Source of the DNA: an uncultured Kofleriaceae bacterium | Lineage (GTDB): Bacteria; Myxococcota_A; Polyangia; Haliangiales; Haliangiaceae | Length of the DNA: 46,026 nucleotides | NCBI GenBank assembly: GCA_964617845.1 | Contig: CAZUAR010000026.1 | Coordinates: 106,821-152,846 of the forward strand | Direction: 5' to 3' | In this document: piece after piece, positions 1 to 46,026 of the stretch | Layout: each line of letters opens with the position of its first letter | Position numbering within the stretch: the stretch's first letter is position 1 | Program-made: the position numbers and the translations under genes | The notes under the pieces: generated by a model | Databases searched by the model: none | What the model was told of the DNA's origin: nothing | Seen by the model: the letters and a program-made list of their open reading frames with translations, nothing else

Positions 1-20
1 TCTCGGGGGAGAGTTCACGC

Positions 21-1868
21 ATGCGCGCATCTGCCCTCGCCGTGCTGTTGGCGGTCGCTTGCGGTGGCCCGCAGATCAAGGAACCCGCGTCGGCGAACCT
101 CTCGAAGGCGACGCCCGCGACGCTCGAGGCCGACCGCCCCCGCGAAGGCGACCCCCACGTCGTGAAGCTGCGCGTGTACGCCGACCCCGGTGTGCGCGCG
201 CTGCCGCGATGGAAAGAAGAGCTCACCGAGCAGATCGACTACGCGAGCCAGCTGCTGCGCCCGCTGCTCGGCGCCGAGCTGTCCGTCGTCGAGGTGAAGG
301 ACTGGGCGCGCGGCGGCGAGTCGACCGGCGCGCTGAAGCAGCTCGCGGCGCTCGACAAGGGCGACGACGTCACGTGGGTCATCGGCTACGTCACGCCGCC
401 CGATGCATCGACGAACGTCCTCGACGAGCTCGGCGACGCCGAGGTGCTCGGCAAGCACATCATCGTGCGCGGGTGGGCCGAGCGCGCGGAGTCCGAGGCG
501 CTCGCGAAGACGCTGCCCGACCTGAAGGAGAGCGAACGCAACGAGCTGCTCGCCGCGCATCGGCGTCACAAGCAGACCGTGATCTTGTTGCACCAGATCG
601 CGATCACGCTCGGCGCGCTCGCCGAGGCCGACCCGACGTGGATCGCGCACCCGACCTACTCGCCCAAGCAGACCGGGTTCGCGGATCGCACGCGCGAGCT
701 GATGACGATCGCGCTCGACGCGCGCGTCGCGGGCGACAAGGACCAGGACATCGCGAAGAAGCTCCTCGACGCGATCGACAAGAGCGAATGGGGCGGCTGG
801 ATCCCGGCGCAGAAGGATCAGACGGTCTCGATCCTGCGCGCGATCGTCGACGTCAACAAGTCGGGCAAGGTCGCGAGCGACATCCCGCCGGCCGCGCTCG
901 ATCAGGTCGGCCGCATCAAGCAGCTGGCCAAGCAAGGTGACCTCACCAGCGCGCTCGCCGAGCTCGACAACATCCTCGCCGCCTACCCCGCCACCGCGTC
1001 GCTGCACCAGCTCAAGTGCGATCTCCTCCTCGTTCCGGCCAAGCAGAAGGACGAGGCCGCGCGTCGCGCGGAGCTCCTCCGTCGCGCGAAGGATCCGAAG
1101 ACGATCGCCGCGTGCAAGCGCGTGCACGACCTCGCGCCCGGCGATCCGGGCCCGCACTTCTCGCTCGGCGACGTGCTCGCGCGCGCCGGCGACATCGGCG
1201 GCGCGCGCGCCGAGCTCCAGCTCGCGGAGCCCAAGATCGCGAACCTGCCCGACGCCGCCACGGCCGAGGCGGCATGGCGCCGTTTGATCGGCATCTATCA
1301 GTCGCTCGGCTCGCTCACGTGGACGGAAGAGGTCATCACCAAGGCCAAGCTCGACAAGGATCCGATCGCGGCCTCGATCGCGCAGACCCGCGCGCGCTAC
1401 GGCGTGCCGCGCGGCGCGACCGTGAAGCCGCAGGACGAGGCCGCGCTCGTCCGCGCCGTGAAGACCTCGCTCGAGCTCGTCTACGCATCGAAGTACGGCG
1501 AGGCCGAGAGAGCGATCGCCGCCGCCGAGAAGAAGTGGCCCGGCGCCCCCGGCCTCCACGCCGCGCGCTGCGATCTCGCGCTGCGCATGGGCTCGGTCGA
1601 CGGCGCTCGCGCCGCGTGCAACAAGGCGCTCGCCGCGCAGCCCGACGAGTCGTGGGCGCTCTACCTCTCGGGCGTCATCGCGCTCAAGCAAGCGAGCACC
1701 ACCCAGACCGGCATCGACTTCCTCAAGAAGGCGATCGCCGTCGACGCCGACCTCGGCCAAGCGTGGCGCACGCTCGCCAAGGCATACACGCGCGCGAAGG
1801 ACCGAGCGGCCTACGAGGCGCTCGCCAAGGACTACCAGGCGAAGTTCGGCCAGGCGCTACCGCCCTGA
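21..1868 (+). CDS. TPR-like repeat lipoprotein (secreted/periplasmic)
   Basis: N-terminal signal peptide with lipobox 'LLAVAC'. Ala/Leu-rich helical repeats typical of TPR proteins. Protein-like composition, whereas the overlapping antisense ORF is Arg-rich junk. Confidence 0.6.
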   Translation: MRASALAVLLAVACGGPQIKEPASANLSKATPATLEADRPREGDPHVVKLRVYADPGVRALPRWKEELTEQIDYASQLLRPLLGAELSVVEVKDWARGGESTGALKQLAALDKGDDVTWVIGYVTPPDASTNVLDELGDAEVLGKHIIVRGWAERAESEALAKTLPDLKESERNELLAAHRRHKQTVILLHQIAITLGALAEADPTWIAHPTYSPKQTGFADRTRELMTIALDARVAGDKDQDIAKKLLDAIDKSEWGGWIPAQKDQTVSILRAIVDVNKSGKVASDIPPAALDQVGRIKQLAKQGDLTSALAELDNILAAYPATASLHQLKCDLLLVPAKQKDEAARRAELLRRAKDPKTIAACKRVHDLAPGDPGPHFSLGDVLARAGDIGGARAELQLAEPKIANLPDAATAEAAWRRLIGIYQSLGSLTWTEEVITKAKLDKDPIAASIAQTRARYGVPRGATVKPQDEAALVRAVKTSLELVYASKYGEAERAIAAAEKKWPGAPGLHAARCDLALRMGSVDGARAACNKALAAQPDESWALYLSGVIALKQASTTQTGIDFLKKAIAVDADLGQAWRTLAKAYTRAKDRAAYEALAKDYQAKFGQALPP

Positions 1869-1945
1869 ACCTACCGGATCGGCGGGCGTGCGTACCGGCG
1901 GAAACGAGCCGTGGATATACTGCGGCCGTGACGTTCTTTCGCCGG

Positions 1946-3109
1946 ATGTTCTCGTCGGACTACCGCGCCGCGGTAGCGGCCGAAGCGGCGGGGAATGTCG
2001 ACCTGGCGGCGGAGCGCTATGCCCTGTGCGGCGAGCACGAAGGCGCGGTGCGCATGCACCTCGCGCGGGCGGCGCGGGCGGGGTCGCGGCTCGCGGAGAT
2101 CGCGGCGCTGCGCGATGCGATGCGCTGGGCCGGCGAGGATCCGGCGCTGCGGCGCAAGGCGGCGGCCGCGCTGGGCAAGGCGTTGTGGGAGGCGGCGAAG
2201 GCCGAGGGCATCGCGACCGAGCGCGATCGCGCGAAGGTGCGCGAGGCGGCGGACCTGCTGGTCACCGGCGACGACCACGCGCTCGCGGGCGAGGCGCTCG
2301 AGGCGATAGGCGATCACCTCGCGGCCGCGAACGCGTACTCGGCGGGTGGCCTGGTCGAGCGCATGGAGCAGGCGCTGGCGAAGGACGACGAGCGATCGTC
2401 GGCGGCGCGCAGCGAGGCGGACGCGCACGCGAACTACGAGACGTCGATGCGCGTCGGCCGGCGCGATGATGCGCGCGCGGAGCTCGTGCGCGCGATCGCG
2501 ACGGCGCGCGTGGCCGGCGAGTATCGGCGCATGCTCGATCAGCTCGACACCGCGCTCCTCACGGCGGGCAAGGTCGAGCTCAAGCGGCGCGGCAAGCCGC
2601 TGATCGTCGCGTGCGCGGCGGAGAAGCTGGTGCTCGGTCGCGATCCGCTGTGCGATCTGACGCTGCGCGCGGGCGGCGTCTCGCGGCAGCACGCGGAGAT
2701 CGAGCGCGAGGGCGACAGCTTCGTGCTGCGCGATCTGGACTCGCGCAACGGAACGACGGTCAGCGGGTTACCGCTCGCGGGAAAGGTCCCCCTCGCCGGG
2801 ACCGGCAAGTTCGGGCTGGGCGACGAGTGCTCGATCGAGTACGAGCGCGAGGGCGAGCTGTTGATCCTGCGCTGCACCAACGGGCTCGATCGCGGCGTCG
2901 CGTTGATCGCGGGCCCGGAGGGGACGAAGATCTCGCTCGCGTCGCTCGGGTCGTCGCTCGACGTCGTGTTCAAGAACGGGCGGCCGCTGCTCGGCCGCGG
3001 CACCGCGAAGGACGTGATGTTCAACGGCGAGCCGCTCGGCGACGTGCGCGTGCAGCTGATCCGCGACGACCGCGTGATCGCGGACGGCGACGAGATCGAT
3101 ATCGGCTAG
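1946..3109 (+). CDS. FHA domain-containing protein (N-terminal helical region, C-terminal forkhead-associated domain)
   Basis: The C-terminal stretch 'LVLGRDPLCDLTLRAGGVSRQHAEIEREGDSFVLRDLDSRNGTTVSG' matches the FHA signature (G-R...S-R-x-H / N-G-T). ATG at 1946 is in frame with the real part of the 1016..3109 ORF; upstream of it that ORF is Arg-rich noise. Confidence 0.7.
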   Translation: MFSSDYRAAVAAEAAGNVDLAAERYALCGEHEGAVRMHLARAARAGSRLAEIAALRDAMRWAGEDPALRRKAAAALGKALWEAAKAEGIATERDRAKVREAADLLVTGDDHALAGEALEAIGDHLAAANAYSAGGLVERMEQALAKDDERSSAARSEADAHANYETSMRVGRRDDARAELVRAIATARVAGEYRRMLDQLDTALLTAGKVELKRRGKPLIVACAAEKLVLGRDPLCDLTLRAGGVSRQHAEIEREGDSFVLRDLDSRNGTTVSGLPLAGKVPLAGTGKFGLGDECSIEYEREGELLILRCTNGLDRGVALIAGPEGTKISLASLGSSLDVVFKNGRPLLGRGTAKDVMFNGEPLGDVRVQLIRDDRVIADGDEIDIG

Positions 3110-3114
3110 AAGCG

Positions 3115-4554
3115 ATGCCTGGTTTTTTCAAACGACTGTTCGGCCGCAGCGACAAGAAGCCGGAGCTTCCCGTCGAGAATCGGCCGCCCGCGCCCGAGCC
3201 GCAGCACCTCGGCAGCGAGGAGGAGACGTTCCTCGCGACGCTCGTGGCGGATCTCGCGGAGGGCAAGCGACGCGACGAGGTCGGCAACGCGAACACGCTG
3301 AAGAAGATCGACGGCGTGTGGAGCTCGGGGCACGAGCGCCTCGCGATCGAGTGGATGGAGAAGCTGCTGTCGATTCCCGAGATCCCGCACGAGTCGACGG
3401 CGGCGCTGCGCGCGGCGCTCGTCGAGCGCTACGAGCAGCGCGGCGAGCTCGACACGGCGATCCCGCACCTCGAGGGCCTGACCGCCGAGGAGCCGCACGC
3501 GTTGCGCGCGCACTACCTGCTCGCCGAGCACGCGCGCAAGAAGGGCGATCACGAGCGCGCGCTGCGCCACTACGAGGCGGTGCTCGGTCGCGATGTCGAC
3601 TACCCGAACGTGCGCGTGCGCGTCGAGCGGTTGCGCCAGCTCGCGGGACGCGCGGCGCCGGTCGCGGGCGAGACGATCGCGGCCGGCGATGTCGCGGGCA
3701 TTCAGGCCGGCGCGCGCTATCGGCTCGTGCGCGAGCTCGGGCGAGGCGCGACGGGCGTGGTGTACCTCGCGCGCGACGCGGAGCTCGAGCGCGACGTCGC
3801 CGTGAAGCTCTTGCACCCGCACCTCGCGGGCACCGAGCGCGCCGATCAGCTCGCGCGGTTCTTCCACGAGGCGCGCGTGATGGCGTCGCTCCGGCATCCG
3901 AACATCGTCGCCGTGCTCGACATGGACGAGCCCTCGCGGCGCATCGTGATGGAGCTCGCCGCGGGCGGCACGCTCAAGGACGTGCTGCGCGAGCGCGGCC
4001 CTCGCCCGCTGCGTCGCGCGATCGAGCGCCACGGGCAGATCCTGAGCGCGCTCGCGGCGGCGCACCGGCGCGGCATCGTGCACTGCGATCTCAAGCCCGC
4101 GAACCTGATGTTCCGGCGCGACGTCGACGGTCCGGGCGTCGAGGTGATGCTCGGCGACTTCGGCGTGGCGCACCTGCCCGACGCGACCGGCGAGACGGGC
4201 GCCGCGGGCAAGCGCGCCGAAGCGGTCGGCACGCTGGCCTACATGTCTCCGGAGCAGCGCCGCGGCGAGCTCACGCCGGCGGCGGACATCTATGCGACCG
4301 CGGTGGTGCTGTACGAGAACCTGACCGCGCGCACGCCGTGGGAGCGTGCGCTGATGGCGGGTGTCCGGAAGGCGGACGATCTGCGACTGCCCGACTTCGT
4401 GTTCGCGCATGTGCCCGCGGCGATCGCCGAGGAAGTGCAGCACCATATCCAGCGCCTGGGCGATCCGGATCCGAGCAAGCGTCCCACCACGGCGCAGGCG
4501 CTCGTCGAGTCGCAGCGACTGCGCGAGCGCTTGATCGCGGCCGGCGCGCCGTAG
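3115..4554 (+). CDS. Serine/threonine protein kinase with N-terminal TPR-like regulatory region
   Basis: Hanks kinase motifs: 'LGRGATGVVYLARD' (G-loop), 'VAVK' (catalytic Lys), 'HCDLKPAN' (catalytic loop), 'DFG', 'SPEQ'. ATG at 3115 lies 5 nt after the FHA gene stop, so the two genes form an FHA/kinase operon. Confidence 0.8.
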   Translation: MPGFFKRLFGRSDKKPELPVENRPPAPEPQHLGSEEETFLATLVADLAEGKRRDEVGNANTLKKIDGVWSSGHERLAIEWMEKLLSIPEIPHESTAALRAALVERYEQRGELDTAIPHLEGLTAEEPHALRAHYLLAEHARKKGDHERALRHYEAVLGRDVDYPNVRVRVERLRQLAGRAAPVAGETIAAGDVAGIQAGARYRLVRELGRGATGVVYLARDAELERDVAVKLLHPHLAGTERADQLARFFHEARVMASLRHPNIVAVLDMDEPSRRIVMELAAGGTLKDVLRERGPRPLRRAIERHGQILSALAAAHRRGIVHCDLKPANLMFRRDVDGPGVEVMLGDFGVAHLPDATGETGAAGKRAEAVGTLAYMSPEQRRGELTPAADIYATAVVLYENLTARTPWERALMAGVRKADDLRLPDFVFAHVPAAIAEEVQHHIQRLGDPDPSKRPTTAQALVESQRLRERLIAAGAP

Positions 4555-4588
4555 TCGCCGCGCCGGCGACTCGTAGTACGATCTCGTC

Positions 4589-4975
4589 GTGCGACGCGCG
4601 TGGCTGTTGGCGGTGCTCCTCGCGGGTTGCGATCTCGTGTACGGGCTCGAAGGTCGTCTTCCACCGGAGGCGCAGCCCGGCGACGAAGACGGCGACGGTC
4701 GACTCGACGAGAACGACGCGTGTCCGCACATCGCGAACGAGTCCGACGTCGACCTCGATGTCGACGGCATCGCCGCCGAGTGCGATCCCGACGACGAAGA
4801 CAACACGACGATGTTCCGCTGGTTCCCGATCCGCGACGGCCTGCTCGGCGGCGACTTCTCGCAGATGGGGACGATCGGCCTCGTCGGCAATTCGCTCCAG
4901 TTCGGTGCGGACGAGGTGCACACGAGCTGGCTGTTCTACGACGTCGACGCGACCACGATCCGTGAATCGCGGTGA
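4589..4975 (+). CDS. Lipoprotein with thrombospondin type-3-like Ca-binding Asp repeats (possibly N-terminal part of a frameshifted gene)
   Basis: Signal peptide plus lipobox 'LLAGC'. Repeats 'DEDGDGRLDENDACP' and 'DVDLDVDGIAAECDPDDED' are TSP3-like. The ORF stops at 4975, but a protein-like reading continues in the +1 frame. Confidence 0.5.
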   Translation: MRRAWLLAVLLAGCDLVYGLEGRLPPEAQPGDEDGDGRLDENDACPHIANESDVDLDVDGIAAECDPDDEDNTTMFRWFPIRDGLLGGDFSQMGTIGLVGNSLQFGADEVHTSWLFYDVDATTIRESR

Positions 4976-5312
4976 CGACGACGTGGACCGCGGCTCCGTG
5001 TGCTTCGTCGGCGTCGCGCAAGACACCGACGAGAAACCTCCGATCCTCGGGGACGCGTACCTCGAGCTCAAGGAGGACGAGCAGCAGAAGCCGCACGTCA
5101 GCTTCGAGCCGCCGCTGAACGGCACGGTCGGTCGGCTCTATCAGTTCCGCACGACCGAGAAGGTGCGTTGCGGCCTCGCGCGCCCCGGCGAGGTGCTCCT
5201 GACCGCGAGCTACGACGTCACGCGCCCGACGACGACAGGCAGGTTCGCGCTCAGCTCCGACCGCATCACGGTGAAGCTGACGCACATCTGGCTCGCGTGG
5301 CAGCCGCGATGA
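4962..5312 (+). CDS. Protein-like continuation in a different frame (GTG 4962), either an independent small ORF or the C-terminal part of the 4589 lipoprotein after a frameshift
   Basis: The 3' end of the long 3318..5312 ORF becomes non-Arg-rich and protein-like exactly where the 4589 ORF terminates ('VNRGDDDVDRGSVCFVGV...KLTHIWLAWQPR'). Confidence 0.35.
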   Translation: MNRGDDDVDRGSVCFVGVAQDTDEKPPILGDAYLELKEDEQQKPHVSFEPPLNGTVGRLYQFRTTEKVRCGLARPGEVLLTASYDVTRPTTTGRFALSSDRITVKLTHIWLAWQPR

Positions 5313-7061
5313 CTACTCGTCCTTGACCGGCGTCGCCTTGAGCGCGGCTTTGCCGTCCTTCACGTAGACGGTGAAGCGAACCTCTTTGCAGCCGGTCTTC
5401 GCCATCAGGTCGTCGCGGTTCTTCACGAGCTTCTCGGCGAACTTCGGGTACGTGAGCCCCGACGTCGGCTCGCCGCAGCTCTTCTTCACCGAGACGAACT
5501 GCTCGAACACCTGCTTGAAGTGCGCTTCTTGATCCTGCGGGTCGTCGGCCTTCTTCTCGGCGCCGCCGAGGATGTCGTCGTCGAGCGCGTCACCGAGCGA
5601 GAGAGGCGCGGCCGGTGGAGGCGGCGTCGCCGCGAACGCGGGTGGCGTCGGCGTGCGCGGGGCCGGCATCGGCTTGGGCGGCGGCGTAGACACCGGCGGG
5701 AACGCGGGCTTCGGCGGCGGCGCGGCCGTGCCGGGCATCGGCGTCGGGCGCGCGGGGACCGACAGCGACGGCGGCGGATCGTTGAACTTGAAGTCCGACG
5801 GCGCGACCGGTGCGGGCGACGCCGGACCACCCGGCCGCACCGACGGCAACGCCGTGGCGAGCAGGTCGATCGTGCCGAGGCTTCCCTCGGGTGCGGGACC
5901 GAGCAGCTGATCGAGATCCTTCTTCGCGGTCTTCGCTTCGCGCCCGAGCTTGTCGATGTGGATGTTCACGCTGCGCGCGATCGATCCGAACTTTCCGCCG
6001 TGCGCGTCCTCGGAGAGCCGCTCGGTCTCTCCCTTCGCGAGCCTCACCGCATCGGCGGCGAGTCGCTTCAGCGGGCGATCCGCCTCGACGAGCATCAGCA
6101 CGATACCGATGGCGAGGACGACGAGGAACGCGCCGCCGACGAGGATCCACGGGAAGTTTCCGAACGAGAGGTCGCTCTGCGTGACGACCTTCATCGTGCC
6201 GGCGAACCCGATCGTCGTCGGGCGCTTGATCATCACCGAATAGAACGCGTTCTTCGAGGCGGCCTCGCCGGGCAGACGCGCGACGATCGCGGTGTAGTCG
6301 TCCTTGCCGCTCGTCACGGCCAGCGGCTTGTTCGCCTGGCAGTCGCGACCGATCTCGCCGGTGCTCTTCTTGACGATGTCGAGCATCGGGCCGGCGTCGA
6401 CCGCGAGGCTCTTCGAGCCGGCGACATCGTCCTTGCCGAGATAGAAGCCGAGCTCGACGTCGAGCGACTTCACGAGGCGCTGGGCGAGCGCGTTGGTCAC
6501 CTGGTGTCCCAGCACGACCGCGCCGACGTACGCGACCGGCGGATCGCGCTTGATCACCGGTGCCGCGGACACGAAGTACATCGTGCCGTTGTGCGCCCAC
6601 AGGTCATCGCGCAGGTAGCCGGCGAGCGCATCGTCGACGAGCGGACGCCCCGCGGCGACATCGCCGAAGTCATTCGCATCGAGCGCGACGCGCGCGACGA
6701 CGCGACCGCGCTTGTCGATCAGCATCGCGAAGTCGGGCTTGCGGCCCTGGATCGTGTTGATGACCTTCTCGCCGACATCGCGCACGGACTTCATGCGCGC
6801 CTCGTCGAGCTTGTCCTGCGCACCCGCGGTCTCGAGCGCGCCGACGATCTCGGGAGTGCGCGAGAACTTGCCGGCGAGATCGACGCGGTTGCGCGCGTCA
6901 TCGCCGAGCAGGATGTCGACGACACCGCACGCGACCACGAGGCGCTGCTGCTCCTCGGCGACCAACGTGCGCTGCGCGGGGCGCGGCATCACGAGCGCGA
7001 TCGTCAGTGCGATCGCGCCCGCGAGGGCGACGAGGAAGAACCAGATCTTGCTCAGGAACAC
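5313..7061 (-). CDS. Membrane sensor-like protein: TM, ~270-aa periplasmic domain, TM, HAMP-like helix, Pro-rich linker, conserved C-terminal ~70-aa domain
   Basis: Two hydrophobic segments ('IWFFLVALAGAIALTIALV' and 'FPWILVGGAFLVVLAIGIVLMLV'). A HAMP-like amphipathic region follows the second TM. A long PxP-rich tract precedes the C-terminus 'FKQVFEQFVSVKKSCGE...CKEVRFTVYVKDGK'. There is no kinase or MCP output domain. Confidence 0.7.
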   Translation of the reverse strand: MFLSKIWFFLVALAGAIALTIALVMPRPAQRTLVAEEQQRLVVACGVVDILLGDDARNRVDLAGKFSRTPEIVGALETAGAQDKLDEARMKSVRDVGEKVINTIQGRKPDFAMLIDKRGRVVARVALDANDFGDVAAGRPLVDDALAGYLRDDLWAHNGTMYFVSAAPVIKRDPPVAYVGAVVLGHQVTNALAQRLVKSLDVELGFYLGKDDVAGSKSLAVDAGPMLDIVKKSTGEIGRDCQANKPLAVTSGKDDYTAIVARLPGEAASKNAFYSVMIKRPTTIGFAGTMKVVTQSDLSFGNFPWILVGGAFLVVLAIGIVLMLVEADRPLKRLAADAVRLAKGETERLSEDAHGGKFGSIARSVNIHIDKLGREAKTAKKDLDQLLGPAPEGSLGTIDLLATALPSVRPGGPASPAPVAPSDFKFNDPPPSLSVPARPTPMPGTAAPPPKPAFPPVSTPPPKPMPAPRTPTPPAFAATPPPPAAPLSLGDALDDDILGGAEKKADDPQDQEAHFKQVFEQFVSVKKSCGEPTSGLTYPKFAEKLVKNRDDLMAKTGCKEVRFTVYVKDGKAALKATPVKDE

Positions 7062-7068
7062 CGGGCGC

Positions 7069-7749
7069 TCACTTCTTCGCCGGCTGCGCGAGCGCCGGCA
7101 CCTTCGGGTTCACCTCGACCTTGCCCTTGGCTCCGACGTTCACATCCGTCGCACCGTCGAGCCACCCATCCTTGTAATAGATCCGGAGCTTGTAGCTGCC
7201 CTCCGCCACGTCGCCGAGATCGAACTTCCCGCTCTCGTCGACCGACGCGACATACGGCGTGTTCACAACGACGAGCTTCCCCTGGAGGTGCGGCGCGTCG
7301 GTATCCGAGATCGTGTAAACCTTGCCGCCCTCGGTCGGTCGAAACGACTTCGGCCCCGTCGGGTTGATCGGCCCCGCGGGAATCAACTTCGGATCCTCCG
7401 CCGCCACGAGCGTGCGCGCCGTGCGCGACGTGTTCTTGATGACGACCTCGGCGCCCGCGGGCGCGCCGACCACGGGACGCGCGAACGACTCGCCCGGCAG
7501 CTCCCACGTGACCTGCCCCGGCGAGCTCGGCTTGGCGTCGCCCTCGAGCACCACGATCATGTACGGCGTCACCGCCACGGGCTTTGCCGGTGCGAGCGGG
7601 TTCTCGACGCGCTCGAGGAACCCCTTGGTCGCCGGCGGTGGCCGATCGGGCGGTGGCGGCAAGTCGAGCTTGCCCGACACCGAGCCCGCCATCGCCACCA
7701 GCGAAGACCCCGTAACAACGCCAAACACCACGAGACGCAGTGAGGACAT
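7069..7749 (-). CDS. Secreted protein with carboxypeptidase-regulatory-like / Ig-like beta-sandwich domain
   Basis: Signal peptide 'MSSLRLVVFGVVTGSSLVAMAGSVSG'. 'GKFDLGDVAEGSYKLRIYYKDGWLDG' resembles a CarboxypepD_reg fold. It lies 7 bp upstream of the 5313..7061 gene on the same strand, giving a likely operon. Confidence 0.65.
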   Translation of the reverse strand: MSSLRLVVFGVVTGSSLVAMAGSVSGKLDLPPPPDRPPPATKGFLERVENPLAPAKPVAVTPYMIVVLEGDAKPSSPGQVTWELPGESFARPVVGAPAGAEVVIKNTSRTARTLVAAEDPKLIPAGPINPTGPKSFRPTEGGKVYTISDTDAPHLQGKLVVVNTPYVASVDESGKFDLGDVAEGSYKLRIYYKDGWLDGATDVNVGAKGKVEVNPKVPALAQPAKK

Positions 7750-7898
7750 GATGCGATGCAAATCGTAGTGCCCCCGCACTCCCGGCTGCAACCCATGGAG
7801 GGGCCTACTTCATCGCGCCCTCGACCGAACATCGTCGCGGGAGCGCACCGACATCATCATCCGCGAATGCGCGAGCGCGAGATCGTACGCAACCGTAC

Positions 7899-10304
7899 GT
7901 GCGAACGGCCGAGGGTGGCCGCATGTCCGCCGCGGAGTCTCTCGCCGCTCGCCTACGCCGTCCGCTCCCGATCGCGATCGCGTTCGCCGCGGGCATCGCT
8001 CTCGCGTCACTCCTCGTCGACGCGACCTCGCTCGCAGCGACACGCCTGATCGGACTCGGCGCGGGCGTCGGCTTCGTCTTCGCGTCGATGCGCGACCGCC
8101 GCGTCGTGCCGGCCATCGCGCTCGCCGTCGGCCTGATGATCGGCACGCGGCCACCGGATCGGATCCCGACCGGCGTGACGATCGACGACCGCACGACCGA
8201 CCGCGTGATCGGCGACATCGCCGGCCCGATCATCACGACCTCGCACGGCACCGGCGCCCGCCTCGACACAGACGACGGCGGATCGATCTGGCTGTGGCTC
8301 GATCGAGAGACATCACTCGCGCGGCGCGAAGACGACCGCGTATCCGCCGGCCGGACAGGCTCCGCGTCCCTGATTCCGGGCATGCGCGTCGAGGCGAGCG
8401 GACGCGCGAAGACACCGGGTGGATCGCGCGGGCCGGGCATGGTTCCGCGGCGCGGCCCGACCGTCGAGATGGCGGTCGACGCGATCGCGATCGTCGACGA
8501 CGCGCCCGGGCCGATCGATCGCGCGTGGCGGTGGGCGCGCGAGACGCAGATCGCGTGGGGCGAGCGGATCGACGACGCGGGCGGTGACGCGATCGCGCGC
8601 GCGGCGCTGCGCGGCATCGTCACCGGCGATCGCAGCGCGGTCCCCGAGGAGCTCGATGCGCGGTGGCGCGCCGTCGGCATCTTTCACGTGCTCAGCGTCA
8701 GCGGCTTGCACCTCGCGGTGATCGCCGGGCTCGCGTTCCTGCTGTTGCGCAAGCTCGTCGCAGGATCTCCGTGGGGCGGGCGCGTGAGGCCCGCGCGGTG
8801 GGCGGCGCCACCGGCGCTGGTGCTCGCGATCGTCTACACGCTCGTCACCGGCGCGCAGCTCGCGACGCTGCGCGCGCTGATCGTCATCGCGCTGATGCTC
8901 GTCGGCGCGATGCTCGATCGACCGCTGCGCTTGCTCGACGCGCTCGGGGTCGCGGCGATCGCGATCCTCGTGTGGCGGCCGATGGACCTGTTCGATCCGT
9001 CGTTCCAGCTGTCGTTCACGGCGACGATCGTGCTCGCGCTCGTGAAGCGACCGATGGCGACCGGCGTGCGGGGCTGGATCGCGCGCGGCGTCGCCACCTC
9101 GATGTGGGTCACGATCGCGACCGCGCCGATCACCGCCTATCACTTCCATCAAGTGCAGCCGAGCGGCGTCGTCGGCAACCTGCTGCTCACGCCGCTGCTC
9201 GAGGTCATCGCGTTGCCCGTGGCGCTCGCCGGCATCGCGCTCGGTCCGATCGGGTGGCCGCTGGTGCGCGTCGCCACCGAGCTCGTCGGCGTCGTCGATC
9301 ACCTCGCGGCGCTCGGCGCGCACGTCGCCATCGTCGGACGCGTCGCGATCGCGAACCCGATCGTGCTCGTGGCGCTGGTGGCGGTGTCGCTCGCGCTCGT
9401 CGCCGCCAAGAAGCGCGCGTTCGGCTGGATCGTGCTGTGCGCGGTGTGGACGCTCGCGCGATCGCCTGCGCCGATCGGCTCGCTGCGCGTGACGTTCCTC
9501 GACGTCGGTCAGGGCGACGCCGCGATCATCGAGCTGCCCGACGGTGGCGTGTGGCTCGTCGACGCGGGCGGACACGCGAATGCCGGGAGCCTCGCGCGCG
9601 CGAGCGCGACCGGCGCCGTCATCGACCGCGCGCTGGCGAGCGCGGGCCACGACCGCGTGGACATCGCGATCGTCTCGCATCCGCACCCGGATCACTACGC
9701 CGGGCTCGCCGGCATGACGATGCCGATCGGCGAGCTGTGGTCCGCCGCGGAGGTCGAGGCGGACGCCGGTGCCAGCGCGCGCGCCTTCGATCGAGTCGCG
9801 CGGATGCTCGTCGAGCGCGGTACGCGATGGGTGCATCCGGCGCTCGGCGTCGCGGCCGAGCGCGCGGGCGTCGCGCTCGTCGTGTGGGCGCCGCGCTTCC
9901 AGCGTGTCGAGGGAGGCGCGCTCGTGGCGGCGGCGGATCCCGTGCGCACGGTGAACGACAACTCGCTCGTCGTGGAGGTGCGCTTCGCGGGGCGCTCGAT
10001 CGTGTTCGCCGGAGACCTCGAGCTCGAAGGCGAGGAGCTCGTCGCCGCCGCGGGCCTGCGCGGCGCGGACGTCGTGAAGGTCGCGCATCACGGGAGCCCG
10101 ACGTCGTCGTCGCCGATCTTCGTCGACGCGCTCGCGCCCGAGATCGCGGTCATCTCGTGCGGGCGCGGCAACGCGTTTGGCTTTCCATCGCCCGACGTGG
10201 TCGCGCGGTGGCGCGCTGCGGGCGCGGAGGTCGCGCGGACGGACCTGCGCGGCGCGGTGACCATCGTGGTCGATTCCGGCGGGGCGTTGGCGATGGACCG
10301 CTGA
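7899..10304 (+). CDS. comEC: DNA internalization-related competence protein ComEC/Rec2 with C-terminal metallo-beta-lactamase domain
   Basis: Polytopic membrane core (multiple hydrophobic helices). C-terminal MBL motifs 'SHPHPDHYAGL' and 'VAHHGS'. The domain order is typical of ComEC. Confidence 0.85.
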   Translation: MRTAEGGRMSAAESLAARLRRPLPIAIAFAAGIALASLLVDATSLAATRLIGLGAGVGFVFASMRDRRVVPAIALAVGLMIGTRPPDRIPTGVTIDDRTTDRVIGDIAGPIITTSHGTGARLDTDDGGSIWLWLDRETSLARREDDRVSAGRTGSASLIPGMRVEASGRAKTPGGSRGPGMVPRRGPTVEMAVDAIAIVDDAPGPIDRAWRWARETQIAWGERIDDAGGDAIARAALRGIVTGDRSAVPEELDARWRAVGIFHVLSVSGLHLAVIAGLAFLLLRKLVAGSPWGGRVRPARWAAPPALVLAIVYTLVTGAQLATLRALIVIALMLVGAMLDRPLRLLDALGVAAIAILVWRPMDLFDPSFQLSFTATIVLALVKRPMATGVRGWIARGVATSMWVTIATAPITAYHFHQVQPSGVVGNLLLTPLLEVIALPVALAGIALGPIGWPLVRVATELVGVVDHLAALGAHVAIVGRVAIANPIVLVALVAVSLALVAAKKRAFGWIVLCAVWTLARSPAPIGSLRVTFLDVGQGDAAIIELPDGGVWLVDAGGHANAGSLARASATGAVIDRALASAGHDRVDIAIVSHPHPDHYAGLAGMTMPIGELWSAAEVEADAGASARAFDRVARMLVERGTRWVHPALGVAAERAGVALVVWAPRFQRVEGGALVAAADPVRTVNDNSLVVEVRFAGRSIVFAGDLELEGEELVAAAGLRGADVVKVAHHGSPTSSSPIFVDALAPEIAVISCGRGNAFGFPSPDVVARWRAAGAEVARTDLRGAVTIVVDSGGALAMDR

Positions 10305-10324
10305 ATCGTGGTTCAATCGCGATC

Positions 10325-12181
10325 GTGGCTTTCGAAGATGCCGTGGCACGCGGCAGCGACGCACTCAAGCAGGGGAACCTGAGTGTCGCGCAGCAGCAGT
10401 TTCGCGAGGCGCTCGACGCGGAGCCGGAGAACGTCCGCGTGCTCGCGCTCCTCGGGCTCACCTACTTTCGCGGCAACCAGTTCGCCGAAGCGCGCCCGAT
10501 CTACGAGAGCCTCGTCGAGCGAGCGCCGACCGATGCGTCGCACCGGCTCAACCTCGGCCTCGTCTACCTGAAGCTCAACGAGTCCGACAAGGCGATCGGC
10601 TCGCTCGAGGCCAGTCGCGCGCTCGATCCGAGCCAGGGTCGCGCGGTCAGCTACCTCGGGCTCGCGTACGCGCGCGCGGGCCGCTACGCCGAGGCGTATC
10701 GATCGTTCTTGCTCGCGGGGCAGAACGAGCTCGCGACGGAGATCGAGGTCAACCTCACCGCCGCCGAGCGCGATGGCATCCATCACCAGCTCGGTCGCAC
10801 ACCGCAGGGCCCCACGCCGTCCTCGGCGGGCATCGCGATTCCGCGCACGACCACGCCGACGCCATCGTCGACACCCGCGATCTCGTCCACGCCGACGCCG
10901 CCGTCGACGCCCGCGATCTCGTCGACGCCGACGCCGTCGTCGACGCCGGCGATCACTCGCACGTCGACGCCGCCCACCGGGACGCCGACGGAGCCGCGCA
11001 CGAAGCCGCCGAGCGCGCCGCCGAAGAAGCACCCCGATCCCGACCTCTCGCACCCCGAGATCGTGATCGACAAGCACTCGGGTCCGCTCCCCGCGCCGGC
11101 CGTGCCGATGGTGCCGGCGCGATCGGGCGCGAGCGTCGTCGATCCGGCGAGCGTGTTCCCCGTGCAGACGCCGTCGACCGGCGAGCTGCGGATGACGGAC
11201 TCGCAGATGTTCGTGCTGCCCAAGTCCGAGGTGCCCGTGCCGCAGCCGGGCGTGTCGATGGTGTCGACCGCGGTCGCTGCCGCCGCGCCCGCGACGGCGA
11301 AGGCGTCGGGCGGCGACCGCACCAAGGCCGGCGGCTTCGCGCCGCGACCGCTGTCCGAGCTCGCGACCGACGAGCTCTTGCGCCCCGAGGATGGCGACGA
11401 CCCGTTCGAGATCTCGGCGGGCGGCTCGCTGATCGTCCGCATCACCGATCGCGTGCTCACGCGCCTCGAGGGCGTGCACGTCACCGGCGGCGACCTCGCG
11501 TACGAGATCGCGATGCGGCGCTCGCGCGGGTCGGACACCAAGGAGCGCTTTGACTACGGCGGGACCCCGCTGCACGCGGTCAGCGGCCACGGCTACCTGA
11601 TCGCGGTGCCGGGCCCCAAGCGCACGTTCAGCGCGGTCACGCTCGACGACGACATCCTCTACCTGCGCGAGGACCTCGTGTTCGCGTTCGAGGCCACGCT
11701 GCGCTGGGAGAGCGGCAACGTCCCCGGTCTGCGCGGCAAGTTTCCGATCGTGCAGTTCCGCGGCGACGGTGCGCTCGCGATCCGCATGCAGCACGACCGC
11801 GCGCTCGTTCGCGTGAAGCTGCCGGCGAACGGCGTGGTGTTCATCGACGCCGATCGCCTCGCCGGCTGGATCGGTCGCGTCATCCCGCGCGCCGTCGCGC
11901 CGCCGATCGGTGGACCGATGGGCTCGACCTGCATCGAGTGCACGGGCGAGGGCATCGTGCTCGTCGAGCCGGCGCCCGAGCCGGAGCGCGCGAGCGCCGC
12001 ACCGACGGTGAGCGCGCCCGCGGACACCGCTGCTCACGCGGCGCCACCTCCGCCGCCGCGCACCACGCCGCCGACGCCACCGCCCGCACCGGCCGCGCAG
12101 GAGATCGATCCCGAGCTCGATATGAGCTCCGTGCTCGGGGACGATCCGATCCCCGAGAAGTCCTCGTCCGACGAGATGTGA
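10325..12181 (+). CDS. TPR repeat protein with Pro/Thr-rich repeat linker and C-terminal beta-rich (possibly AIM24-like) domain
   Basis: The N-terminus carries TPR-like helices ('LALLGLTYFRGNQFAEARPIYESLVERAP...'). There is an internal 'TPTPSSTPAISS' x3 tandem repeat. GTG at 10325 follows the comEC stop, and the ORF portion upstream of it is Arg-rich noise. The AIM24 assignment rests on my recollection of that family only. Confidence 0.55.
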   Translation: MAFEDAVARGSDALKQGNLSVAQQQFREALDAEPENVRVLALLGLTYFRGNQFAEARPIYESLVERAPTDASHRLNLGLVYLKLNESDKAIGSLEASRALDPSQGRAVSYLGLAYARAGRYAEAYRSFLLAGQNELATEIEVNLTAAERDGIHHQLGRTPQGPTPSSAGIAIPRTTTPTPSSTPAISSTPTPPSTPAISSTPTPSSTPAITRTSTPPTGTPTEPRTKPPSAPPKKHPDPDLSHPEIVIDKHSGPLPAPAVPMVPARSGASVVDPASVFPVQTPSTGELRMTDSQMFVLPKSEVPVPQPGVSMVSTAVAAAAPATAKASGGDRTKAGGFAPRPLSELATDELLRPEDGDDPFEISAGGSLIVRITDRVLTRLEGVHVTGGDLAYEIAMRRSRGSDTKERFDYGGTPLHAVSGHGYLIAVPGPKRTFSAVTLDDDILYLREDLVFAFEATLRWESGNVPGLRGKFPIVQFRGDGALAIRMQHDRALVRVKLPANGVVFIDADRLAGWIGRVIPRAVAPPIGGPMGSTCIECTGEGIVLVEPAPEPERASAAPTVSAPADTAAHAAPPPPPRTTPPTPPPAPAAQEIDPELDMSSVLGDDPIPEKSSSDEM

Positions 12182-13542
12182 TGGCCGTCGATGTCGTAGA
12201 GGGCATCGCGGGGCCGATCGACGGCGCGACGCGGTTGGCGGGGCTCCGCGGGCGCGTCGTCCTTCACTCGGGGCGCGACGACGACGGGCTCGCGCGCAAC
12301 TCGTTCGTCGCGGCGGAGCCGACCGCGACGCTGATCGCGCGCGGCCGCTCGCTCGTCGTGCTCGACGAGACGGGCCGCCCGCAGCGCCGCTTCACCGGCG
12401 ATCCGTTCGCCGCCGCCGAGGACTTCTTGCGCGAGCACGGCTGCGTGCTCGGCGACGGCCCCGAGACCGGGCCGGGTGAGCCGCGCGTCATCGGCTTCTT
12501 CAGCTATGACCTCGCGCGCGTCGTCGAGAAGCTGCCCGGCGGCCCCACGCTCGGCCACGACACGCCCGACCTCTGGCTCGCCGCCTACGGCGCGGTCGCG
12601 CGGTTCGGGACGTCCGACGCCGAGCCGCCGACGATCATCGGCCCCGACGACGCCGCGCGTGCGCGACTCCGCCGGCACCTCGAGGCGCCCCGGCCGCAGC
12701 GCCCTGCCCCGGTGTTCGGCCCGCTCGAGCCCGACGACGACGACACGCACTACATCGCGCGCGTCGAGAAGATCAAGGACTACCTCGGTGCCGGCGACGT
12801 GTACCAGGTCAACCTCGCCCGCCGGCTCGTCGCGCGCGTGACGATGCCCGGCGATGTCCTCGCGCTGTACACGGCGCTCCTGGGTCACGCGCCCGCACCG
12901 TACGGCGCGCTGATGGAGGCCGACGGCCTCACGCTCCTCTCGAGCTCGCCCGAGCGATTCCTCGCGTCCGTCGGCGATCGCATCGAGACGCGCCCGATCA
13001 AGGGCACGCACACGCACGGCGAAGCGCTCGCCGCGTCGACCAAGGACGCCGCGGAGCACCTGATGATCGTCGACCTCGAGCGCAACGACCTCGGCCGCAT
13101 CGCCCAGACGGGCTCGGTCGTCGTCGACGATCTCGGGTACATCGTCGAGCTACCGAGCCTCTATCACAAGGTCTCGCGCATCAGCGCCAGGCCACGCGCC
13201 GGCGTCGGCTTCGGCACGCTGCTCCGCGCGATGTTCCCCGGCGGATCGATCACCGGCGCGCCGAAGGTGCGCGCGATGGAGATCATCGACGAGCTCGAGC
13301 CCGCGCGACGCGGACCGTACTGCGGCGCGTTCGGCTACTTCGGTGCGCGCGGCGCGTTCGATCTCGCGATCGCGATCCGCATCGGTGTCCTCAAGAGCGA
13401 CGAGCTGCGCATCCACGTCGGCGGTGGCATCGTCGCCGACTCGGATCCAGCGGCGGAGCTCGCGGAGACCGAGCTCAAGGCGACCGGGTGGCGGCGCGCG
13501 CTCGAGGCCGTCGCGCGAAGCCACGATCCCGCGCGACGCTAG
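12181..13542 (+). CDS. pabB: Aminodeoxychorismate synthase component I / chorismate-binding enzyme (PabB/TrpE family)
   Basis: Motifs 'MIVDLERNDLGRI', 'PGGSITGAPKVRAMEIIDELE' and 'RGPYCGAFGYF' are diagnostic of chorismate-utilising enzymes. Its ATG overlaps the upstream stop in an ATGA arrangement. Confidence 0.8.
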   Translation: MAVDVVEGIAGPIDGATRLAGLRGRVVLHSGRDDDGLARNSFVAAEPTATLIARGRSLVVLDETGRPQRRFTGDPFAAAEDFLREHGCVLGDGPETGPGEPRVIGFFSYDLARVVEKLPGGPTLGHDTPDLWLAAYGAVARFGTSDAEPPTIIGPDDAARARLRRHLEAPRPQRPAPVFGPLEPDDDDTHYIARVEKIKDYLGAGDVYQVNLARRLVARVTMPGDVLALYTALLGHAPAPYGALMEADGLTLLSSSPERFLASVGDRIETRPIKGTHTHGEALAASTKDAAEHLMIVDLERNDLGRIAQTGSVVVDDLGYIVELPSLYHKVSRISARPRAGVGFGTLLRAMFPGGSITGAPKVRAMEIIDELEPARRGPYCGAFGYFGARGAFDLAIAIRIGVLKSDELRIHVGGGIVADSDPAAELAETELKATGWRRALEAVARSHDPARR

Positions 13543-13551
13543 GACGCAACG

Positions 13552-14292
13552 CTACTGTGCGGGAGGCGCCGTGAACTCGACGGTCACGAACGTCGCGGTG
13601 TCCGCTTCGACGGGGACGGTGACGTCCTTCGGCGCGCCGACGGCCGCGGGCGGCGTGACCCGAAACGTCACGTTCGCGCCCGGCGTGACGTTGGGGATCC
13701 AGATGATCCCGCTCGCGTGCGTCTCGTCGACGCCGAACCCTCCGCTCGCGTTCACGTCGTCGTAGCGGACGAGCTCCAGCTGTCCGGCCAGCGTCGCGGT
13801 CGCGCCGCTCACCGGGAGCTGCATGGAGACGACCTCCGCGAAGATCGTTCCGAGGCCGCTGCCGACGGCGACGTTGGCGTTGGCGGTGACGTCCTCGTAG
13901 AGCGCCGTCGTGATCGACTGGATCTCGTAGTCAGCGGAGAACTCGCGCAGGCTCTTGAGGCGCCCGTCGCCGGTGACCCGCCACACGAGGTCGCTCCCCG
14001 TCGGCGTCGGGATCTCGAACGTGCCGTCGTCGACCGCGGTTGCTGCGGCGGTGCCGATGGTCACCATGGCACCGTCGAGCCCGGTCACGTCGCAATCGTC
14101 CCACACGAGGATCTCGCTGACGCCGCACACGCGTCCGGTGACCGTCGCGCCACCATCGCCGGGCCGCGCGTCGGGCGTCCCGCTGCCGCTGCCCGACGTC
14201 CCGCTACCGCCGCCGGGGTTGACCGGGAAGTCGCCGTCCGCGCCACCGTCGCAGGCGACGATCAACAAGAGCGAGCAGGCGGCGATCCTCAT
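13552..14292 (-). CDS. Gly/Thr-rich lipoprotein, function unknown
   Basis: Internal ATG at 14292 gives 'MRIAACSLLLIVAC' (lipobox). Upstream of it the ORF is Arg-rich noise. The rest is beta-rich with low-complexity G/S/T stretches. Confidence 0.55.
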   Translation of the reverse strand: MRIAACSLLLIVACDGGADGDFPVNPGGGSGTSGSGSGTPDARPGDGGATVTGRVCGVSEILVWDDCDVTGLDGAMVTIGTAAATAVDDGTFEIPTPTGSDLVWRVTGDGRLKSLREFSADYEIQSITTALYEDVTANANVAVGSGLGTIFAEVVSMQLPVSGATATLAGQLELVRYDDVNASGGFGVDETHASGIIWIPNVTPGANVTFRVTPPAAVGAPKDVTVPVEADTATFVTVEFTAPPAQ

Positions 14293-14330
14293 GGTCTCAG
14301 TGTACGCAGTTCGAACGGGATGGCGAAGAA

Positions 14331-14870
14331 TCAAGCCGTGCTCGGCGCACGCAGGCGCTGTCGCCGGTGAGCCAGCGCACCGGCGACGAACATCAGGACC
14401 ACGCCGACGAGCAGCGCGGCATCGGCGACGTTGAAGATCGGCCAGCGGTGCTCGCCGATCCGCCAGCGGATGAAGTCCGTCACACCGCCGTGGCGGATCC
14501 GGTCGATCAGGTTGCCGAGCGCACCGCCCGCGACGAGGCCCAGCGCGATCCGCTCGAGGCGCTGATCGGGCCGCAGCCGGTACGCGTAGAAGCCGATGCC
14601 GGCGACCGCGATCGCCGCGAAGATCGCGAGCAGGATCTGGGTGGCGTTGCCGAAGTCGAGCGAGCTGAACGCGGCGCCGGTGTTCATCGCGAGCTCCCAG
14701 TCCCAGTAGCCCTGGATCACCGGCTGCGGGATGCCGTGACACGCGTGCGCGACGAGGTCTGCCGGGACATCGCAACCGGCAGGAACCGGCAGTGACAGCG
14801 CCCACTCTTTCGTCCCCTGATCGAACCCGGCGGTCAGGAGGAAGATCAACACGAACACCGTGCGCCGCAT
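14331..14870 (-). CDS. lspA: Lipoprotein signal peptidase (signal peptidase II)
   Basis: LspA hallmarks 'NTGAAFS', 'GGALGNLIDR' and 'FNVADAALLVGVVLM'. About 180 aa with 4 TM segments. Confidence 0.85.
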   Translation of the reverse strand: MRRTVFVLIFLLTAGFDQGTKEWALSLPVPAGCDVPADLVAHACHGIPQPVIQGYWDWELAMNTGAAFSSLDFGNATQILLAIFAAIAVAGIGFYAYRLRPDQRLERIALGLVAGGALGNLIDRIRHGGVTDFIRWRIGEHRWPIFNVADAALLVGVVLMFVAGALAHRRQRLRAPSTA

Positions 14871-14903
14871 GCGAGGACTACCGTCCGCGCGGCGCCGGCA
14901 TTC

Positions 14904-15653
14904 CTACTCCTTGTCGGACGCGGCGGCCTCGGCGAGCTTCTTCTTCTTCGCCTCGCGCGCGGCCTTCTTCTTCCGCTTCTCTTCCTTCTCGCGTTTGCTC
15001 TCTTTTTGGATGTCGATGAACATCAGGCCGACACCGACGACGAGCGACACGTCCGCGACGTTGAACGTCGGCCACCGCATGAACTTCAGGTCCCACGAGA
15101 CCATGTCCGTGACGGCGCCGAAGTAGATGCGATCGATCAAGTTGCCGACCGCGCCGCCGGCGACGAACGCGAGCGCCCACTGCAAGACTCGCTGATCCGC
15201 GCGGCACTTGCGCAGCATCCAGATCATGCCGGCGACCGCGAGGATGCCGACGACCGAGAGGAAGATGCGCGCCGCGGCCGGGTTCGATCCGAAGAGGCCG
15301 AACGCCGAGCCGGTGTTCATCGACAGCTTCCACGACCAGAAGTCACCGAGGAACTTCACAGACTCCGCGTCGCATCGCGTGACGAGCACCTCGCCGCCAC
15401 CGCGCGCCTTGACGGCGATCGATGGGATCAGGTCGTAGGGGATCGAGCACGGCCCGTTCCCGCCGTAGCCGGTCGGGTGCACGGTGTCGGCGAGCGCGGA
15501 GCGCGACCAGATCTTCGTCACCTGATCGGCGACGAGGTTCACCAGCGCGACGATGCCGAAGATCTTCCATCGCTTGTCGTCGGACTTGTCGACGACCGCA
15601 GCAGCGGGCTTGTCGTCCGTCTCGGTCTCGTCCTTGTCGTCGGCCATCGTCAC
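14904..15653 (-). CDS. lspA: Lipoprotein signal peptidase paralog with acidic N-terminal extension and Lys-rich C-terminal tail
   Basis: 'NTGSAFG', 'GGAVGNLIDR' and 'FNVADVSLVVGVGLMF' match LspA. It ends in a 'KESKREKEEKRKKKAAREAKKKK' tail. Its start overlaps the ileS stop by 4 nt. Confidence 0.85.
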   Translation of the reverse strand: MTMADDKDETETDDKPAAAVVDKSDDKRWKIFGIVALVNLVADQVTKIWSRSALADTVHPTGYGGNGPCSIPYDLIPSIAVKARGGGEVLVTRCDAESVKFLGDFWSWKLSMNTGSAFGLFGSNPAAARIFLSVVGILAVAGMIWMLRKCRADQRVLQWALAFVAGGAVGNLIDRIYFGAVTDMVSWDLKFMRWPTFNVADVSLVVGVGLMFIDIQKESKREKEEKRKKKAAREAKKKKLAEAAASDKE

Positions 15654-18571
15654 GATCCCTTTAGCGCGGTGGCGCAGCGATCACAAACGTCCGGGGGATC
15701 GACCGCGAGCTGATCGTAGTGCTTCCAGCACCGCTCGCACCGCGGCCCCGCGTGGTCGGTGACCTTCACGCCGTCGGCCGCGGCCCTCGCGAGCTGCACG
15801 CTCGACACGATGAACAGATCGGGCAGCTCGTCGAGCAAGCTCTGCAGCGCGTCGTACTGCCCCTCGTCGGAGACCTCGAGGATGACGCTCGCGTCGACGG
15901 ACTTCTTCTTCTGCGCGCGGAACGGCTCGACCGCCTTGGTCACGCGTTCGCGCCACGCGAGTGCGTGCTGCAGCGCCGTGATGCGGATCGCCGTGGTCGC
16001 GTCCACGGGCGGCTGCGCGTCGGAGAACGACGCGACGTGCACGCTCTCGGGATCCCCCGCGAGCTTGGGCATGTACTGCCAGATGTCCTCGGCGGTGAAC
16101 GACAGGATCGGCGCCATGATCGTCACGATCGCGCGCAGCGCCTCGTACATCACGACCTGCGCGGCGCGGCGGCGCGGCGAGTCCTCGGCGTCGCTGTAGA
16201 GGCGATCCTTGGTCACGTCGCCGTAGAGCGCCGACAGATCGACGGTGACGAGCTGCACGAGCTCGCGATGCACGACGTGCAGCTCGTACTTCTGGTACGC
16301 CTCGCGCGCGGTGCGAACGAACGAATCGATCTGCGCGAGCATGTACTGATCGACGACCTGCCCGTCCTTGGCGACGTGCTCGCGCGTGTAGCGGTTGGGA
16401 TCGAAGCCCTTGAGGTTCCCGAGGAGGAACCGCGCCGTGTTGCGCAGCTTGCGATACCACTCGGCGAGGCCGCCCTTGCCGTCGTTGCCGTACAGCGCGG
16501 TCTGCGAGTACGGGATGTCGGCGCGGAACTCCGTCGAGGCGACCCACAGGCGGAACAGCTCGGCGCCGCTCTTCTTGATGATGTCCTCGGGCGGCACGTA
16601 CTTGATCTCGATGCCCTCGGCCTTCGCCTTCGCGATGTCGCTCTTCGAGTACGGCTTGCCCGTCGCGCCATCGACGACGAAGCCGTGCGTGATCACCTGA
16701 CGGTACGGCGCGCGGCCCTTCACGCCGATCGCCGCGAGCAGCGACGAGTGGAACCAGCCGCGGTGCTGGTCGCTGCCCTCGAGGTAGACGTCGATGTTCT
16801 CGTGGTCCTTGCCCTCGTCGCCGCCGCGATGCTCCATCGCGAGCCACGACACGCCGGACTCGAACCAGACGTCGACGATGTCCTTCTCGCGCTCGAGCTT
16901 CTCGCCCGCGGCCCCGCACTTCGTGCACTTCGTGCCCGGCGGCAACAGCTCGGTGACCGTGCGCGTCCACCACGCGTCGGCACCTTCCTTGGCGAAGATG
17001 TCGGCGACGTAGTCCATCGTGTCGGCGTCCGCGTGCTCGGAGCCGCACGCGGTGCAGTAGAACGCGGGGATCGGCGTGCCCCACAGGCGCTGCCGCGACA
17101 GCACCCAGTCGGGGCGGTTCGCGATCATCGCGTAGATCCGATCGTGGCCCCACGGCGGCACCCACGTCGTCTGATCGATCTCGGCGAGCGCCTTCTGGCG
17201 GAAGCCGTCGTGGTCCATCTCGATGAACCACTGCGGCGTCGCGCGGAACACGATCGGCTGCTTGCAGCGCCAGCAGTGCTGGTAGCTGTGGCGGATCGCG
17301 TCCGTCGGCGGGTTCAACAGATACCCGTTGTCGTGCAGCCACGACACGATCACCGGGTTCGCCTCGTTCGTGCTCTTGCCCGCGAGGTCGATCACCTCGG
17401 GCCCGCCCTCGAGCATCACACCGCCGACGTAGCGCGCGCTGTCGTCGAGCGGCGCGTACGCAGGCAGATCGTGCGCCGTGCCCGTCTTGTAGTCATCCGC
17501 GCCGTGACCGGGCGCCGTGTGCACGAGCCCGGTACCGGCCTCGGCGGTCACGTAGTCCGCGAACCACAGGCGCCACACCTTGTCGGCCGGCACGCCGTCG
17601 GGCGCGCCGCGCACGAACGGGTGCTGGTAGCGCCCGCCCTCGAGCGACTTCATCTGCGCGGGCGTGATCTCGACCGCGCCGGAGCCAAGAAGATCGATCG
17701 ACCCGCCGATCGCCGTCACGAACGCCTCGGCGAGCTCCTTCGCGACGATCAATGACTCGCCCGGATCCTTCGGGTTCGGCACCGCGACGTACGTGAACTG
17801 CGGATGCGCGACGATCGCGAGGTTCGCGGGGAGCGTCCAGGGCGTCGTCGTCCAGATGACGTACGCGAGGCGGCGTCCCTCGAGCTCTTGCGGCAACGAG
17901 CCGCGATCGACGAGCGGCATGCGCACGTAGACGGACGGCGACGTCTTGTCCTTGTACTCGACCTCGGCCTCGGCGAGCGCCGTCTTGTCGACCGGGCACC
18001 ACGACACCGGCTTCTTGCCGCGATAGAGGAAGCCCTTGCGCGCGAACACGGCGAGCGCCTTCGCGATCGCGCCCTCGTACGACGGATCGAGCGTGAGGTA
18101 CGGACGCTCCCAGTCGCCGAGCACGCCGAGTCGCTTGAACTCGTTGCGCTGGATGTCGACGTACTTCATCGCGTACTCGCGACACGTCGCGCGCACCTGC
18201 GCGGGCGTCATCCCCGCGCGCGTGGCCTTGAGCTCGCGCTCGACGGCGAGCTCGATCGGCAGGCCGTGCGTGTCCCAGCCGGGAACGTACGGTGTGCGGA
18301 AGCCGGCCATCGAGCGCGACTTCACGACGATGTCCTTCAGGATCTTGTTGAGGATGTGGCCGTAGTGAATGTTGCCGTTCGAGTACGGCGGGCCATCGTG
18401 CAGGATGAACAGCGGCGCGCCCGCGCGTGACGCCTGGATCTGCTGGTAGAGACCGATGCGATCCCACTGGGCGAGGATCTCGGGCTCGCGCGTCGCGAGA
18501 TCTCCTCGCATGGGAAAAGGCGTATCCGGGAGGATGACGGTGTCCTTGTATTTGGACTGGCCCGACGACAT
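15650..18571 (-). CDS. ileS: Isoleucine--tRNA ligase
   Basis: Class I 'HYGH' ('NGNIHYGHILNK') and 'KMSKS'-region motifs. The 'TLNLPxTxFPMRGDL'-type N-terminus and a C-terminal Zn finger 'CERCWKHY...CDRC' are present. The 973-aa length fits IleS. Confidence 0.95.
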   Translation of the reverse strand: MSSGQSKYKDTVILPDTPFPMRGDLATREPEILAQWDRIGLYQQIQASRAGAPLFILHDGPPYSNGNIHYGHILNKILKDIVVKSRSMAGFRTPYVPGWDTHGLPIELAVERELKATRAGMTPAQVRATCREYAMKYVDIQRNEFKRLGVLGDWERPYLTLDPSYEGAIAKALAVFARKGFLYRGKKPVSWCPVDKTALAEAEVEYKDKTSPSVYVRMPLVDRGSLPQELEGRRLAYVIWTTTPWTLPANLAIVAHPQFTYVAVPNPKDPGESLIVAKELAEAFVTAIGGSIDLLGSGAVEITPAQMKSLEGGRYQHPFVRGAPDGVPADKVWRLWFADYVTAEAGTGLVHTAPGHGADDYKTGTAHDLPAYAPLDDSARYVGGVMLEGGPEVIDLAGKSTNEANPVIVSWLHDNGYLLNPPTDAIRHSYQHCWRCKQPIVFRATPQWFIEMDHDGFRQKALAEIDQTTWVPPWGHDRIYAMIANRPDWVLSRQRLWGTPIPAFYCTACGSEHADADTMDYVADIFAKEGADAWWTRTVTELLPPGTKCTKCGAAGEKLEREKDIVDVWFESGVSWLAMEHRGGDEGKDHENIDVYLEGSDQHRGWFHSSLLAAIGVKGRAPYRQVITHGFVVDGATGKPYSKSDIAKAKAEGIEIKYVPPEDIIKKSGAELFRLWVASTEFRADIPYSQTALYGNDGKGGLAEWYRKLRNTARFLLGNLKGFDPNRYTREHVAKDGQVVDQYMLAQIDSFVRTAREAYQKYELHVVHRELVQLVTVDLSALYGDVTKDRLYSDAEDSPRRRAAQVVMYEALRAIVTIMAPILSFTAEDIWQYMPKLAGDPESVHVASFSDAQPPVDATTAIRITALQHALAWRERVTKAVEPFRAQKKKSVDASVILEVSDEGQYDALQSLLDELPDLFIVSSVQLARAAADGVKVTDHAGPRCERCWKHYDQLAVDPPDVCDRCATALKGS

Positions 18572-18599
18572 GGGACGCGGACCATAGCATCATGACTGC

Positions 18600-19079
18600 A
18601 TGCCCGAAGAGGTCCGGCCGCGAGCATCGTGGGACGAATACTTCATGAGCATCGCGCAGGTGGTGGCGACGCGTTCGACGTGCCCGCGCAAGTACGTCGG
18701 CTCCGTCATCGTGCGCGACCGGACGATCCTGTCGACCGGCTACAACGGATCGATCCGCGGGATGCCGCACTGCTCTGACGTCGGCCACATGATGGAAGAC
18801 AATCACTGCGTCGCGACGATCCACGCCGAGGCCAACGCGATCATCCAGGCCGCGAAGAACGGCGTGAACATCAATGGCGGCGACTGCTACGTCACCGCGA
18901 GCCCGTGCTGGAACTGCTTCAAGCAGCTCGCGAACGCGGGGATCAAGCGGATCTGCTTCGGCGAGTTCTATCGCGACAACCGCATCTTCGAGGTCGCGAC
19001 GAAGATCGGCATCGAGCTCGTGCACGCGGGGCTCCCCGGCGTCACGTTGCCCGCGCTCGCCGCGACGCCTCCCGCATGA
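18600..19079 (+). CDS. dCMP deaminase (cytidine/deoxycytidylate deaminase family, ComEB-like)
   Basis: 'WDEYFM', 'RSTCPRKYVGSVIV', 'HAEANAI' and 'SPCWNCFKQL' form the zinc-binding deaminase signature. Confidence 0.85.
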   Translation: MPEEVRPRASWDEYFMSIAQVVATRSTCPRKYVGSVIVRDRTILSTGYNGSIRGMPHCSDVGHMMEDNHCVATIHAEANAIIQAAKNGVNINGGDCYVTASPCWNCFKQLANAGIKRICFGEFYRDNRIFEVATKIGIELVHAGLPGVTLPALAATPPA

Positions 19080-19129
19080 TGTTCAGTGTGGCGAGAAGGA
19101 TCGATCGCCTCGCGCGCGAGCACTGAACA
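19080..19129 (+). other. Extended hairpin (9-bp outer stem TGTTCAGTG/CACTGAACA with nested GGCGAG/CTCGCC stem) right after the dCMP deaminase stop, in a lower-GC intergenic stretch
   Basis: Read directly. It is followed by 'ctcgttacgttttacag'. It may be a terminator, attenuator or small structured RNA. Confidence 0.35.
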
Positions 19130-19247
19130 CTCGTTACGTTTTACAGTGCGCATGATGTGCGCTCCCGTTCGTTTCTTTCTGCAGAGTGCGATTCTTCGGC
19201 CGGTTTTGTTGATCGAGATCCCGGCGTCAGCCTAGCCTACCGGTCCC

Positions 19248-20039
19248 ATGCGACGGATGGCCCTGCTCATCGCCGCAGCACTGGTGTTCGCCTCGGCGAG
19301 CCCCGTGATGGCGGGCTCGAAAGCAAATGCGACCCAAGCTCGCAAAGCCAAAGCCAAGGCCAAGGGAACGAGCAAGCATACCCGGAAGTCCGCGAACGAC
19401 AAGGGCACGATGAAGCAGTGCTCGACGCGCAAGGGCAAGCGCAAGTGCAAGCGCGTCGCGGTGTTCCAGGGCCACGGAGCGTCCCAGTCGTCTCTCCGTA
19501 AAGAGGAGCTGCCCAAGCCCTCGGGCAACGTGTGGCTCTATGCCGAGAACCTCGCCGAAGAAGCGAAGGTGAACATCTACAAGCCGGACGGAACGTTCGA
19601 CGACGCGGCGCTCGCCAAGCTCGACGAGCTGTTCCGCTGCCGCCAGACCGGTGAGGTCCGCGCGGTTCGTCCCGAGCTCTACGAGCAGCTGTCGCGGATC
19701 TCGGATCACTTCGGCGGCGACAAGCGCGTCGAGCTCATCAGCGGCTTCCGCTTCGCGGAGCGGTCGTCGAGCCGCCACTTCCACGCATCGGCGATGGACA
19801 TCCGCATCAAGGGCGTCTCGATCCGCGAGATGTACAAGTACGCCGAGTCGCTCGACGGCGGCGACATGGGCATCGGGCTCTACCCGACGAGCAACTTCAT
19901 CCACGTCGACTACCGCGCGCCCGGCGAGCGGAGCTATCGCTGGACGGACTGGTCGGGACACAGCAAGGGCAAGAAGAGCAAGAAGTCGAAGAAGAAGCCG
20001 ACGAACCGCACGCAGCCCGCGCGCAAGCCGGTCTCGTAG
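19248..20039 (+). CDS. Secreted DUF882/YcbK-like peptidase M15A family protein with Lys-rich N-terminal region
   Basis: Signal peptide present. 'RHFHASAMDIRI' and 'GIGLYPTSNFIHVDYR' match the YcbK/DUF882 metallopeptidase fold. The leader region lies in a lower-GC intergenic stretch. Confidence 0.75.
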   Translation: MRRMALLIAAALVFASASPVMAGSKANATQARKAKAKAKGTSKHTRKSANDKGTMKQCSTRKGKRKCKRVAVFQGHGASQSSLRKEELPKPSGNVWLYAENLAEEAKVNIYKPDGTFDDAALAKLDELFRCRQTGEVRAVRPELYEQLSRISDHFGGDKRVELISGFRFAERSSSRHFHASAMDIRIKGVSIREMYKYAESLDGGDMGIGLYPTSNFIHVDYRAPGERSYRWTDWSGHSKGKKSKKSKKKPTNRTQPARKPVS

Positions 20040-20368
20040 TGTCCGACGACATCCCCGAGCTATCCGTGGCCGAGGTCGCGGCTCGCCTCGGCACGCCTGG
20101 CTTTCACGTGTTCGACAACAACGGACACGGTCGCTGGAAGCGCAGCCACGTGCCGGGCGCGAAGAACCTCAACGCGTACGCGATCGAGCGAAGCGACTTG
20201 CCCGAGGACACGAGCGCGACGCTCGTCTTCTACTGCTCCGGCCCTGGTTGACACAGCTGCCACGCGGGCGCCGGGCGCGCCCTCGAGCTGGGGTTCACGA
20301 ACGTGTTCGTCATGCCCGACGGCATCGCCGGCTGGGAGAGGGCGAAGCAACCCGTCGAGACGGGCTAG
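20039..20368 (+). CDS. Single-domain rhodanese-like sulfurtransferase interrupted by an in-frame TGA at 20249-20251 (selenocysteine candidate or pseudogene)
   Basis: GTG start overlaps the upstream stop ('TAGTG'). The frame reads '...LVFYCSGPG-TGA-HSCHAGAGRALELGFTNVFVMPDGIAGWERAKQP'. The 109-codon length equals a typical rhodanese, and the conserved C-terminal 'GF.NV....GI.GW' follows the TGA in frame. Confidence 0.5.
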
Positions 20369-22545
20369 TCACACGGAACGTCGACGATGCGCGGCTCGGA
20401 ACGATCGAGCGTCGTACCGTCGCCGAGCTGTCCGTAGTGATTGCGGCCCCAGCACACGAGGTCATCGTCGGTCGTGATCGCGCACGTGTACTCGCCGCCG
20501 CTCGCGATGGTGCGCGCCGAGACACCGGGGACGGGACCGGGCGCGCGCGCCGACGTGTAGCTCGGGTCGGCGAGCATGCCGAATGCGTTGTTGCCCCAGC
20601 ACGTGAGCTCCGTGCCCGTGCGCGAGCAGACGTGGCTGTCTCCGACGGCGATCTCGTCGGCGAACAGGCCGAGCGCGATCGGGCGGCGGTTGACGACGTC
20701 GGTGCTCGCGCCGACGAGCTGTCCGTTCTCCGCGTTGCCCCAGCACCAGACCTGGCGCGCCGGATCGATCGCGCAGGTCATGCGATTCGCGAGCGAGAGC
20801 GCGGTCGCAGACGCGAGGTCGACGACCGGCGTCGCGACGAGCGCGTCCGTCGTGGTGCCGCTGCCGAGGCGCCCATCGCCACCCGCGCCCCAGCACGCCA
20901 CCGCGCCGGTCGCGGCGTCGATCGCGCACGTGTGACTCTCGCCGGCGAGGATCGCGCGAACGGAGGACACGCCGACGACCGGCGTCGGAGCCGCGGTTCG
21001 CGCCGAGGCGTTGGAGCCGATCAGCCGACCAGCGCCCCAGCATCGCGCGACGCCTGCCCCGTCGCGCGAGCACGTCATCTCGCCACCGGCGGTGACCTGC
21101 GCGACGTCGGTGAGATCCGGCACCGCGGTGGGTACGAGCGCTTCCGGCGGATCGTCGAAGCCGAGGCGGGCCTCGTTGAGGCCCCAGCATCGAAGCGTCG
21201 CGTCGCCGGTGACCGCGCATGCGTGCTGGGTCCCCATCGACGCGCGCGCGATCCCCGTCGTGACCCGCGTCGGTACGAGCGGTGATGGTGTGTCGCCCGC
21301 GCCGTTCTGGCCGAACGTGCTCGAGCCCCAGCAGATCACGCCGCCGGCCACGACGCCGCAGGCGTGAAAACCGCCGAGCGCGATCTCGGTGACTCCGTCG
21401 ATCGACGAGTCGGTCGCGGTCGCCGTGTCCCGCGGCGAGTTACCGCCGTTGCCGAGCTCGCCACCCTCGTTCTGTCCCCAGCACGCGACGGTGCCGTTCG
21501 CGCGACGAGCGCACGACGAGTTCTGCCCGATCGTCACCTCGACGGCGTTCGCGAGGTTCATCACCGTGACCGGCACCGAGCTCGACATGGAGTCACCGTT
21601 GCCGAGGCGGGACACGTTGCGGCCCCAGCAGCGCGCGCTGCCGTTCGCGAGCACGGCGCACGCGTGGACCGATCCGACGTCGATGTCGACGACGTTCATC
21701 GCGGGCAGCGACACGGCGACGGGGACGTTGCTGTCGGCCTCGGGCTCGCCGTCGCCGAGCTCTCCATTCGCGTCGGAGCCCCAGCAGAACGCGCGATCGG
21801 CCTGATCGATCGCACACGTGATCTGATCGCCCGCGGCGATCCGCTTCGCGCGGAAGTTGTTCGCGACGCGCGCGGGCCGCATCGCGCCGTTGTTGTCGCC
21901 GGTGCCGAGCTGGCCCTGCCCGTTCGCACCCCAGCACCACACGTCGCCGTTCGTGTCGATCGCGCACGTGTGGTTCACCCCCGTCGAGATCTGGATCACC
22001 GCGCCGAGATCGACGACGGGCGTGGGCGCGACGCGATCGATCGAGGTGCCGTCGCCGAGCTGGCCGTTGCGGTTCTTGCCCCAGCACTTCGCGACACCGC
22101 CGTCGATCGCACACGTGGAGGCGGTACCGGCGGACATCCACGACGGTGCGGCGAGGACGATCGAGGCGGGCACGCTCTTGCTGATCGTCGTGCCATCGCC
22201 GAGCTGGCCGTAGGAGTTGTCGCCCCAGCACCACGCCGTGCTCGCGTTCCATGCACACGTGTGGCGATCGCCCGCGGTGATATCGCTGGCGCCGATCGTG
22301 ACGAGCGGCCCCGCGACGGTCGATGACAGGCGGCGCCCGATCCCGAGCTGTCCATGCGTGTCGTCGCCCCAACAATAGAGCGCGCCGTCTTCGCGGACGA
22401 CACAGGCCGTGAACTGGCCGAGCGCGAGCTGCGCGACGCATCCAGGGCCCGTGCCACCGTCACCGGGAGCAACACCCTCGAAGCCGATCCGCCCGCAGCT
22501 CGCGAGCAGCACGACCAGTGCCCACCGACCCAGCATCGATCCCAT
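20365..22545 (-). CDS. RCC1-repeat (seven-bladed beta-propeller-like) lipoprotein
   Basis: More than 10 repeats of 'CWG.N..GQLG.G' ('ALYCWGDDTHGQLGIG', 'AWCWGDNSYGQLGDGT', and others). Start at ATG 22545 gives 'MGSMLGRWALVVLLASC' (lipobox). The ORF portion upstream of that start is non-genic. Confidence 0.75.
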   Translation of the reverse strand: MGSMLGRWALVVLLASCGRIGFEGVAPGDGGTGPGCVAQLALGQFTACVVREDGALYCWGDDTHGQLGIGRRLSSTVAGPLVTIGASDITAGDRHTCAWNASTAWCWGDNSYGQLGDGTTISKSVPASIVLAAPSWMSAGTASTCAIDGGVAKCWGKNRNGQLGDGTSIDRVAPTPVVDLGAVIQISTGVNHTCAIDTNGDVWCWGANGQGQLGTGDNNGAMRPARVANNFRAKRIAAGDQITCAIDQADRAFCWGSDANGELGDGEPEADSNVPVAVSLPAMNVVDIDVGSVHACAVLANGSARCWGRNVSRLGNGDSMSSSVPVTVMNLANAVEVTIGQNSSCARRANGTVACWGQNEGGELGNGGNSPRDTATATDSSIDGVTEIALGGFHACGVVAGGVICWGSSTFGQNGAGDTPSPLVPTRVTTGIARASMGTQHACAVTGDATLRCWGLNEARLGFDDPPEALVPTAVPDLTDVAQVTAGGEMTCSRDGAGVARCWGAGRLIGSNASARTAAPTPVVGVSSVRAILAGESHTCAIDAATGAVACWGAGGDGRLGSGTTTDALVATPVVDLASATALSLANRMTCAIDPARQVWCWGNAENGQLVGASTDVVNRRPIALGLFADEIAVGDSHVCSRTGTELTCWGNNAFGMLADPSYTSARAPGPVPGVSARTIASGGEYTCAITTDDDLVCWGRNHYGQLGDGTTLDRSEPRIVDVPCD

Positions 22546-22588
22546 CGTAACACCGCAGGACCACTCGATCTCTACGGCGTAAATTGGT

Positions 22589-23566
22589 GTGACCAGCGCC
22601 CCATGGGCGTGGCAGTATCCGGCCGCTGTGAGCACCTGGTGGAACCAGATCGTCGCTGCTGTCCCGGCGAGCGCGCGTCCCGTGCTCGCGGCGCACGACG
22701 GTCTGGGCAAGAAGGTCGCGGCGGATCTCGCGGCGGTGCGGAAGAAGTGGCCGGAGGGAACGATCACCGACGCGCAGTTCGCCGACGCGCTCGCCCAGCG
22801 AATCGCATCGCAGAAGGATCTCGCGCCCGCGCTCGGCCGCCTGCGCGTCGAGGACCTCTATCTCGCGCTGTGGTGCGCGACCGGTGACGCGCGCGCGATC
22901 TCGGTGTTCGAGCAGGTGCATCGCTCGGACCTCGACGCGGTGCTCGCGCGATTCCGGCGGCTCGCGGTCACGGGAGACGAGCTACGGCAGACGCTGCGCA
23001 TCAAGTTGTTCGTGAAGACGGACACGCGGCCCGCGCAGATCGCGAGCTACTCGGGGTTCGGCTTCTTGCAGAACTGGCTGCGCGTCACGGCGCTGCGTGC
23101 GCTCGTCGACATCGCGCGCAGCGAGAAGGCGCGCAAGCTCGAGGAGCTGCTCGCCGACGACGATCTGATGGGGATGCCCGAGCTCGGGCCCGACATCGCG
23201 GCGAAGTATTCGCGCGAAGAGGTATCGCGCGCGATCAAGGCGGCGTTCGCGCGTGCGGTCGCCGGCCTCGCGCCGCGCCAGCGCAACTTCCTGCGGCACG
23301 CGCAGGTCGACAACCTGACGCTCGACCAGATCGCGAACCTCTACAACATCCACCGCGCGACGGTGGCGCGCACGCTCGCGGCGGCGCGGCAGGAGCTGAC
23401 GGAGATGACGCGCAAGGAGCTCGGCATCCAGCTCGGCATTCCCGACGACGCGCTCGACAGTGTCGTCCGGGCGGCGGACAGCCGCATCGATCTCTCTTTG
23501 TCGCGCGTGTTGAAGGCGCCCGAGCTGGCGGACGGTTCCGAGAGCGAGCTGGACTCGGGGCGATGA
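22589..23566 (+). CDS. ECF-type sigma-70 family factor with extended N-terminus (Ser/Thr-kinase-associated ECF class)
   Basis: Region-2-like segment 'VEDLYLALWCATGDARAISVFEQ'. Region-4 HTH 'LAPRQRNFLRHAQVDNLTLDQIANLYNIHRATVARTLAAARQEL'. GTG start lies directly after a stop codon. The next gene encodes an anti-sigma/kinase. Confidence 0.7.
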   Translation: MTSAPWAWQYPAAVSTWWNQIVAAVPASARPVLAAHDGLGKKVAADLAAVRKKWPEGTITDAQFADALAQRIASQKDLAPALGRLRVEDLYLALWCATGDARAISVFEQVHRSDLDAVLARFRRLAVTGDELRQTLRIKLFVKTDTRPAQIASYSGFGFLQNWLRVTALRALVDIARSEKARKLEELLADDDLMGMPELGPDIAAKYSREEVSRAIKAAFARAVAGLAPRQRNFLRHAQVDNLTLDQIANLYNIHRATVARTLAAARQELTEMTRKELGIQLGIPDDALDSVVRAADSRIDLSLSRVLKAPELADGSESELDSGR

Positions 23567-23576
23567 CCGTCAGCCC

Positions 23577-25694
23577 ATGAGCGGCGACACGCAGTCGGGA
23601 GAAACCTTCGCGAACCTCGCGAGCGACGGTGCGTGTCCGAGCGAGGACGAGCTCGTCGCGATGATCGAGGGCGCGCTGTCGGCGCAGCAGCTCGCGGCGA
23701 TCGAGAAGCACGTCGCGACGTGCGAGACCTGCGCGTCCGTCGTCGGCGATCTCGGGGCGCTCGGCGACGCCGGCAAGCCGCGCGCGATCGATCGCTACCA
23801 GCTCGATCGCCGCATCGCCGCGGGCGGCATGGGCGAGGTGTGGGCCGCGTGGGATCCGAAGCTGCGCCGCGAGATCGCGGTCAAGCTCGTCAAGCCCGAG
23901 CGCTCCGACGACACGCGCGAACGCGATCGCTTGCTGCGCGAGGCACGCGCGCTCGCGCGGCTGACGCACCCCAACGTGATCGCGGTGCATGACGTCGGCG
24001 AGCAGGACGGCGAGGTGTTCATCGTCAGCGAGCTCGTCTCCGGCGACACGCTCGCGAATCGCGGTGGGCCGTCGGCGGACTGGCGCAATGTCGTGCGGCT
24101 GTACTCGCAGGCGGCGCGCGGGCTCGCGGCCGCGCACGCCGCGGGCCTCGTGCACCGCGACGTGAAGCCCGCAAACCTGCTACTGGGCACCGACGGGCGC
24201 GTGCGCGTCGCGGATTTCGGTCTCGCGGTGCGGAGCAAGACGACGTCGCCGCAGGAGACACCGGACGTCGACGCCAGCCTCAGCCTCGGTCAATCGATCA
24301 CGCAGCGCGGGCACATCGCAGGAACGCCCGCGTACATGGCGCCGGAGCAGCGCGCCGGCCTCAAGGTCGAAGCGCCCGCGGATCAGTTCGCGCTGTGCGT
24401 CGCGCTCGGCGAGGGGATCAGCGGTCGACGTCCGCCGATGGAGGTCACCGCGAAGGACATGATCGCGTTCGTCGCCGAGCGCCGCCCGATGGAGCCCGAC
24501 CTCGAGACCCTGTGCACGATCATCTCGCGCGGCCTCGCGGTGATGCCGGCGGAGCGCTTCCCCGACATGACGTCGCTCGCCGATGCGCTCGACGAGCTGG
24601 TGCCGCCGATCAAGGTGAGCGGCGAGCACCGCGCGGTGCGGACGCCGACCGGCGGAATGCGCGTGCTCCGCGCGCCGACCGGCGGGCAGCCGATCGTGCC
24701 GCCGTCGAACGACGTGCCGGATGTTCCGCCGACGGAGAAGAGCCGGCCGCGCTGGAGTGGCACGCTCGTGATCGCGGGCGTGGTCATCGTCGCGGCGGTG
24801 GCGGTGCTGATCTTCCTCGTGACGCGCGATCGAAAGCGCGGGCTCCAGGTCGCGCCGTCGCCGAGCTCGATGCCGGATCCGACGCAGATCCCGATGCCCT
24901 CGCCACCCTCGGATCACCAGGCGACGTCGCCCGAGGACAACGTGGTACCGGTGCTCGACGCCGCGCCCGCGCCGGGCGAGAAGACCGTCCCGCGCGAGAT
25001 GGTGCCGCCACCCCAGAGCACCGCGCCCGCCTCGAAGGGCCAGGCCCCGGGCGTCGCGCCGATCGCGCCGCCGCCCTCGACCGGCGCTCCGTCGACGGGC
25101 CCGTCGGCGATGGACGACATCGAGCACCTCGCGCCCTCGACGACGTCCGCGCCGGCGACCGCGCCCTCGGGGGTGACGCTCGACATGGTGCACGCCGCGA
25201 TCAAGCGACGCGACGGCAAGGCGTGCCGCGCCGCGCTCGCGAAGCTGACCGCGCCGCCGCCGTCGGACTTCCGCGTCGCGAGCGCGCACGCCGTCTGCGA
25301 GATGGTGGCCGGCAACTGCGAGGGCGGGACGCGCGAGCAACGGGCGCTGAACGTGCGCGAGGGAACGCCGCCCGACTCCGCGGAGATCATCGCGGACCTC
25401 TACTGTCCCGTCGACGGCAGCAGCGATCCGCAGGTGCGCCTGCGCCGGCTCGCGAAGCAGATCGATCTGTTCGCGACGAGCTTCGACTGCGACGACTACC
25501 TGCCCCACGCGCGCGCCGCGGCGAAGGTCGCGACGACGGACCTCGATCGCCGCATCGTCGGCGGGGTGCTGCGCGACATCGCGTTCTGCTACAGCAGGCG
25601 CGAGGACTGCACGACCGCGCGCAAGATCCTCGACGAGGCGAAGGTGTTCATCCCGGGCTTCCGCCTGAACGAGCTGACCGCCGCCTGCCGGTAG
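23577..25694 (+). CDS. Ser/Thr protein kinase with N-terminal zinc-anti-sigma (ZAS) motif, one TM segment, Pro-rich linker and extracytoplasmic Cys-rich domain
   Basis: ZAS motif 'EKHVATCETCASVV' (H-x3-C-x2-C). Kinase motifs 'GGMGEVW', 'VAVKLV', 'HRDVKPANLL', 'DFG', 'APE'. TM segment 'LVIAGVVIVAAVAVLIFLV'. The C-terminal region holds about 12 Cys. Confidence 0.8.
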   Translation: MSGDTQSGETFANLASDGACPSEDELVAMIEGALSAQQLAAIEKHVATCETCASVVGDLGALGDAGKPRAIDRYQLDRRIAAGGMGEVWAAWDPKLRREIAVKLVKPERSDDTRERDRLLREARALARLTHPNVIAVHDVGEQDGEVFIVSELVSGDTLANRGGPSADWRNVVRLYSQAARGLAAAHAAGLVHRDVKPANLLLGTDGRVRVADFGLAVRSKTTSPQETPDVDASLSLGQSITQRGHIAGTPAYMAPEQRAGLKVEAPADQFALCVALGEGISGRRPPMEVTAKDMIAFVAERRPMEPDLETLCTIISRGLAVMPAERFPDMTSLADALDELVPPIKVSGEHRAVRTPTGGMRVLRAPTGGQPIVPPSNDVPDVPPTEKSRPRWSGTLVIAGVVIVAAVAVLIFLVTRDRKRGLQVAPSPSSMPDPTQIPMPSPPSDHQATSPEDNVVPVLDAAPAPGEKTVPREMVPPPQSTAPASKGQAPGVAPIAPPPSTGAPSTGPSAMDDIEHLAPSTTSAPATAPSGVTLDMVHAAIKRRDGKACRAALAKLTAPPPSDFRVASAHAVCEMVAGNCEGGTREQRALNVREGTPPDSAEIIADLYCPVDGSSDPQVRLRRLAKQIDLFATSFDCDDYLPHARAAAKVATTDLDRRIVGGVLRDIAFCYSRREDCTTARKILDEAKVFIPGFRLNELTAACR

Positions 25695-25708
25695 AGCACC
25701 ACCGAAAG

Positions 25709-26131
25709 TCAGCGCCGCATCACGACGGCGCTCGACGGGCACAGCGAGGTGAACTGCGCCGTCGCGCGAATCGCGGGCGGTACGCGATCGCGGGCGACCT
25801 CGTCGAAGCCGTGGCGTGCGAAGTAGTCGCGCGCCGACGTCGTGAGGAGCCACAGCCCGTCGAGCCCCTGCTGCGCGGCGAGCTGGAAGACCCGGTCGCA
25901 CAGCGCGTGAGCGATCCCGCGACCGCGCGCGGCCGGCGATACGGCGAGTGACCGCAACAGGCCGGCGCGACCGCACACCTGCAGCCCGATGACTCCGAGC
26001 AGCGCGCCACCTTCGATCGCCCCGAGCAGGTGGATCGCTGGATCCTCGAGGTCGTCGATCGGCAACTCGTTCGCCGCGAGCAGCGCGCGCGCCGCGTGAA
26101 GTGTCTCGGAGGCGATCGGCGTCACGTCCAT
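25709..26131 (-). CDS. arsN2: GNAT N-acetyltransferase of the ars-associated ArsN2 type
   Basis: ATG at 26131 gives 'MDVTPIASETL...'. 'LLRSLAVSPAARGRGIAHAL' is the GNAT motif A. 'LLTTSARDYFARHGF' and the 'PPAIRATAQFTSLCPSSAV' C-terminus are, as I recall them, typical of ArsN2. It sits at the end of the ars operon. Confidence 0.75.
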   Translation of the reverse strand: MDVTPIASETLHAARALLAANELPIDDLEDPAIHLLGAIEGGALLGVIGLQVCGRAGLLRSLAVSPAARGRGIAHALCDRVFQLAAQQGLDGLWLLTTSARDYFARHGFDEVARDRVPPAIRATAQFTSLCPSSAVVMRR

Positions 26132-26136
26132 GGCGG

Positions 26137-26694
26137 CTACTTGCACGACGAGCAGCTGGTGGTGCGCGGCGAGAAGCTCGTCACCTTGCCGCGGGCATCG
26201 AGCGCGATCACGCAGCACTCGTCGAACATCTCGCGCAGACGCGCCCGACCGCGCTGCACGCGGGACTTCATTCCCGACACCGAGATCCCGACCATGTCTG
26301 CCGCTTCACGCGTGGTGAGGCCCTCGAGCTCCACGAGGGTCACCGCCTCGCGATACGGCGACGGCAAGCGAGCGACGAACAGCGACACGCAGCTCGAGAG
26401 CTCGCGCGACGCGTCGCGATCGTCGTCGTCGATCGGCTCCGCGGGGAGCTCGTCGGCGGCCTCGGCGAGCGGATGCCGGGCCTTGCTGCGCACGAGCTCG
26501 GCGACAGAGCTACGGGCGACCTGGAACAACCACGACGTGAACCGCTCCTCGTCGCGGAGCGAGCCGAGCCCGCGCTGCATGCGGACGAAGACGTCTTGCA
26601 GCACGTCCTCGACGTCGGTCGCGGGCACCTGACGCGCGACGAACGGCCGCAAGCGCGCCGCGACGTCCTCCCACAGCGCGGGCGATGCGTTCAC
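26137..26694 (-). CDS. ECF sigma factor with C-terminal Cys-rich extension (CorE-like, ECF44-type), embedded in the ars operon
   Basis: Region 2 'DVLQDVFVRMQRGLGSLRDEERFTSWLFQVARSSVAELVR'. Region 4 'EGLTTREAADMVGISVSGMKSRVQRGRARLRE'. C-terminal 'ECCVIALDARGKV...SCSSCK' (4 Cys). GTG start overlaps the arsM stop (GTGA), and the gene ends 5 bp before arsN2. Confidence 0.65.
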   Translation of the reverse strand: MNASPALWEDVAARLRPFVARQVPATDVEDVLQDVFVRMQRGLGSLRDEERFTSWLFQVARSSVAELVRSKARHPLAEAADELPAEPIDDDDRDASRELSSCVSLFVARLPSPYREAVTLVELEGLTTREAADMVGISVSGMKSRVQRGRARLREMFDECCVIALDARGKVTSFSPRTTSCSSCK

Positions 26695-27521
26695 GAGCAG
26701 CACCCCGGCCCGCAGCAGGGCTCGTCGGCTCTCGGCTTGCGCGCCGTGATCGTCGCCGACGCGACGAACTTCTCGATGCCCGGCAGCCACGAGCCCACGA
26801 TCTCCGCGCTGCGCGGAACGATCGTGACCTCGATGTCCGTGAACCCGACGGTCGCGAGCATCCCTCGCAGCTCCTCGATCGGCGCCGCCCCCGAGACGCA
26901 CCCCGCGAGCGCCGCGGCTTGGTTCTGGAGCTCGAGCGGGATCGGGCCGGTCGCCACGACGTCGCTGATCGCGAGCCGGCCATCCGGCTTGAGGACGCGG
27001 AACGCGTCGGCGAAGACGGCGCCCTTCTCGGGCGACAGGTTGATCACGCAGTTCGAGAGAATCACGTCGACGGAGGCATCGGCCACCGGAAGGTGCTCGA
27101 TCTCGCCGAGCCGGAAGTCGACGTTGGTCGCGTTGACCTTGCGCGCGTTGGCGCGTGCGAGCGTGACCATGTCCGGGGTCATGTCGACGCCGATCACCCT
27201 GCCCGTCGGGCCTACCTGATGCGCGGCGATGAAGCAGTCGAACCCTCCGCCCGCGCCGAGGTCGAGGACCGTCTGCCCCGGCCGAAGCGACGCGATCGCG
27301 GTCGGGTTGCCGCAGCCGAGCCCGAGGTCCGCCCCTTCGGGGACCACGCCGGTCTGGTCGTCGCTGTAGCCGAGGACCCGCGCCGCCGTACCGCCGGCAC
27401 TCCCCGTCATGCCCGGCGCGCAGCATCCGGGTGCGCAGCCCGCCGATGCACCGGCGCGTGCCACGCTTCCATAGTGGTCGCGGACGGTCCCGCGGATGTC
27501 GTCTGCCTTCGTGTCGCTCAT
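26691..27521 (-). CDS. arsM: Arsenite S-adenosylmethionine methyltransferase
   Basis: ATG 27521 with AGGAGG 6 nt upstream. N-terminal Cys cluster '[10 protein letters not shown]'. SAM-MTase motif I '[11 protein letters not shown]'. C-terminal 'CCGPGCC'. All are typical of ArsM. Confidence 0.85.
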
Positions 27522-27605
27522 CGTTACCTCCTGTCGGTGAAGACGGGGACCGCTCCGAAAGGACGCAGACTTTCGGCCTCGGTCGGCGCCGGTTGACGTC
27601 ATGCG

Positions 27606-27627
27606 GACATAACGATATCTGTATGTC
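27606..27627. promoter_or_regulatory. Candidate ArsR operator: perfect inverted repeat GACATA-N10-TATGTC in the arsM/arsC divergent region, overlapping the arsC start
   Basis: Read directly. It is the only AT-richer stretch in the 101-bp divergent intergenic region between arsM (start 27521, minus strand) and arsC (start 27623, plus strand). Confidence 0.4.
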
Positions 27628-28063
27628 TATGACATCCGCGGCGCGACCGCCAGGCCTCCTGTTCCTGTGCGTCGCCAACTCGGCACGCAGCCAGATGGCG
27701 GAGGGCCTCGCGCGCTCGATCTTCGGCGATCGCGCCACGGTACAGAGCGCGGGAAGCGCGCCGTCGCGCGTGAACGAGTACGCGATCGAGGCGATGCGCG
27801 AGGTCGGCGTGGATCTGACCGCGCACCGCTCGAAGTCGGTCGACTCGATCGATCCGGCGAGCGTCGATCTCGTGATCACGCTGTGCGCCGAGGAGGTGTG
27901 CCCCGTGTTCCTCGGCACGACGCGTCGCCTTCACTGGCCGATTCCGGATCCGGCGAGCTCCGATCCGGCGCTCTCGCGCGACGAGATGCTCGCCCGCTTC
28001 CGTGCCGCGCGGGACACCATTCGCCAGAAGCTCGAACAGCTCACCGTCGACGGCCTGACCTAG
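27623..28063 (+). CDS. arsC: Arsenate reductase, LMW-PTP (thioredoxin-coupled) family
   Basis: P-loop '[16 protein letters not shown]' (C-x5-R-S). Downstream Cys residues sit in 'TLCAEEVCP'. About 146 aa from ATG 27623. Confidence 0.85.
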
Positions 28064-28070
28064 GAGCGCG

Positions 28071-28442
28071 ATGCAATCGACCCTGACCACCGAAGACCAT
28101 GGCGTGCGGCCGCTGACCAAGCTGTTCCGCGCGCTCGGCGACGAGACACGCATGCGGATCGTCGCGCTGCTCGCGCACGGCGAGCTGTGCGTCTGCCACA
28201 TCGAGACCGCGCTCGAGCTGAGCCAGCCCAACGTCTCGCGCCACCTCGGCATCCTGCGAATGGCCGGCATCGTCGACGCGCGTCGCGATGGAACGTGGGT
28301 CTACTACAAGCTCGCCGAGCAAGAGCACGACGCCGTGCGCGAGGTGCTCGCGACGCTGACGAAGGCCTTCGGTGCCGAGCGTGCGATTCGCGCGGACCAC
28401 GCGAAGCTCCGCAAGTCGTGCGGTCCCGACGCATGCAAGTGA
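28071..28442 (+). CDS. arsR: ArsR/SmtB family metalloregulatory repressor
   Basis: 'ELCVCHIETALELSQPNVSRHL' combines the As(III)-binding ELCVC motif with a winged HTH. GGAG RBS lies 4 nt upstream. Confidence 0.9.
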   Translation: MQSTLTTEDHGVRPLTKLFRALGDETRMRIVALLAHGELCVCHIETALELSQPNVSRHLGILRMAGIVDARRDGTWVYYKLAEQEHDAVREVLATLTKAFGAERAIRADHAKLRKSCGPDACK

Positions 28443-29110
28443 CCCTCGCGCGCAAGCTCGTCGCGGAGGGCCTCGGGACGGCGCTCCTCGTCGCCGCCGT
28501 CGTCGGCTCGGGGATCATGGCGCAGAGGCTCGCGACGGATCCGGCGACGGCGCTGTTGTGCAACACGCTCGCGACGGGGGCGGCGCTCGTGGCGCTCCTC
28601 TTGATGTTCGGTCCGGTCTCGGGCGCGCAGCTCAATCCAGCGGTCACGCTCGTCATGGCGACCACGCGCGACGTCACGCCACGCGTCGCCGCGGGCTACA
28701 TCGTCGTGCAGGTCGGCGGCGCGATCGCCGGTGCGGTGATCGCGAACACGATGTTCGATCTCGCGCCGATCGCGATCTCGACCACGGCGCGCGCGAGCCT
28801 GTCGTCGCTCGTCAGCGAGTGCGTCGCGACGTTCGGGCTCGTCGGCGTCGTCGTCGCGGTCGGCCGCACGCGCGCCTCCATCGCACCGCTCGCCGTCGCG
28901 GCGTACATCACCGCCGCGTACTGGTTCACCGCGTCGACCTCGTTCGCGAACCCCGCGGTCACCGTGGGTCGCGCGTTCAGCAATACGTTCGCGGGCATCC
29001 ATCCCTCGAGCGTGCTGCCCTTCATCGCCGCACAGCTCTGCGGCGCGATCGCGGGCGGCCTCCTGTTCACGTGGATGGTGCCGAGACCCACGGTGAACGC
29101 GACCGCGTAG
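28433..29110 (+). CDS. aqpS: MIP-family aquaglyceroporin (arsenite channel, AqpS/GlpF-like)
   Basis: Two NPA boxes ('LNPAVTL' and 'ANPAVTVG') and six hydrophobic helices. ATG 28433 overlaps the arsR 3' end. Confidence 0.85.
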   Translation: MQVTLARKLVAEGLGTALLVAAVVGSGIMAQRLATDPATALLCNTLATGAALVALLLMFGPVSGAQLNPAVTLVMATTRDVTPRVAAGYIVVQVGGAIAGAVIANTMFDLAPIAISTTARASLSSLVSECVATFGLVGVVVAVGRTRASIAPLAVAAYITAAYWFTASTSFANPAVTVGRAFSNTFAGIHPSSVLPFIAAQLCGAIAGGLLFTWMVPRPTVNATA

Positions 29111-29332
29111 TCACGCGTGGCGCCGGCGCCACACCCACCGTCGACGAAGCACGCGGATCCGCGCTCGCGCGCAGCTATTCCCTCGGCGATCGTGGCGCAC
29201 GCGCCACACAGCAGCGCGTGCCATTGCTTGCCGCTGCGTAAGCTCGGCGCGCGAGCCACGATTCCCCCTCGAAGGACACGAGCCACGGCGTGCAACTGCA
29301 CGGCGATGCCTCCGTCCGGATCAGGGAGGCCC

Positions 29333-30088
29333 ATGCACGCAGCTCGACTCGCCACGCTCGCAGCCACGCTCGTATCCGTCGTGCTCGCGACCGCGACCGC
29401 TCAGGCGCGATCGCACGTGCCGCTGGATCCCCTCGATGACGAGGAGCCCGCCGCCACGACGAGCACGACCGAGGTCGCGGTGGCTCCGTCGCAATCGACA
29501 GATCGCGGCTGGCCGTTTCGCCTCGAAGGCGGCATCGGCATCCGGTGGGGCAGCTTCCTCATCAACAACATCGACGCGAAGGACACGGTCAAGCAGCTCC
29601 ACCTCGACGGTGGCCTTCGCTTCCGCAACCATCGCGTGTTCGTCTACGGACAGTACGCGCTGCAGTCGATGCAGATCCCGCTCGACGATCTCGCCGCGCG
29701 CGCCGGAACACCGGTCGCGATCGGCAACGGGCGCGGCCTCATGCACCGGCTCGCCGCGCACGGGCGCTACTCGTTCGCGCGCGCGGGCGAGAAGGACGGC
29801 GGCCTCGACCTCTTCGCCGACGCCGGCGTCGGCGTGCAGCACATCCGGTGGGACGCCGGCGGCGCGTGGACCCGCCCCGACCTGCAGCTCGCGCTCGGCA
29901 TCGCGGGGTTCGGCGTCGGTGACACGCAGCATGGCGGCATGTCGCTGTCGATGGTGCTCACGCTCGCGCCGCGCAACGACGTCATGGGCGCCGGGCGCGC
30001 GTGCGGTGGCCCGTGCGACTACGCGACCGAGCCGACCGGCTTCGATCGCAGCTTCATGTTCGACGTGACGCTGATGTTCGGAAAATGA
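29333..30088 (+). CDS. Secreted outer-membrane beta-barrel-like protein, function unknown
   Basis: ATG 29333 with AGGGAGG RBS. Signal peptide 'MHAARLATLAATLVSVVLATATAQA'. Alternating hydrophobic/aromatic strands with a terminal '...FDVTLMFGK' (aromatic near C-terminus). The ORF part upstream of that start is Arg-rich junk. Confidence 0.6.
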   Translation: MHAARLATLAATLVSVVLATATAQARSHVPLDPLDDEEPAATTSTTEVAVAPSQSTDRGWPFRLEGGIGIRWGSFLINNIDAKDTVKQLHLDGGLRFRNHRVFVYGQYALQSMQIPLDDLAARAGTPVAIGNGRGLMHRLAAHGRYSFARAGEKDGGLDLFADAGVGVQHIRWDAGGAWTRPDLQLALGIAGFGVGDTQHGGMSLSMVLTLAPRNDVMGAGRACGGPCDYATEPTGFDRSFMFDVTLMFGK

Positions 30089-30112
30089 AGACGCGGCGAC
30101 ATCGGACGCGGC

Positions 30113-30170
30113 GGCGTCGATAACCGCGGCGACGGCGTCGATAACCGCGGCGACGGCGTCGATGGCCGCC
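30113..30170. repeat. 21-bp tandem direct repeat (ggcgtcgataaccgcggcgac x2 plus partial third copy) between convergent genes
   Basis: Units at 30113-30133 and 30134-30154 are identical, and a diverged third unit starts at 30155. Confidence 0.8.
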
Positions 30171-30205
30171 GCCGTACGGTCTGACGGATCGGCGTGGACC
30201 CTGCC

Positions 30206-32188
30206 CTAGCTCGCGCGTGCTGACGATCCACCCTTGCGCGGGCGCGCGGCCTCGGCGAGCAGCTCCGCCGCGTGCGCCTTGGCCTTCGACGTCGCGTGAC
30301 CGCCGAGCATGCGCGCGAGCTCGTCCTTGCGCGCAGCGACCGTCAGCTTCTTCACGCGAGTCTCGGTGCGCCCGCCGACCTCCGCCTTCTCGACGTGGAA
30401 GTGCTGGTCCGCGAACGCGGCGATCTGCGGAAGGTGCGTGACGCACAGGACCTGCCGTCCGTGCGCGCCGGTCCCTCGGTCGCCGGCGACCGCGCGGATC
30501 TGCGAACCGACCACCTGCGCCGTCGCGCCGCCGATCCCGCTGTCGACCTCGTCGAACACGTACGTCGCCACGTGCTCCGCGCGCCCCGCGGACTGCAGGC
30601 CGAGCTTGAGCGCGAGCATGATGCGAGACAGCTCGCCACCTGACGCGATCTTCACGAGCGGTCGCGCGTCCTCGCCCTTGTTCGACGCCAGCAAGAGCTC
30701 GACGCGATCCGCGCCATGCGGCCCGAGACCTCGACGAACAGGACTCTTCGACTTCGCCCTGGTCGCGGTGTTGGTCGATGCGCCCGTCGGCGACGAGTCC
30801 TTCGTGGGTGCTGGGTTCGGCGAGCTGACGGACGCACTCGTCGATGCATCGGGTGCATCCGGTGTGTCGAGCGTCTCGATCGACACGTGCAGTCGCGCCG
30901 AGGCCATGCCGAGCTCCGCGAGCGCGGCGCCGACTTCCTTCTCCAGCTTGCGCGCCGCCTTCTTGCGACACGCGGTCAGCGCAGCCGCGGCCGACATCGC
31001 CGCGGCTTCTGCCTTGGTACGCGCGGCGAGCACCTCGGCGAGCGTGGCGTCACGCCCCGTGAGTGCGTCCAGCTCGGCGCGCAGCTGCGTTGCCTTGGCG
31101 AGGATCTCGTCGAGGTTCGCGGCCGCGTGCTTGCGCACGAGCCTGCGGATCAATGCGATGCGTTCGTCGAGGTACGCGAGTCGCTCGGGATCGCCCTCGA
31201 GCTTGTCCGCGTACGAGCGCAGCTGGTCGGCGGCGTCGTCGATCAGCGTCTCGATCTCGGCGAGCTGTTTCGCGATCGGCTCGAGCGTCGCGTCCGTGCG
31301 CATGCCGCGCTCGACCTCGCGCGCCGCCGCGGCGACCCGATCGCGGGCCGAGTCGTCACTGCCGTAGAGCACGTCCTCGGCCGCGCGGGCGGCGCCCTGG
31401 AGCAAGTCGACCGACGCGAGCCGGACGCGCTCGAGCTCGATGGTCTGATCCTCGCCCTCCGTGAACCCGGCGGCGTCGATCTCCTCGAGCTGGTAGCGCA
31501 AATAGTCGATGCGAGCCTCGCGCTCGCGCTCGTCGCCGCCGAGCGCGGCCAGGGCGTCGTCGCAGCGCCGCAGCTCGGTCCACGCGGCGGCCATGGCCTC
31601 GACGAGCGGCTCTGCGGCCCCGAACGCGTCGAGCAGATCGCGATGCCGCGATGGATCGACGAGGCCCTGGTGCTGGTGCTGACCCGACAGATCGACGAGC
31701 AGCGCGCCCAGCTCGGCGAGCCGCGCCGCGGTGGTCAGCGCGCCGTTGACGTACGTGCGCGAGCGACCGCCGCGCTGGATCACGCGTCGAATGAACACCT
31801 CGTCGGCGTCCCCGTCGCGATCGACATCGCCCGCGTCCCGCGAGGCGCTCCCACGCGAACCTTGCGACGCGTGCGAGCCTTGCGACGCGTGCGAACCTTG
31901 CGAACCTTGCGAACCGAGCCCGGGGAGCCCTGCTCCCTCGAGGACAGCGATCACGCGCTCGCGCAGATCCGCGGGCACCTCGACGATCGCCTCGACGACC
32001 GCTTCATCCGTCCCCGTGCGCGGGATGTCCGCGGAGGCGCGACCGCCGCGTAACAGGTTCACCGCCTCGACGATCAGCGACTTGCCGGCGCCCGTCTCGC
32101 CGGTGAGCACGTTCATCCCCGGGCCGAGCTCGATCTCGACGTCCGACAGGATCGCGAAGTTGGTCACGCGCAAGTGCCGCAGCATCAC
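30206..32188 (-). CDS. recN: DNA repair protein RecN (SMC-like ATPase) with low-complexity insertions
   Basis: Walker A 'GETGAGKS'. Signature and Walker B region 'KIASGGELSRIMLALK...YVFDEVDSGIGG'. Coiled-coil middle. Insertions 'GSQGSQGSHASQGSHASQGSRGS' and a Ser/Thr/Pro-rich segment lie ahead of the C-terminal head. Confidence 0.9.
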   Translation of the reverse strand: MMLRHLRVTNFAILSDVEIELGPGMNVLTGETGAGKSLIVEAVNLLRGGRASADIPRTGTDEAVVEAIVEVPADLRERVIAVLEGAGLPGLGSQGSQGSHASQGSHASQGSRGSASRDAGDVDRDGDADEVFIRRVIQRGGRSRTYVNGALTTAARLAELGALLVDLSGQHQHQGLVDPSRHRDLLDAFGAAEPLVEAMAAAWTELRRCDDALAALGGDEREREARIDYLRYQLEEIDAAGFTEGEDQTIELERVRLASVDLLQGAARAAEDVLYGSDDSARDRVAAAAREVERGMRTDATLEPIAKQLAEIETLIDDAADQLRSYADKLEGDPERLAYLDERIALIRRLVRKHAAANLDEILAKATQLRAELDALTGRDATLAEVLAARTKAEAAAMSAAAALTACRKKAARKLEKEVGAALAELGMASARLHVSIETLDTPDAPDASTSASVSSPNPAPTKDSSPTGASTNTATRAKSKSPVRRGLGPHGADRVELLLASNKGEDARPLVKIASGGELSRIMLALKLGLQSAGRAEHVATYVFDEVDSGIGGATAQVVGSQIRAVAGDRGTGAHGRQVLCVTHLPQIAAFADQHFHVEKAEVGGRTETRVKKLTVAARKDELARMLGGHATSKAKAHAAELLAEAARPRKGGSSARAS

Positions 32189-33144
32189 GCACCTCCCTTG
32201 GTAGGCGACGCCGGCGGCGTGCGTGCCGCCGACGAGTCCGCGCGCGCACCCCAGTGCAGCTTGTCGCGCATGACATCGAAGAAGGACTTGTCTCCCTGGT
32301 ACATCACGAGTGGCTTCGCGCGCGTGGTGACCTCGACGACGTCACCCGCGAGGAACGAGTGCCCCCACTGCGCGTCGACGGTGATCATCACGCCCCGCAC
32401 GTCCGCGCCGAGCTGCATGCGAATGGTCGCGTCCGCGCCGATCACGAGCGGACGGTTGGTCAGCGCGTGCGCGCAGATCGGCGTGAGCGTCATCGCCGCT
32501 TGATCCATGGAGCGGCCGGGCACGACGATCGGTCCGCCCGCGGCCATGTTGTAGGCGGTGCTCCCCGTGGGCGTGGCGACGAGCAAGCCGTCCGCGCGGT
32601 ACGAGGCGACGAACGCGTCATCGACGAACGCGTCGATCTCGACGATGCGAGCCATCGCGCCCTGGTGGAGCACGGCGTCGTTGAGCGCGTACTTCACGAC
32701 CGGCGCCGCGCCCTGCCGCCGGAACGTGACCGCGAGGCGCATGCGCTTGGTCAGCGGCAGGGTGCCCGCGAGCGCGGCGGCGAGGCCGGCCTTGGCCTCC
32801 GCCGGGGCCCACCCCGCGAGGAACCCGAGCTGCCCGAGGTTGACCCCGAGGACGGGCCGCTCCTGATCGGCCACGAGCCGCGCGGCGCGCAACATCGTGC
32901 CATCACCACCGAGGGCGACTGCGAGATCCACTGCCTCGCCCAGCTCGGACTCCGGGAGGACCTCCGCGCCGGCAGGGGCGATCTGGTCTTCCGCGGTGAC
33001 GACCGGGATATGGCCTTGTTCGCGCAACCATGGGACTAACTGCTCGAGGAGCGCGCCTGCCTCGGTCTTGTCCGGCTTGAGAATGAAACCGACTCTCGAC
33101 ACGCGCCGTTCGTACCACGCCCGCCTGACACTGAACGAATCCAC
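32185..33144 (-). CDS. nadK: NAD(+) kinase
   Basis: 'GGDGTML' ATP-NAD kinase motif, 'NDAVL' and 'DGLLVATPTGSTAYNMAAGGPIV'. Its stop overlaps the recN start (ATGA), the usual nadK-recN arrangement. Confidence 0.85.
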   Translation of the reverse strand: MDSFSVRRAWYERRVSRVGFILKPDKTEAGALLEQLVPWLREQGHIPVVTAEDQIAPAGAEVLPESELGEAVDLAVALGGDGTMLRAARLVADQERPVLGVNLGQLGFLAGWAPAEAKAGLAAALAGTLPLTKRMRLAVTFRRQGAAPVVKYALNDAVLHQGAMARIVEIDAFVDDAFVASYRADGLLVATPTGSTAYNMAAGGPIVVPGRSMDQAAMTLTPICAHALTNRPLVIGADATIRMQLGADVRGVMITVDAQWGHSFLAGDVVEVTTRAKPLVMYQGDKSFFDVMRDKLHWGARADSSAARTPPASPTKGGA

Positions 33145-33168
33145 AGGTCGGCATTACACGTTTGCGGC

Positions 33169-33197
33169 TTGACTACCTTTTCTCGGCCTTGTACACG
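33169..33197 (+). promoter_or_regulatory. Candidate sigma-70-type promoter for rplM-rpsI (TTGACT-N17-TACACG)
   Basis: Good -35 hexamer with 17-bp spacer, but the -10 is weak. It sits 24 bp upstream of the rplM ATG in the nadK/rplM divergent intergenic region. Confidence 0.3.
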
Positions 33198-33220
33198 ATC
33201 CGCCCCTTCCGAGTACTCCC

Positions 33221-33676
33221 ATGAACACGTTGACGACGCAGAAGAGCTCCTGGCTCACCAAAGAAGCCGGCGAGGCACAACGCGAATGGTTCGTGATCGA
33301 TGCGACCGGGCACACGCTCGGCCGCCTCGCCTCGCGGATCGCGCTGGTGCTCCGCGGCAAGCACAAGGCCACGTACACCCCCAACGTCGACATGGGTGAC
33401 TTCGTGATCGTTCTGAACGCGGGTGGCGTGCGCCTCACCGGTACCAAGCCGGACAAGAAGCTGTACCAGCACCACACGCTGTTCCCCGGCGGCATTCGCA
33501 CCCGCCTCGCCAAGGAAGTCCTCGCGGACGATCCCGAGCGCGCGATCCGCGAAGCGGTGTGGGGCATGTTGCCGAAGGGCCCGCTCGGCCGCCGCATCAT
33601 CAAGAAGCTCAAGATCTACAAGACCGCTGAACACGATCACGCCGCGCAGAAGCCGCGCACGCTGACGATCAACTAG
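33221..33676 (+). CDS. rplM: 50S ribosomal protein L13
   Basis: '[27 protein letters not shown]' L13 signature. 151 aa. Confidence 0.95.
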
Positions 33677-33695
33677 TAGAAGCGCGGAGAACATC

Positions 33696-34088
33696 ATGGC
33701 AACGCAGAAGACCTACGCCACCGGACGCCGCAAGACGGCCATCGCCCGCGTGTGGCTCACCGCCGGCGACGGCAAGATCACGATCAACGACCGCAGCGAC
33801 GAGGACTACTTCTCGCGCCCGACCGCGCGGATGGTCATCCGCCAGGGCCTCGAAGAGGTCTCGCTGCTCGGCCAGTACAACGTCGACGCCACGGTTCGCG
33901 GCGGAGGCATCTCGTCGCAGGCCGGCGCGATCCGCCACGGCATCACGCGCGCCCTCATGAAGATCGACTCGGACCTGCGTCCGAAGCTCAAGGCCGCGGG
34001 CTACGTCACGCGTGACCCGCGCAAGAAGGAGCGCAAGAAGTACGGTCAGAAGGCCGCGCGCGCTCGCTTCCAGTTCAGCAAGCGCTAA
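33696..34088 (+). CDS. rpsI: 30S ribosomal protein S9
   Basis: '[13 protein letters not shown]' and C-terminal '[22 protein letters not shown]' are the S9 signature. It lies 19 bp after rplM. Confidence 0.95.
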
Positions 34089-34107
34089 CCGGAACACTGC
34101 TCGCACC

Positions 34108-34140
34108 GACGCCGCGTCCACAGCGCGGCGTTTCGTCGTT
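34108..34140 (+). terminator. Rho-independent terminator after rpsI
   Basis: 8-bp perfect stem ACGCCGCG/CGCGGCGT with a 7-nt loop, followed by TTCGTCGTTT. It starts 20 nt after the rpsI stop. Confidence 0.6.
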
Positions 34141-34200
34141 TCGGCCGTCGTTTCGGTTTCGGCTCGGTTTCGGCCGTCGTTTCGACCGTCGTCTCGGCTC
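34141..34200. repeat. Degenerate short tandem repeats (cgtttcgg / gtttcggcc motifs)
   Basis: 'gtttcggccgtcgtttcggtttcggctcggtttcggccgtcgtttcgaccgtcgtctcgg' lies between convergent rpsI and the kinase gene. Confidence 0.6.
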
Positions 34201-34208
34201 TGGTCGGG

Positions 34209-35777
34209 TCACTTGCACGCGCGCGTGTAGCCGCGCGAGCACGCGGTCTCGCGTAGCTCTGCCGCGCGCGCTCGGTCCGCGGCGTCGCCGTGCTGGAGCA
34301 TGTCGGCCGCGTGGTAGCAGCCCGCGGGGTTCGTCGTGCACTGCCGCTCGTAGAGCTGCAACGCGCGCGCGCGATGCTCGGGCGACTCGGAGCTCAAGTG
34401 CTCCGCGAGGAGCGCGCACGCCGTCCCCGGCTCGAGCTCGCAGCCGCGCTCGAGGAGCTTCACCCACGCTTCGCGCGTGTAGCGCTTGTCGCCGTGGTTC
34501 GCGTTGCGGCGCACCCACTGGCCGGCGAGCACGCACGCGGACGCGTCGCCGAGCGTGCAGCCCTTGGACAGAAACTCGACGGCGACGAAGCGGCGCTCCT
34601 CGTTGCCGTCACTCGCGACGTACAGCTCGCGGCCGTAGAGGCGACACGCGATCGCCTCGTTCGCCTCGCACGCACGCTTGCAGGCATCGCCGCCTTGCTG
34701 CTGGCACGGGTGATTCGCGCGCGCGGACGCGGTCGACGTGCTCGCTCGGGTCGTGTCCGGTGTGCGCGTGGCGATCACGATGATCGTCACCGCGATCGCG
34801 ATCGCGAGCCCCACGGCGACGCTCGCGACGAACAGCGGGCGCCGCGCGCGCGACGGCCGCTCGAGCGCGGTCGGCTTCTCGACGCGCTCGGGGACCCACG
34901 ACGGGCGCTGCGCGAGCAAGTTCGACTCGCGGTTCGCGAGGTGTCGCTCGATCGCGCGCAGCTCGGCCTCGACCTGGCTCGCCTGCGCGGTGCGGCGCTC
35001 GGGCTCCTTCTCGAGCAGCGCCATGATCAGCGCGTCGAGGCGCACGGGCACCTCGTCGCGCAGCGAGCGCGCGGGCGGTGGATCGCGGAGCAGCAGCTGC
35101 GCGAGCACCTCCATGGTCTGCTTGCCCTCGAACGGCGGACGCCCCGTGCAGCACTCGTAGAGCAGCGCGCCGAGCCCGAACACGTCCATCGCGGCGGCGG
35201 GCGTGGCTGTGCCCATCGCTTGCTCGGGTGCCATGTAGCCCGGCGTGCCGATCAGCTGGCCGGTCTCGGTCAGCCCGTGCGTGACCGCGGTGTCCTTCGC
35301 GATGCCGAAGTCGATCAGCGTCGCGCGCGCGGGCTGGGAGTCGACGAGCATCACGTTGCTCGGCTTGACGTCGCGATGGACGATCGAGTGCGCGTGTGCG
35401 TGGGCGAGCGCGCCCGCGATGCGGATGCCGATCGCGAGCGTGTCCGCGATCGACAGCGGACCGCGGACGAGGCGCGTCGCGAGAGACTCGCCGTCGAGCC
35501 ACGCCATCGCGAGGTACGCCTCGCCCGAGCGTGTGACGCCGTGGCCGACGTACGCGACGATCGCGGGGTGGTCCATGCGCTCGAGCGTCTCGGCCTCGAG
35601 CGTGAACCGCGCCTCGACGCCCGGATCGCGCAGCACCTTGAGCGCGACGTGCGCGCCCGACTCGCGATCGATCGCGCGGTGCACGCGGCCCATGCCGCCC
35701 TCGCCGACCTTGTCGCCCACGTCGAAGCGCCGGGCGAACGTGTCGTCCGCAAGCACCGCCCGCAGGCCGTCGGCCAC
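34209..35777 (-). CDS. Ser/Thr protein kinase with TM segment and extracytoplasmic Cys-containing Sel1/TPR-like repeats
   Basis: Kinase motifs 'GEGGMGRVHRA', 'VALKVL', 'HRDVKPSNVML', 'DFG' and 'GTPGYMAPEQ'. TM 'LFVASVAVGLAIAIAVTIIVIA'. C-terminal repeats are of 'AC..L...Y..G' type. The start is uncertain: there is no in-frame ATG upstream of the G-loop, so I chose GTG at 35777. Upstream of that the ORF is antisense to the divergent sigma gene. Confidence 0.65.
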   Translation of the reverse strand: MADGLRAVLADDTFARRFDVGDKVGEGGMGRVHRAIDRESGAHVALKVLRDPGVEARFTLEAETLERMDHPAIVAYVGHGVTRSGEAYLAMAWLDGESLATRLVRGPLSIADTLAIGIRIAGALAHAHAHSIVHRDVKPSNVMLVDSQPARATLIDFGIAKDTAVTHGLTETGQLIGTPGYMAPEQAMGTATPAAAMDVFGLGALLYECCTGRPPFEGKQTMEVLAQLLLRDPPPARSLRDEVPVRLDALIMALLEKEPERRTAQASQVEAELRAIERHLANRESNLLAQRPSWVPERVEKPTALERPSRARRPLFVASVAVGLAIAIAVTIIVIATRTPDTTRASTSTASARANHPCQQQGGDACKRACEANEAIACRLYGRELYVASDGNEERRFVAVEFLSKGCTLGDASACVLAGQWVRRNANHGDKRYTREAWVKLLERGCELEPGTACALLAEHLSSESPEHRARALQLYERQCTTNPAGCYHAADMLQHGDAADRARAAELRETACSRGYTRACK

Positions 35778-35855
35778 CGCATCCGTGCGCAACTGCGCGA
35801 TCGTAGCACCGCCGATCTCCCGAAACGACCGCAACGAACCTGCGTAGGGGTGACC

Positions 35856-36617
35856 ATGGCTCTTCGATGGCGCATGGCGTCTGCGACCGCTGTTAACGTG
35901 GCGGCCGCGATCCCGATGACCCAGTTCCCGCCCACGATCCCCTCGGCCGTCCGCGACCTCGCGAGCTCGGATCGCGCGTCCCGCGAGCGCAGCATGAACA
36001 CGATCGCGTCCGTGTACTGGACGCCGATCTACAAGTACCTGCGCGTCCGCCACGGCAAGCCACCGGCCGAAGCAGAGGACATCCTCCAGAGCTTCTTCGC
36101 GCGCGTCGTCGAGGGCAGCGCGCTGCAGGGCCACGATCCGGCGCGCGCTCGCTTCCGAACGTTCTTGCGCCGCTCGGTCGATCACCACGTCATCGATATC
36201 TATCGCCGCCAGACCGCGGCGCGGCGCGGTGGTGCGCTCCCCAAGGTGGACGTCACCGACGCCGAGAACGAGCTCGCGACGCCACCAGTGCCCGAGGAGG
36301 TGTTCGATCGCGAGTGGCTCGCTCGCGTCGTGGCCCTCGCGGTCGAGCGCACGCTCGAGGCGCTCGCGCGCCGCGACAAGCCGGTGCACGCGGAGCTGTT
36401 CCGCCGGTTCCACCTCGCCGACGACGATCCGCCCGCCTATGCGCAGGTCGCGGCCGAGCTCGGCATCACGCCCGTCGACGTGACCAACTGGCTGCACGTC
36501 GCTCGGCGCGAGTTCCGCCGCGTCGCGCTCGCCCTGCTCCGCGAGCTGACCGCGACGCACGAGGAGTTCGTCGAGGAAGCGCGCGAGGTGTTCGGCATCA
36601 CCGTCGATGAAAGATGA
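35856..36617 (+). CDS. ECF-type sigma-70 family factor
   Basis: Region 2 'AEDILQSFFARVVEGSALQGHDPARARFRTFLRRSVDHHVIDIYRRQ'. Region 4 'YAQVAAELGITPVDVTNWLHVARREFRR'. ATG 35856 sits in the divergent intergenic region with the kinase gene. Confidence 0.7.
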   Translation: MALRWRMASATAVNVAAAIPMTQFPPTIPSAVRDLASSDRASRERSMNTIASVYWTPIYKYLRVRHGKPPAEAEDILQSFFARVVEGSALQGHDPARARFRTFLRRSVDHHVIDIYRRQTAARRGGALPKVDVTDAENELATPPVPEEVFDREWLARVVALAVERTLEALARRDKPVHAELFRRFHLADDDPPAYAQVAAELGITPVDVTNWLHVARREFRRVALALLRELTATHEEFVEEAREVFGITVDER

Positions 36618-36653
36618 TCGGTCACGTTTTCCGGGTGCGGTTTCTACATCCGC

Positions 36654-37439
36654 ATGCGTATCCCAACCTGGTTCGTGATCCCGTCCCTGCTCTTTGTCGT
36701 CGCGAGGACCGCTGATGCCGAGTGCTTGAAGTGGCACAGCAATATCTCGATGTGCGACACGAACCCTGCGCTGTGCGAGTCAGGGGCGCCGCCGCCCACG
36801 CATGGGCAGGAAGTCTTCTACTACGCGAGAGCGCTCACGGACACGCCGCAGGAGGCGTGCAAGAACCACAGAAAGTTCACGCTCGGCCTGGCCGACCCGG
36901 GAACAATCACCACGCAGCAATTCACAGCGAACGACGGCACGCCCGGAGTCTATTGCTATGCGGACGGCCAGTACTTCACCGCCCTCTGGTACCTGCCGTG
37001 GCCGCGCGAAGCAATGTGCGAGCGAACGCCGAACGGACCGTATCGAGACCTCGGGACCAGGGGCGTCGACGGCGGCCGCTTCACGGACGGTCAGAAGAAC
37101 GCGATCAAACAGGTCTGCCGCAAGGACAAGTTCGGGAACATGCGTTCCGATGCCGGTCCTGCGCGTCCCCCCGCGATCCTCAACGAGCAACACGACGTTC
37201 TCTCCAACAACGCGACGACATGGGCATGGCAGGACGACCTCTACATCCCGTACATCTGGGCCCCAGATGGCGCGAACGTCGACCACATCATCCCGCGCAA
37301 GGACAAGTACGGTTGCGGCTGCGGCCCGAACTCGTACGCGAACATGTTGATCGTTTCGTGGCAGGTGAACAACGCGATGAGCAACGACTCGGATAATCCT
37401 TCACGGCAGCAGATCCTGCAGCGGTGGACACTTCCTTGA
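36654..37439 (+). CDS. Secreted Cys-rich protein with C-terminal HNH/beta-beta-alpha-Me-like nuclease motif; atypically low GC
   Basis: Signal peptide 'MRIPTWFVIPSLLFVVARTADA'. Twelve Cys. C-terminal 'VDHIIPRKDKYGCGCGPNSYANMLIVSWQVNNAMSN' fits D-H-x2-P...N-[LM]-x7-N. GC is about 60% against about 72% in the flanks, and rare codons AGA, ACA, GGA and AAT are used. Confidence 0.55.
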   Translation: MRIPTWFVIPSLLFVVARTADAECLKWHSNISMCDTNPALCESGAPPPTHGQEVFYYARALTDTPQEACKNHRKFTLGLADPGTITTQQFTANDGTPGVYCYADGQYFTALWYLPWPREAMCERTPNGPYRDLGTRGVDGGRFTDGQKNAIKQVCRKDKFGNMRSDAGPARPPAILNEQHDVLSNNATTWAWQDDLYIPYIWAPDGANVDHIIPRKDKYGCGCGPNSYANMLIVSWQVNNAMSNDSDNPSRQQILQRWTLP

Positions 37440-37502
37440 ACGAGAGGTCAAAAGCCACGCGGGCCGACTGCGTACGAGATCACGAACCAGCCAGGAGTGT
37501 TC

Positions 37503-38309
37503 ATGCGTCTCGTCCTCTGCGCGGCCCTCGCCAGCGCCGTGTTTGCCCCCGCCCTCGCGCGCGCCGATCAGTGCGCCATCAACGACCAGGCGATCGCCGA
37601 CAAAGCGGTCGAGCTGGCGAAGAAGAGCACCGCGATGCTCGAGCTGTGCGAGCCGTGCGGCGAGAAGCAGCCGCACGGGCCGTATCCGATCGGCACCGTC
37701 GACGGCGCGAACGGACGCGTGACGTTCGACGGCGCGCTGCGCGACCTCGCGTACACGTACATCCTCGTCGGCAAGAACACGTATCAGAACCTCGGGCTGC
37801 TCGCGGGCTGCAGCGCCGCGCGCGTCTCGAAGGAGCTGATCGATACGCGACCGGTGCGCTCGCGCCCCGTGCGCCCGTCGTCGAACCAGGGCGGGCTCGG
37901 GCGGCCCGGTCCACCGCCGCGCCCGCCGATCTCTCGCACGCGCGTCACCAAGCCCGAGGATCTCGCGGGCACGTGGACCGTGACCGTGCGGCCGAGCCTG
38001 TCGACGTGCAAGGCGCCCGCGAAGACCCACACGGAGACCTGGGTCATCACCGTCGACAACGGCGCGGACATCGTCGTCAACCAGGGCACCGGCGCCGATG
38101 ACTTCGTCGGCACGCAGAGCACGCTGGAGCGGGGCCAGTTCCAGCCGAAGCTCTCGACGAAGAACCGCCCGAGCGCCAACGTCCTCCAGATCACGCAATC
38201 GATGAAGGACCTGTTCTGGGGAAAGATCGCGCGCGCCGAGTCGACGGGCATCAAGGGCGATCCGGCCTGTCTGACCGCCGTCGACGTGTCGGGTACCCGC
38301 GTCCCATGA
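37503..38309 (+). CDS. Secreted hypothetical protein with Pro-rich linker
   Basis: ATG 37503 with AGGAG 5 nt upstream. Signal peptide 'MRLVLCAALASAVFAPALARA'. Normal high-GC codon usage. No recognisable domain. Confidence 0.55.
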   Translation: MRLVLCAALASAVFAPALARADQCAINDQAIADKAVELAKKSTAMLELCEPCGEKQPHGPYPIGTVDGANGRVTFDGALRDLAYTYILVGKNTYQNLGLLAGCSAARVSKELIDTRPVRSRPVRPSSNQGGLGRPGPPPRPPISRTRVTKPEDLAGTWTVTVRPSLSTCKAPAKTHTETWVITVDNGADIVVNQGTGADDFVGTQSTLERGQFQPKLSTKNRPSANVLQITQSMKDLFWGKIARAESTGIKGDPACLTAVDVSGTRVP

Positions 38310-38388
38310 CCTTGTTGCGCAACTTGTACCGGCGCGGTGCTGTCGTCGTGAAATCGCACCAGCGCGCGTTTTGGTGCACGCTAGGGCC

Positions 38389-38760
38389 ATGCCGCTGACC
38401 AACGCCAAGCCGGTCGCGTTCATCGCGACCACGAAGCCCGCCGAGGCCACCACGTTCTACCGCGACGTGCTCGGCCTCAGGCTCGTCGAGGAGACCGGGT
38501 TCGCGCTCGTGTTCGACGCGTTCGGCATCATGCTGCGCGTGCAGAAGGCGCCCGAGGTCCACCCGCCGACGTACACCGCGTTCGGCTTCGAGGTGAAGGA
38601 CCTCGACGCCAACGTGAAGGCGCTGATCGCGAAGGGCGTGTCGATCCTCAAGCCCGAGGGCATGGATCTCGACCCGAACGGCGTGTGGACGGCGCCGACC
38701 GGCACGCGCGTGTTCTGGTTCTACGACCCCGAAGGCCACGTCCTCTCGCTCTCGCAGTAG
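38389..38760 (+). CDS. VOC family protein (glyoxalase/bleomycin-resistance/dioxygenase fold)
   Basis: 'FYRDVLGLRLVEE', 'GFALVFDAFGIMLRVQKAPEV' and the 'FWFYDPEGHVLSLSQ' C-terminus are typical VOC beta-alpha-beta-beta-beta modules. Confidence 0.75.
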   Translation: MPLTNAKPVAFIATTKPAEATTFYRDVLGLRLVEETGFALVFDAFGIMLRVQKAPEVHPPTYTAFGFEVKDLDANVKALIAKGVSILKPEGMDLDPNGVWTAPTGTRVFWFYDPEGHVLSLSQ

Positions 38761-38768
38761 GCTGTGGC

Positions 38769-40184
38769 GTGCGCTTTCGCGCGCCGATCCTGGTCAAGCT
38801 GCTCGTCGCGCTGGTGCTGCCGGCGCTGGTGCTGTTCACCGTGTTCGCGTTCGTCGCGTACGAGGTGAGCCGCCGCGATCTCGACGAGGAGGTCGGTCGC
38901 CGCCTCGAGGCGATCGCCGCGAGCGCATCGACGACCGTGCGAGGCAAGTACGTCGAGGAGCTCGCGCCCGGCGACGAGGGCGAGCGCGCGCATCAGAACT
39001 ACGTCAACAAGCTGAAGGTGCTCGAGCTCGCGACGGGCGCGCACCTCTACATGTTCGACAAGTCGTTCAACAGCCGGCTCGACACCGACCCCACGATCCC
39101 GATCGGCACGCACTACTATCACGTCGAGCTCGATCGCACCGAGCTCGCGCGCGTGTTCGACAAGGGCGAGACCGTCGCGTCGGTCACGTTCGAAGGCAAC
39201 GACGGCAAGACGTACAAGGCCGGCTACGCACCCGTCCGCGCCGAGCTCGACGGTGGACCGATCGTCCTCGCGATCGCGGCGCAGGCGCCGGCTCGCTACT
39301 TCGACCGCCTCGCGGATCTGCGTGGCCGCCTGTTTCTGTGGGGCGGCGGCCTGTTGCTCGTCAGCATCGCAGCCGCCGTCATCGCGAGCCTCCTCGTCAC
39401 GCGCAACGTGCGGCGCCTGGCGAGCGCGGCCGAGCGCATCGGCGCCGGCGATCTGCGCGAGCCGGTCAAGGCGCACTCGCACGACGAGCTCGGCGTGCTC
39501 GCGCAGACCATGGACCGCATGCGCGGCCAGCTCGCCGAGCGCGACGCGCGCATGCAGCAGATGCTCGCCGGCATCGCGCACGAGGTGCGCAACCCGCTCG
39601 CGGGCATGACGCTGTTCGCCGGCATCCTGCAGGACGAGCTGCCCGAGGGCGACGAGCGCCGCGGCCACGTCGACCGCATCCGCAAGGAGCTCGGCTACCT
39701 CGAGCGCGTGGTCAACGAGTTCCTCGAGTTCGCGCGCCGCCCGCGCCCCGAGCTCGCGCCGGTCCCGATGCGCGAGCTACTCGAGGAGATCGCGCAGCTC
39801 GCGAGCACGGAGAAGGTGCGCGTCGCCGTCACGCTTCTCGAGGACGTCACCGCGAACGCGGACCGCGCCCAGCTCCGGCGCGCGGTCTTGAACCTCGCGC
39901 GCAACGCGGTACAGGCGGCGATCGCCGCGGATCAGGAGGGCGAGGTGGTGCGGCTCTCCGCGCGCACCGAGGGAGACTCGCTCGCGATCGCGGTGTGGAA
40001 CCGCGGCAAGGAAATCTCGCCGGAGACCTCCGGCAAGCTGTTCGAGCCGTTCTACACGACGCGCGAGAAGGGCACGGGCCTCGGCCTCGCCTTCGTGCGC
40101 GAGATCGCGCTCGACCACGGCGGCCGCATCGACGTCACGAGCGCCGAGGGCGAGACCACGTTCACCATCGTGATCCCGGCGTAG
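38769..40184 (+). CDS. Sensor histidine kinase (TM, periplasmic sensor domain, TM, HAMP, HisKA, HATPase_c)
   Basis: GTG 38769 lies 8 nt after the VOC stop. H-box 'AGIAHEVRNPLAG'. N-box 'LNLARNAVQA'. G-boxes 'TREKGTGLGLAFVREI' and 'GETTFTI'. Two TM segments flank a periplasmic domain of about 150 aa. Confidence 0.8.
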   Translation: MRFRAPILVKLLVALVLPALVLFTVFAFVAYEVSRRDLDEEVGRRLEAIAASASTTVRGKYVEELAPGDEGERAHQNYVNKLKVLELATGAHLYMFDKSFNSRLDTDPTIPIGTHYYHVELDRTELARVFDKGETVASVTFEGNDGKTYKAGYAPVRAELDGGPIVLAIAAQAPARYFDRLADLRGRLFLWGGGLLLVSIAAAVIASLLVTRNVRRLASAAERIGAGDLREPVKAHSHDELGVLAQTMDRMRGQLAERDARMQQMLAGIAHEVRNPLAGMTLFAGILQDELPEGDERRGHVDRIRKELGYLERVVNEFLEFARRPRPELAPVPMRELLEEIAQLASTEKVRVAVTLLEDVTANADRAQLRRAVLNLARNAVQAAIAADQEGEVVRLSARTEGDSLAIAVWNRGKEISPETSGKLFEPFYTTREKGTGLGLAFVREIALDHGGRIDVTSAEGETTFTIVIPA

Positions 40185-40202
40185 CCGTTTAGTGATAGGA
40201 AC

Positions 40203-41579
<1,377 letters not shown>

Positions 41580-41580
41580 C

Positions 41581-41690
41581 GCGACCGAGCGCGACCGAGC
41601 GCGACCGAGCGCGACCGAGGACGACCGCGGGACCGAGGACGACCGCGGGACCGAGGACGATCGAGGGCGACCGGGGACGATCGAGCGCTG
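41581..41690. repeat. Nested short tandem repeats: (gcgaccgagc)x4, (acgaccgcgggaccgagg)x2, (acgatcgag)x2
   Basis: Read directly after the response-regulator stop. The region is non-coding by composition. Confidence 0.8.
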
Positions 41691-41781
41691 GCGTCACAGT
41701 TCTTCACGTTGCTCCTCGGGCAACGGTGAGTTCGACGCGAGCCGGGTACCGAATCAGCGATGCGAGCGGTACTGAGTCCGC

Positions 41782-42399
41782 ATGCCGGACTACACGCTCT
41801 ACTTCTCGCCGAGCGCGTGCTCGCTCTCGCCCCACATCGTGCTCGCGGAGGTCGGCGCGAGCTACGCGGTCGAGCGTGTGGACCTGAAGAACAAGAAGCT
41901 GGCGAACGGCGGTGATTGGCTCGCGATCAACCCCAAGGGGTACGTCCCTGCCCTCGTGATCCCGTCGGGCGACATCATCACTGAGGGCGCGGTGATCGTG
42001 CGCTACCTCGCCGACCAGTTCCCGGATGCGAAGCTCGCGCCGCCCAACGGCACGCTCGAGCGCGTGCGCCTCGACGAGTGGCTGCACTTCATCGCGACCG
42101 AGATCCACAAGGGCATGAGCCCGCTCTACAAGACGATCGCCGGCGATGACTTCAAGAAGAACCTGCGCGAGGTCGTGCTCCCCGCGCGTTTCGCGACGCT
42201 CGCCGCCGCCGTGAAGCCATACCTCCTCGGCGCGCAGTTCACCGTCGCGGACGCGTACGCCTTCTACGTGCTGCGCTCGTGGATCCACCACCAGAAGCAA
42301 ACCCTCGACGCGTGGCCCACACTCGTCGAGTACTACCAGCGACTCGCGCAGCGCCCGTCCGTCCAGAAGGCGCTCGCCGAGGAGGGAATCTCCGCATGA
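41782..42399 (+). CDS. Glutathione S-transferase
   Basis: The N-terminal thioredoxin-like domain has 'LYFSPSACSLSPHIVLAEVG' (active-site Ser/Cys region). The C-terminal helical domain has 'AYAFYVLRSW'. 205 aa. Confidence 0.85.
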   Translation: MPDYTLYFSPSACSLSPHIVLAEVGASYAVERVDLKNKKLANGGDWLAINPKGYVPALVIPSGDIITEGAVIVRYLADQFPDAKLAPPNGTLERVRLDEWLHFIATEIHKGMSPLYKTIAGDDFKKNLREVVLPARFATLAAAVKPYLLGAQFTVADAYAFYVLRSWIHHQKQTLDAWPTLVEYYQRLAQRPSVQKALAEEGISA

Positions 42400-42785
42400 C
42401 CCGACTCGAAGACGCCTCCTGGGCCGCGCTGCGCATCGTCGCGGGCTTCATGTTCCTGTTTCACGGCGCGCAGAAGATCCTCGGGGTGCTCACGACCAAG
42501 GCGCCTCCCGAAGCGTTCACGCAGAAGTGGGTCGGTGGCGTGATCGAGCTCGTCGGCGGTGCGCTGATCGCGATCGGCCTGTTCACACGGCCAGCCGCCT
42601 TCATCGCCTCGGGCACGATGGCCGTCGCGTACTTCCAGTTCCACTGGAAGATGCAGGGCGGCGCGCAGCTCTTGCCGATCGGCAACGGAGGCGAGCTCGC
42701 GGTGCTCTACTGCTTCGTGTTCCTCGCGATCGCGGTCAAAGGCGCGGGCGTCGCGTCGATCGATCGCGTCCTCGGACGCGCGTGA
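42396..42785 (+). CDS. DoxX family membrane protein
   Basis: ATG overlaps the GST stop (ATGA). Four hydrophobic helices. 'LRIVAGFMFLFHGAQKI' is DoxX-like. Confidence 0.75.
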   Translation: MTRLEDASWAALRIVAGFMFLFHGAQKILGVLTTKAPPEAFTQKWVGGVIELVGGALIAIGLFTRPAAFIASGTMAVAYFQFHWKMQGGAQLLPIGNGGELAVLYCFVFLAIAVKGAGVASIDRVLGRA

Positions 42786-42968
42786 ACCGCGTTTCGCGCA
42801 CTGGTCAAATCCACCACTTTCGAATTGTAATGGGGTCCGACCCCAACCGACGCGCGAAATGGTCGAATCCACCACTTCTGTCCAGCGCGTTGGACGCTTG
42901 TCCAGCCGGCGGACACGCGGACGCGTCACTCGGGACACGTGTCCAGCCGGCGGACACGTCGGCCGCGG

Positions 42969-43814
42969 TCACTTCGCTTTCTTGCCGACGTGCTTCTCGA
43001 CAGCCTCGCGGACGAGCTTGCCGTCGCCCGGGGCGATCGTGCTCGACGATGTCACGACGACCTCGCGGCCCTTGATCGCGACGCTCGCCTTGCCCTTCTG
43101 CGCCTTCTTGTAGGTGCAGCGCAGGCCGTCGAGCTTCTTGCGGACCGCGTCCTTGTGATCGCGGCACACGTCGCTCATCCCCGACGCGTAGATGCTGCAC
43201 ATCTCGCCGATGTCGAGCGCCTTGGGGATGTTGTTGCCGCTGTCACCGGCGGCCTTCCACGACGCGATGTCGATCGTCAGCTTCGCGTCGTCGCCGCACC
43301 GCTTCTTGAGGCCCTCGGCCGCCTTCGGTGCGTCGACGTTCTCGAGATCCCACTCCCGCTTCGCGTCCGCGATCCCTTGGAACGCCGGACTTGCATGCAA
43401 GAGCCTGGGCGCGTCGCCCGTCGGCGAGTAGCCCGGGACGCGCGTGAACACGACGATGCCCTTCTCGATCGTCACCTTCTCCTCGGACTTGTTGTTGTCG
43501 GGCAACAGCCCGCACTTGACCGCCGTCACCTTCGCCTTCACGAACGCCTGACCGGCCGGGTGTGCGGTGCCCTGGTCGTTCAGGCACGCGGCGCGGATCG
43601 CGTCCATGATCGGCGCGCAGTCCTGCGCCTTCGCGTTCGCCTTCTCCCACGCGGCCCAGTCGGGCGCGACGAGCGTGATCGAGGTGCCGCAGCTCGTGTT
43701 GAGCTTCGCGAGCGCCTGGTTCAGATCCGCTTGCAGCCTGTCGCGATACGACTCGGCGCTCGCCGAGGACACGCACACCACGATCGCGAACGCGCACCAC
43801 TTCGCATGCAGCAT
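42969..43814 (-). CDS. Secreted Lys-rich, Cys-containing hypothetical protein
   Basis: ATG 43814 with AGGAGG 6 nt upstream. Signal peptide 'MLHAKWCAFAIVVCVSSASA'. Ten Cys. No known domain. Confidence 0.55.
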   Translation of the reverse strand: MLHAKWCAFAIVVCVSSASAESYRDRLQADLNQALAKLNTSCGTSITLVAPDWAAWEKANAKAQDCAPIMDAIRAACLNDQGTAHPAGQAFVKAKVTAVKCGLLPDNNKSEEKVTIEKGIVVFTRVPGYSPTGDAPRLLHASPAFQGIADAKREWDLENVDAPKAAEGLKKRCGDDAKLTIDIASWKAAGDSGNNIPKALDIGEMCSIYASGMSDVCRDHKDAVRKKLDGLRCTYKKAQKGKASVAIKGREVVVTSSSTIAPGDGKLVREAVEKHVGKKAK

Positions 43815-43890
43815 CGTCGCCTCCTGCGCGAATCGTACCGCGGAGCCGCCTCGCCTCGCTGCGCTCGTAACGTCTCTCGCGCGGCGCCGG

Positions 43891-44220
43891 CTATTCGGGG
43901 TTCTCGGGACGGTCGGTCGCGCTACCGGCACCACTGCCGCTGGCGGTCAGCGCCCGACGGCACGCCTGGAGCTCCGCTTCGAACGCCTTGCCCTTCTTGT
44001 CCTGCTCGGCGGTCGGCTTCGCGTCCTTGTCGAGCTTGTCGCGCATCGTCTTCTTGTAGTCGAGGCGCGCTTGCGAGACGCGGTCGGCGCACGCGGTGTC
44101 CTGGCACGCGCACATCTCGGTCTTGAACTTCTCGAGCTGGCCGAGGATCTCGTCGAACTTGTCGTTACCGCCCTTGCACCCGATCACCACCAGCCCGAGG
44201 ACGATCGCCAGCGAACGCAT
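43891..44220 (-). CDS. Small lipoprotein
   Basis: 'MRSLAIVLGLVVIGC' lipobox. Helical and Lys-rich with 4 Cys. It sits immediately upstream of the 42969..43814 gene on the same strand. Confidence 0.5.
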   Translation of the reverse strand: MRSLAIVLGLVVIGCKGGNDKFDEILGQLEKFKTEMCACQDTACADRVSQARLDYKKTMRDKLDKDAKPTAEQDKKGKAFEAELQACRRALTASGSGAGSATDRPENPE

Positions 44221-44229
44221 ATCGCGATC

Positions 44230-45159
44230 CTAGCAGTCGGACGATGACGGCGCTTGGTACGTGTCCTTGGCCCACGCGAGAAACTGCTCGCCCGGTAGCT
44301 CCAACGCTTTGCGGCACAGCTCGCCGACGTGGATCGGAAAGTCTTTCTCCAGGACCCAGCGCAAGAAGCTGCGATCCGGACCGGCCGCGAGCTCGTGCAG
44401 GGGCGCGTTCAGATACTTCCCGAACCCGACGACGATGACCTCGCCATCCCAGCGCAGGTGCCGCGTCGGGCCGACCCAGCTCGCGCGCTCGGCGAGCATG
44501 GACGCGCCATGGCGAGAGAGCGTGGGATCGCACTTCTGCGCGATCTCCGCCCAGTCGGCGCCGGCGAGGCCGTAGTGCTTGAGCATCCCCGAGAGCACGC
44601 GTCCGGTCGCCGCCACGTCGGCGCTCGCGGTGTGCGCCGAGGCGAAGCCTTCACCGACGAACTTCTGATGCGCGTTCTGGAGGCTGCGCGGCTCGAACTG
44701 CTGCCACAGGCGATACGCGTCGACGATCTTCTTCTGGGACAGGTCGAGCCACGGACGTCCGATGCGCGCGTACTCGGCCTGGAGCATGTCGATGTCGAAC
44801 GTGAGGTTGTAGCCGACGATCACCTCCGCGCTGTCGAACACGGCGGCGATCTCGTCGGCGAGCTCCGCGAACGTGGGGCACGCGGCGAGGTCTTCCTCGG
44901 AGATGCCGTGGACAGCGCGGGCACCCGGGTGGATCGGGGTCTGGGGCTTGATGCGCCAGACCTGGTTGGGCGCGTGATCCTCGAGGCCGTGCTGCACGCA
45001 CAGCTCGATCACCTGGTCGCGCGTGCGGTCGGTCCCCGTGGTCTCGCAGTCGAAGACCACGACGCGCGCCGGCTGCACGATCGGGGCGCTGCCCTCGGCC
45101 AGCGCCGGCGCCGGCGCGGACGACTCTCGCCAATCGAGCAGGGACAACGTGCCTTCCAC
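44230..45159 (-). CDS. DEDDh 3'-5' exonuclease (DnaQ/epsilon-like) with ~110-aa C-terminal extension
   Basis: Exo I 'VVFDCETTG'. Exo II 'VVGYNLTFDIDML'. Exo III 'HTASADVAATGRV'. Confidence 0.75.
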   Translation of the reverse strand: MEGTLSLLDWRESSAPAPALAEGSAPIVQPARVVVFDCETTGTDRTRDQVIELCVQHGLEDHAPNQVWRIKPQTPIHPGARAVHGISEEDLAACPTFAELADEIAAVFDSAEVIVGYNLTFDIDMLQAEYARIGRPWLDLSQKKIVDAYRLWQQFEPRSLQNAHQKFVGEGFASAHTASADVAATGRVLSGMLKHYGLAGADWAEIAQKCDPTLSRHGASMLAERASWVGPTRHLRWDGEVIVVGFGKYLNAPLHELAAGPDRSFLRWVLEKDFPIHVGELCRKALELPGEQFLAWAKDTYQAPSSSDC

Positions 45160-45229
45160 ACGCCGACTCTAGGTGTCCCCTCTGACAGCCACTCCGGACC
45201 CGGGATCGGCCAAGATCCAAGCGATCGAA

Positions 45230-45868
45230 ATGCTTTACCATCGCGACGTGCGATCGCTGCTCGTGCTCGGCCTCCTGGTCGCCTGCAAGGCGAACGAACC
45301 GCCGCCCATCACCGGCGCCTGGTACGACGGGTTCGAGCGCGAGTCACTCGGACCGAACTGGTCGGCGACCGGCGACGGCTATCGGATCGACGCGGGACAG
45401 GTCAACGCGAAGGGCGCGCACAACCATCCGCTGTGGCTGCGCAAGAAGCTGCCGCGCAACGTGCGCATCGAGTTCGACGCGTGGTCGACCGAGCAGCGCG
45501 GGGATATCAAGGTCGAGGTGTTCGGCGACGGCTCGTCGTACGACCCGGACGGCAACCGCTACATGGCGACCGGCTACGAGGTGATCTTCGGCGGCTGGCA
45601 CAACTCGAAGTCGATCATCGCGAGGCTCGACGAGCACGGGAACGATCTCGTCCAGCGATCGGACGTCAAGGTTATTCCCGGAAAGCACTATCACTGGCGG
45701 ATCGATCGCAAGGACACGAAGGTGACGTGGTTCATCGACGACATGTCCAAGCCGTTCCTCGAGCTCGACGACAAACAACCCCTCGAGAAGGAGGGGCACG
45801 AGTATTTCGCGCTCAACAACTGGGAGACCGATACGTGGTTCGACAACCTCGTGATCACCCCACTCTGA
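45230..45868 (+). CDS. Lipoprotein, beta-rich, function unknown
   Basis: ATG 45230 gives 'MLYHRDVRSLLVLGLLVAC' (lipobox). Trp/Asp-rich beta-strand pattern. Confidence 0.55.
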   Translation: MLYHRDVRSLLVLGLLVACKANEPPPITGAWYDGFERESLGPNWSATGDGYRIDAGQVNAKGAHNHPLWLRKKLPRNVRIEFDAWSTEQRGDIKVEVFGDGSSYDPDGNRYMATGYEVIFGGWHNSKSIIARLDEHGNDLVQRSDVKVIPGKHYHWRIDRKDTKVTWFIDDMSKPFLELDDKQPLEKEGHEYFALNNWETDTWFDNLVITPL

Positions 45869-46026
45869 GCCGACGGCGTTCCGTGTAGCCCAGCGCTTCG
45901 CGAGGCGATTGGTGCCGCCGCTCGGCTGTCAGGCGAGCGGCCCTCGACGCCGACGGCGTTCCGTATAGCCGAGCGCTTCGCGAGGCGATTGGTGCCGCCG
46001 CTCGGCTGTCAGGCGAGCGGCCCTCG
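45869..46026. repeat. 78-bp direct repeat x2 (2 mismatches) with internal 8-bp stem, truncated by window end
   Basis: Copy 1 at 45869-45946 and copy 2 at 45949-46026: 'gccgacggcgttccgt[g/a]tagcc[c/g]agcgcttcgcgaggcgattggtgccgccgctcggctgtcaggcgagcggccctcg'. Each contains GCCGCTCG...CGAGCGGC. Confidence 0.85.

Follow-up and report, generated by a model that had tools for sequence, protein, structure and literature searches.

Rhodanese-like selenoproteins have been reported in bacteria under the earlier names "rhodanese-related sulfurtransferase" and "sulfurtransferase COG0607/COG2897" (PMC1088965, PMC1976440, PMC2398784), and a 2026 review of prokaryotic selenoproteomes catalogued them as forms 1–5 (PMC13188914). 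A preliminary description of the DNA analysed here mentioned rhodanese-related proteins as a reported bacterial selenoprotein family, which is correct (PMC1088965, PMC13188914). The gene that it pointed to resembles forms 1–5 in its Pfam domain (PF00581), in a putative UGA-encoded selenocysteine (Sec) that lies within the active-site loop or adjoins it, in the existence of Cys homologues and in a candidate SECIS hairpin downstream of the UGA.

The motifs differ from one form to the other. In the window (the whole stretch of 46,026 nucleotides that was analysed), the catalytic position is occupied by a cysteine, Cys66, and the predicted Sec71 is followed by H-S-C, giving the overall motif C-x4-U-x2-C. 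For forms 2 and 4 the motif given is UxxG, presumably with Sec in place of the catalytic Cys of a C-x-x-G loop, an arrangement that is not found here. Form 3 is listed as CxU and form 5 as UxxxxU with two Sec residues. Form 1, represented by the Geobacter sulfurreducens protein WP_010941598.1, is UxxS, whereas the window has U-x-x-C; U-x-x-S is present in four of the relatives (L017, L020, L022 and L064). It is possible that the gene is identical with form 1, a comparison made by motif only.

No NCBIfam model reached its cut-off for the rhodanese protein. The best match was NF041203 (rhodanese_LYCAU, "rhodanese-related (seleno)protein", form 3), aligned over profile positions 17–125 of 126 with a score of 39.5 bits for a cut-off of 115. 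Both are small rhodaneses in which the catalytic Cys is kept and a Sec lies nearby, but the Sec comes two residues after the Cys in NF041203 (C-A-U) and five residues after it here. Another relative is TsoB (NF045694, WP_332113227.1, form 5, UxxxxU), the rhodanese part of which matches residues 54–108 (E = 7e-9); the score of 34.2 bits, for a cut-off of 805, corresponds to this part only. The U-x4-U spacing of TsoB equals the Cys66-x4-Sec71 spacing, so that a Sec at position 71 of the loop probably has a precedent. TsoB differs in being a rhodanese/DsbD-like fusion with two Sec residues, described by a 572-position model, whereas the present product has 109 residues, one Sec and no fusion partner. 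The closest solved fold to a model of a Cys orthologue is that of BH2092 from Bacillus halodurans (PDB 3nhv, 3o3w), a structural-genomics rhodanese with no function assigned (TM 0.88 and rmsd 1.4 Å for 3nhv). With approximately 21% sequence identity, BH2092 shares the C-x4-C loop (YCWGPAC, as compared to YCSGPGU here) and carries a Cys at the place of the Sec.

We regard the gene as encoding a real rhodanese selenoprotein of an already known kind, unannotated in public data. The chances appear even that it also represents an uncatalogued and unannotated rhodanese form, C-x4-U-x2-C/S, in which the Sec ends the loop beside the catalytic Cys and which, next to a DUF882 peptidase gene, is fixed among the syntenic core genes of myxobacteria of the Kofleriaceae type.

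The rhodanese gene and its neighbourhood

The gene is located on the forward strand at positions 20,039–20,368 and consists of a GTG start, 109 codons in all and a TAG stop codon at 20,366–20,368, as supported by the translation, the Pfam match and in-frame orthologues. The frame is as given in the preliminary description, with a single in-frame TGA at position 20,249–20,251, corresponding to codon 71. The translation also contains the two sequence blocks that had been noted on either side, "YCSGPG" directly before the TGA and "LELGFTNVFVMPDGIAGWERA" in frame after it. The Pfam Rhodanese domain PF00581 covers residues 9–101, across the TGA (E = 1.1e-12; 48.7 bits for a cut-off of 22.2). The product belongs to this family both by its profile score, which exceeds the curated cut-off, and by its alpha/beta rhodanese fold, and the top PDB matches of the Cys-orthologue model are all rhodaneses. 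With 109 residues, a predicted mass of about 11.7 kDa and no signal peptide, the product is a rhodanese of one domain. The genetic code is not reassigned, TGA being an ordinary stop in 15 of the 25 well-supported ORFs of the window. A scan for further in-frame TGAs with a coding signature on both sides returned three candidates, at 21,365 (+), 25,711 (−) and 40,285 (−), which look like off-frame high-GC artefacts.

Upstream, at positions 19,248–20,039 of the same strand, lies a DUF882/Peptidase_M15_2 gene (Pfam, E = 1.8e-17), the TAG of which has one base in common with the GTG of the rhodanese gene. This is the TAGTG junction that had been described. The neighbour is conserved: the DUF882–rhodanese adjacency is kept in about 25 loci, and the order IleRS, dCMP deaminase, DUF882, rhodanese in roughly 15 loci that are long enough to show it. 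This synteny holds across loci with IleRS sequences only 63–86% identical. The rhodanese gene is a stable syntenic part of Kofleriaceae-type genomes. It probably shares a transcript with the DUF882 peptidase gene, with translational coupling between the two. Ten further ORFs of the window that were scanned with Pfam are housekeeping genes only.

The codon at position 71 and the downstream hairpin

The codon located five residues past the catalytic Cys was compared among 63 related loci, of which 22 come from genomes at species level and 41 from metagenome contigs. All were recruited via the peptide SATLVFYC, and they consequently sample only part of the family. The comparison of orthologues that had been recommended gave a simple answer, TGA in 50 loci, TGC in 13, and no other codon. 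Among the 120 best full-length homologues found by database search, 119 possess a Cys at this position. We propose that the UGA at 20,249–20,251 is read as Sec71, with which the active-site loop ends.

The hairpin described downstream was found at positions 20,266–20,282 of the forward strand, with the stated 6-bp stem GGGCGC/GCGCCC and the apical loop CGGGC. The stem starts with the 15th nucleotide that follows the TGA, i.e., 14 nt downstream, and the loop occupies nucleotides 24–28, the U of UGA being nucleotide 1. This segment is the candidate SECIS core, on the basis of its fold, of synonymous-site entropy and of the hairpins seen in relatives. A tentative extension to 20,254–20,290 is visible in the minimum free energy (MFE) structure only, with two more pairs (20,263–20,264 with 20,284–20,285) around a C/U mismatch and a lower 5-bp helix (20,254–20,258 with 20,286–20,290), this helix being not kept in the alignment of relatives.

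The synonymous sites of codons +6 to +10 are almost invariant, the only substitutions being from C to U, by which pairing is retained as G.U. In the hairpin codons, the entropy at the third position was 0, 0, 0, 0.22 and 0.68 bits, as compared to a mean of 1.05 at the 39 other fourfold sites (Mann-Whitney p = 6e-4). All three fourfold columns of the gene with zero entropy fall inside the hairpin, including that of the invariant loop codon GGG, which is otherwise a minor codon. The hairpin at 20,266–20,282 is constrained at the RNA level, and the conservation of the loop at synonymous sites suggests a sequence-specific recognition by a protein.

Each of the 46 distinct sequences of Sec form has a hairpin of 4–9 bp with a loop starting at nucleotide 24–25. 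In divergent Sec forms, the stems found at this offset are different ones (GGCGC/GCGCC, CGCCGC/GCGGCG, GCUGC/GCAGC and GGCCGCC/GGCGGUC), closed by the G-rich loops CGGGC, CGUGC, GGUC, CGGGU or GGUCG. The exact GGUC loop occurs in six distinct Sec-form sequences. The Cys forms show shorter hairpins at scattered positions: the median contiguous stem is 6 bp in Sec forms versus 4 bp in Cys forms (p = 5e-7, kinship being ignored), and the mean local MFE is −12.7 versus −8.7 kcal/mol.

The thermodynamic and covariation tests were weak. The stability of the hairpin was not significant when compared to dinucleotide shuffles of this 70% GC sequence (MFE z = +0.42). Compared to 300 synonymous recodings per sequence, the natural sequences were slightly more stable, with a mean z of −0.6 for the Sec forms and −0.28 for the Cys forms; the gain is small because Ala, Gly and Arg codons at 70% GC are intrinsically self-complementary. 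With a fixed register, 75.9% of the cells were paired, a level equalled or exceeded in 7 of 500 shuffles, and sliding the register by +2 still paired 67%. Such counts are weakened by the periodicity of GC repeats, which pairs slid registers, and by shifts of 1–2 nt between the registers of subfamilies. The location of the hairpin in each sequence and the synonymous-site entropy were used in place of fixed-register pair counting. Judged by its free energy alone, the hairpin is no better than chance, and it is the comparative evidence that lifts it far above this level. The Rfam scan of the whole window gave no match at the gathering thresholds. What is observed, the free-energy and covariation tests being weak, is the conserved stem-loop soon after the UGA, with a small G-containing loop, that is expected of a selenoprotein gene.

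In the Escherichia coli fdhF SECIS, the hairpin is likewise directly 3' of the UGA and has a small G-containing apical loop. Its GGUC loop is at nucleotides 22–25, as compared to a loop start at nucleotides 24–25 in the rhodanese Sec forms. The window element differs by its CGGGC loop, by a pure GC stem and by having no evident bulged U, and the binding of SelB is here a prediction. The most coherent interpretation, which we hold with high confidence, is that of an intact selenoprotein gene in which the UGA at 20,249–20,251 is read as Sec and the hairpin at 20,266–20,282 acts as SECIS. Following the model established in E. coli, the hairpin would bring SelB with its Sec-tRNA(Sec) to the ribosome that pauses on the UGA.

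Searches with the E. coli SelA, SelB and SelD queries (tblastn, window and 22 related genome loci) gave no match at E <= 1e-3. ARAGORN reported no tRNA in the window and no tRNA-Sec in the 22 loci; window and loci represent a small part of each genome. The only ARAGORN call in the 22 loci, a 97-nt "tRNA-Ala(cgc)" in L020, was read as a probable false positive inside GC-rich, coding-looking sequence.

In some systems, readthrough can be favoured by structured RNA located 3' of the stop codon. Such an activity, together with the Sec machinery not being seen in the window and the 22 loci, would fit a readthrough independent of SelB, in which the hairpin stimulates the decoding of UGA by a near-cognate tRNA, inserting for instance Trp or Cys instead of Sec. 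We consider this unlikely, since Cys is the only amino acid encoded by a sense codon at the site, the classical Sec/Cys signature, and since the hairpin lies at the offset of a SECIS with G-containing loops of 4–5 nt, some of them identical to the GGUC of fdhF, and with loop nucleotides kept at synonymous sites. Moreover, the use of Sec is documented in the Kofleriaceae, the family in which NCBI places Haliangium ochraceum, a species listed as Sec-utilizing with three selenoproteins (PMC5029168, supplementary file 3).

Conservation beyond the TGA and database records

Gene callers and the NCBI annotation read the TGA as a stop, and the public gene calls correspond to products of 68–75 residues. 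The nearest database proteins, i.e., the best 120 listed, all end exactly at ...YC[SAT]GPG, and no full-length version annotated with Sec was present among the best matches in a collection of 5.8 billion proteins. The approximately 38 conserved codons 3' of the TGA stay in frame in every one of the 63 loci. The dN/dS value was 0.22 downstream of the TGA (0.17 without the hairpin codons) versus 0.31 upstream, and the downstream frame is under purifying selection. A UGA conserved with Cys in the homologues and a coding conservation continuing in frame past the UGA are both features of selenoprotein genes.

Taken at face value, the public calls of 68–75 residues would mean that the UGA is a true stop after a 70-residue N-terminal product, the downstream segment being conserved as an RNA element or as a separate peptide; a regulatory or terminator-like role of the hairpin is conceivable in principle. 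This is very improbable. With 70 residues only, the product would break off within the active-site loop, deprived of the helix, the strand and the GW motif that complete the rhodanese fold. The codon pattern downstream combines synonymous change with amino-acid conservation, and the Cys-form homologues are contiguous full-length proteins. The first start codon past the TGA, Met92 (ATG at 20,312–20,314), is already within the conserved stretch.

The fallback proposed in the preliminary description, a fresh pseudogene due to a recent nonsense mutation or to a sequencing or assembly error, with a hairpin that is a by-product of GC-rich codons, agrees with the free energy being no better than that of shuffles and with the treatment of the TGA as a stop in annotations, but it is refuted, with next to no probability left, by the window allele, TGA included, being 99–100% identical in four independent assemblies (GCA_050248555.1, with a 99% copy on contig JBFWSC010000082.1, and three Logan assemblies), by the persistence of TGA, or TGC in the remaining loci, over a family-level clade with IleRS diverged to 63% identity, by the intact downstream frame, by the constrained synonymous sites of the hairpin, and by the implausibility of a systematic error shared across many samples and sequence divergences. 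The reading of the UGA as Sec, favoured from the start, is on the other hand supported by the codon being TGA or TGC only, by the purifying selection downstream and by the conservation of the hairpin at synonymous sites.

Active site and proposed chemistry

Cys66 (TGC, positions 20,234–20,236, forward strand) is the canonical catalytic Cys of rhodaneses and the first residue of the loop CSGPGU. HMMER alignments to YgaP, to the Francisella rhodanese 6mxv and to BH2092 identify it as such and place the TGA five residues on, in agreement with the earlier observation that the UGA is offset from a retained canonical Cys. Cys66 is invariant in alignments A1 and A3. In the model of the Cys orthologue P0122 (pLDDT 96.9), strand 59–63 is followed by loop 64–70 and helix 71–81, and the Sec site is at the end of the loop between this strand and this helix. 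As is typical of rhodaneses, the catalytic Cys opens a six-residue loop between a beta-strand and an alpha-helix, here C66-S-G-P-G-U71, followed by H-S-C74. Sec71 sits where the homologues carry a second, invariant Cys (family motif YC-x4-C). Cys74 (TGC, positions 20,258–20,260, forward strand) completes U-x-x-C in the first turn of the post-loop helix, according to the locus sequences and the orthologue model, and most relatives of Sec form have Cys or Ser at position 74.

In the chemistry that we consider most likely, Cys66 and Sec71 would form a redox-active selenylsulfide pair, with the help, in many members, of Cys74 or Ser74 (UxxC/UxxS motif). Through this pair, a persulfide or a perselenide borne on the loop would be resolved or relayed, and the protein would correspond to a C-x4-C rhodanese made more reactive. 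The gene suggests that in the widespread C-x4-C rhodaneses, such as BH2092 (3nhv), the second Cys is a redox-active partner of the catalytic Cys. Because Sec replaces redox-active cysteines in evolution, a testable mechanism is provided for this uncharacterized subfamily.

The truncation of the gene at the UGA by annotation pipelines implies that the catalytic half of the domain is absent from databases for this myxobacterial clade. If the Sec reading is true, hundreds of public entries are mis-called as 70-residue hypothetical proteins, which could be corrected by means of a dedicated profile carrying a Sec flag. In genomes of the Kofleriaceae type, the gene would also clearly mark Sec decoding. 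Related Sec forms were seen in genomes of other Polyangia and in one genome of the Nitrospiraceae.

The probably recoded frame and its surroundings

The rhodanese gene ran on the forward strand from a GTG at 20039 to a TAG at 20366–20368, a frame of 109 codons with one internal stop, the TGA at 20249–20251 (proposed Sec71). When the TGA was read through, the Pfam Rhodanese model covered residues 9–101 (E = 1.1e-12), and the domain therefore spans the TGA. The hairpin GGGCGC-CGGGC-GCGCCC, a candidate SECIS, lies at 20266–20282 (+). Upstream, the TAG of a DUF882/Peptidase_M15_2 gene (19248–20039, +) has one base in common with the rhodanese GTG. The frame, lone TGA, rhodanese domain, hairpin and DUF882 overlap were all recovered where the preliminary description had placed them. 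A convergent RCC1-repeat gene (20365–22767, −) follows; the two stop codons overlap in the palindrome CTAG (20365–20368), with zero intergenic room for a terminator. IleRS is directly followed downstream by two Peptidase_A8 (signal peptidase II, LspA) paralogues arranged in tandem (14331–14903 and 14904–15680, −). About 7 kb downstream of the rhodanese gene, an ars-like trio (about 27608–29095; 17582–19069 in the related locus L066) comprised a low-molecular-weight phosphatase/ArsC-type gene (LMWPc), an ArsR-type HTH_5 regulator and a MIP-family channel; any link with the rhodanese gene is speculative.

The genetic code of the window is standard, and TGA was the terminal stop of 15 of the 25 well-supported ORFs, including those of IleRS and dCMP deaminase. 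In the window scan, the rhodanese TGA was the sole convincing in-frame TGA with a coding signature on both sides. Further in-frame TGAs with high GC3 on both sides, at 21365 (+), 25711 (−) and 40285 (−), are probably off-frame high-GC artefacts, as the flanking peptides look non-genic.

The TGA codon in related sequences

The 70-residue product predicted by gene callers from the rhodanese frame was identical on eight contigs. Four of these were fetched (GCA_050248555.1 and three Logan assemblies); they matched the window at 99–100% identity over 5–20 kb, and all four carried the TGA. The fresh pseudogene or sequencing error initially envisaged as the alternative to recoding was rejected, since the TGA recurs in near-identical contigs from separate assemblies.

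The wider comparison set, recruited in both scans with the peptide SATLVFYC and thus sampling part of the rhodanese family only, consisted of 41 metagenome contigs and 22 loci from species-representative genomes (Kofleriaceae, Haliangiales, Polyangia, Myxococcales, one Nitrospiraceae and one Lysobacterales). The comparison of orthologues proposed in the preliminary description agreed with recoding: five residues past the catalytic Cys, the codon was TGA in 50 of the 63 sequences covering the site (window included), TGC in 13 and nothing else. In all 63, some 38 further in-frame codons followed the site and led to a conserved C-terminus, ...LGY.NV..MP.GI.GWEKA..P.E. For 17 Kofleriaceae-type genes taken together, dN/dS was 0.31 upstream of the TGA and 0.22 downstream (0.17 without the hairpin codons), indicating that the segment beyond the TGA is translated and under selection. 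The rhodanese gene is old and stable. The order IleRS(−), dCMP deaminase, DUF882, rhodanese was conserved in the approximately 15 loci of sufficient length, where IleRS was just 63–86% identical to that of the window; DUF882 adjoined the rhodanese gene in about 25 loci. One syntenic orthologue (locus L015, 10001–10330 in the Kofleriaceae MAG contig JBFXAI010000016.1) had TGC at the site and looks like a Sec-to-Cys conversion inside the clade. Its downstream peptide was altered (CRSCSIAARRA) and the hairpin at the SECIS position was gone.

Among 5.8 billion proteins searched, 554 relatives were retrieved. The best 120 were 76–89% identical and 68–87 residues long (75 or fewer in 119), and every one ended exactly in ...YC[SAT]GPG, so that gene callers halt at the same codon each time. 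One truncated entry was named "hypothetical protein IPQ07_43540" at NCBI. Among the best 120 full-length homologues from a profile search, 119 had Cys at the Sec71 position (family motif YC-x4-C), and none of the best 240 database matches was a Sec-annotated full-length entry. The subfamily is systematically mis-annotated.

The hairpin as a candidate SECIS

The folding energy of the hairpin was unremarkable against dinucleotide shuffles (z = +0.42) and synonymous recodings (mean z −0.6), thermodynamics alone being uninformative in DNA of 70% GC. Fixed-register pairing was also weak: 75.9% of cells were paired, 7 of 500 shuffles scored equally high and a +2 slide still gave 67%. This is because GC repeats allow pairing in several registers, and the registers used by the subfamilies differ by 1–2 nt. 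The decisive evidence came from synonymous-site conservation and hairpin position. In 28 distinct Kofleriaceae-type genes, third-position entropy at fourfold-degenerate codons averaged 1.05 bits (minimum 0.22, 39 sites gene-wide), against 0, 0, 0, 0.22 and 0.68 bits for the hairpin codons GGC GCC GGG CGC GCC (p = 6e-4). The sole variants at these third positions were C to U changes that retained G.U pairs, and the loop glycine codon was GGG throughout, though minor elsewhere in the gene.

All 46 distinct Sec-form sequences (TGA at the site) had a 4–9 bp hairpin with the loop starting at nt 24–25 (U of UGA = 1). Depending on the subfamily, the stem was GGGCGC/GCGCCC, GGCGC/GCGCC, CGCCGC/GCGGCG, GCUGC/GCAGC, GGCCGCC/GGCGGUC or GGCGCG/CGCGCU, and the loops were CGGGC, CGUGC, GGUC, CGGGU or GGUCG. 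In the 12 Cys forms the stems had 2–6 bp at scattered positions; the median stem was 4 bp compared to 6 bp in Sec forms (p = 5e-7, uncorrected for phylogeny). The E. coli fdhF SECIS has its apical loop GGUC at nt 22–25, so the Sec-form hairpins agree with the classical SECIS in position, and six distinct sequences share its loop as well. The window gene is very probably a genuine selenocysteine-containing rhodanese with a functional-looking SECIS.

Active site and place among known selenoproteins

HMMER alignments to solved rhodaneses identified Cys66 as the catalytic Cys and placed Sec71 at the sixth active-site loop position, opposite the Arg of CQAGKR in YgaP. In the AlphaFold model of the Cys-form orthologue P0122 (pLDDT 96.9), a strand (59–63) is followed by a loop (64–70) and a helix (71–81); in window numbering, the predicted loop would end at Sec71, with Cys74 in the first helical turn (motif C-x4-U-x2-C). 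The closest solved structure to the model was BH2092 (3nhv; TM 0.88, rmsd 1.4 Å), an uncharacterized rhodanese with the loop YCWGPAC; its entries 3nhv and 3o3w show a C-x4-C active-site loop. In the rhodanese/Cdc25 superfamily, a six-residue loop cradles the catalytic Cys, and Cys66 and Sec71 could therefore form a selenylsulfide and serve as a redox or relay pair. UxxC/UxxS arrangements are typical of redox selenoproteins (PMC1976440).

The rhodanese selenoprotein class is already known, with members on record since 2005 (PMC1088965, PMC1976440, PMC2398784) and five forms in a 2026 review (PMC13188914), in keeping with the preliminary description, which counted rhodanese-related sulfurtransferases among the reported bacterial selenoprotein families. 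NF041203 (form 3, CxU; 39.5 bits against an NCBIfam cut-off of 115) and TsoB (form 5, UxxxxU, NF045694; 34 bits against 805) were rejected, as were forms 2 and 4 (both UxxG), the catalytic position of the window protein being Cys. The U-x4-U spacing of TsoB suggests a precedent for Sec at this loop position. Identity with form 1 (UxxS, Geobacter WP_010941598.1) is possible because some relatives read U-x-x-S. The subfamily and its Sec position appear uncatalogued.

In the window and 22 genome loci, a small fraction of each genome, no tRNA-Sec was found and SelA, SelB and SelD gave zero tblastn matches; the rest of the window held housekeeping genes only. With such limited coverage, these negatives carry little weight. 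An ARAGORN call in locus L020 (10057–10153, −), roughly 2 kb away from the rhodanese gene, was a 97-nt "tRNA-Ala(cgc)" and not tRNA-Sec; the call is probably a false positive, as its sequence resembles coding DNA rich in GC. Haliangium ochraceum, of a genus assigned to Kofleriaceae in the NCBI taxonomy, is listed with 3 selenoproteins, and Plesiocystis, Myxococcus and Anaeromyxobacter are also in the list (PMC5029168 supplementary file 3, cited there as Table S2).

Kofleriaceae-type members had no signal peptide and started straight at the rhodanese domain. Signal- or lipoprotein-like N-termini occurred in the Nitrospiraceae member and in several of the more distant members from Polyangia (loci L016, L017, L018, L021 and L022), and, judged from these N-termini, family members may work in different compartments.

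Follow-up and report, generated by a model that had tools for sequence, protein, structure and literature searches.

Two adjacent genes on the plus strand of the window (the whole stretch of 46,026 nt analysed here) form a unit: a gene for an ECF-type sigma factor of 312 aa (22628..23566, from a GTG) and, with its ATG 10 nt past the sigma stop codon, a gene for a 705-aa membrane Ser/Thr kinase with an N-terminal anti-sigma domain (23577..25694). In outline, the kinase protein would be a classical membrane anti-sigma factor, comprising a zinc-binding anti-sigma domain (ZASD), a membrane helix and a sensor, that has gained a kinase between its ZASD and the membrane. This organisation suggests that the kinase both holds and phosphorylates its cognate sigma factor. 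The first-pass annotation of this DNA had described a sigma gene followed 10 bp later by a membrane Ser/Thr kinase and had read the two as one pair; the open reading frames and domains confirm the former point, and the 10-nt gap together with adjacency at 34 of 41 related loci bears out the latter. An Rfam scan of the whole window returned zero matches.

Start codon and candidate promoter of the sigma factor gene

The open reading frame of the sigma factor, which ends at 23566 (plus strand), is open upstream as far as GTG 22589, the start originally assigned to it. GTG 22628 is kept in all 22 loci of an alignment anchored on that codon, and in 7 of these loci an in-frame TAA is found 12 nt upstream of its equivalent. 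The true start is thus almost certainly GTG 22628, as judged from this conservation, GTG 22589 being an over-extension. Since the gene starts at GTG 22628, its start codon and that of the divergent RCC1 lipoprotein gene lie 82 nt apart and not 44 as first reported.

An extended -10-like element, TGG-CAGTAT (22610..22618, plus strand; family pattern TGnCAnnAT), precedes the sigma start codon by 9 nt. This A/T-rich hexamer within DNA of ~70% GC is conserved in the GTG-anchored alignment of 22 loci, with no Shine-Dalgarno sequence after it. Paralogue loci carry a similar sequence, TGGCAyCAy-N6-GTG, read from a conserved upstream PWHH translation. We regard the element as a candidate promoter of the sigma-kinase mRNA on the grounds of conservation only; a promoter scan of 22300-22800 with an E. 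coli-type consensus called nothing, the element included. As the element directly precedes the GTG with no Shine-Dalgarno sequence, a leaderless mRNA is probable. We rejected the conserved TGGCA as a sigma-54 element, as its -12 GC is at the wrong spacing and transcription would be predicted to begin within the coding sequence.

The sigma factor belongs to TIGR03001 and keeps an acidic sigma2.2

The sigma factor matches the NCBIfam family TIGR03001 (Sig-70_gmx1, 'Myxococcales family 1') with 197.5 bits against a curated cut-off of 154.6, over aa 64-309 of the 325-aa ORF, and TIGR02937 with 45.5 bits against 42.9. In Pfam, Sigma70_r4_2 and r4 exceed their cut-offs, and no sigma2 domain was detected at E<=0.01. 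The top Foldseek matches of its AF2 model (pLDDT 87.6) are the ECF sigmas SigL, RpoE, AlgU, SigK and SigW, with a TM of ~0.8 between sigma4 and SigL. The layout is that of group 4 (ECF), with sigma2 and sigma4 and no sigma3; a ~72-aa domain at the N-terminus and a ~40-aa tail at the C-terminus make the protein an atypical ECF sigma. The N-terminal helical extension (aa 1-72, 22628..22843, plus strand) is family-specific, is conserved in orthologues and paralogues, holds a conserved R-W-P motif and consists of 5 predicted helices (pLDDT 95-97). The ECF structures returned by Foldseek align to the sigma factor over only ~190 columns, which we take to be sigma2-sigma4, leaving the N-terminal extension of the model with no match.

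The sigma2.2 motif V114-T-G-D117-E118-L-R-Q121-T (22967..22993, plus strand) is the equivalent of the canonical DxxDxxQE. E118 and Q121 are invariant in orthologues and paralogues, and among 150 diverse representatives of the family, which comprises about 3,300 clusters at 50% identity, an acidic residue is found at the D117 position in 126 (84%) and at the E118 position in 148 (99%). ECF43 is defined by loss of the acidic DAED of sigma2.2 and its replacement by a phosphorylatable Thr, with the consensus QTTA (PMC8999054, PMC13147305). The position equivalent to that phospho-Thr is the one that is acidic in 126 of the 150 TIGR03001 representatives, and it holds S in 1 of them. By this published motif definition the sigma factor, with T115-G-D117-E118 and an acidic pair kept family-wide, is set apart from ECF43 and is not 'ECF43-like', as had been suggested; its family by sequence is TIGR03001. 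The retained acidic pair implies that the sigma factor should bind core polymerase without any restoration of charge, and hence that an inhibitor would be necessary.

After sigma4 comes the motif D-S285-R-I-D-L-S290-L-S-R-V-L (23477..23512, plus strand), within a helix that spans residues 273-295 of the AF2 model. The family-wide pattern is S-x-Φ-D/E-Φ-S/T-Φ-x-R-Φ-L, with L289, S290, L291, R293 and L295 invariant across orthologues and paralogues. Among the 150 representatives, S285 is kept in 137 and S/T290 in 147, the only exchange allowed at position 290 being Ser to Thr. This C-terminal helix is a candidate phospho-acceptor or docking element, although S285 and S290 could have a structural part in the helix and not be phosphosites.

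The kinase carries a ZAS-type domain at its N-terminus

From N- to C-terminus, the kinase protein has a CHCC ZASD followed by the kinase domain, crosses the membrane once, and continues through a Pro-rich linker into a periplasmic TPR-like domain rich in disulfides. The ZASD (aa 20-62, 23634..23762, plus strand) has the arrangement C20-x24-H45-x3-C49-x2-C52; the H-x3-C-x2-C part is H45-VAT-C49-ET-C52, and C20 is the fourth ligand. In class I ZASDs that fourth ligand (Cys or His) is expected about 23-26 residues upstream, in helix 1. HxxxCxxC occurs N-terminal to the kinase domain in 114 of 120 kinase homologues, and in 109 of these 114 there is an upstream Cys at exactly 24 residues; the spacing is thus the same in all 109 homologues that extend to this Cys. 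In the other motif-bearing homologues no such Cys occurs in the stretch tested, several of them starting at a downstream Met (MVEGAL...). In an alignment of 35 homologues C8, H33, C37 and C40 (alignment numbering) are invariant.

Profile searches point the same way. Pfam zf-HC2 (PF13490) matches the isolated N-terminus of the kinase with 26.6 bits against a cut-off of 22.2, scores just under that cut-off within the whole protein (21.8 bits), and matches all 35 sampled homologue N-termini. The 35-homologue ZASD profile finds RslA (3HUG_B, E=2.8e-6) and DdvA (8RLZ, 8.9e-5) in the PDB and, more weakly, ChrR (0.11) and RsiW (0.15), with no kinase chain at E<=10. The NCBIfam RsrA model gives a weak match (E 0.005). 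On this evidence from sequence comparison the N-terminus is a genuine, conserved ZAS-type anti-sigma domain, for which zinc and sigma binding are predicted. The zinc-anti-sigma motif reported at first pass is therefore upheld, including its conservation in orthologues, on which that reading depended. From the alignment to DdvA and RslA we infer a three-helix fold. With only ~10 residues from helix 3 to the kinase domain, there is no space for a helix 4, and insertion of the ZASD between sigma2 and sigma4 might meet steric limits.

The Hanks-type catalytic domain (aa 72-338, 23790..24590, plus strand; Pfam Pkinase 9.8e-33) is predicted to be active: K103, HRDVKPAN193, DFG213 and APE255 are intact, and the catalytic motifs are retained in 118-120 of the 120 homologues. 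Structures of PknA, PknE and PknB match aa 71-338 with E-values from 6e-40 (Mycobacterium tuberculosis PknA) to 1e-30; a PknS structure is absent from the 25 PDB matches at E<=1e-20. The single transmembrane helix (aa 397-415, 24765..24821, plus strand) is marked by a Kyte-Doolittle 19-residue maximum of 3.36 at aa 397, and is followed by a Pro/Ser-rich linker to about aa 534. Beyond it lies an extracytoplasmic, all-alpha TPR-like domain (aa 535-705, 25179..25691, plus strand), presumed to be the sensor, with 8 Cys that are nearly invariant among homologues; this is the Cys-rich extracytoplasmic domain already recognised at first pass. Its AF2 model (pLDDT 93.3) has 9 helices, and its weak Foldseek matches are to the TPR proteins MamA, p67phox and NprR (E ~0.06, TM ~0.36).

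Conservation of the sigma-kinase pairing

Pairing of this sigma factor with a ZAS-kinase recurs widely in Myxococcota, judging from the loci compared. The ZAS-kinase directly follows the sigma gene in 34 of 41 related loci, and a kinase-domain match alone does so in 2 further loci. In another 2 the ZAS-kinase is encoded on the opposite strand, ~2-3 kb downstream, and in 3 the contig ends at or just past the sigma gene. Two distant paralogues (P0085 and P0102) have a TIGR03001 sigma gene, scoring 180.9 and 179.1 bits respectively, that overlaps the kinase gene by 4 nt, and in two others (P0250 and P0300) the ZAS-kinase is found <=3 kb from the sigma gene. A ZAS-kinase without an adjacent sigma gene also exists (P0117), which implies that the ZASD may have other uses.

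At four loci (L021-L023 and L028) a sigma factor of 63-66% identity and a ZASD of 46-66% identity are joined to a kinase of a different subfamily (33-36%). This kinase swap is suggestive of a pairing between sigma factor and ZASD. The idea that ZASD identity tracks sigma identity better than the kinase domain does was not borne out (Spearman 0.55 vs 0.74, 37 loci). An apparent natural fusion of sigma factor and kinase (P0025) was likewise rejected as a Rosetta-stone case: its junction is Arg-rich and out-of-frame, and its long contig carries other fragmented genes, so that the fusion is a frameshift artefact.

Synteny marks the divergent RCC1 lipoprotein gene as an accessory insertion

The gene on the other side of the intergenic region (20365..22545, minus strand) encodes 726 aa from its ATG, as described at first pass. 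Pfam matches (WD40_RLD 8e-153, RCC1 1.5e-78, RCC1_2 4e-73) mark it as an RCC1-repeat protein, probably a double beta-propeller, and its N-terminus (MGSMLGRWALVVLLAS/C) is a signal peptide with the lipobox LLAS/C. It had also been proposed as a member of the sigma regulon or as a ligand-presenting partner of the periplasmic domain of the kinase. The 82-nt intergenic region common to the two genes and the extracytoplasmic location of both lipoprotein and sensor domain are in keeping with such a role, as is the old presence of the gene at this position: one locus (L002) retains a deletion remnant, consisting of the RCC1 start and the last ~27 codons only, which implies that the gene was there before the L002 lineage split from that of the window.

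Against this, nearly all of the 41 related loci retain the sigma-kinase pair, whereas a tblastn search found no RCC1 gene within 8 kb of the sigma gene in any of them. Its slot is variable: among the closest relatives, 2.1 kb have been lost in L002, a different 5-kb insert with other genes is present in L001 and nothing is found at the position in L003; L009 has nothing there either, and a rhodanese-like gene occupies it in many loci. With no synteny to sustain it, a functional tie to the sigma-kinase pair is very unlikely, and comparison of the loci indicates that the lipoprotein gene is an accessory insertion outside the conserved module. Divergent neighbours here can evidently be lineage-specific insertions, and synteny should be compared before regulon members are named.

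A model for control of the sigma factor, and its alternatives

The model that we favour, with moderate confidence, is that of an anti-sigma factor with an inserted kinase, in which the periplasmic TPR-like domain would sense and phosphorylation would release or activate the sigma factor. A housekeeping-type extended -10 promoter would drive the operon and yield a leaderless mRNA, and we therefore propose that control is post-translational. The three-helix ZASD would bind sigma2 and sigma4 of the cognate sigma factor, as the homologous ZASD of Myxococcus xanthus DdvA does, tethering it at the membrane beside the kinase active site. Binding of a periplasmic ligand, probably a protein or peptide, by the TPR-like domain would activate the kinase, and phosphorylation of the tethered sigma factor would then free it to RNA polymerase. 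The best candidate phosphosites would be the family-wide S285 and S/T290 of the C-terminal helix. Alternatively, the kinase may phosphorylate its own ZASD or linker, by analogy with PknB acting on RshA.

Activation purely in the manner of ECF43, in which the sigma factor could not bind core RNA polymerase until phosphorylated and the ZASD would be a non-inhibitory docking element, is possible and in our view doubtful. The kinase-associated ECF sigmas of EcfP/PknT and EcfK/PknS act via direct phosphorylation (PMC8999054, PMC13147305), and the N-terminal 81 residues of PknS, for which 3-4 antiparallel helices are predicted (PMC13147305), could represent a docking domain that has degenerated. The S/T motif of the sigma tail and the intact kinase are compatible with this reading. 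It is weakened by the lack of the ECF43 hallmark, an uncharged sigma2.2 with a phospho-Thr position, in a family that has acidic residues at D117/E118, and by the homology of the CHCC domain to the sequestering RslA and DdvA, which is more than docking needs. A redox or zinc switch seems unlikely. The CHCC would then be the sensor, as in RsrA/RshA, with oxidation freeing the sigma factor or switching the kinase, whose main substrates would be elsewhere; an oxidant response is known for the ZAS domains of RsrA, RslA and ChrR (PMC4598750, PMC11506125), and the weak RsrA match and the invariance of all four zinc ligands would fit. Yet zinc is purely structural in many ZASDs, a large conserved periplasmic domain and an active kinase would be superfluous for a purely cytoplasmic switch, and no conserved thioredoxin or redox genes are found nearby among the 41 related loci.

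The favoured model of an anti-sigma factor with an inserted kinase can be extended, though only tentatively, to a hybrid third mode of ECF control. Here a fused ZASD-receptor kinase would sequester the sigma factor and phosphorylate its C-terminal S-x4-S/T helix, so that release would be phosphorylation-gated and not proteolysis-gated; by extension, PknS and other ECF43 kinases would owe their substrate specificity to N-terminal helices that are anti-sigma domains in degenerate form. ECF sigmas and Hanks kinases each constitute a major signalling system of bacteria, and current reviews treat anti-sigma sequestration and kinase activation as alternatives, whereas the module puts both on one polypeptide. 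It has expanded to thousands of sequence clusters in Myxococcota, and its sigma factor keeps the core-binding acidic patch. If the model is true, it would define a phosphorylation-gated anti-sigma factor, put a concrete candidate phosphosite motif in hand and give a testable account of substrate recognition by sigma-directed kinases; if the hybrid mode is true as well, a general answer to the choice of sigma substrates by bacterial Hanks kinases would follow.

Comparison with known systems

The kinase-as-anti-sigma arrangement had been stated at first pass to be known from Myxococcota and Planctomycetes. In the literature on zf-HC2/ZAS domains plus kinases, on TIGR03001 and on the myxobacterial kinome we found no description of a ZAS-kinase fusion, an absence that is not thereby proven. 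A close counterpart in gene arrangement is that of the ECF43 pairs EcfP-PknT (Vibrio parahaemolyticus) and EcfK-PknS (Xanthomonas citri), in which an ECF-type sigma gene likewise adjoins that of a transmembrane Hanks kinase with a periplasmic sensor. As in PknS, where it measures 81 residues, a helical N-terminal region precedes the catalytic domain, and as in these pairs the expected signal is phosphorylation of the sigma factor. ECF43 sigmas are about 190 aa long, whereas that of the window has ~310 aa with an N-terminal domain and the S/T helix; its sigma2.2 reads TGDE in place of QTTA, in a family that keeps the acidic pair. The window kinase has a ZASD, whereas reports on PknS and PknT mention no zinc anti-sigma motif. 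Kinase-associated ECF groups are typically without anti-sigma factors (PMC7826278), unlike the present case, where the kinase itself carries the domain.

Two other systems combine similar elements. [quoted passage not shown] There, however, the three are separate proteins and the pleiotropic PknB is encoded elsewhere, whereas in the window ZASD and kinase form one polypeptide, in an operon with the sigma factor. The partner-switching proteins RsbW and SpoIIAB are, like the window protein, both anti-sigma factor and Ser kinase in one, but they have an unrelated fold (a GHKL ATPase as opposed to a Hanks kinase plus ZASD), act on group 3 sigmas, phosphorylate an anti-anti-sigma factor, and are cytoplasmic and without a sensor domain.

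A near relative in domain plan is DdvS/DdvA of M. xanthus (PDB 8RLZ, 8ROT), whose host belongs to the same phylum as the window. DdvS is an ECF sigma, and DdvA a transmembrane ZASD anti-sigma factor with a large enzymatic periplasmic TPR-CHAT domain. The ZASD of DdvA, a ~70-residue three-helix CHCC bundle, is sufficient for binding sigma2 and sigma4 (PMC11506125). Both DdvA and the window protein would begin with a CHCC three-helix ZASD of ~70 residues that lacks helix 4, cross the membrane once and carry a large periplasmic domain that contains TPR. The window sigma factor differs from DdvS in belonging to TIGR03001 and in its N- and C-terminal additions. The window anti-sigma protein differs from DdvA in the Hanks kinase of ~270 aa between ZASD and membrane helix and in a periplasmic domain that is a small Cys-rich TPR-like module and not TPR-CHAT. 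DdvA is thought to free its sigma factor by proteolysis, whereas the window protein would likely do so via phosphorylation.

Anatomy of the locus and start of the sigma gene

The three open reading frames recognised in the first-pass annotation are all found in the window (GC content about 70%), which is closest to metagenome-assembled genomes that carry the labels Kofleriaceae, Haliangiales or Myxococcales; the observation is thus confirmed with a corrected sigma start, and its interpretation is partly supported. One frame (20365..22545, minus strand) encodes a 726-aa RCC1-repeat protein (Pfam WD40_RLD, 8e-153; 7-10 RCC1 repeats) with a signal peptide and lipobox (MGSMLGRWALVVLLAS followed by C) at its N-terminus. 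The kinase gene (ATG 23577..25694, plus strand) begins 10 nt past the stop of the sigma gene. The sigma frame, open from GTG 22589 to 23566 (plus strand), had been started at its first GTG and is over-extended, the true start being GTG 22628, which is conserved in all 22 aligned loci and followed in each by x-x-W-W. Most database homologues start at this position, and seven loci carry an in-frame TAA 12 nt upstream of it.

A TGnCAnnAT element, an A/T-rich island in GC-rich DNA, is conserved 9 nt upstream of this GTG (22610-22618, TGG-CAGTAT in the window), with no Shine-Dalgarno sequence between the two. Paralogue loci have a similar TGGCAyCAy-N6-GTG, deduced from a conserved upstream PWHH translation. 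Its conservation points to an extended -10 promoter, from which sigma would be transcribed as a leaderless mRNA, and suggests that leaderless expression from a housekeeping promoter is typical of this sigma family; a promoter scan with the E. coli consensus did not call the element. In one related locus (L005, ~1640-1740), about eight tandem copies of a ~10-nt unit (GTCCGTGGCC) lie immediately upstream of the sigma promoter region.

At 197.5 bits (cut-off 154.6), the sigma factor falls in NCBIfam TIGR03001, "RNA polymerase sigma-70 factor, Myxococcales family 1"; it barely passes the general ECF model (45.5 vs 42.9 bits), and Pfam detects region 4 only. The TIGR03001-type family comprises 3,309 clusters at 50% identity (E<=1e-30), nearly all of them close to 300 aa long and aligned across the greater part of that length. 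The AF2 model (pLDDT 87.6) has three regions. The N-terminal extension (aa 1-72) is confidently folded as five helices (pLDDT 95-97), sigma2 and sigma4 are ECF-like (top Foldseek matches SigL, RpoE, AlgU, SigK, SigH and SigW), and there is an additional C-terminal helix (aa 273-295). The motif of this helix, D-S285-R-I-D-L-S290-L-S-R-V-L, is mostly invariant across orthologues and paralogues: among 150 diverse family representatives (31-54% identity), 137 have Ser at position 285 and 147 have Ser or Thr at position 290; R293 and L295 are conserved in 121 and 125, respectively.

A kinase carrying an anti-sigma domain

The 705-aa kinase combines an N-terminal zinc-binding anti-sigma (ZAS) motif, C20-x24-H45-x3-C49-x2-C52, with a Hanks catalytic domain (aa 72-338; K103, HRD193, DFG213 and APE255 intact), a single transmembrane helix (aa 397-415) followed by a Pro-rich linker, and a C-terminal domain (aa 535-705) containing eight Cys. 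HxxxCxxC precedes the kinase domain in 114 of 120 kinase homologues, 109 of which have the upstream Cys spaced exactly 24 residues away; the six homologues that lack HxxxCxxC include one partial sequence cut short at its N-terminus and several proteins of a different architecture, e.g. WD40. When 35 diverse N-termini are aligned, only the four ligands are invariant, and all 35 match Pfam zf-HC2 (for the window kinase, 26.6 bits with the isolated N-terminus and 21.8 with the whole protein; cut-off 22.2). A profile of this alignment matched the solved anti-sigma domains of RslA (3HUG_B, E=2.8e-6) and M. xanthus DdvA (8RLZ, 8.9e-5), then ChrR (0.11) and RsiW (0.15), with no kinases among its matches. 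The ZAS motif is thus conserved in orthologues, contrary to the refuting condition set out in the first-pass annotation, and the kinase-borne anti-sigma domain (ZASD) is real. The DdvA ZASD, a CHCC three-helix bundle of ~70 residues without helix 4, binds its sigma factor at sigma2 as well as at sigma4 (PMC11506125); by analogy, the short kinase ZASD could be sufficient for sigma binding. No account of a ZAS-kinase fusion turned up in the full-text literature searched, the coverage of which was incomplete, so that an earlier description is possible; the first-pass statement that such an arrangement is already known could not be confirmed there.

The C-terminal sensor domain is modelled as nine helices (pLDDT 93.3) with weak, TPR-type fold matches (MamA, p67phox, NprR; E ~0.06, TM ~0.36), and canonical TPR repeats are frequent in paralogous ZAS-kinases. 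A protein or peptide would be the most natural guess for its ligand. Its eight Cys are near-invariant, consistent with four periplasmic disulfide bonds.

Conservation of the pair

We gathered 41 related loci with the sigma factor as query and scored neighbours by tblastn. A ZAS-kinase lies directly downstream of sigma in 34; in two (L029, L036) it is found ~2-3 kb further downstream, encoded on the opposite strand. In two others a kinase-domain match without a ZAS match follows sigma, and three contigs stop at the sigma gene or shortly after it. More distant ZAS-kinase paralogues (37-48% identity) likewise adjoin sigmas: P0085 and P0102 each follow, with a 4-nt overlap, a TIGR03001 sigma (180.9 and 179.1 bits). 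Two distant sigmas have a ZAS-kinase within 3 kb, with one gene between (P0250) or divergent (P0300), and no sigma adjoins the TPR-type ZAS-kinase P0117. In four loci (L021-L023, L028), a sigma 63-66% and a ZASD 46-66% identical to those of the window are joined to a kinase of a different subfamily (33-36% identity, long TPR region), which suggests that the ZASD travels with sigma; a global rank correlation did not single out the ZASD as tracking sigma.

An apparent 1090-aa sigma-kinase fusion (P0025; L045, 4001-7273) is a frameshift artefact read through out of frame, on a 3-Mb contig containing other split genes, and such database fusions should not be used as Rosetta-stone evidence. Two further Hanks-type kinase domains in the window (3715-4338, plus strand; 35127-35729, minus strand) are 37% and 33% identical to the catalytic domain; a search of the window gave neither a ZAS N-terminal nor a TIGR03001-sigma match for them.

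Gene turnover beside the sigma gene

The gene order IleRS, dCMP deaminase, M15 peptidase, variable slot, sigma, kinase is common to orthologous loci. The slot (from the peptidase, 19248-20039, to 22628 in the window) is a hot spot of gene gain and loss among close relatives, with the RCC1 gene a lineage-specific occupant. The divergent RCC1 lipoprotein had been put forward as a partner or regulon member of the sigma/kinase pair, but synteny contradicts this, since none of the 41 loci has an RCC1 gene within 8 kb of sigma. In L002 (sigma 94% identical) the alignment covers 19901-20445 of the window and resumes at 22542-22666, a 2.1-kb deletion having left nothing of the RCC1 gene but its start codon and its final ~27 codons; L001 (sigma 95% identical) shares both flanks with the window around a different 5-kb insert (an unrelated protein and another kinase), and the interval from peptidase to sigma promoter is empty in L003 and L009. 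A functional partnership is therefore very improbable.

A small rhodanese-like gene occupies the slot of seven other loci (L006, ~7620-7950, and the same position in L008, L010, L012, L016, L017 and L024) and is not in the window. It has a conserved in-frame TGA (FYCSGPG-TGA-HSCH(A/T)GAGRA) with conserved protein on either side, making it a candidate selenocysteine (UxxC) rhodanese.

On the other side of the pair, an ars cluster with an embedded ECF sigma spans 26137-28442: a SigZ/CorE-like sigma (26137-26694, minus strand) with a Cys-rich C-terminal tail ending CCVIALDARGKVTSFSPRTTSCSSCK, the start of which is overlapped by 4 nt by the end of the arsenite methyltransferase gene arsM (26691-27602, minus strand), and beside these arsC (27431-28063) and arsR (28071-28442). 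This metal-sensing sigma may be arsenic-responsive.

A model for the module and its relation to ECF43

Two traits define ECF43 sigmas (EcfP, EcfK): they are linked to Hanks kinases, and they have an uncharged sigma2.2 (consensus QTTA) in place of the acidic DAED, phosphorylation of its Thr restoring the charge (PMC8999054, PMC8103513, PMC13147305). The pair had been called ECF43-like, a label that sigma2.2 contradicts. With the invariant Gln as anchor of the alignment, the sigma of the window has T115-G-D117-E118-L-R-Q121; in the same 150 representatives the phospho-Thr-equivalent position is Asp or Glu in 126 and Ser in one, and the next is acidic in 148. Unlike ECF43, this family thus retains an acidic sigma2.2, and its members should bind core polymerase without phosphorylation, which makes a sequestering partner more needed, not less.

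Around the established two-protein anatomy, with its family memberships, conserved pairing, intact catalytic motifs, acidic sigma2.2 and conserved tail motif, we propose that the ZASD binds sigma and keeps it at the membrane beside the kinase active site, that a ligand on the TPR-like domain would activate the kinase, and that phosphorylation would then release sigma. The target would be sigma itself, most plausibly S285 or S/T290, or alternatively the ZASD or the linker, in the way that PknB acts on RshA. We give this sequence of events roughly an even chance. A ZASD that docks sigma without inhibiting it, following ECF43-like logic, is a less probable reading, at perhaps half that weight, and the acidic sigma2.2 speaks against it. 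That the main input is a redox switch seems unlikely. Release by phosphorylation from a sequestering ZASD is the reading we prefer for this locus, one member of a very large module that is, as far as could be found, mechanistically uncharacterised and is best described as combining features of ZASD anti-sigma factors and of kinase-regulated ECF sigmas.

Follow-up and report, generated by a model that had tools for sequence, protein, structure and literature searches.

Genes at the locus and their composition

Within the window (the whole stretch of DNA that was analysed, 46,026 nucleotides), an ECF-type sigma factor gene is followed on the same strand by two genes, referred to as A and B, and a Ser/Thr protein kinase gene runs divergently from the sigma gene (Table 1). 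Both reading frames that an earlier note had assigned to A and B are present as it described them. For both, gene callers agree on the identical contigs of three sequencing runs; a protein identical to A (P0001) is present on contigs of the three runs, and the same arrangement was assembled each time. A distance of 36 nt separates the sigma stop from the start of A. We found no Shine-Dalgarno-like sequence ahead of the ATG of A and no promoter-like or terminator-like sites in 35600..38900. The sigma gene probably supplies the transcription of A and B, and we infer that they are co-transcribed. Searches of the whole window returned neither a second copy of the A family nor an Rfam match.

Table 1. 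Genes, inserted segment and protein parts at the locus, in positions of the window
Feature	Position	Strand	Basis or remark
Ser/Thr protein kinase gene, divergent from sigma	34209..35777	-	Pfam Pkinase, 4.1e-41
ECF-type sigma factor gene, directly upstream of A	35856..36617	+	Pfam Sigma70_r2 at 26 bits (cut-off 24)
Lineage-specific inserted segment of ~829 bp: 36-nt leader, gene A, 7 nt past its stop	36618..37446	+	blastn against five relatives
Gene A, precursor of a predicted exported HNH (His-Me finger) protein, 261 aa, stop codon included	36654..37439	+	ORF, family and AF2 model
Predicted signal peptide of A, residues 1-22, MRIPTWFVIPSLLFVVARTADA, with EC after the cut	36654..36719	+	Hydrophobicity, low pLDDT, homologue N-termini
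Family-specific N-terminal alpha+beta domain of A, residues 23-117, with conserved C24, C34, C41, C69, C101	36720..37004	+	
HNH module of A, residues 118-261, including R-E-x-x-C122-x-x-x-P-x-G-P-Y and S165-D166 ahead of the core	37005..37436	+	hhalign, conservation
Putative catalytic beta-beta-alpha-metal core of A, residues 206-244	37269..37385	+	Predicted fold, conservation
Gene B, native two-domain protein, predicted exported, 268 aa, outside the inserted segment	37503..38309	+	Alternative GTG start at 37497

Gene A has a GC content of 61.8%, the lowest among the 34 ORFs of the window (z = -2.7), compared with 69.8% and 68.8% for the 5-kb flanks on either side. The earlier note had given about 60% against about 72%; the dip stands, and the value for the flanks is corrected to about 69-70%. 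The first and second codon positions, and with them the amino-acid composition, account for most of the deficit. Third positions have a GC3 of 0.82 (z = -1.5), and codon usage scores z = -1.2; several native genes have values as low. The codons previously singled out as rare occur twice (AGA), four times (ACA), three times (GGA) and twice (AAT), and GGA is not truly rare in the window background.

Gene B, in turn, has a native composition (GC 69.8%, GC3 0.92). Its product begins with a signal-peptide-like N-terminus, continues with a first domain that contains Cys, a linker rich in Pro and, at the C-terminus, an 8-stranded beta-barrel, and has no match in Pfam, NCBIfam, PHROG or PADLOC. Composition and empty scans agree with its earlier description as a secreted protein of native codon usage without a known domain.

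The inserted segment and the question of a partner

By blastn, the window aligns with the loci of five relatives at 84-91% nucleotide identity up to about 36599-36607. Identity restarts at 37445-37468 or later, with no match between. In these five loci, all of which lack A, B lies directly 3' of the sigma gene at the same place, and the spacer between the two aligns with positions 37447..37502 of the window. The inserted segment has a GC content of 61.6%. Two of the relatives (L016 and L028) have the gene order of the window, where kinase and sigma are not separated by a 358-aa gene; two others (L012 and L014) differ from it in the kinase-sigma interval and likewise lack A. These comparisons support a recent, lineage-specific gain of gene A. 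The acquisition that had been proposed from rare codons is thereby retained mainly on synteny, and the codon argument, with so mild a bias, becomes a minor one.

Neither scars of mobile elements nor flanking repeats more frequent than by chance were found at the inserted segment. An inverted repeat (36651-36684 / 37474-37507), considered as an insertion scar or a regulatory hairpin, is at chance level in dinucleotide shuffles, its best score being reached in 44 of 100 and in 110 of 150 of them. That A was ancestral at this site and was lost from the relatives is very unlikely: its third-position GC and codon score inside the native gene range and the lack of scars would fit such a history, but two or more precise independent deletions would be needed against one gain, since A is missing in all five sampled relatives and with both gene orders, its GC is the lowest of the window, and its closest homologue is 45-48% identical, compared with 88-91% for the flanking sigma protein (L012 and L016) and 62-75% for B.

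The earlier note had suggested that B might be a partner or inhibitor of A. This suggestion is not borne out. Because B occurs without A and is absent at other A loci, B is not a dedicated partner of A. Six other contexts of the A family contain neither a B homologue nor a shared neighbour, and the neighbours of the A homologues in L004, L007, L010, L022 and L024 show no similarity to one another or to B. The 358-aa gene of the relatives and a 398-aa gene of L004 were considered as relatives of A or B, and neither shows any similarity to them.

Meanwhile, the pairing of kinase and sigma is kept in the relatives. A sigma gene lies near A in three of the seven contexts; these sigmas are mutually unrelated, and the kinases share the kinase domain only. 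A conserved cassette of ECF sigma factor, kinase and HNH gene is thus unproven, and the co-occurrence may merely reflect the abundance of such genes in Myxococcota.

Family, HNH module and predicted export signal of A

The A family comprises 128 representatives at E<=1e-3, and conservation was computed on 122 sequences. A third homology search, with the family profile A4, added just one further protein. All named genome matches are Myxococcota or MAGs labelled 'delta proteobacterium', and members named in the sources are always a 'hypothetical protein'. Profile A1 against GTDB genomes gave 23 pattern matches, none of which was confirmed. A degenerate DNA pattern for DHI[IV]PRxDxxGCxCG located five stretches in four MAGs, where the family gene sits near contig ends with little context. 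The family is small, unannotated and, by its named genome matches, one of Myxococcota.

The motif D210-H211-I-I-P ... N230-M-x7-N239 is present in A, with D210 beginning at nucleotide 37281. In the AF2 model (pLDDT 91.5, pTM 0.85), the strand of residues 206-211 ends with H211, N230 precedes the strand of residues 231-235, and the helix of residues 236-242 holds N239. The model thus contains the two-strand hairpin and following helix of the beta-beta-alpha-metal fold. H211 and N230 are found in 122 of 122 relatives, N239 in 99% and N244 in 96%; position 210 is D in 81% and H in 17%, together 98%. We assign D210 as putative metal ligand, H211 as putative general base, N230 as putative structural Asn and N239 as putative metal ligand on the helix. 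An HNH/beta-beta-alpha-Me signature at the C-terminus, read earlier from the motif, is therefore backed by the fold of the AF2 model and by the conservation of the proposed His and Asn residues. The absence of the usual Zn-Cys pairs was correctly noted as far as the CxxC...CxxC finger is concerned; the core is not free of Cys, since the loop between both of its strands carries an almost invariant G-C221-x-C223-G.

By sequence, A belongs to the HNH superfamily only transitively, through the relative P0114. In hhalign, profile A4 matches P0114 with 95.7% probability (E 8.9e-9, query residues 125-248), and phmmer connects A itself to P0114 with E 7.6e-5. P0114 lies above the Pfam cut-offs for HNH_4 (2.3e-15), HNH_5 and HNH; its gene context is uninformative. 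Another family member, P0088, reaches 18.7 bits for HNH, below the threshold of 21.4. A has no Pfam match even at E<=10 and no significant match in NCBIfam, PADLOC or PHROG. No sequence match to PF04231 (Endonuclease_1) or PF07510 (DUF1524/GmrSD-type HNH, a type that includes putative extracellular nucleases of His-Me group 3) was seen either. Against PDB sequences, the sole match of the family profile is a Cas9 HNH domain, with DH..N..N aligned at a sub-threshold E of 0.29, and phmmer with A returned only noise (MsrB, ADAMTS-5, E 0.16 or worse). Foldseek against the PDB gave nothing below E 0.29, in a list consisting mostly of HIV RT, which is noise. On the profile comparisons and the predicted fold, the C-terminus of A is a genuine HNH/beta-beta-alpha-Me module.

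Protein A is very probably exported, judging from its N-terminus. A Sec-type signal peptide, as claimed before, agrees with the sole strongly hydrophobic segment of the protein: the Kyte-Doolittle maximum over 11 residues is 2.7 at residues 7-17 and at most 0.95 elsewhere. Residues 1-20 have low pLDDT in the AF2 model, a signal peptidase I site is predicted behind the A-D-A motif, and in the homologues a comparable N-terminus precedes a conserved Cys. The N-terminus contains no lipobox. The protein had been credited with 12 Cys; we count nine, at positions 24, 34, 41, 69, 101, 122, 155, 221 and 223, of which C155 is the one left unpaired. The N-terminal domain of about 95 aa has no match to any delivery domain.

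On the other hand, the C-terminus of A, which ends in QRWTLP, has no MYXO-CTERM tail and no match to TIGR03901. A MYXO-CTERM-like tail is seen in 39 of the 122 relatives, about one third. P0015 reaches 24.5 bits for TIGR03901 against a cut-off of 20, and seven other relatives lie just under it, at 15-19 bits. Sec and the T2SS bring MYXO-CTERM proteins to the cell surface; when TraA lacks its tag, it is released into the medium (PMC11980579).

A candidate secreted nuclease and its alternatives

We consider it fairly probable that A is a Sec-exported, disulfide-stabilised, non-specific HNH nuclease that arrived as a single-gene insertion and is unrelated to B. In this proposal, the precursor would be cut after A22, and the eight conserved Cys (C24, C34, C41, C69, C101, C122, C221 and C223) would become oxidised once outside the cytoplasm. 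The two in the catalytic hairpin loop, C221 and C223, presumably anchor the hairpin to the remaining protein; together with two other Cys they could instead bind Zn. H211 would activate a water molecule, D210 and N239 would hold Mg2+ or another divalent ion, and N230 would brace the hairpin, an arrangement as in Cas9 HNH and T4 endonuclease VII. The enzyme would then cleave nucleic acid in a largely non-specific way, either in the periplasm or in the medium, and may serve the turnover of eDNA or prey nucleic acid. If it folds only when oxidised, the producer would need no immunity protein, as for Vvn/EndoI and Serratia nuclease; disulfide gating is a known mode of self-protection among secreted His-Me nucleases (PMC5714182). 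MYXO-CTERM and myxosortase would place the tagged relatives on the cell surface, and the tagless A would be released. The insertion of about 0.83 kb between the ECF sigma gene and B would probably be transcribed with both. Several observations count against the proposal: no curated model matches A significantly, the Cas9 match of the profile is sub-threshold, C155 would be left over as an unpaired ninth Cys, and the ATG of A has no Shine-Dalgarno-like sequence ahead of it.

The motif of A resembles that of the Cas9/IscB HNH domains (HNH_4, PF13395) and of T4 endonuclease VII-type enzymes, in which V-D-H-I-I/V-P ... N ... N is near-identical. P0114, the relative that forms the bridge, has its best scores with HNH_4 and with the NCBIfam models for Cas9 and IscB, and A, like the Cas9 HNH domain, has no CxxC...CxxC zinc finger. 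In contrast, A itself stays under the HNH_4 threshold, is a stand-alone protein with predicted export whereas theirs are cytoplasmic and lie inside an RNA-guided enzyme, and carries five inserted residues, GCxCG, in its hairpin loop as well as the Cys-containing N-terminal domain. Colicin E7/E9 and pyocin S-type HNH DNases combine an H-H...N...H motif and a transition-metal site with an adjacent immunity gene and receptor/translocation domains. All of these features are missing from A and its surroundings.

Relatives of A join a nuclease module to a C-terminal Cys/TM/Arg-rich tag, likewise to the sorting-tagged nucleases, such as Shewanella ExeM and the clients of GlyGly-CTERM/rhombosortase. 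The nuclease folds of ExeM and Xds are other than HNH, of EEP/LTD type. ExeM is a surface-anchored extracellular nuclease of Shewanella with a sorting tag (PMC6085458), and nucleases are mentioned for GlyGly-CTERM/rhombosortase (PMC3237569). The tag of the A relatives differs in being that of MYXO-CTERM/myxosortase (PMC11980579), and A is tagless.

In outline, A resembles the periplasmic or secreted nucleases Endonuclease I, Vvn and EndA (PF04231): a signal peptide leads the protein, several Cys are present, and the site is of the beta-beta-alpha-metal type. The two differ in the topology around the core and in the active-site residues, no sequence relationship is detectable, and the Endonuclease I family is found mainly in Gammaproteobacteria, the A family in Myxococcota. 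In Vvn, a His acts as the general base, and the ligands are Asn/Glu-water. Common to these enzymes and A are the lack of an immunity gene and, as we propose for A, activity that is limited to the oxidised form outside the cytoplasm (PMC5714182). Such a common design would also fit a nuclease that resides in the periplasm as a barrier or uptake enzyme and degrades incoming foreign DNA without being released, as in the biology of Vvn/EndoI summarised in PMC5714182. For the untagged A, the same data fit periplasm or medium. The MYXO-CTERM tails in about one third of the relatives, however, point to the cell surface instead of the periplasm, and the missing relationship to Endonuclease_1 also speaks against such an enzyme; we regard periplasmic residence as unlikely.

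A competition or predation toxin, namely a polymorphic-toxin or bacteriocin-type HNH DNase delivered into other cells with immunity provided by B or another gene, would agree with a horizontally mobile gene and with a patchy, divergent family. Yet no adjacent gene is conserved across seven contexts, and B stands without A in five relatives and itself looks exported. The 261-aa protein has a plain signal peptide, its N-terminal part contains nothing of receptor-binding, translocation, Rhs, T6SS or CDI type, and PADLOC and Pfam contain no toxin-family match to it. Such a toxin is quite improbable, and because there is no conserved immunity-like neighbour, we lean towards a housekeeping extracellular nuclease.

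Equally, we find it hard to believe that A is not an active nuclease but an exported protein with a structural or adhesive role, in which the HNH-like module binds nucleic acid or a ligand. The nuclease activity is a prediction, A falls below every curated HNH model, and the site could be covered by the large conserved GCxCG loop insertion together with the N-terminal domain. Against this, H211 and N230 (100%), N239 (99%) and D/H210 (98%) persist across 122 divergent sequences, and strong conservation of catalytic positions is the pattern expected of active enzymes (PMC5714182, 'Active site variation').

More speculatively, and we hold it doubtful, the family may represent Myxococcota-specific, immunity-free and redox-gated HNH effectors that destroy the nucleic acids of prey or rivals, with A as a newly captured copy wired to ECF sigma/Ser-Thr kinase envelope signalling and with an N-terminal domain that is DNA-binding or regulatory in the manner of a pro-domain. 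Displayed MYXO-CTERM forms and released untagged forms like A belong to this picture of predation and competition.

Returning to the secreted nuclease, its catalytic principle and its strategy of self-protection are already known, and current understanding is not overturned. The family of A is new but of a familiar kind, that of secreted nucleases, and the activity of A is predicted from sequence and model. If the proposal is true, an unannotated, Myxococcota-restricted family joins the secreted His-Me finger nucleases, and disulfide gating in place of an immunity protein gains another case. HNH nucleases would also be routed through the MYXO-CTERM/myxosortase pathway; neither 'nuclease' nor 'HNH' appears as a word in the myxosortase paper PMC11980579. 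The very clean insertion of a single gene into a sigma-factor operon would be a case in which a horizontally acquired gene has captured a promoter. The family would help to annotate myxobacterial secretomes, and it would bear on what predatory or saprophytic Myxococcota do with extracellular DNA and the DNA of their prey.

Insertion of gene A at the sigma–gene B junction

The two open reading frames of the earlier note are both present: gene A, encoding a putative exported HNH protein, and gene B, encoding another exported-looking protein directly after it. Three independent sequencing runs yielded identical contigs, on which gene callers returned the same gene models in the same order; the arrangement is therefore no assembly artefact. 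The sigma protein upstream (253 aa) has a sole Pfam match, Sigma70_r2, barely over the cut-off. With the divergent Ser/Thr kinase gene it forms a pair (34209..36617) that is kept at 84–91% identity in L012, L014, L016, L027 and L028, loci of five relatives, and that presumably resembles kinase-linked ECF sigma groups. No Rfam family reaches its gathering score over the 46-kb window (1..46026).

Genes around the insertion, in window positions
Feature	Position	Strand	Basis or remark
Ser/Thr kinase	34209..35777	-	Pfam
ECF-type sigma factor	35856..36617	+	Pfam
Gene A	36654..37439	+	ORF, 261 aa
Gene B	37503..38309	+	ORF, 268 aa; alternative GTG start at 37497
Glyoxalase-fold protein	38389..38760		Pfam
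HAMP/HisKA sensor kinase	38769..40184		Pfam
Sigma-54 activator	40203..41579		Pfam

Five independent relatives' loci (L016, L012/L013, L014/L015, L027 and L028–L030) are collinear with the window at 78–91% nucleotide identity on both sides. In all five, gene B directly follows the sigma gene after a spacer of 55–80 bp, which aligns to window 37447..37502, 3' of gene A. These loci hold no match to window 36608..37444, and tblastn with the gene A protein found none. The extra segment of the window, directly 3' of the sigma gene, is therefore 36618..37446, comprising a 36-nt leader, the gene A ORF and 7 nt. Gene A is missing both from loci with the window gene order (L016, L028) and from those where an additional 358-aa gene separates kinase and sigma (L012, L014), and a single gain explains this more simply than repeated exact losses would. 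Divergence also points to gain, as the closest gene A homologues are 45–48% identical, against 88–91% for sigma and 62–75% for the many homologues of gene B. Both observations support the acquisition proposed in the earlier note.

The insertion is unusually clean: it is bordered by neither repeats nor mobile-element remnants, and no promoter-like or terminator-like signal was found near it downstream of the sigma gene. The longest inverted repeat, 34 nt and 74% complementary (36651–36684 with 37474–37507), runs from the gene A start to the gene B leader and is at chance level, its score being equalled by dinucleotide shuffles in 44 of 100 and 110 of 150 trials. Other indels distinguish close relatives at this locus. 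The unknown 358-aa gene is found in L012 (4021..5097), L013 and L014 (883..1959) and is absent from the window, L016 and L028; a 521-aa TIG-domain gene (L012 8879..10444) lies between sensor kinase and sigma-54 activator in L012 only. The locus seems to tolerate the gain or loss of single genes.

The composition of gene A agrees in part with the low-GC islet described before: its GC of 61.8% is the lowest among the 34 window ORFs (z = -2.7), but the flanks are at 69–70%, not 72%. Most of the deficit falls on the first and second codon positions, a consequence of the many N, T, D, K and Y residues in the protein. By GC3 (0.82, z = -1.5) and codon-usage log-score (z = -1.2), several native genes deviate as far. 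The argument from rare codons is a minor one on this ground, and the codons named are few in gene A (AGA 2, ACA 4, GGA 3, AAT 2).

Gene B had been put forward as a partner or inhibitor of gene A. This reading is rejected: gene B is native in composition, as was claimed (GC3 0.92), it keeps its place in genomes without gene A, always after the sigma gene in the five relatives, and neither a gene B homologue nor any common neighbour occurs in the other gene A-family contexts (L004, L007, L010, L022, L024). That gene B keeps this position suggests membership of the sigma regulatory module. In shorter members of the gene B family alignment (A3; P0161–P0174, about 212 aa), the N-terminal Cys-containing domain is retained, and the C-terminal beta-barrel is replaced by a hydrophobic helix (TM) followed by an R-R-R-R-x-M-R-P-R-A tail; these would be a membrane-anchored form.

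Elsewhere, one gene A homologue sits upstream of an ECF sigma gene at a distance of 30 bp (L022 5001..6392), and a second is 4.6 kb away from a pair of sigma and Ser/Thr kinase genes (L004 646..6840). Neither sigma has BLAST similarity to the window sigma, so a functional link between the gene A family and ECF sigma factors is unproven; the proximity may follow from the abundance of such genes in Myxococcota.

The HNH module

Pfam, NCBIfam, PHROG and PADLOC models gave no match to the gene A protein. A word-indexed search of 5.8 billion proteins returned 12 relatives, including the closest at 45–48% identity, all without a name or labelled 'hypothetical protein', and exhaustive phmmer against 1.84 billion cluster representatives extended the family to 128 at E<=1e-3. 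When the core motif was sought as a degenerate DNA pattern in 185,579 species-representative genomes, it turned up at only five places, in four MAGs that carry the labels Myxococcota, Myxococcales, 'delta proteobacterium' and Proteobacteria.

Across 122 sequences, H211 and N230 (precursor numbering) are invariant, followed by N239 (99%), P214 (99%), N244 (96%) and D217 (95%), in agreement with the His/Asn conservation expected earlier. Residue 210 is D (81%) or H (17%), an alternation expected for a metal-holding residue beside the general base of HNH sites. In the confident AlphaFold2 model built on this alignment (pLDDT 91.5, pTM 0.85), H211 ends strand 206–211, N230 sits just before strand 231–235 and N239 lies in helix 236–242. 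As modeled, the two strands and the helix are a beta-beta-alpha unit, the fold the earlier note had assigned to the C-terminus.

Sequence bridges are also present. The sole PDB sequence match of the family profile is the Cas9 HNH domain 7enh_A (E 0.29), with evDHIIPr...NsyaNAlvIS..lN..msN aligned to EVDHIIPR...NSFNNKVLVKQEENSKKGN. The homologous protein P0114, reached from gene A by phmmer (E 7.6e-5), is Cys-free, has no signal peptide, and is built from a 132-aa unit, present twice in tandem, with homology to gene A residues 125–248. It is over the Pfam thresholds for HNH_4 (2.3e-15), HNH_5 and HNH, and hhalign, run with a profile of 53 family sequences, aligned it at 95.7% probability (E 8.9e-9, query residues 125–248). 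P0114 (L026 418..1320) appears to be a cytoplasmic counterpart of the exported module; the setting of its gene, adjoining an acetyltransferase-like gene, is uninformative. From conservation, predicted structure and these bridges, the C-terminal module of gene A, about residues 118–261, is therefore HNH. The module also holds the strongly conserved R-E-x-x-C122-x-x-x-P-x-G-P-Y and S165-D166.

Cysteines, export and C-terminal tails

The hairpin loop is lengthened by an insert of five residues, marked by an almost invariant G-C221-x-C223-G. The protein has nine Cys, not the 12 counted before. Six are near-invariant (C24, C69, C101, C122, C221, C223), and C34 and C41 co-vary, both being present in 63 sequences and neither in 28. 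These eight would suffice for four disulfides, of putative pairing, once the protein is exported; C221 and C223 could instead take part in a Zn site. C155 (codon 37116..37118) is unique to the gene A copy, Asn standing there in 106 of 122 relatives; it is an odd thiol after four presumed disulfides, possibly free.

The N-terminus, M-R-I-P-T-W-F-V-I-P-S-L-L-F-V-V-A-R-T-A-D-A followed by E-C, combines a basic residue with a hydrophobic core and an A-x-A site, and supports the signal peptide predicted earlier. Its Kyte-Doolittle score reaches 2.7; the rest of the protein does not exceed 0.95. It contains no lipobox, and homologues have equivalent N-termini and then a conserved Cys. In 39 of 122 aligned members, the C-terminus shows G-G-C-S-x-G-G, a hydrophobic helix and R-R-R-R, a tail that NCBIfam identifies as MYXO-CTERM (P0015 over the cut-off, seven others slightly under). 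This tag is specific to Myxococcota, and TraA without it is released into the medium (PMC11980579). Many relatives thus carry the tag, whereas the window copy lacks it and ends at the conserved family ...W-T-L-P. The signal-peptide-like N-terminus and the MYXO-CTERM relatives make an extracytoplasmic location very likely.

Proposed mechanism and relation to known nucleases

The gene A protein is intact, conserved and exported-looking, with a complete HNH active-site signature, and it has no conserved immunity-like neighbour. We propose that gene A is co-transcribed with the ECF sigma gene, and that the precursor would be exported by Sec and cleaved after A22. Oxidative folding would then lock the catalytic hairpin via C221 and C223. 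H211 would act as general base, with D210 and N239 holding Mg2+ and N230 bracing the hairpin, and the enzyme would cut nucleic acid non-specifically outside the cell or in the periplasm. In the reducing cytoplasm the protein would be inactive, by analogy, and an immunity protein would therefore be unnecessary. Vvn/EndoI and Serratia nuclease are described as relying on cytoplasmic inactivity in place of an immunity protein (PMC5714182).

Predicted fold and active site place the gene A protein in the HNH/His-Me finger superfamily. The Cas9/IscB/HNH_4 type has the closest motif, but gene A fails all curated HNH sequence models and joins them only transitively. It differs from classical HNH (..DHIIPxxKGG--NSyaN..) by the insertion in the hairpin loop. 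It may work like Endonuclease I/Vvn, although it stands outside that family, and the defining features of colicin-type toxin-immunity systems are absent. Gene A appears to be a new family and architecture, with chemistry and self-protection logic that would already be known. The finding is sound and useful for annotation. For the organism, the protein could serve in nutrient scavenging from eDNA or prey, in matrix remodelling, or as a barrier to foreign DNA.
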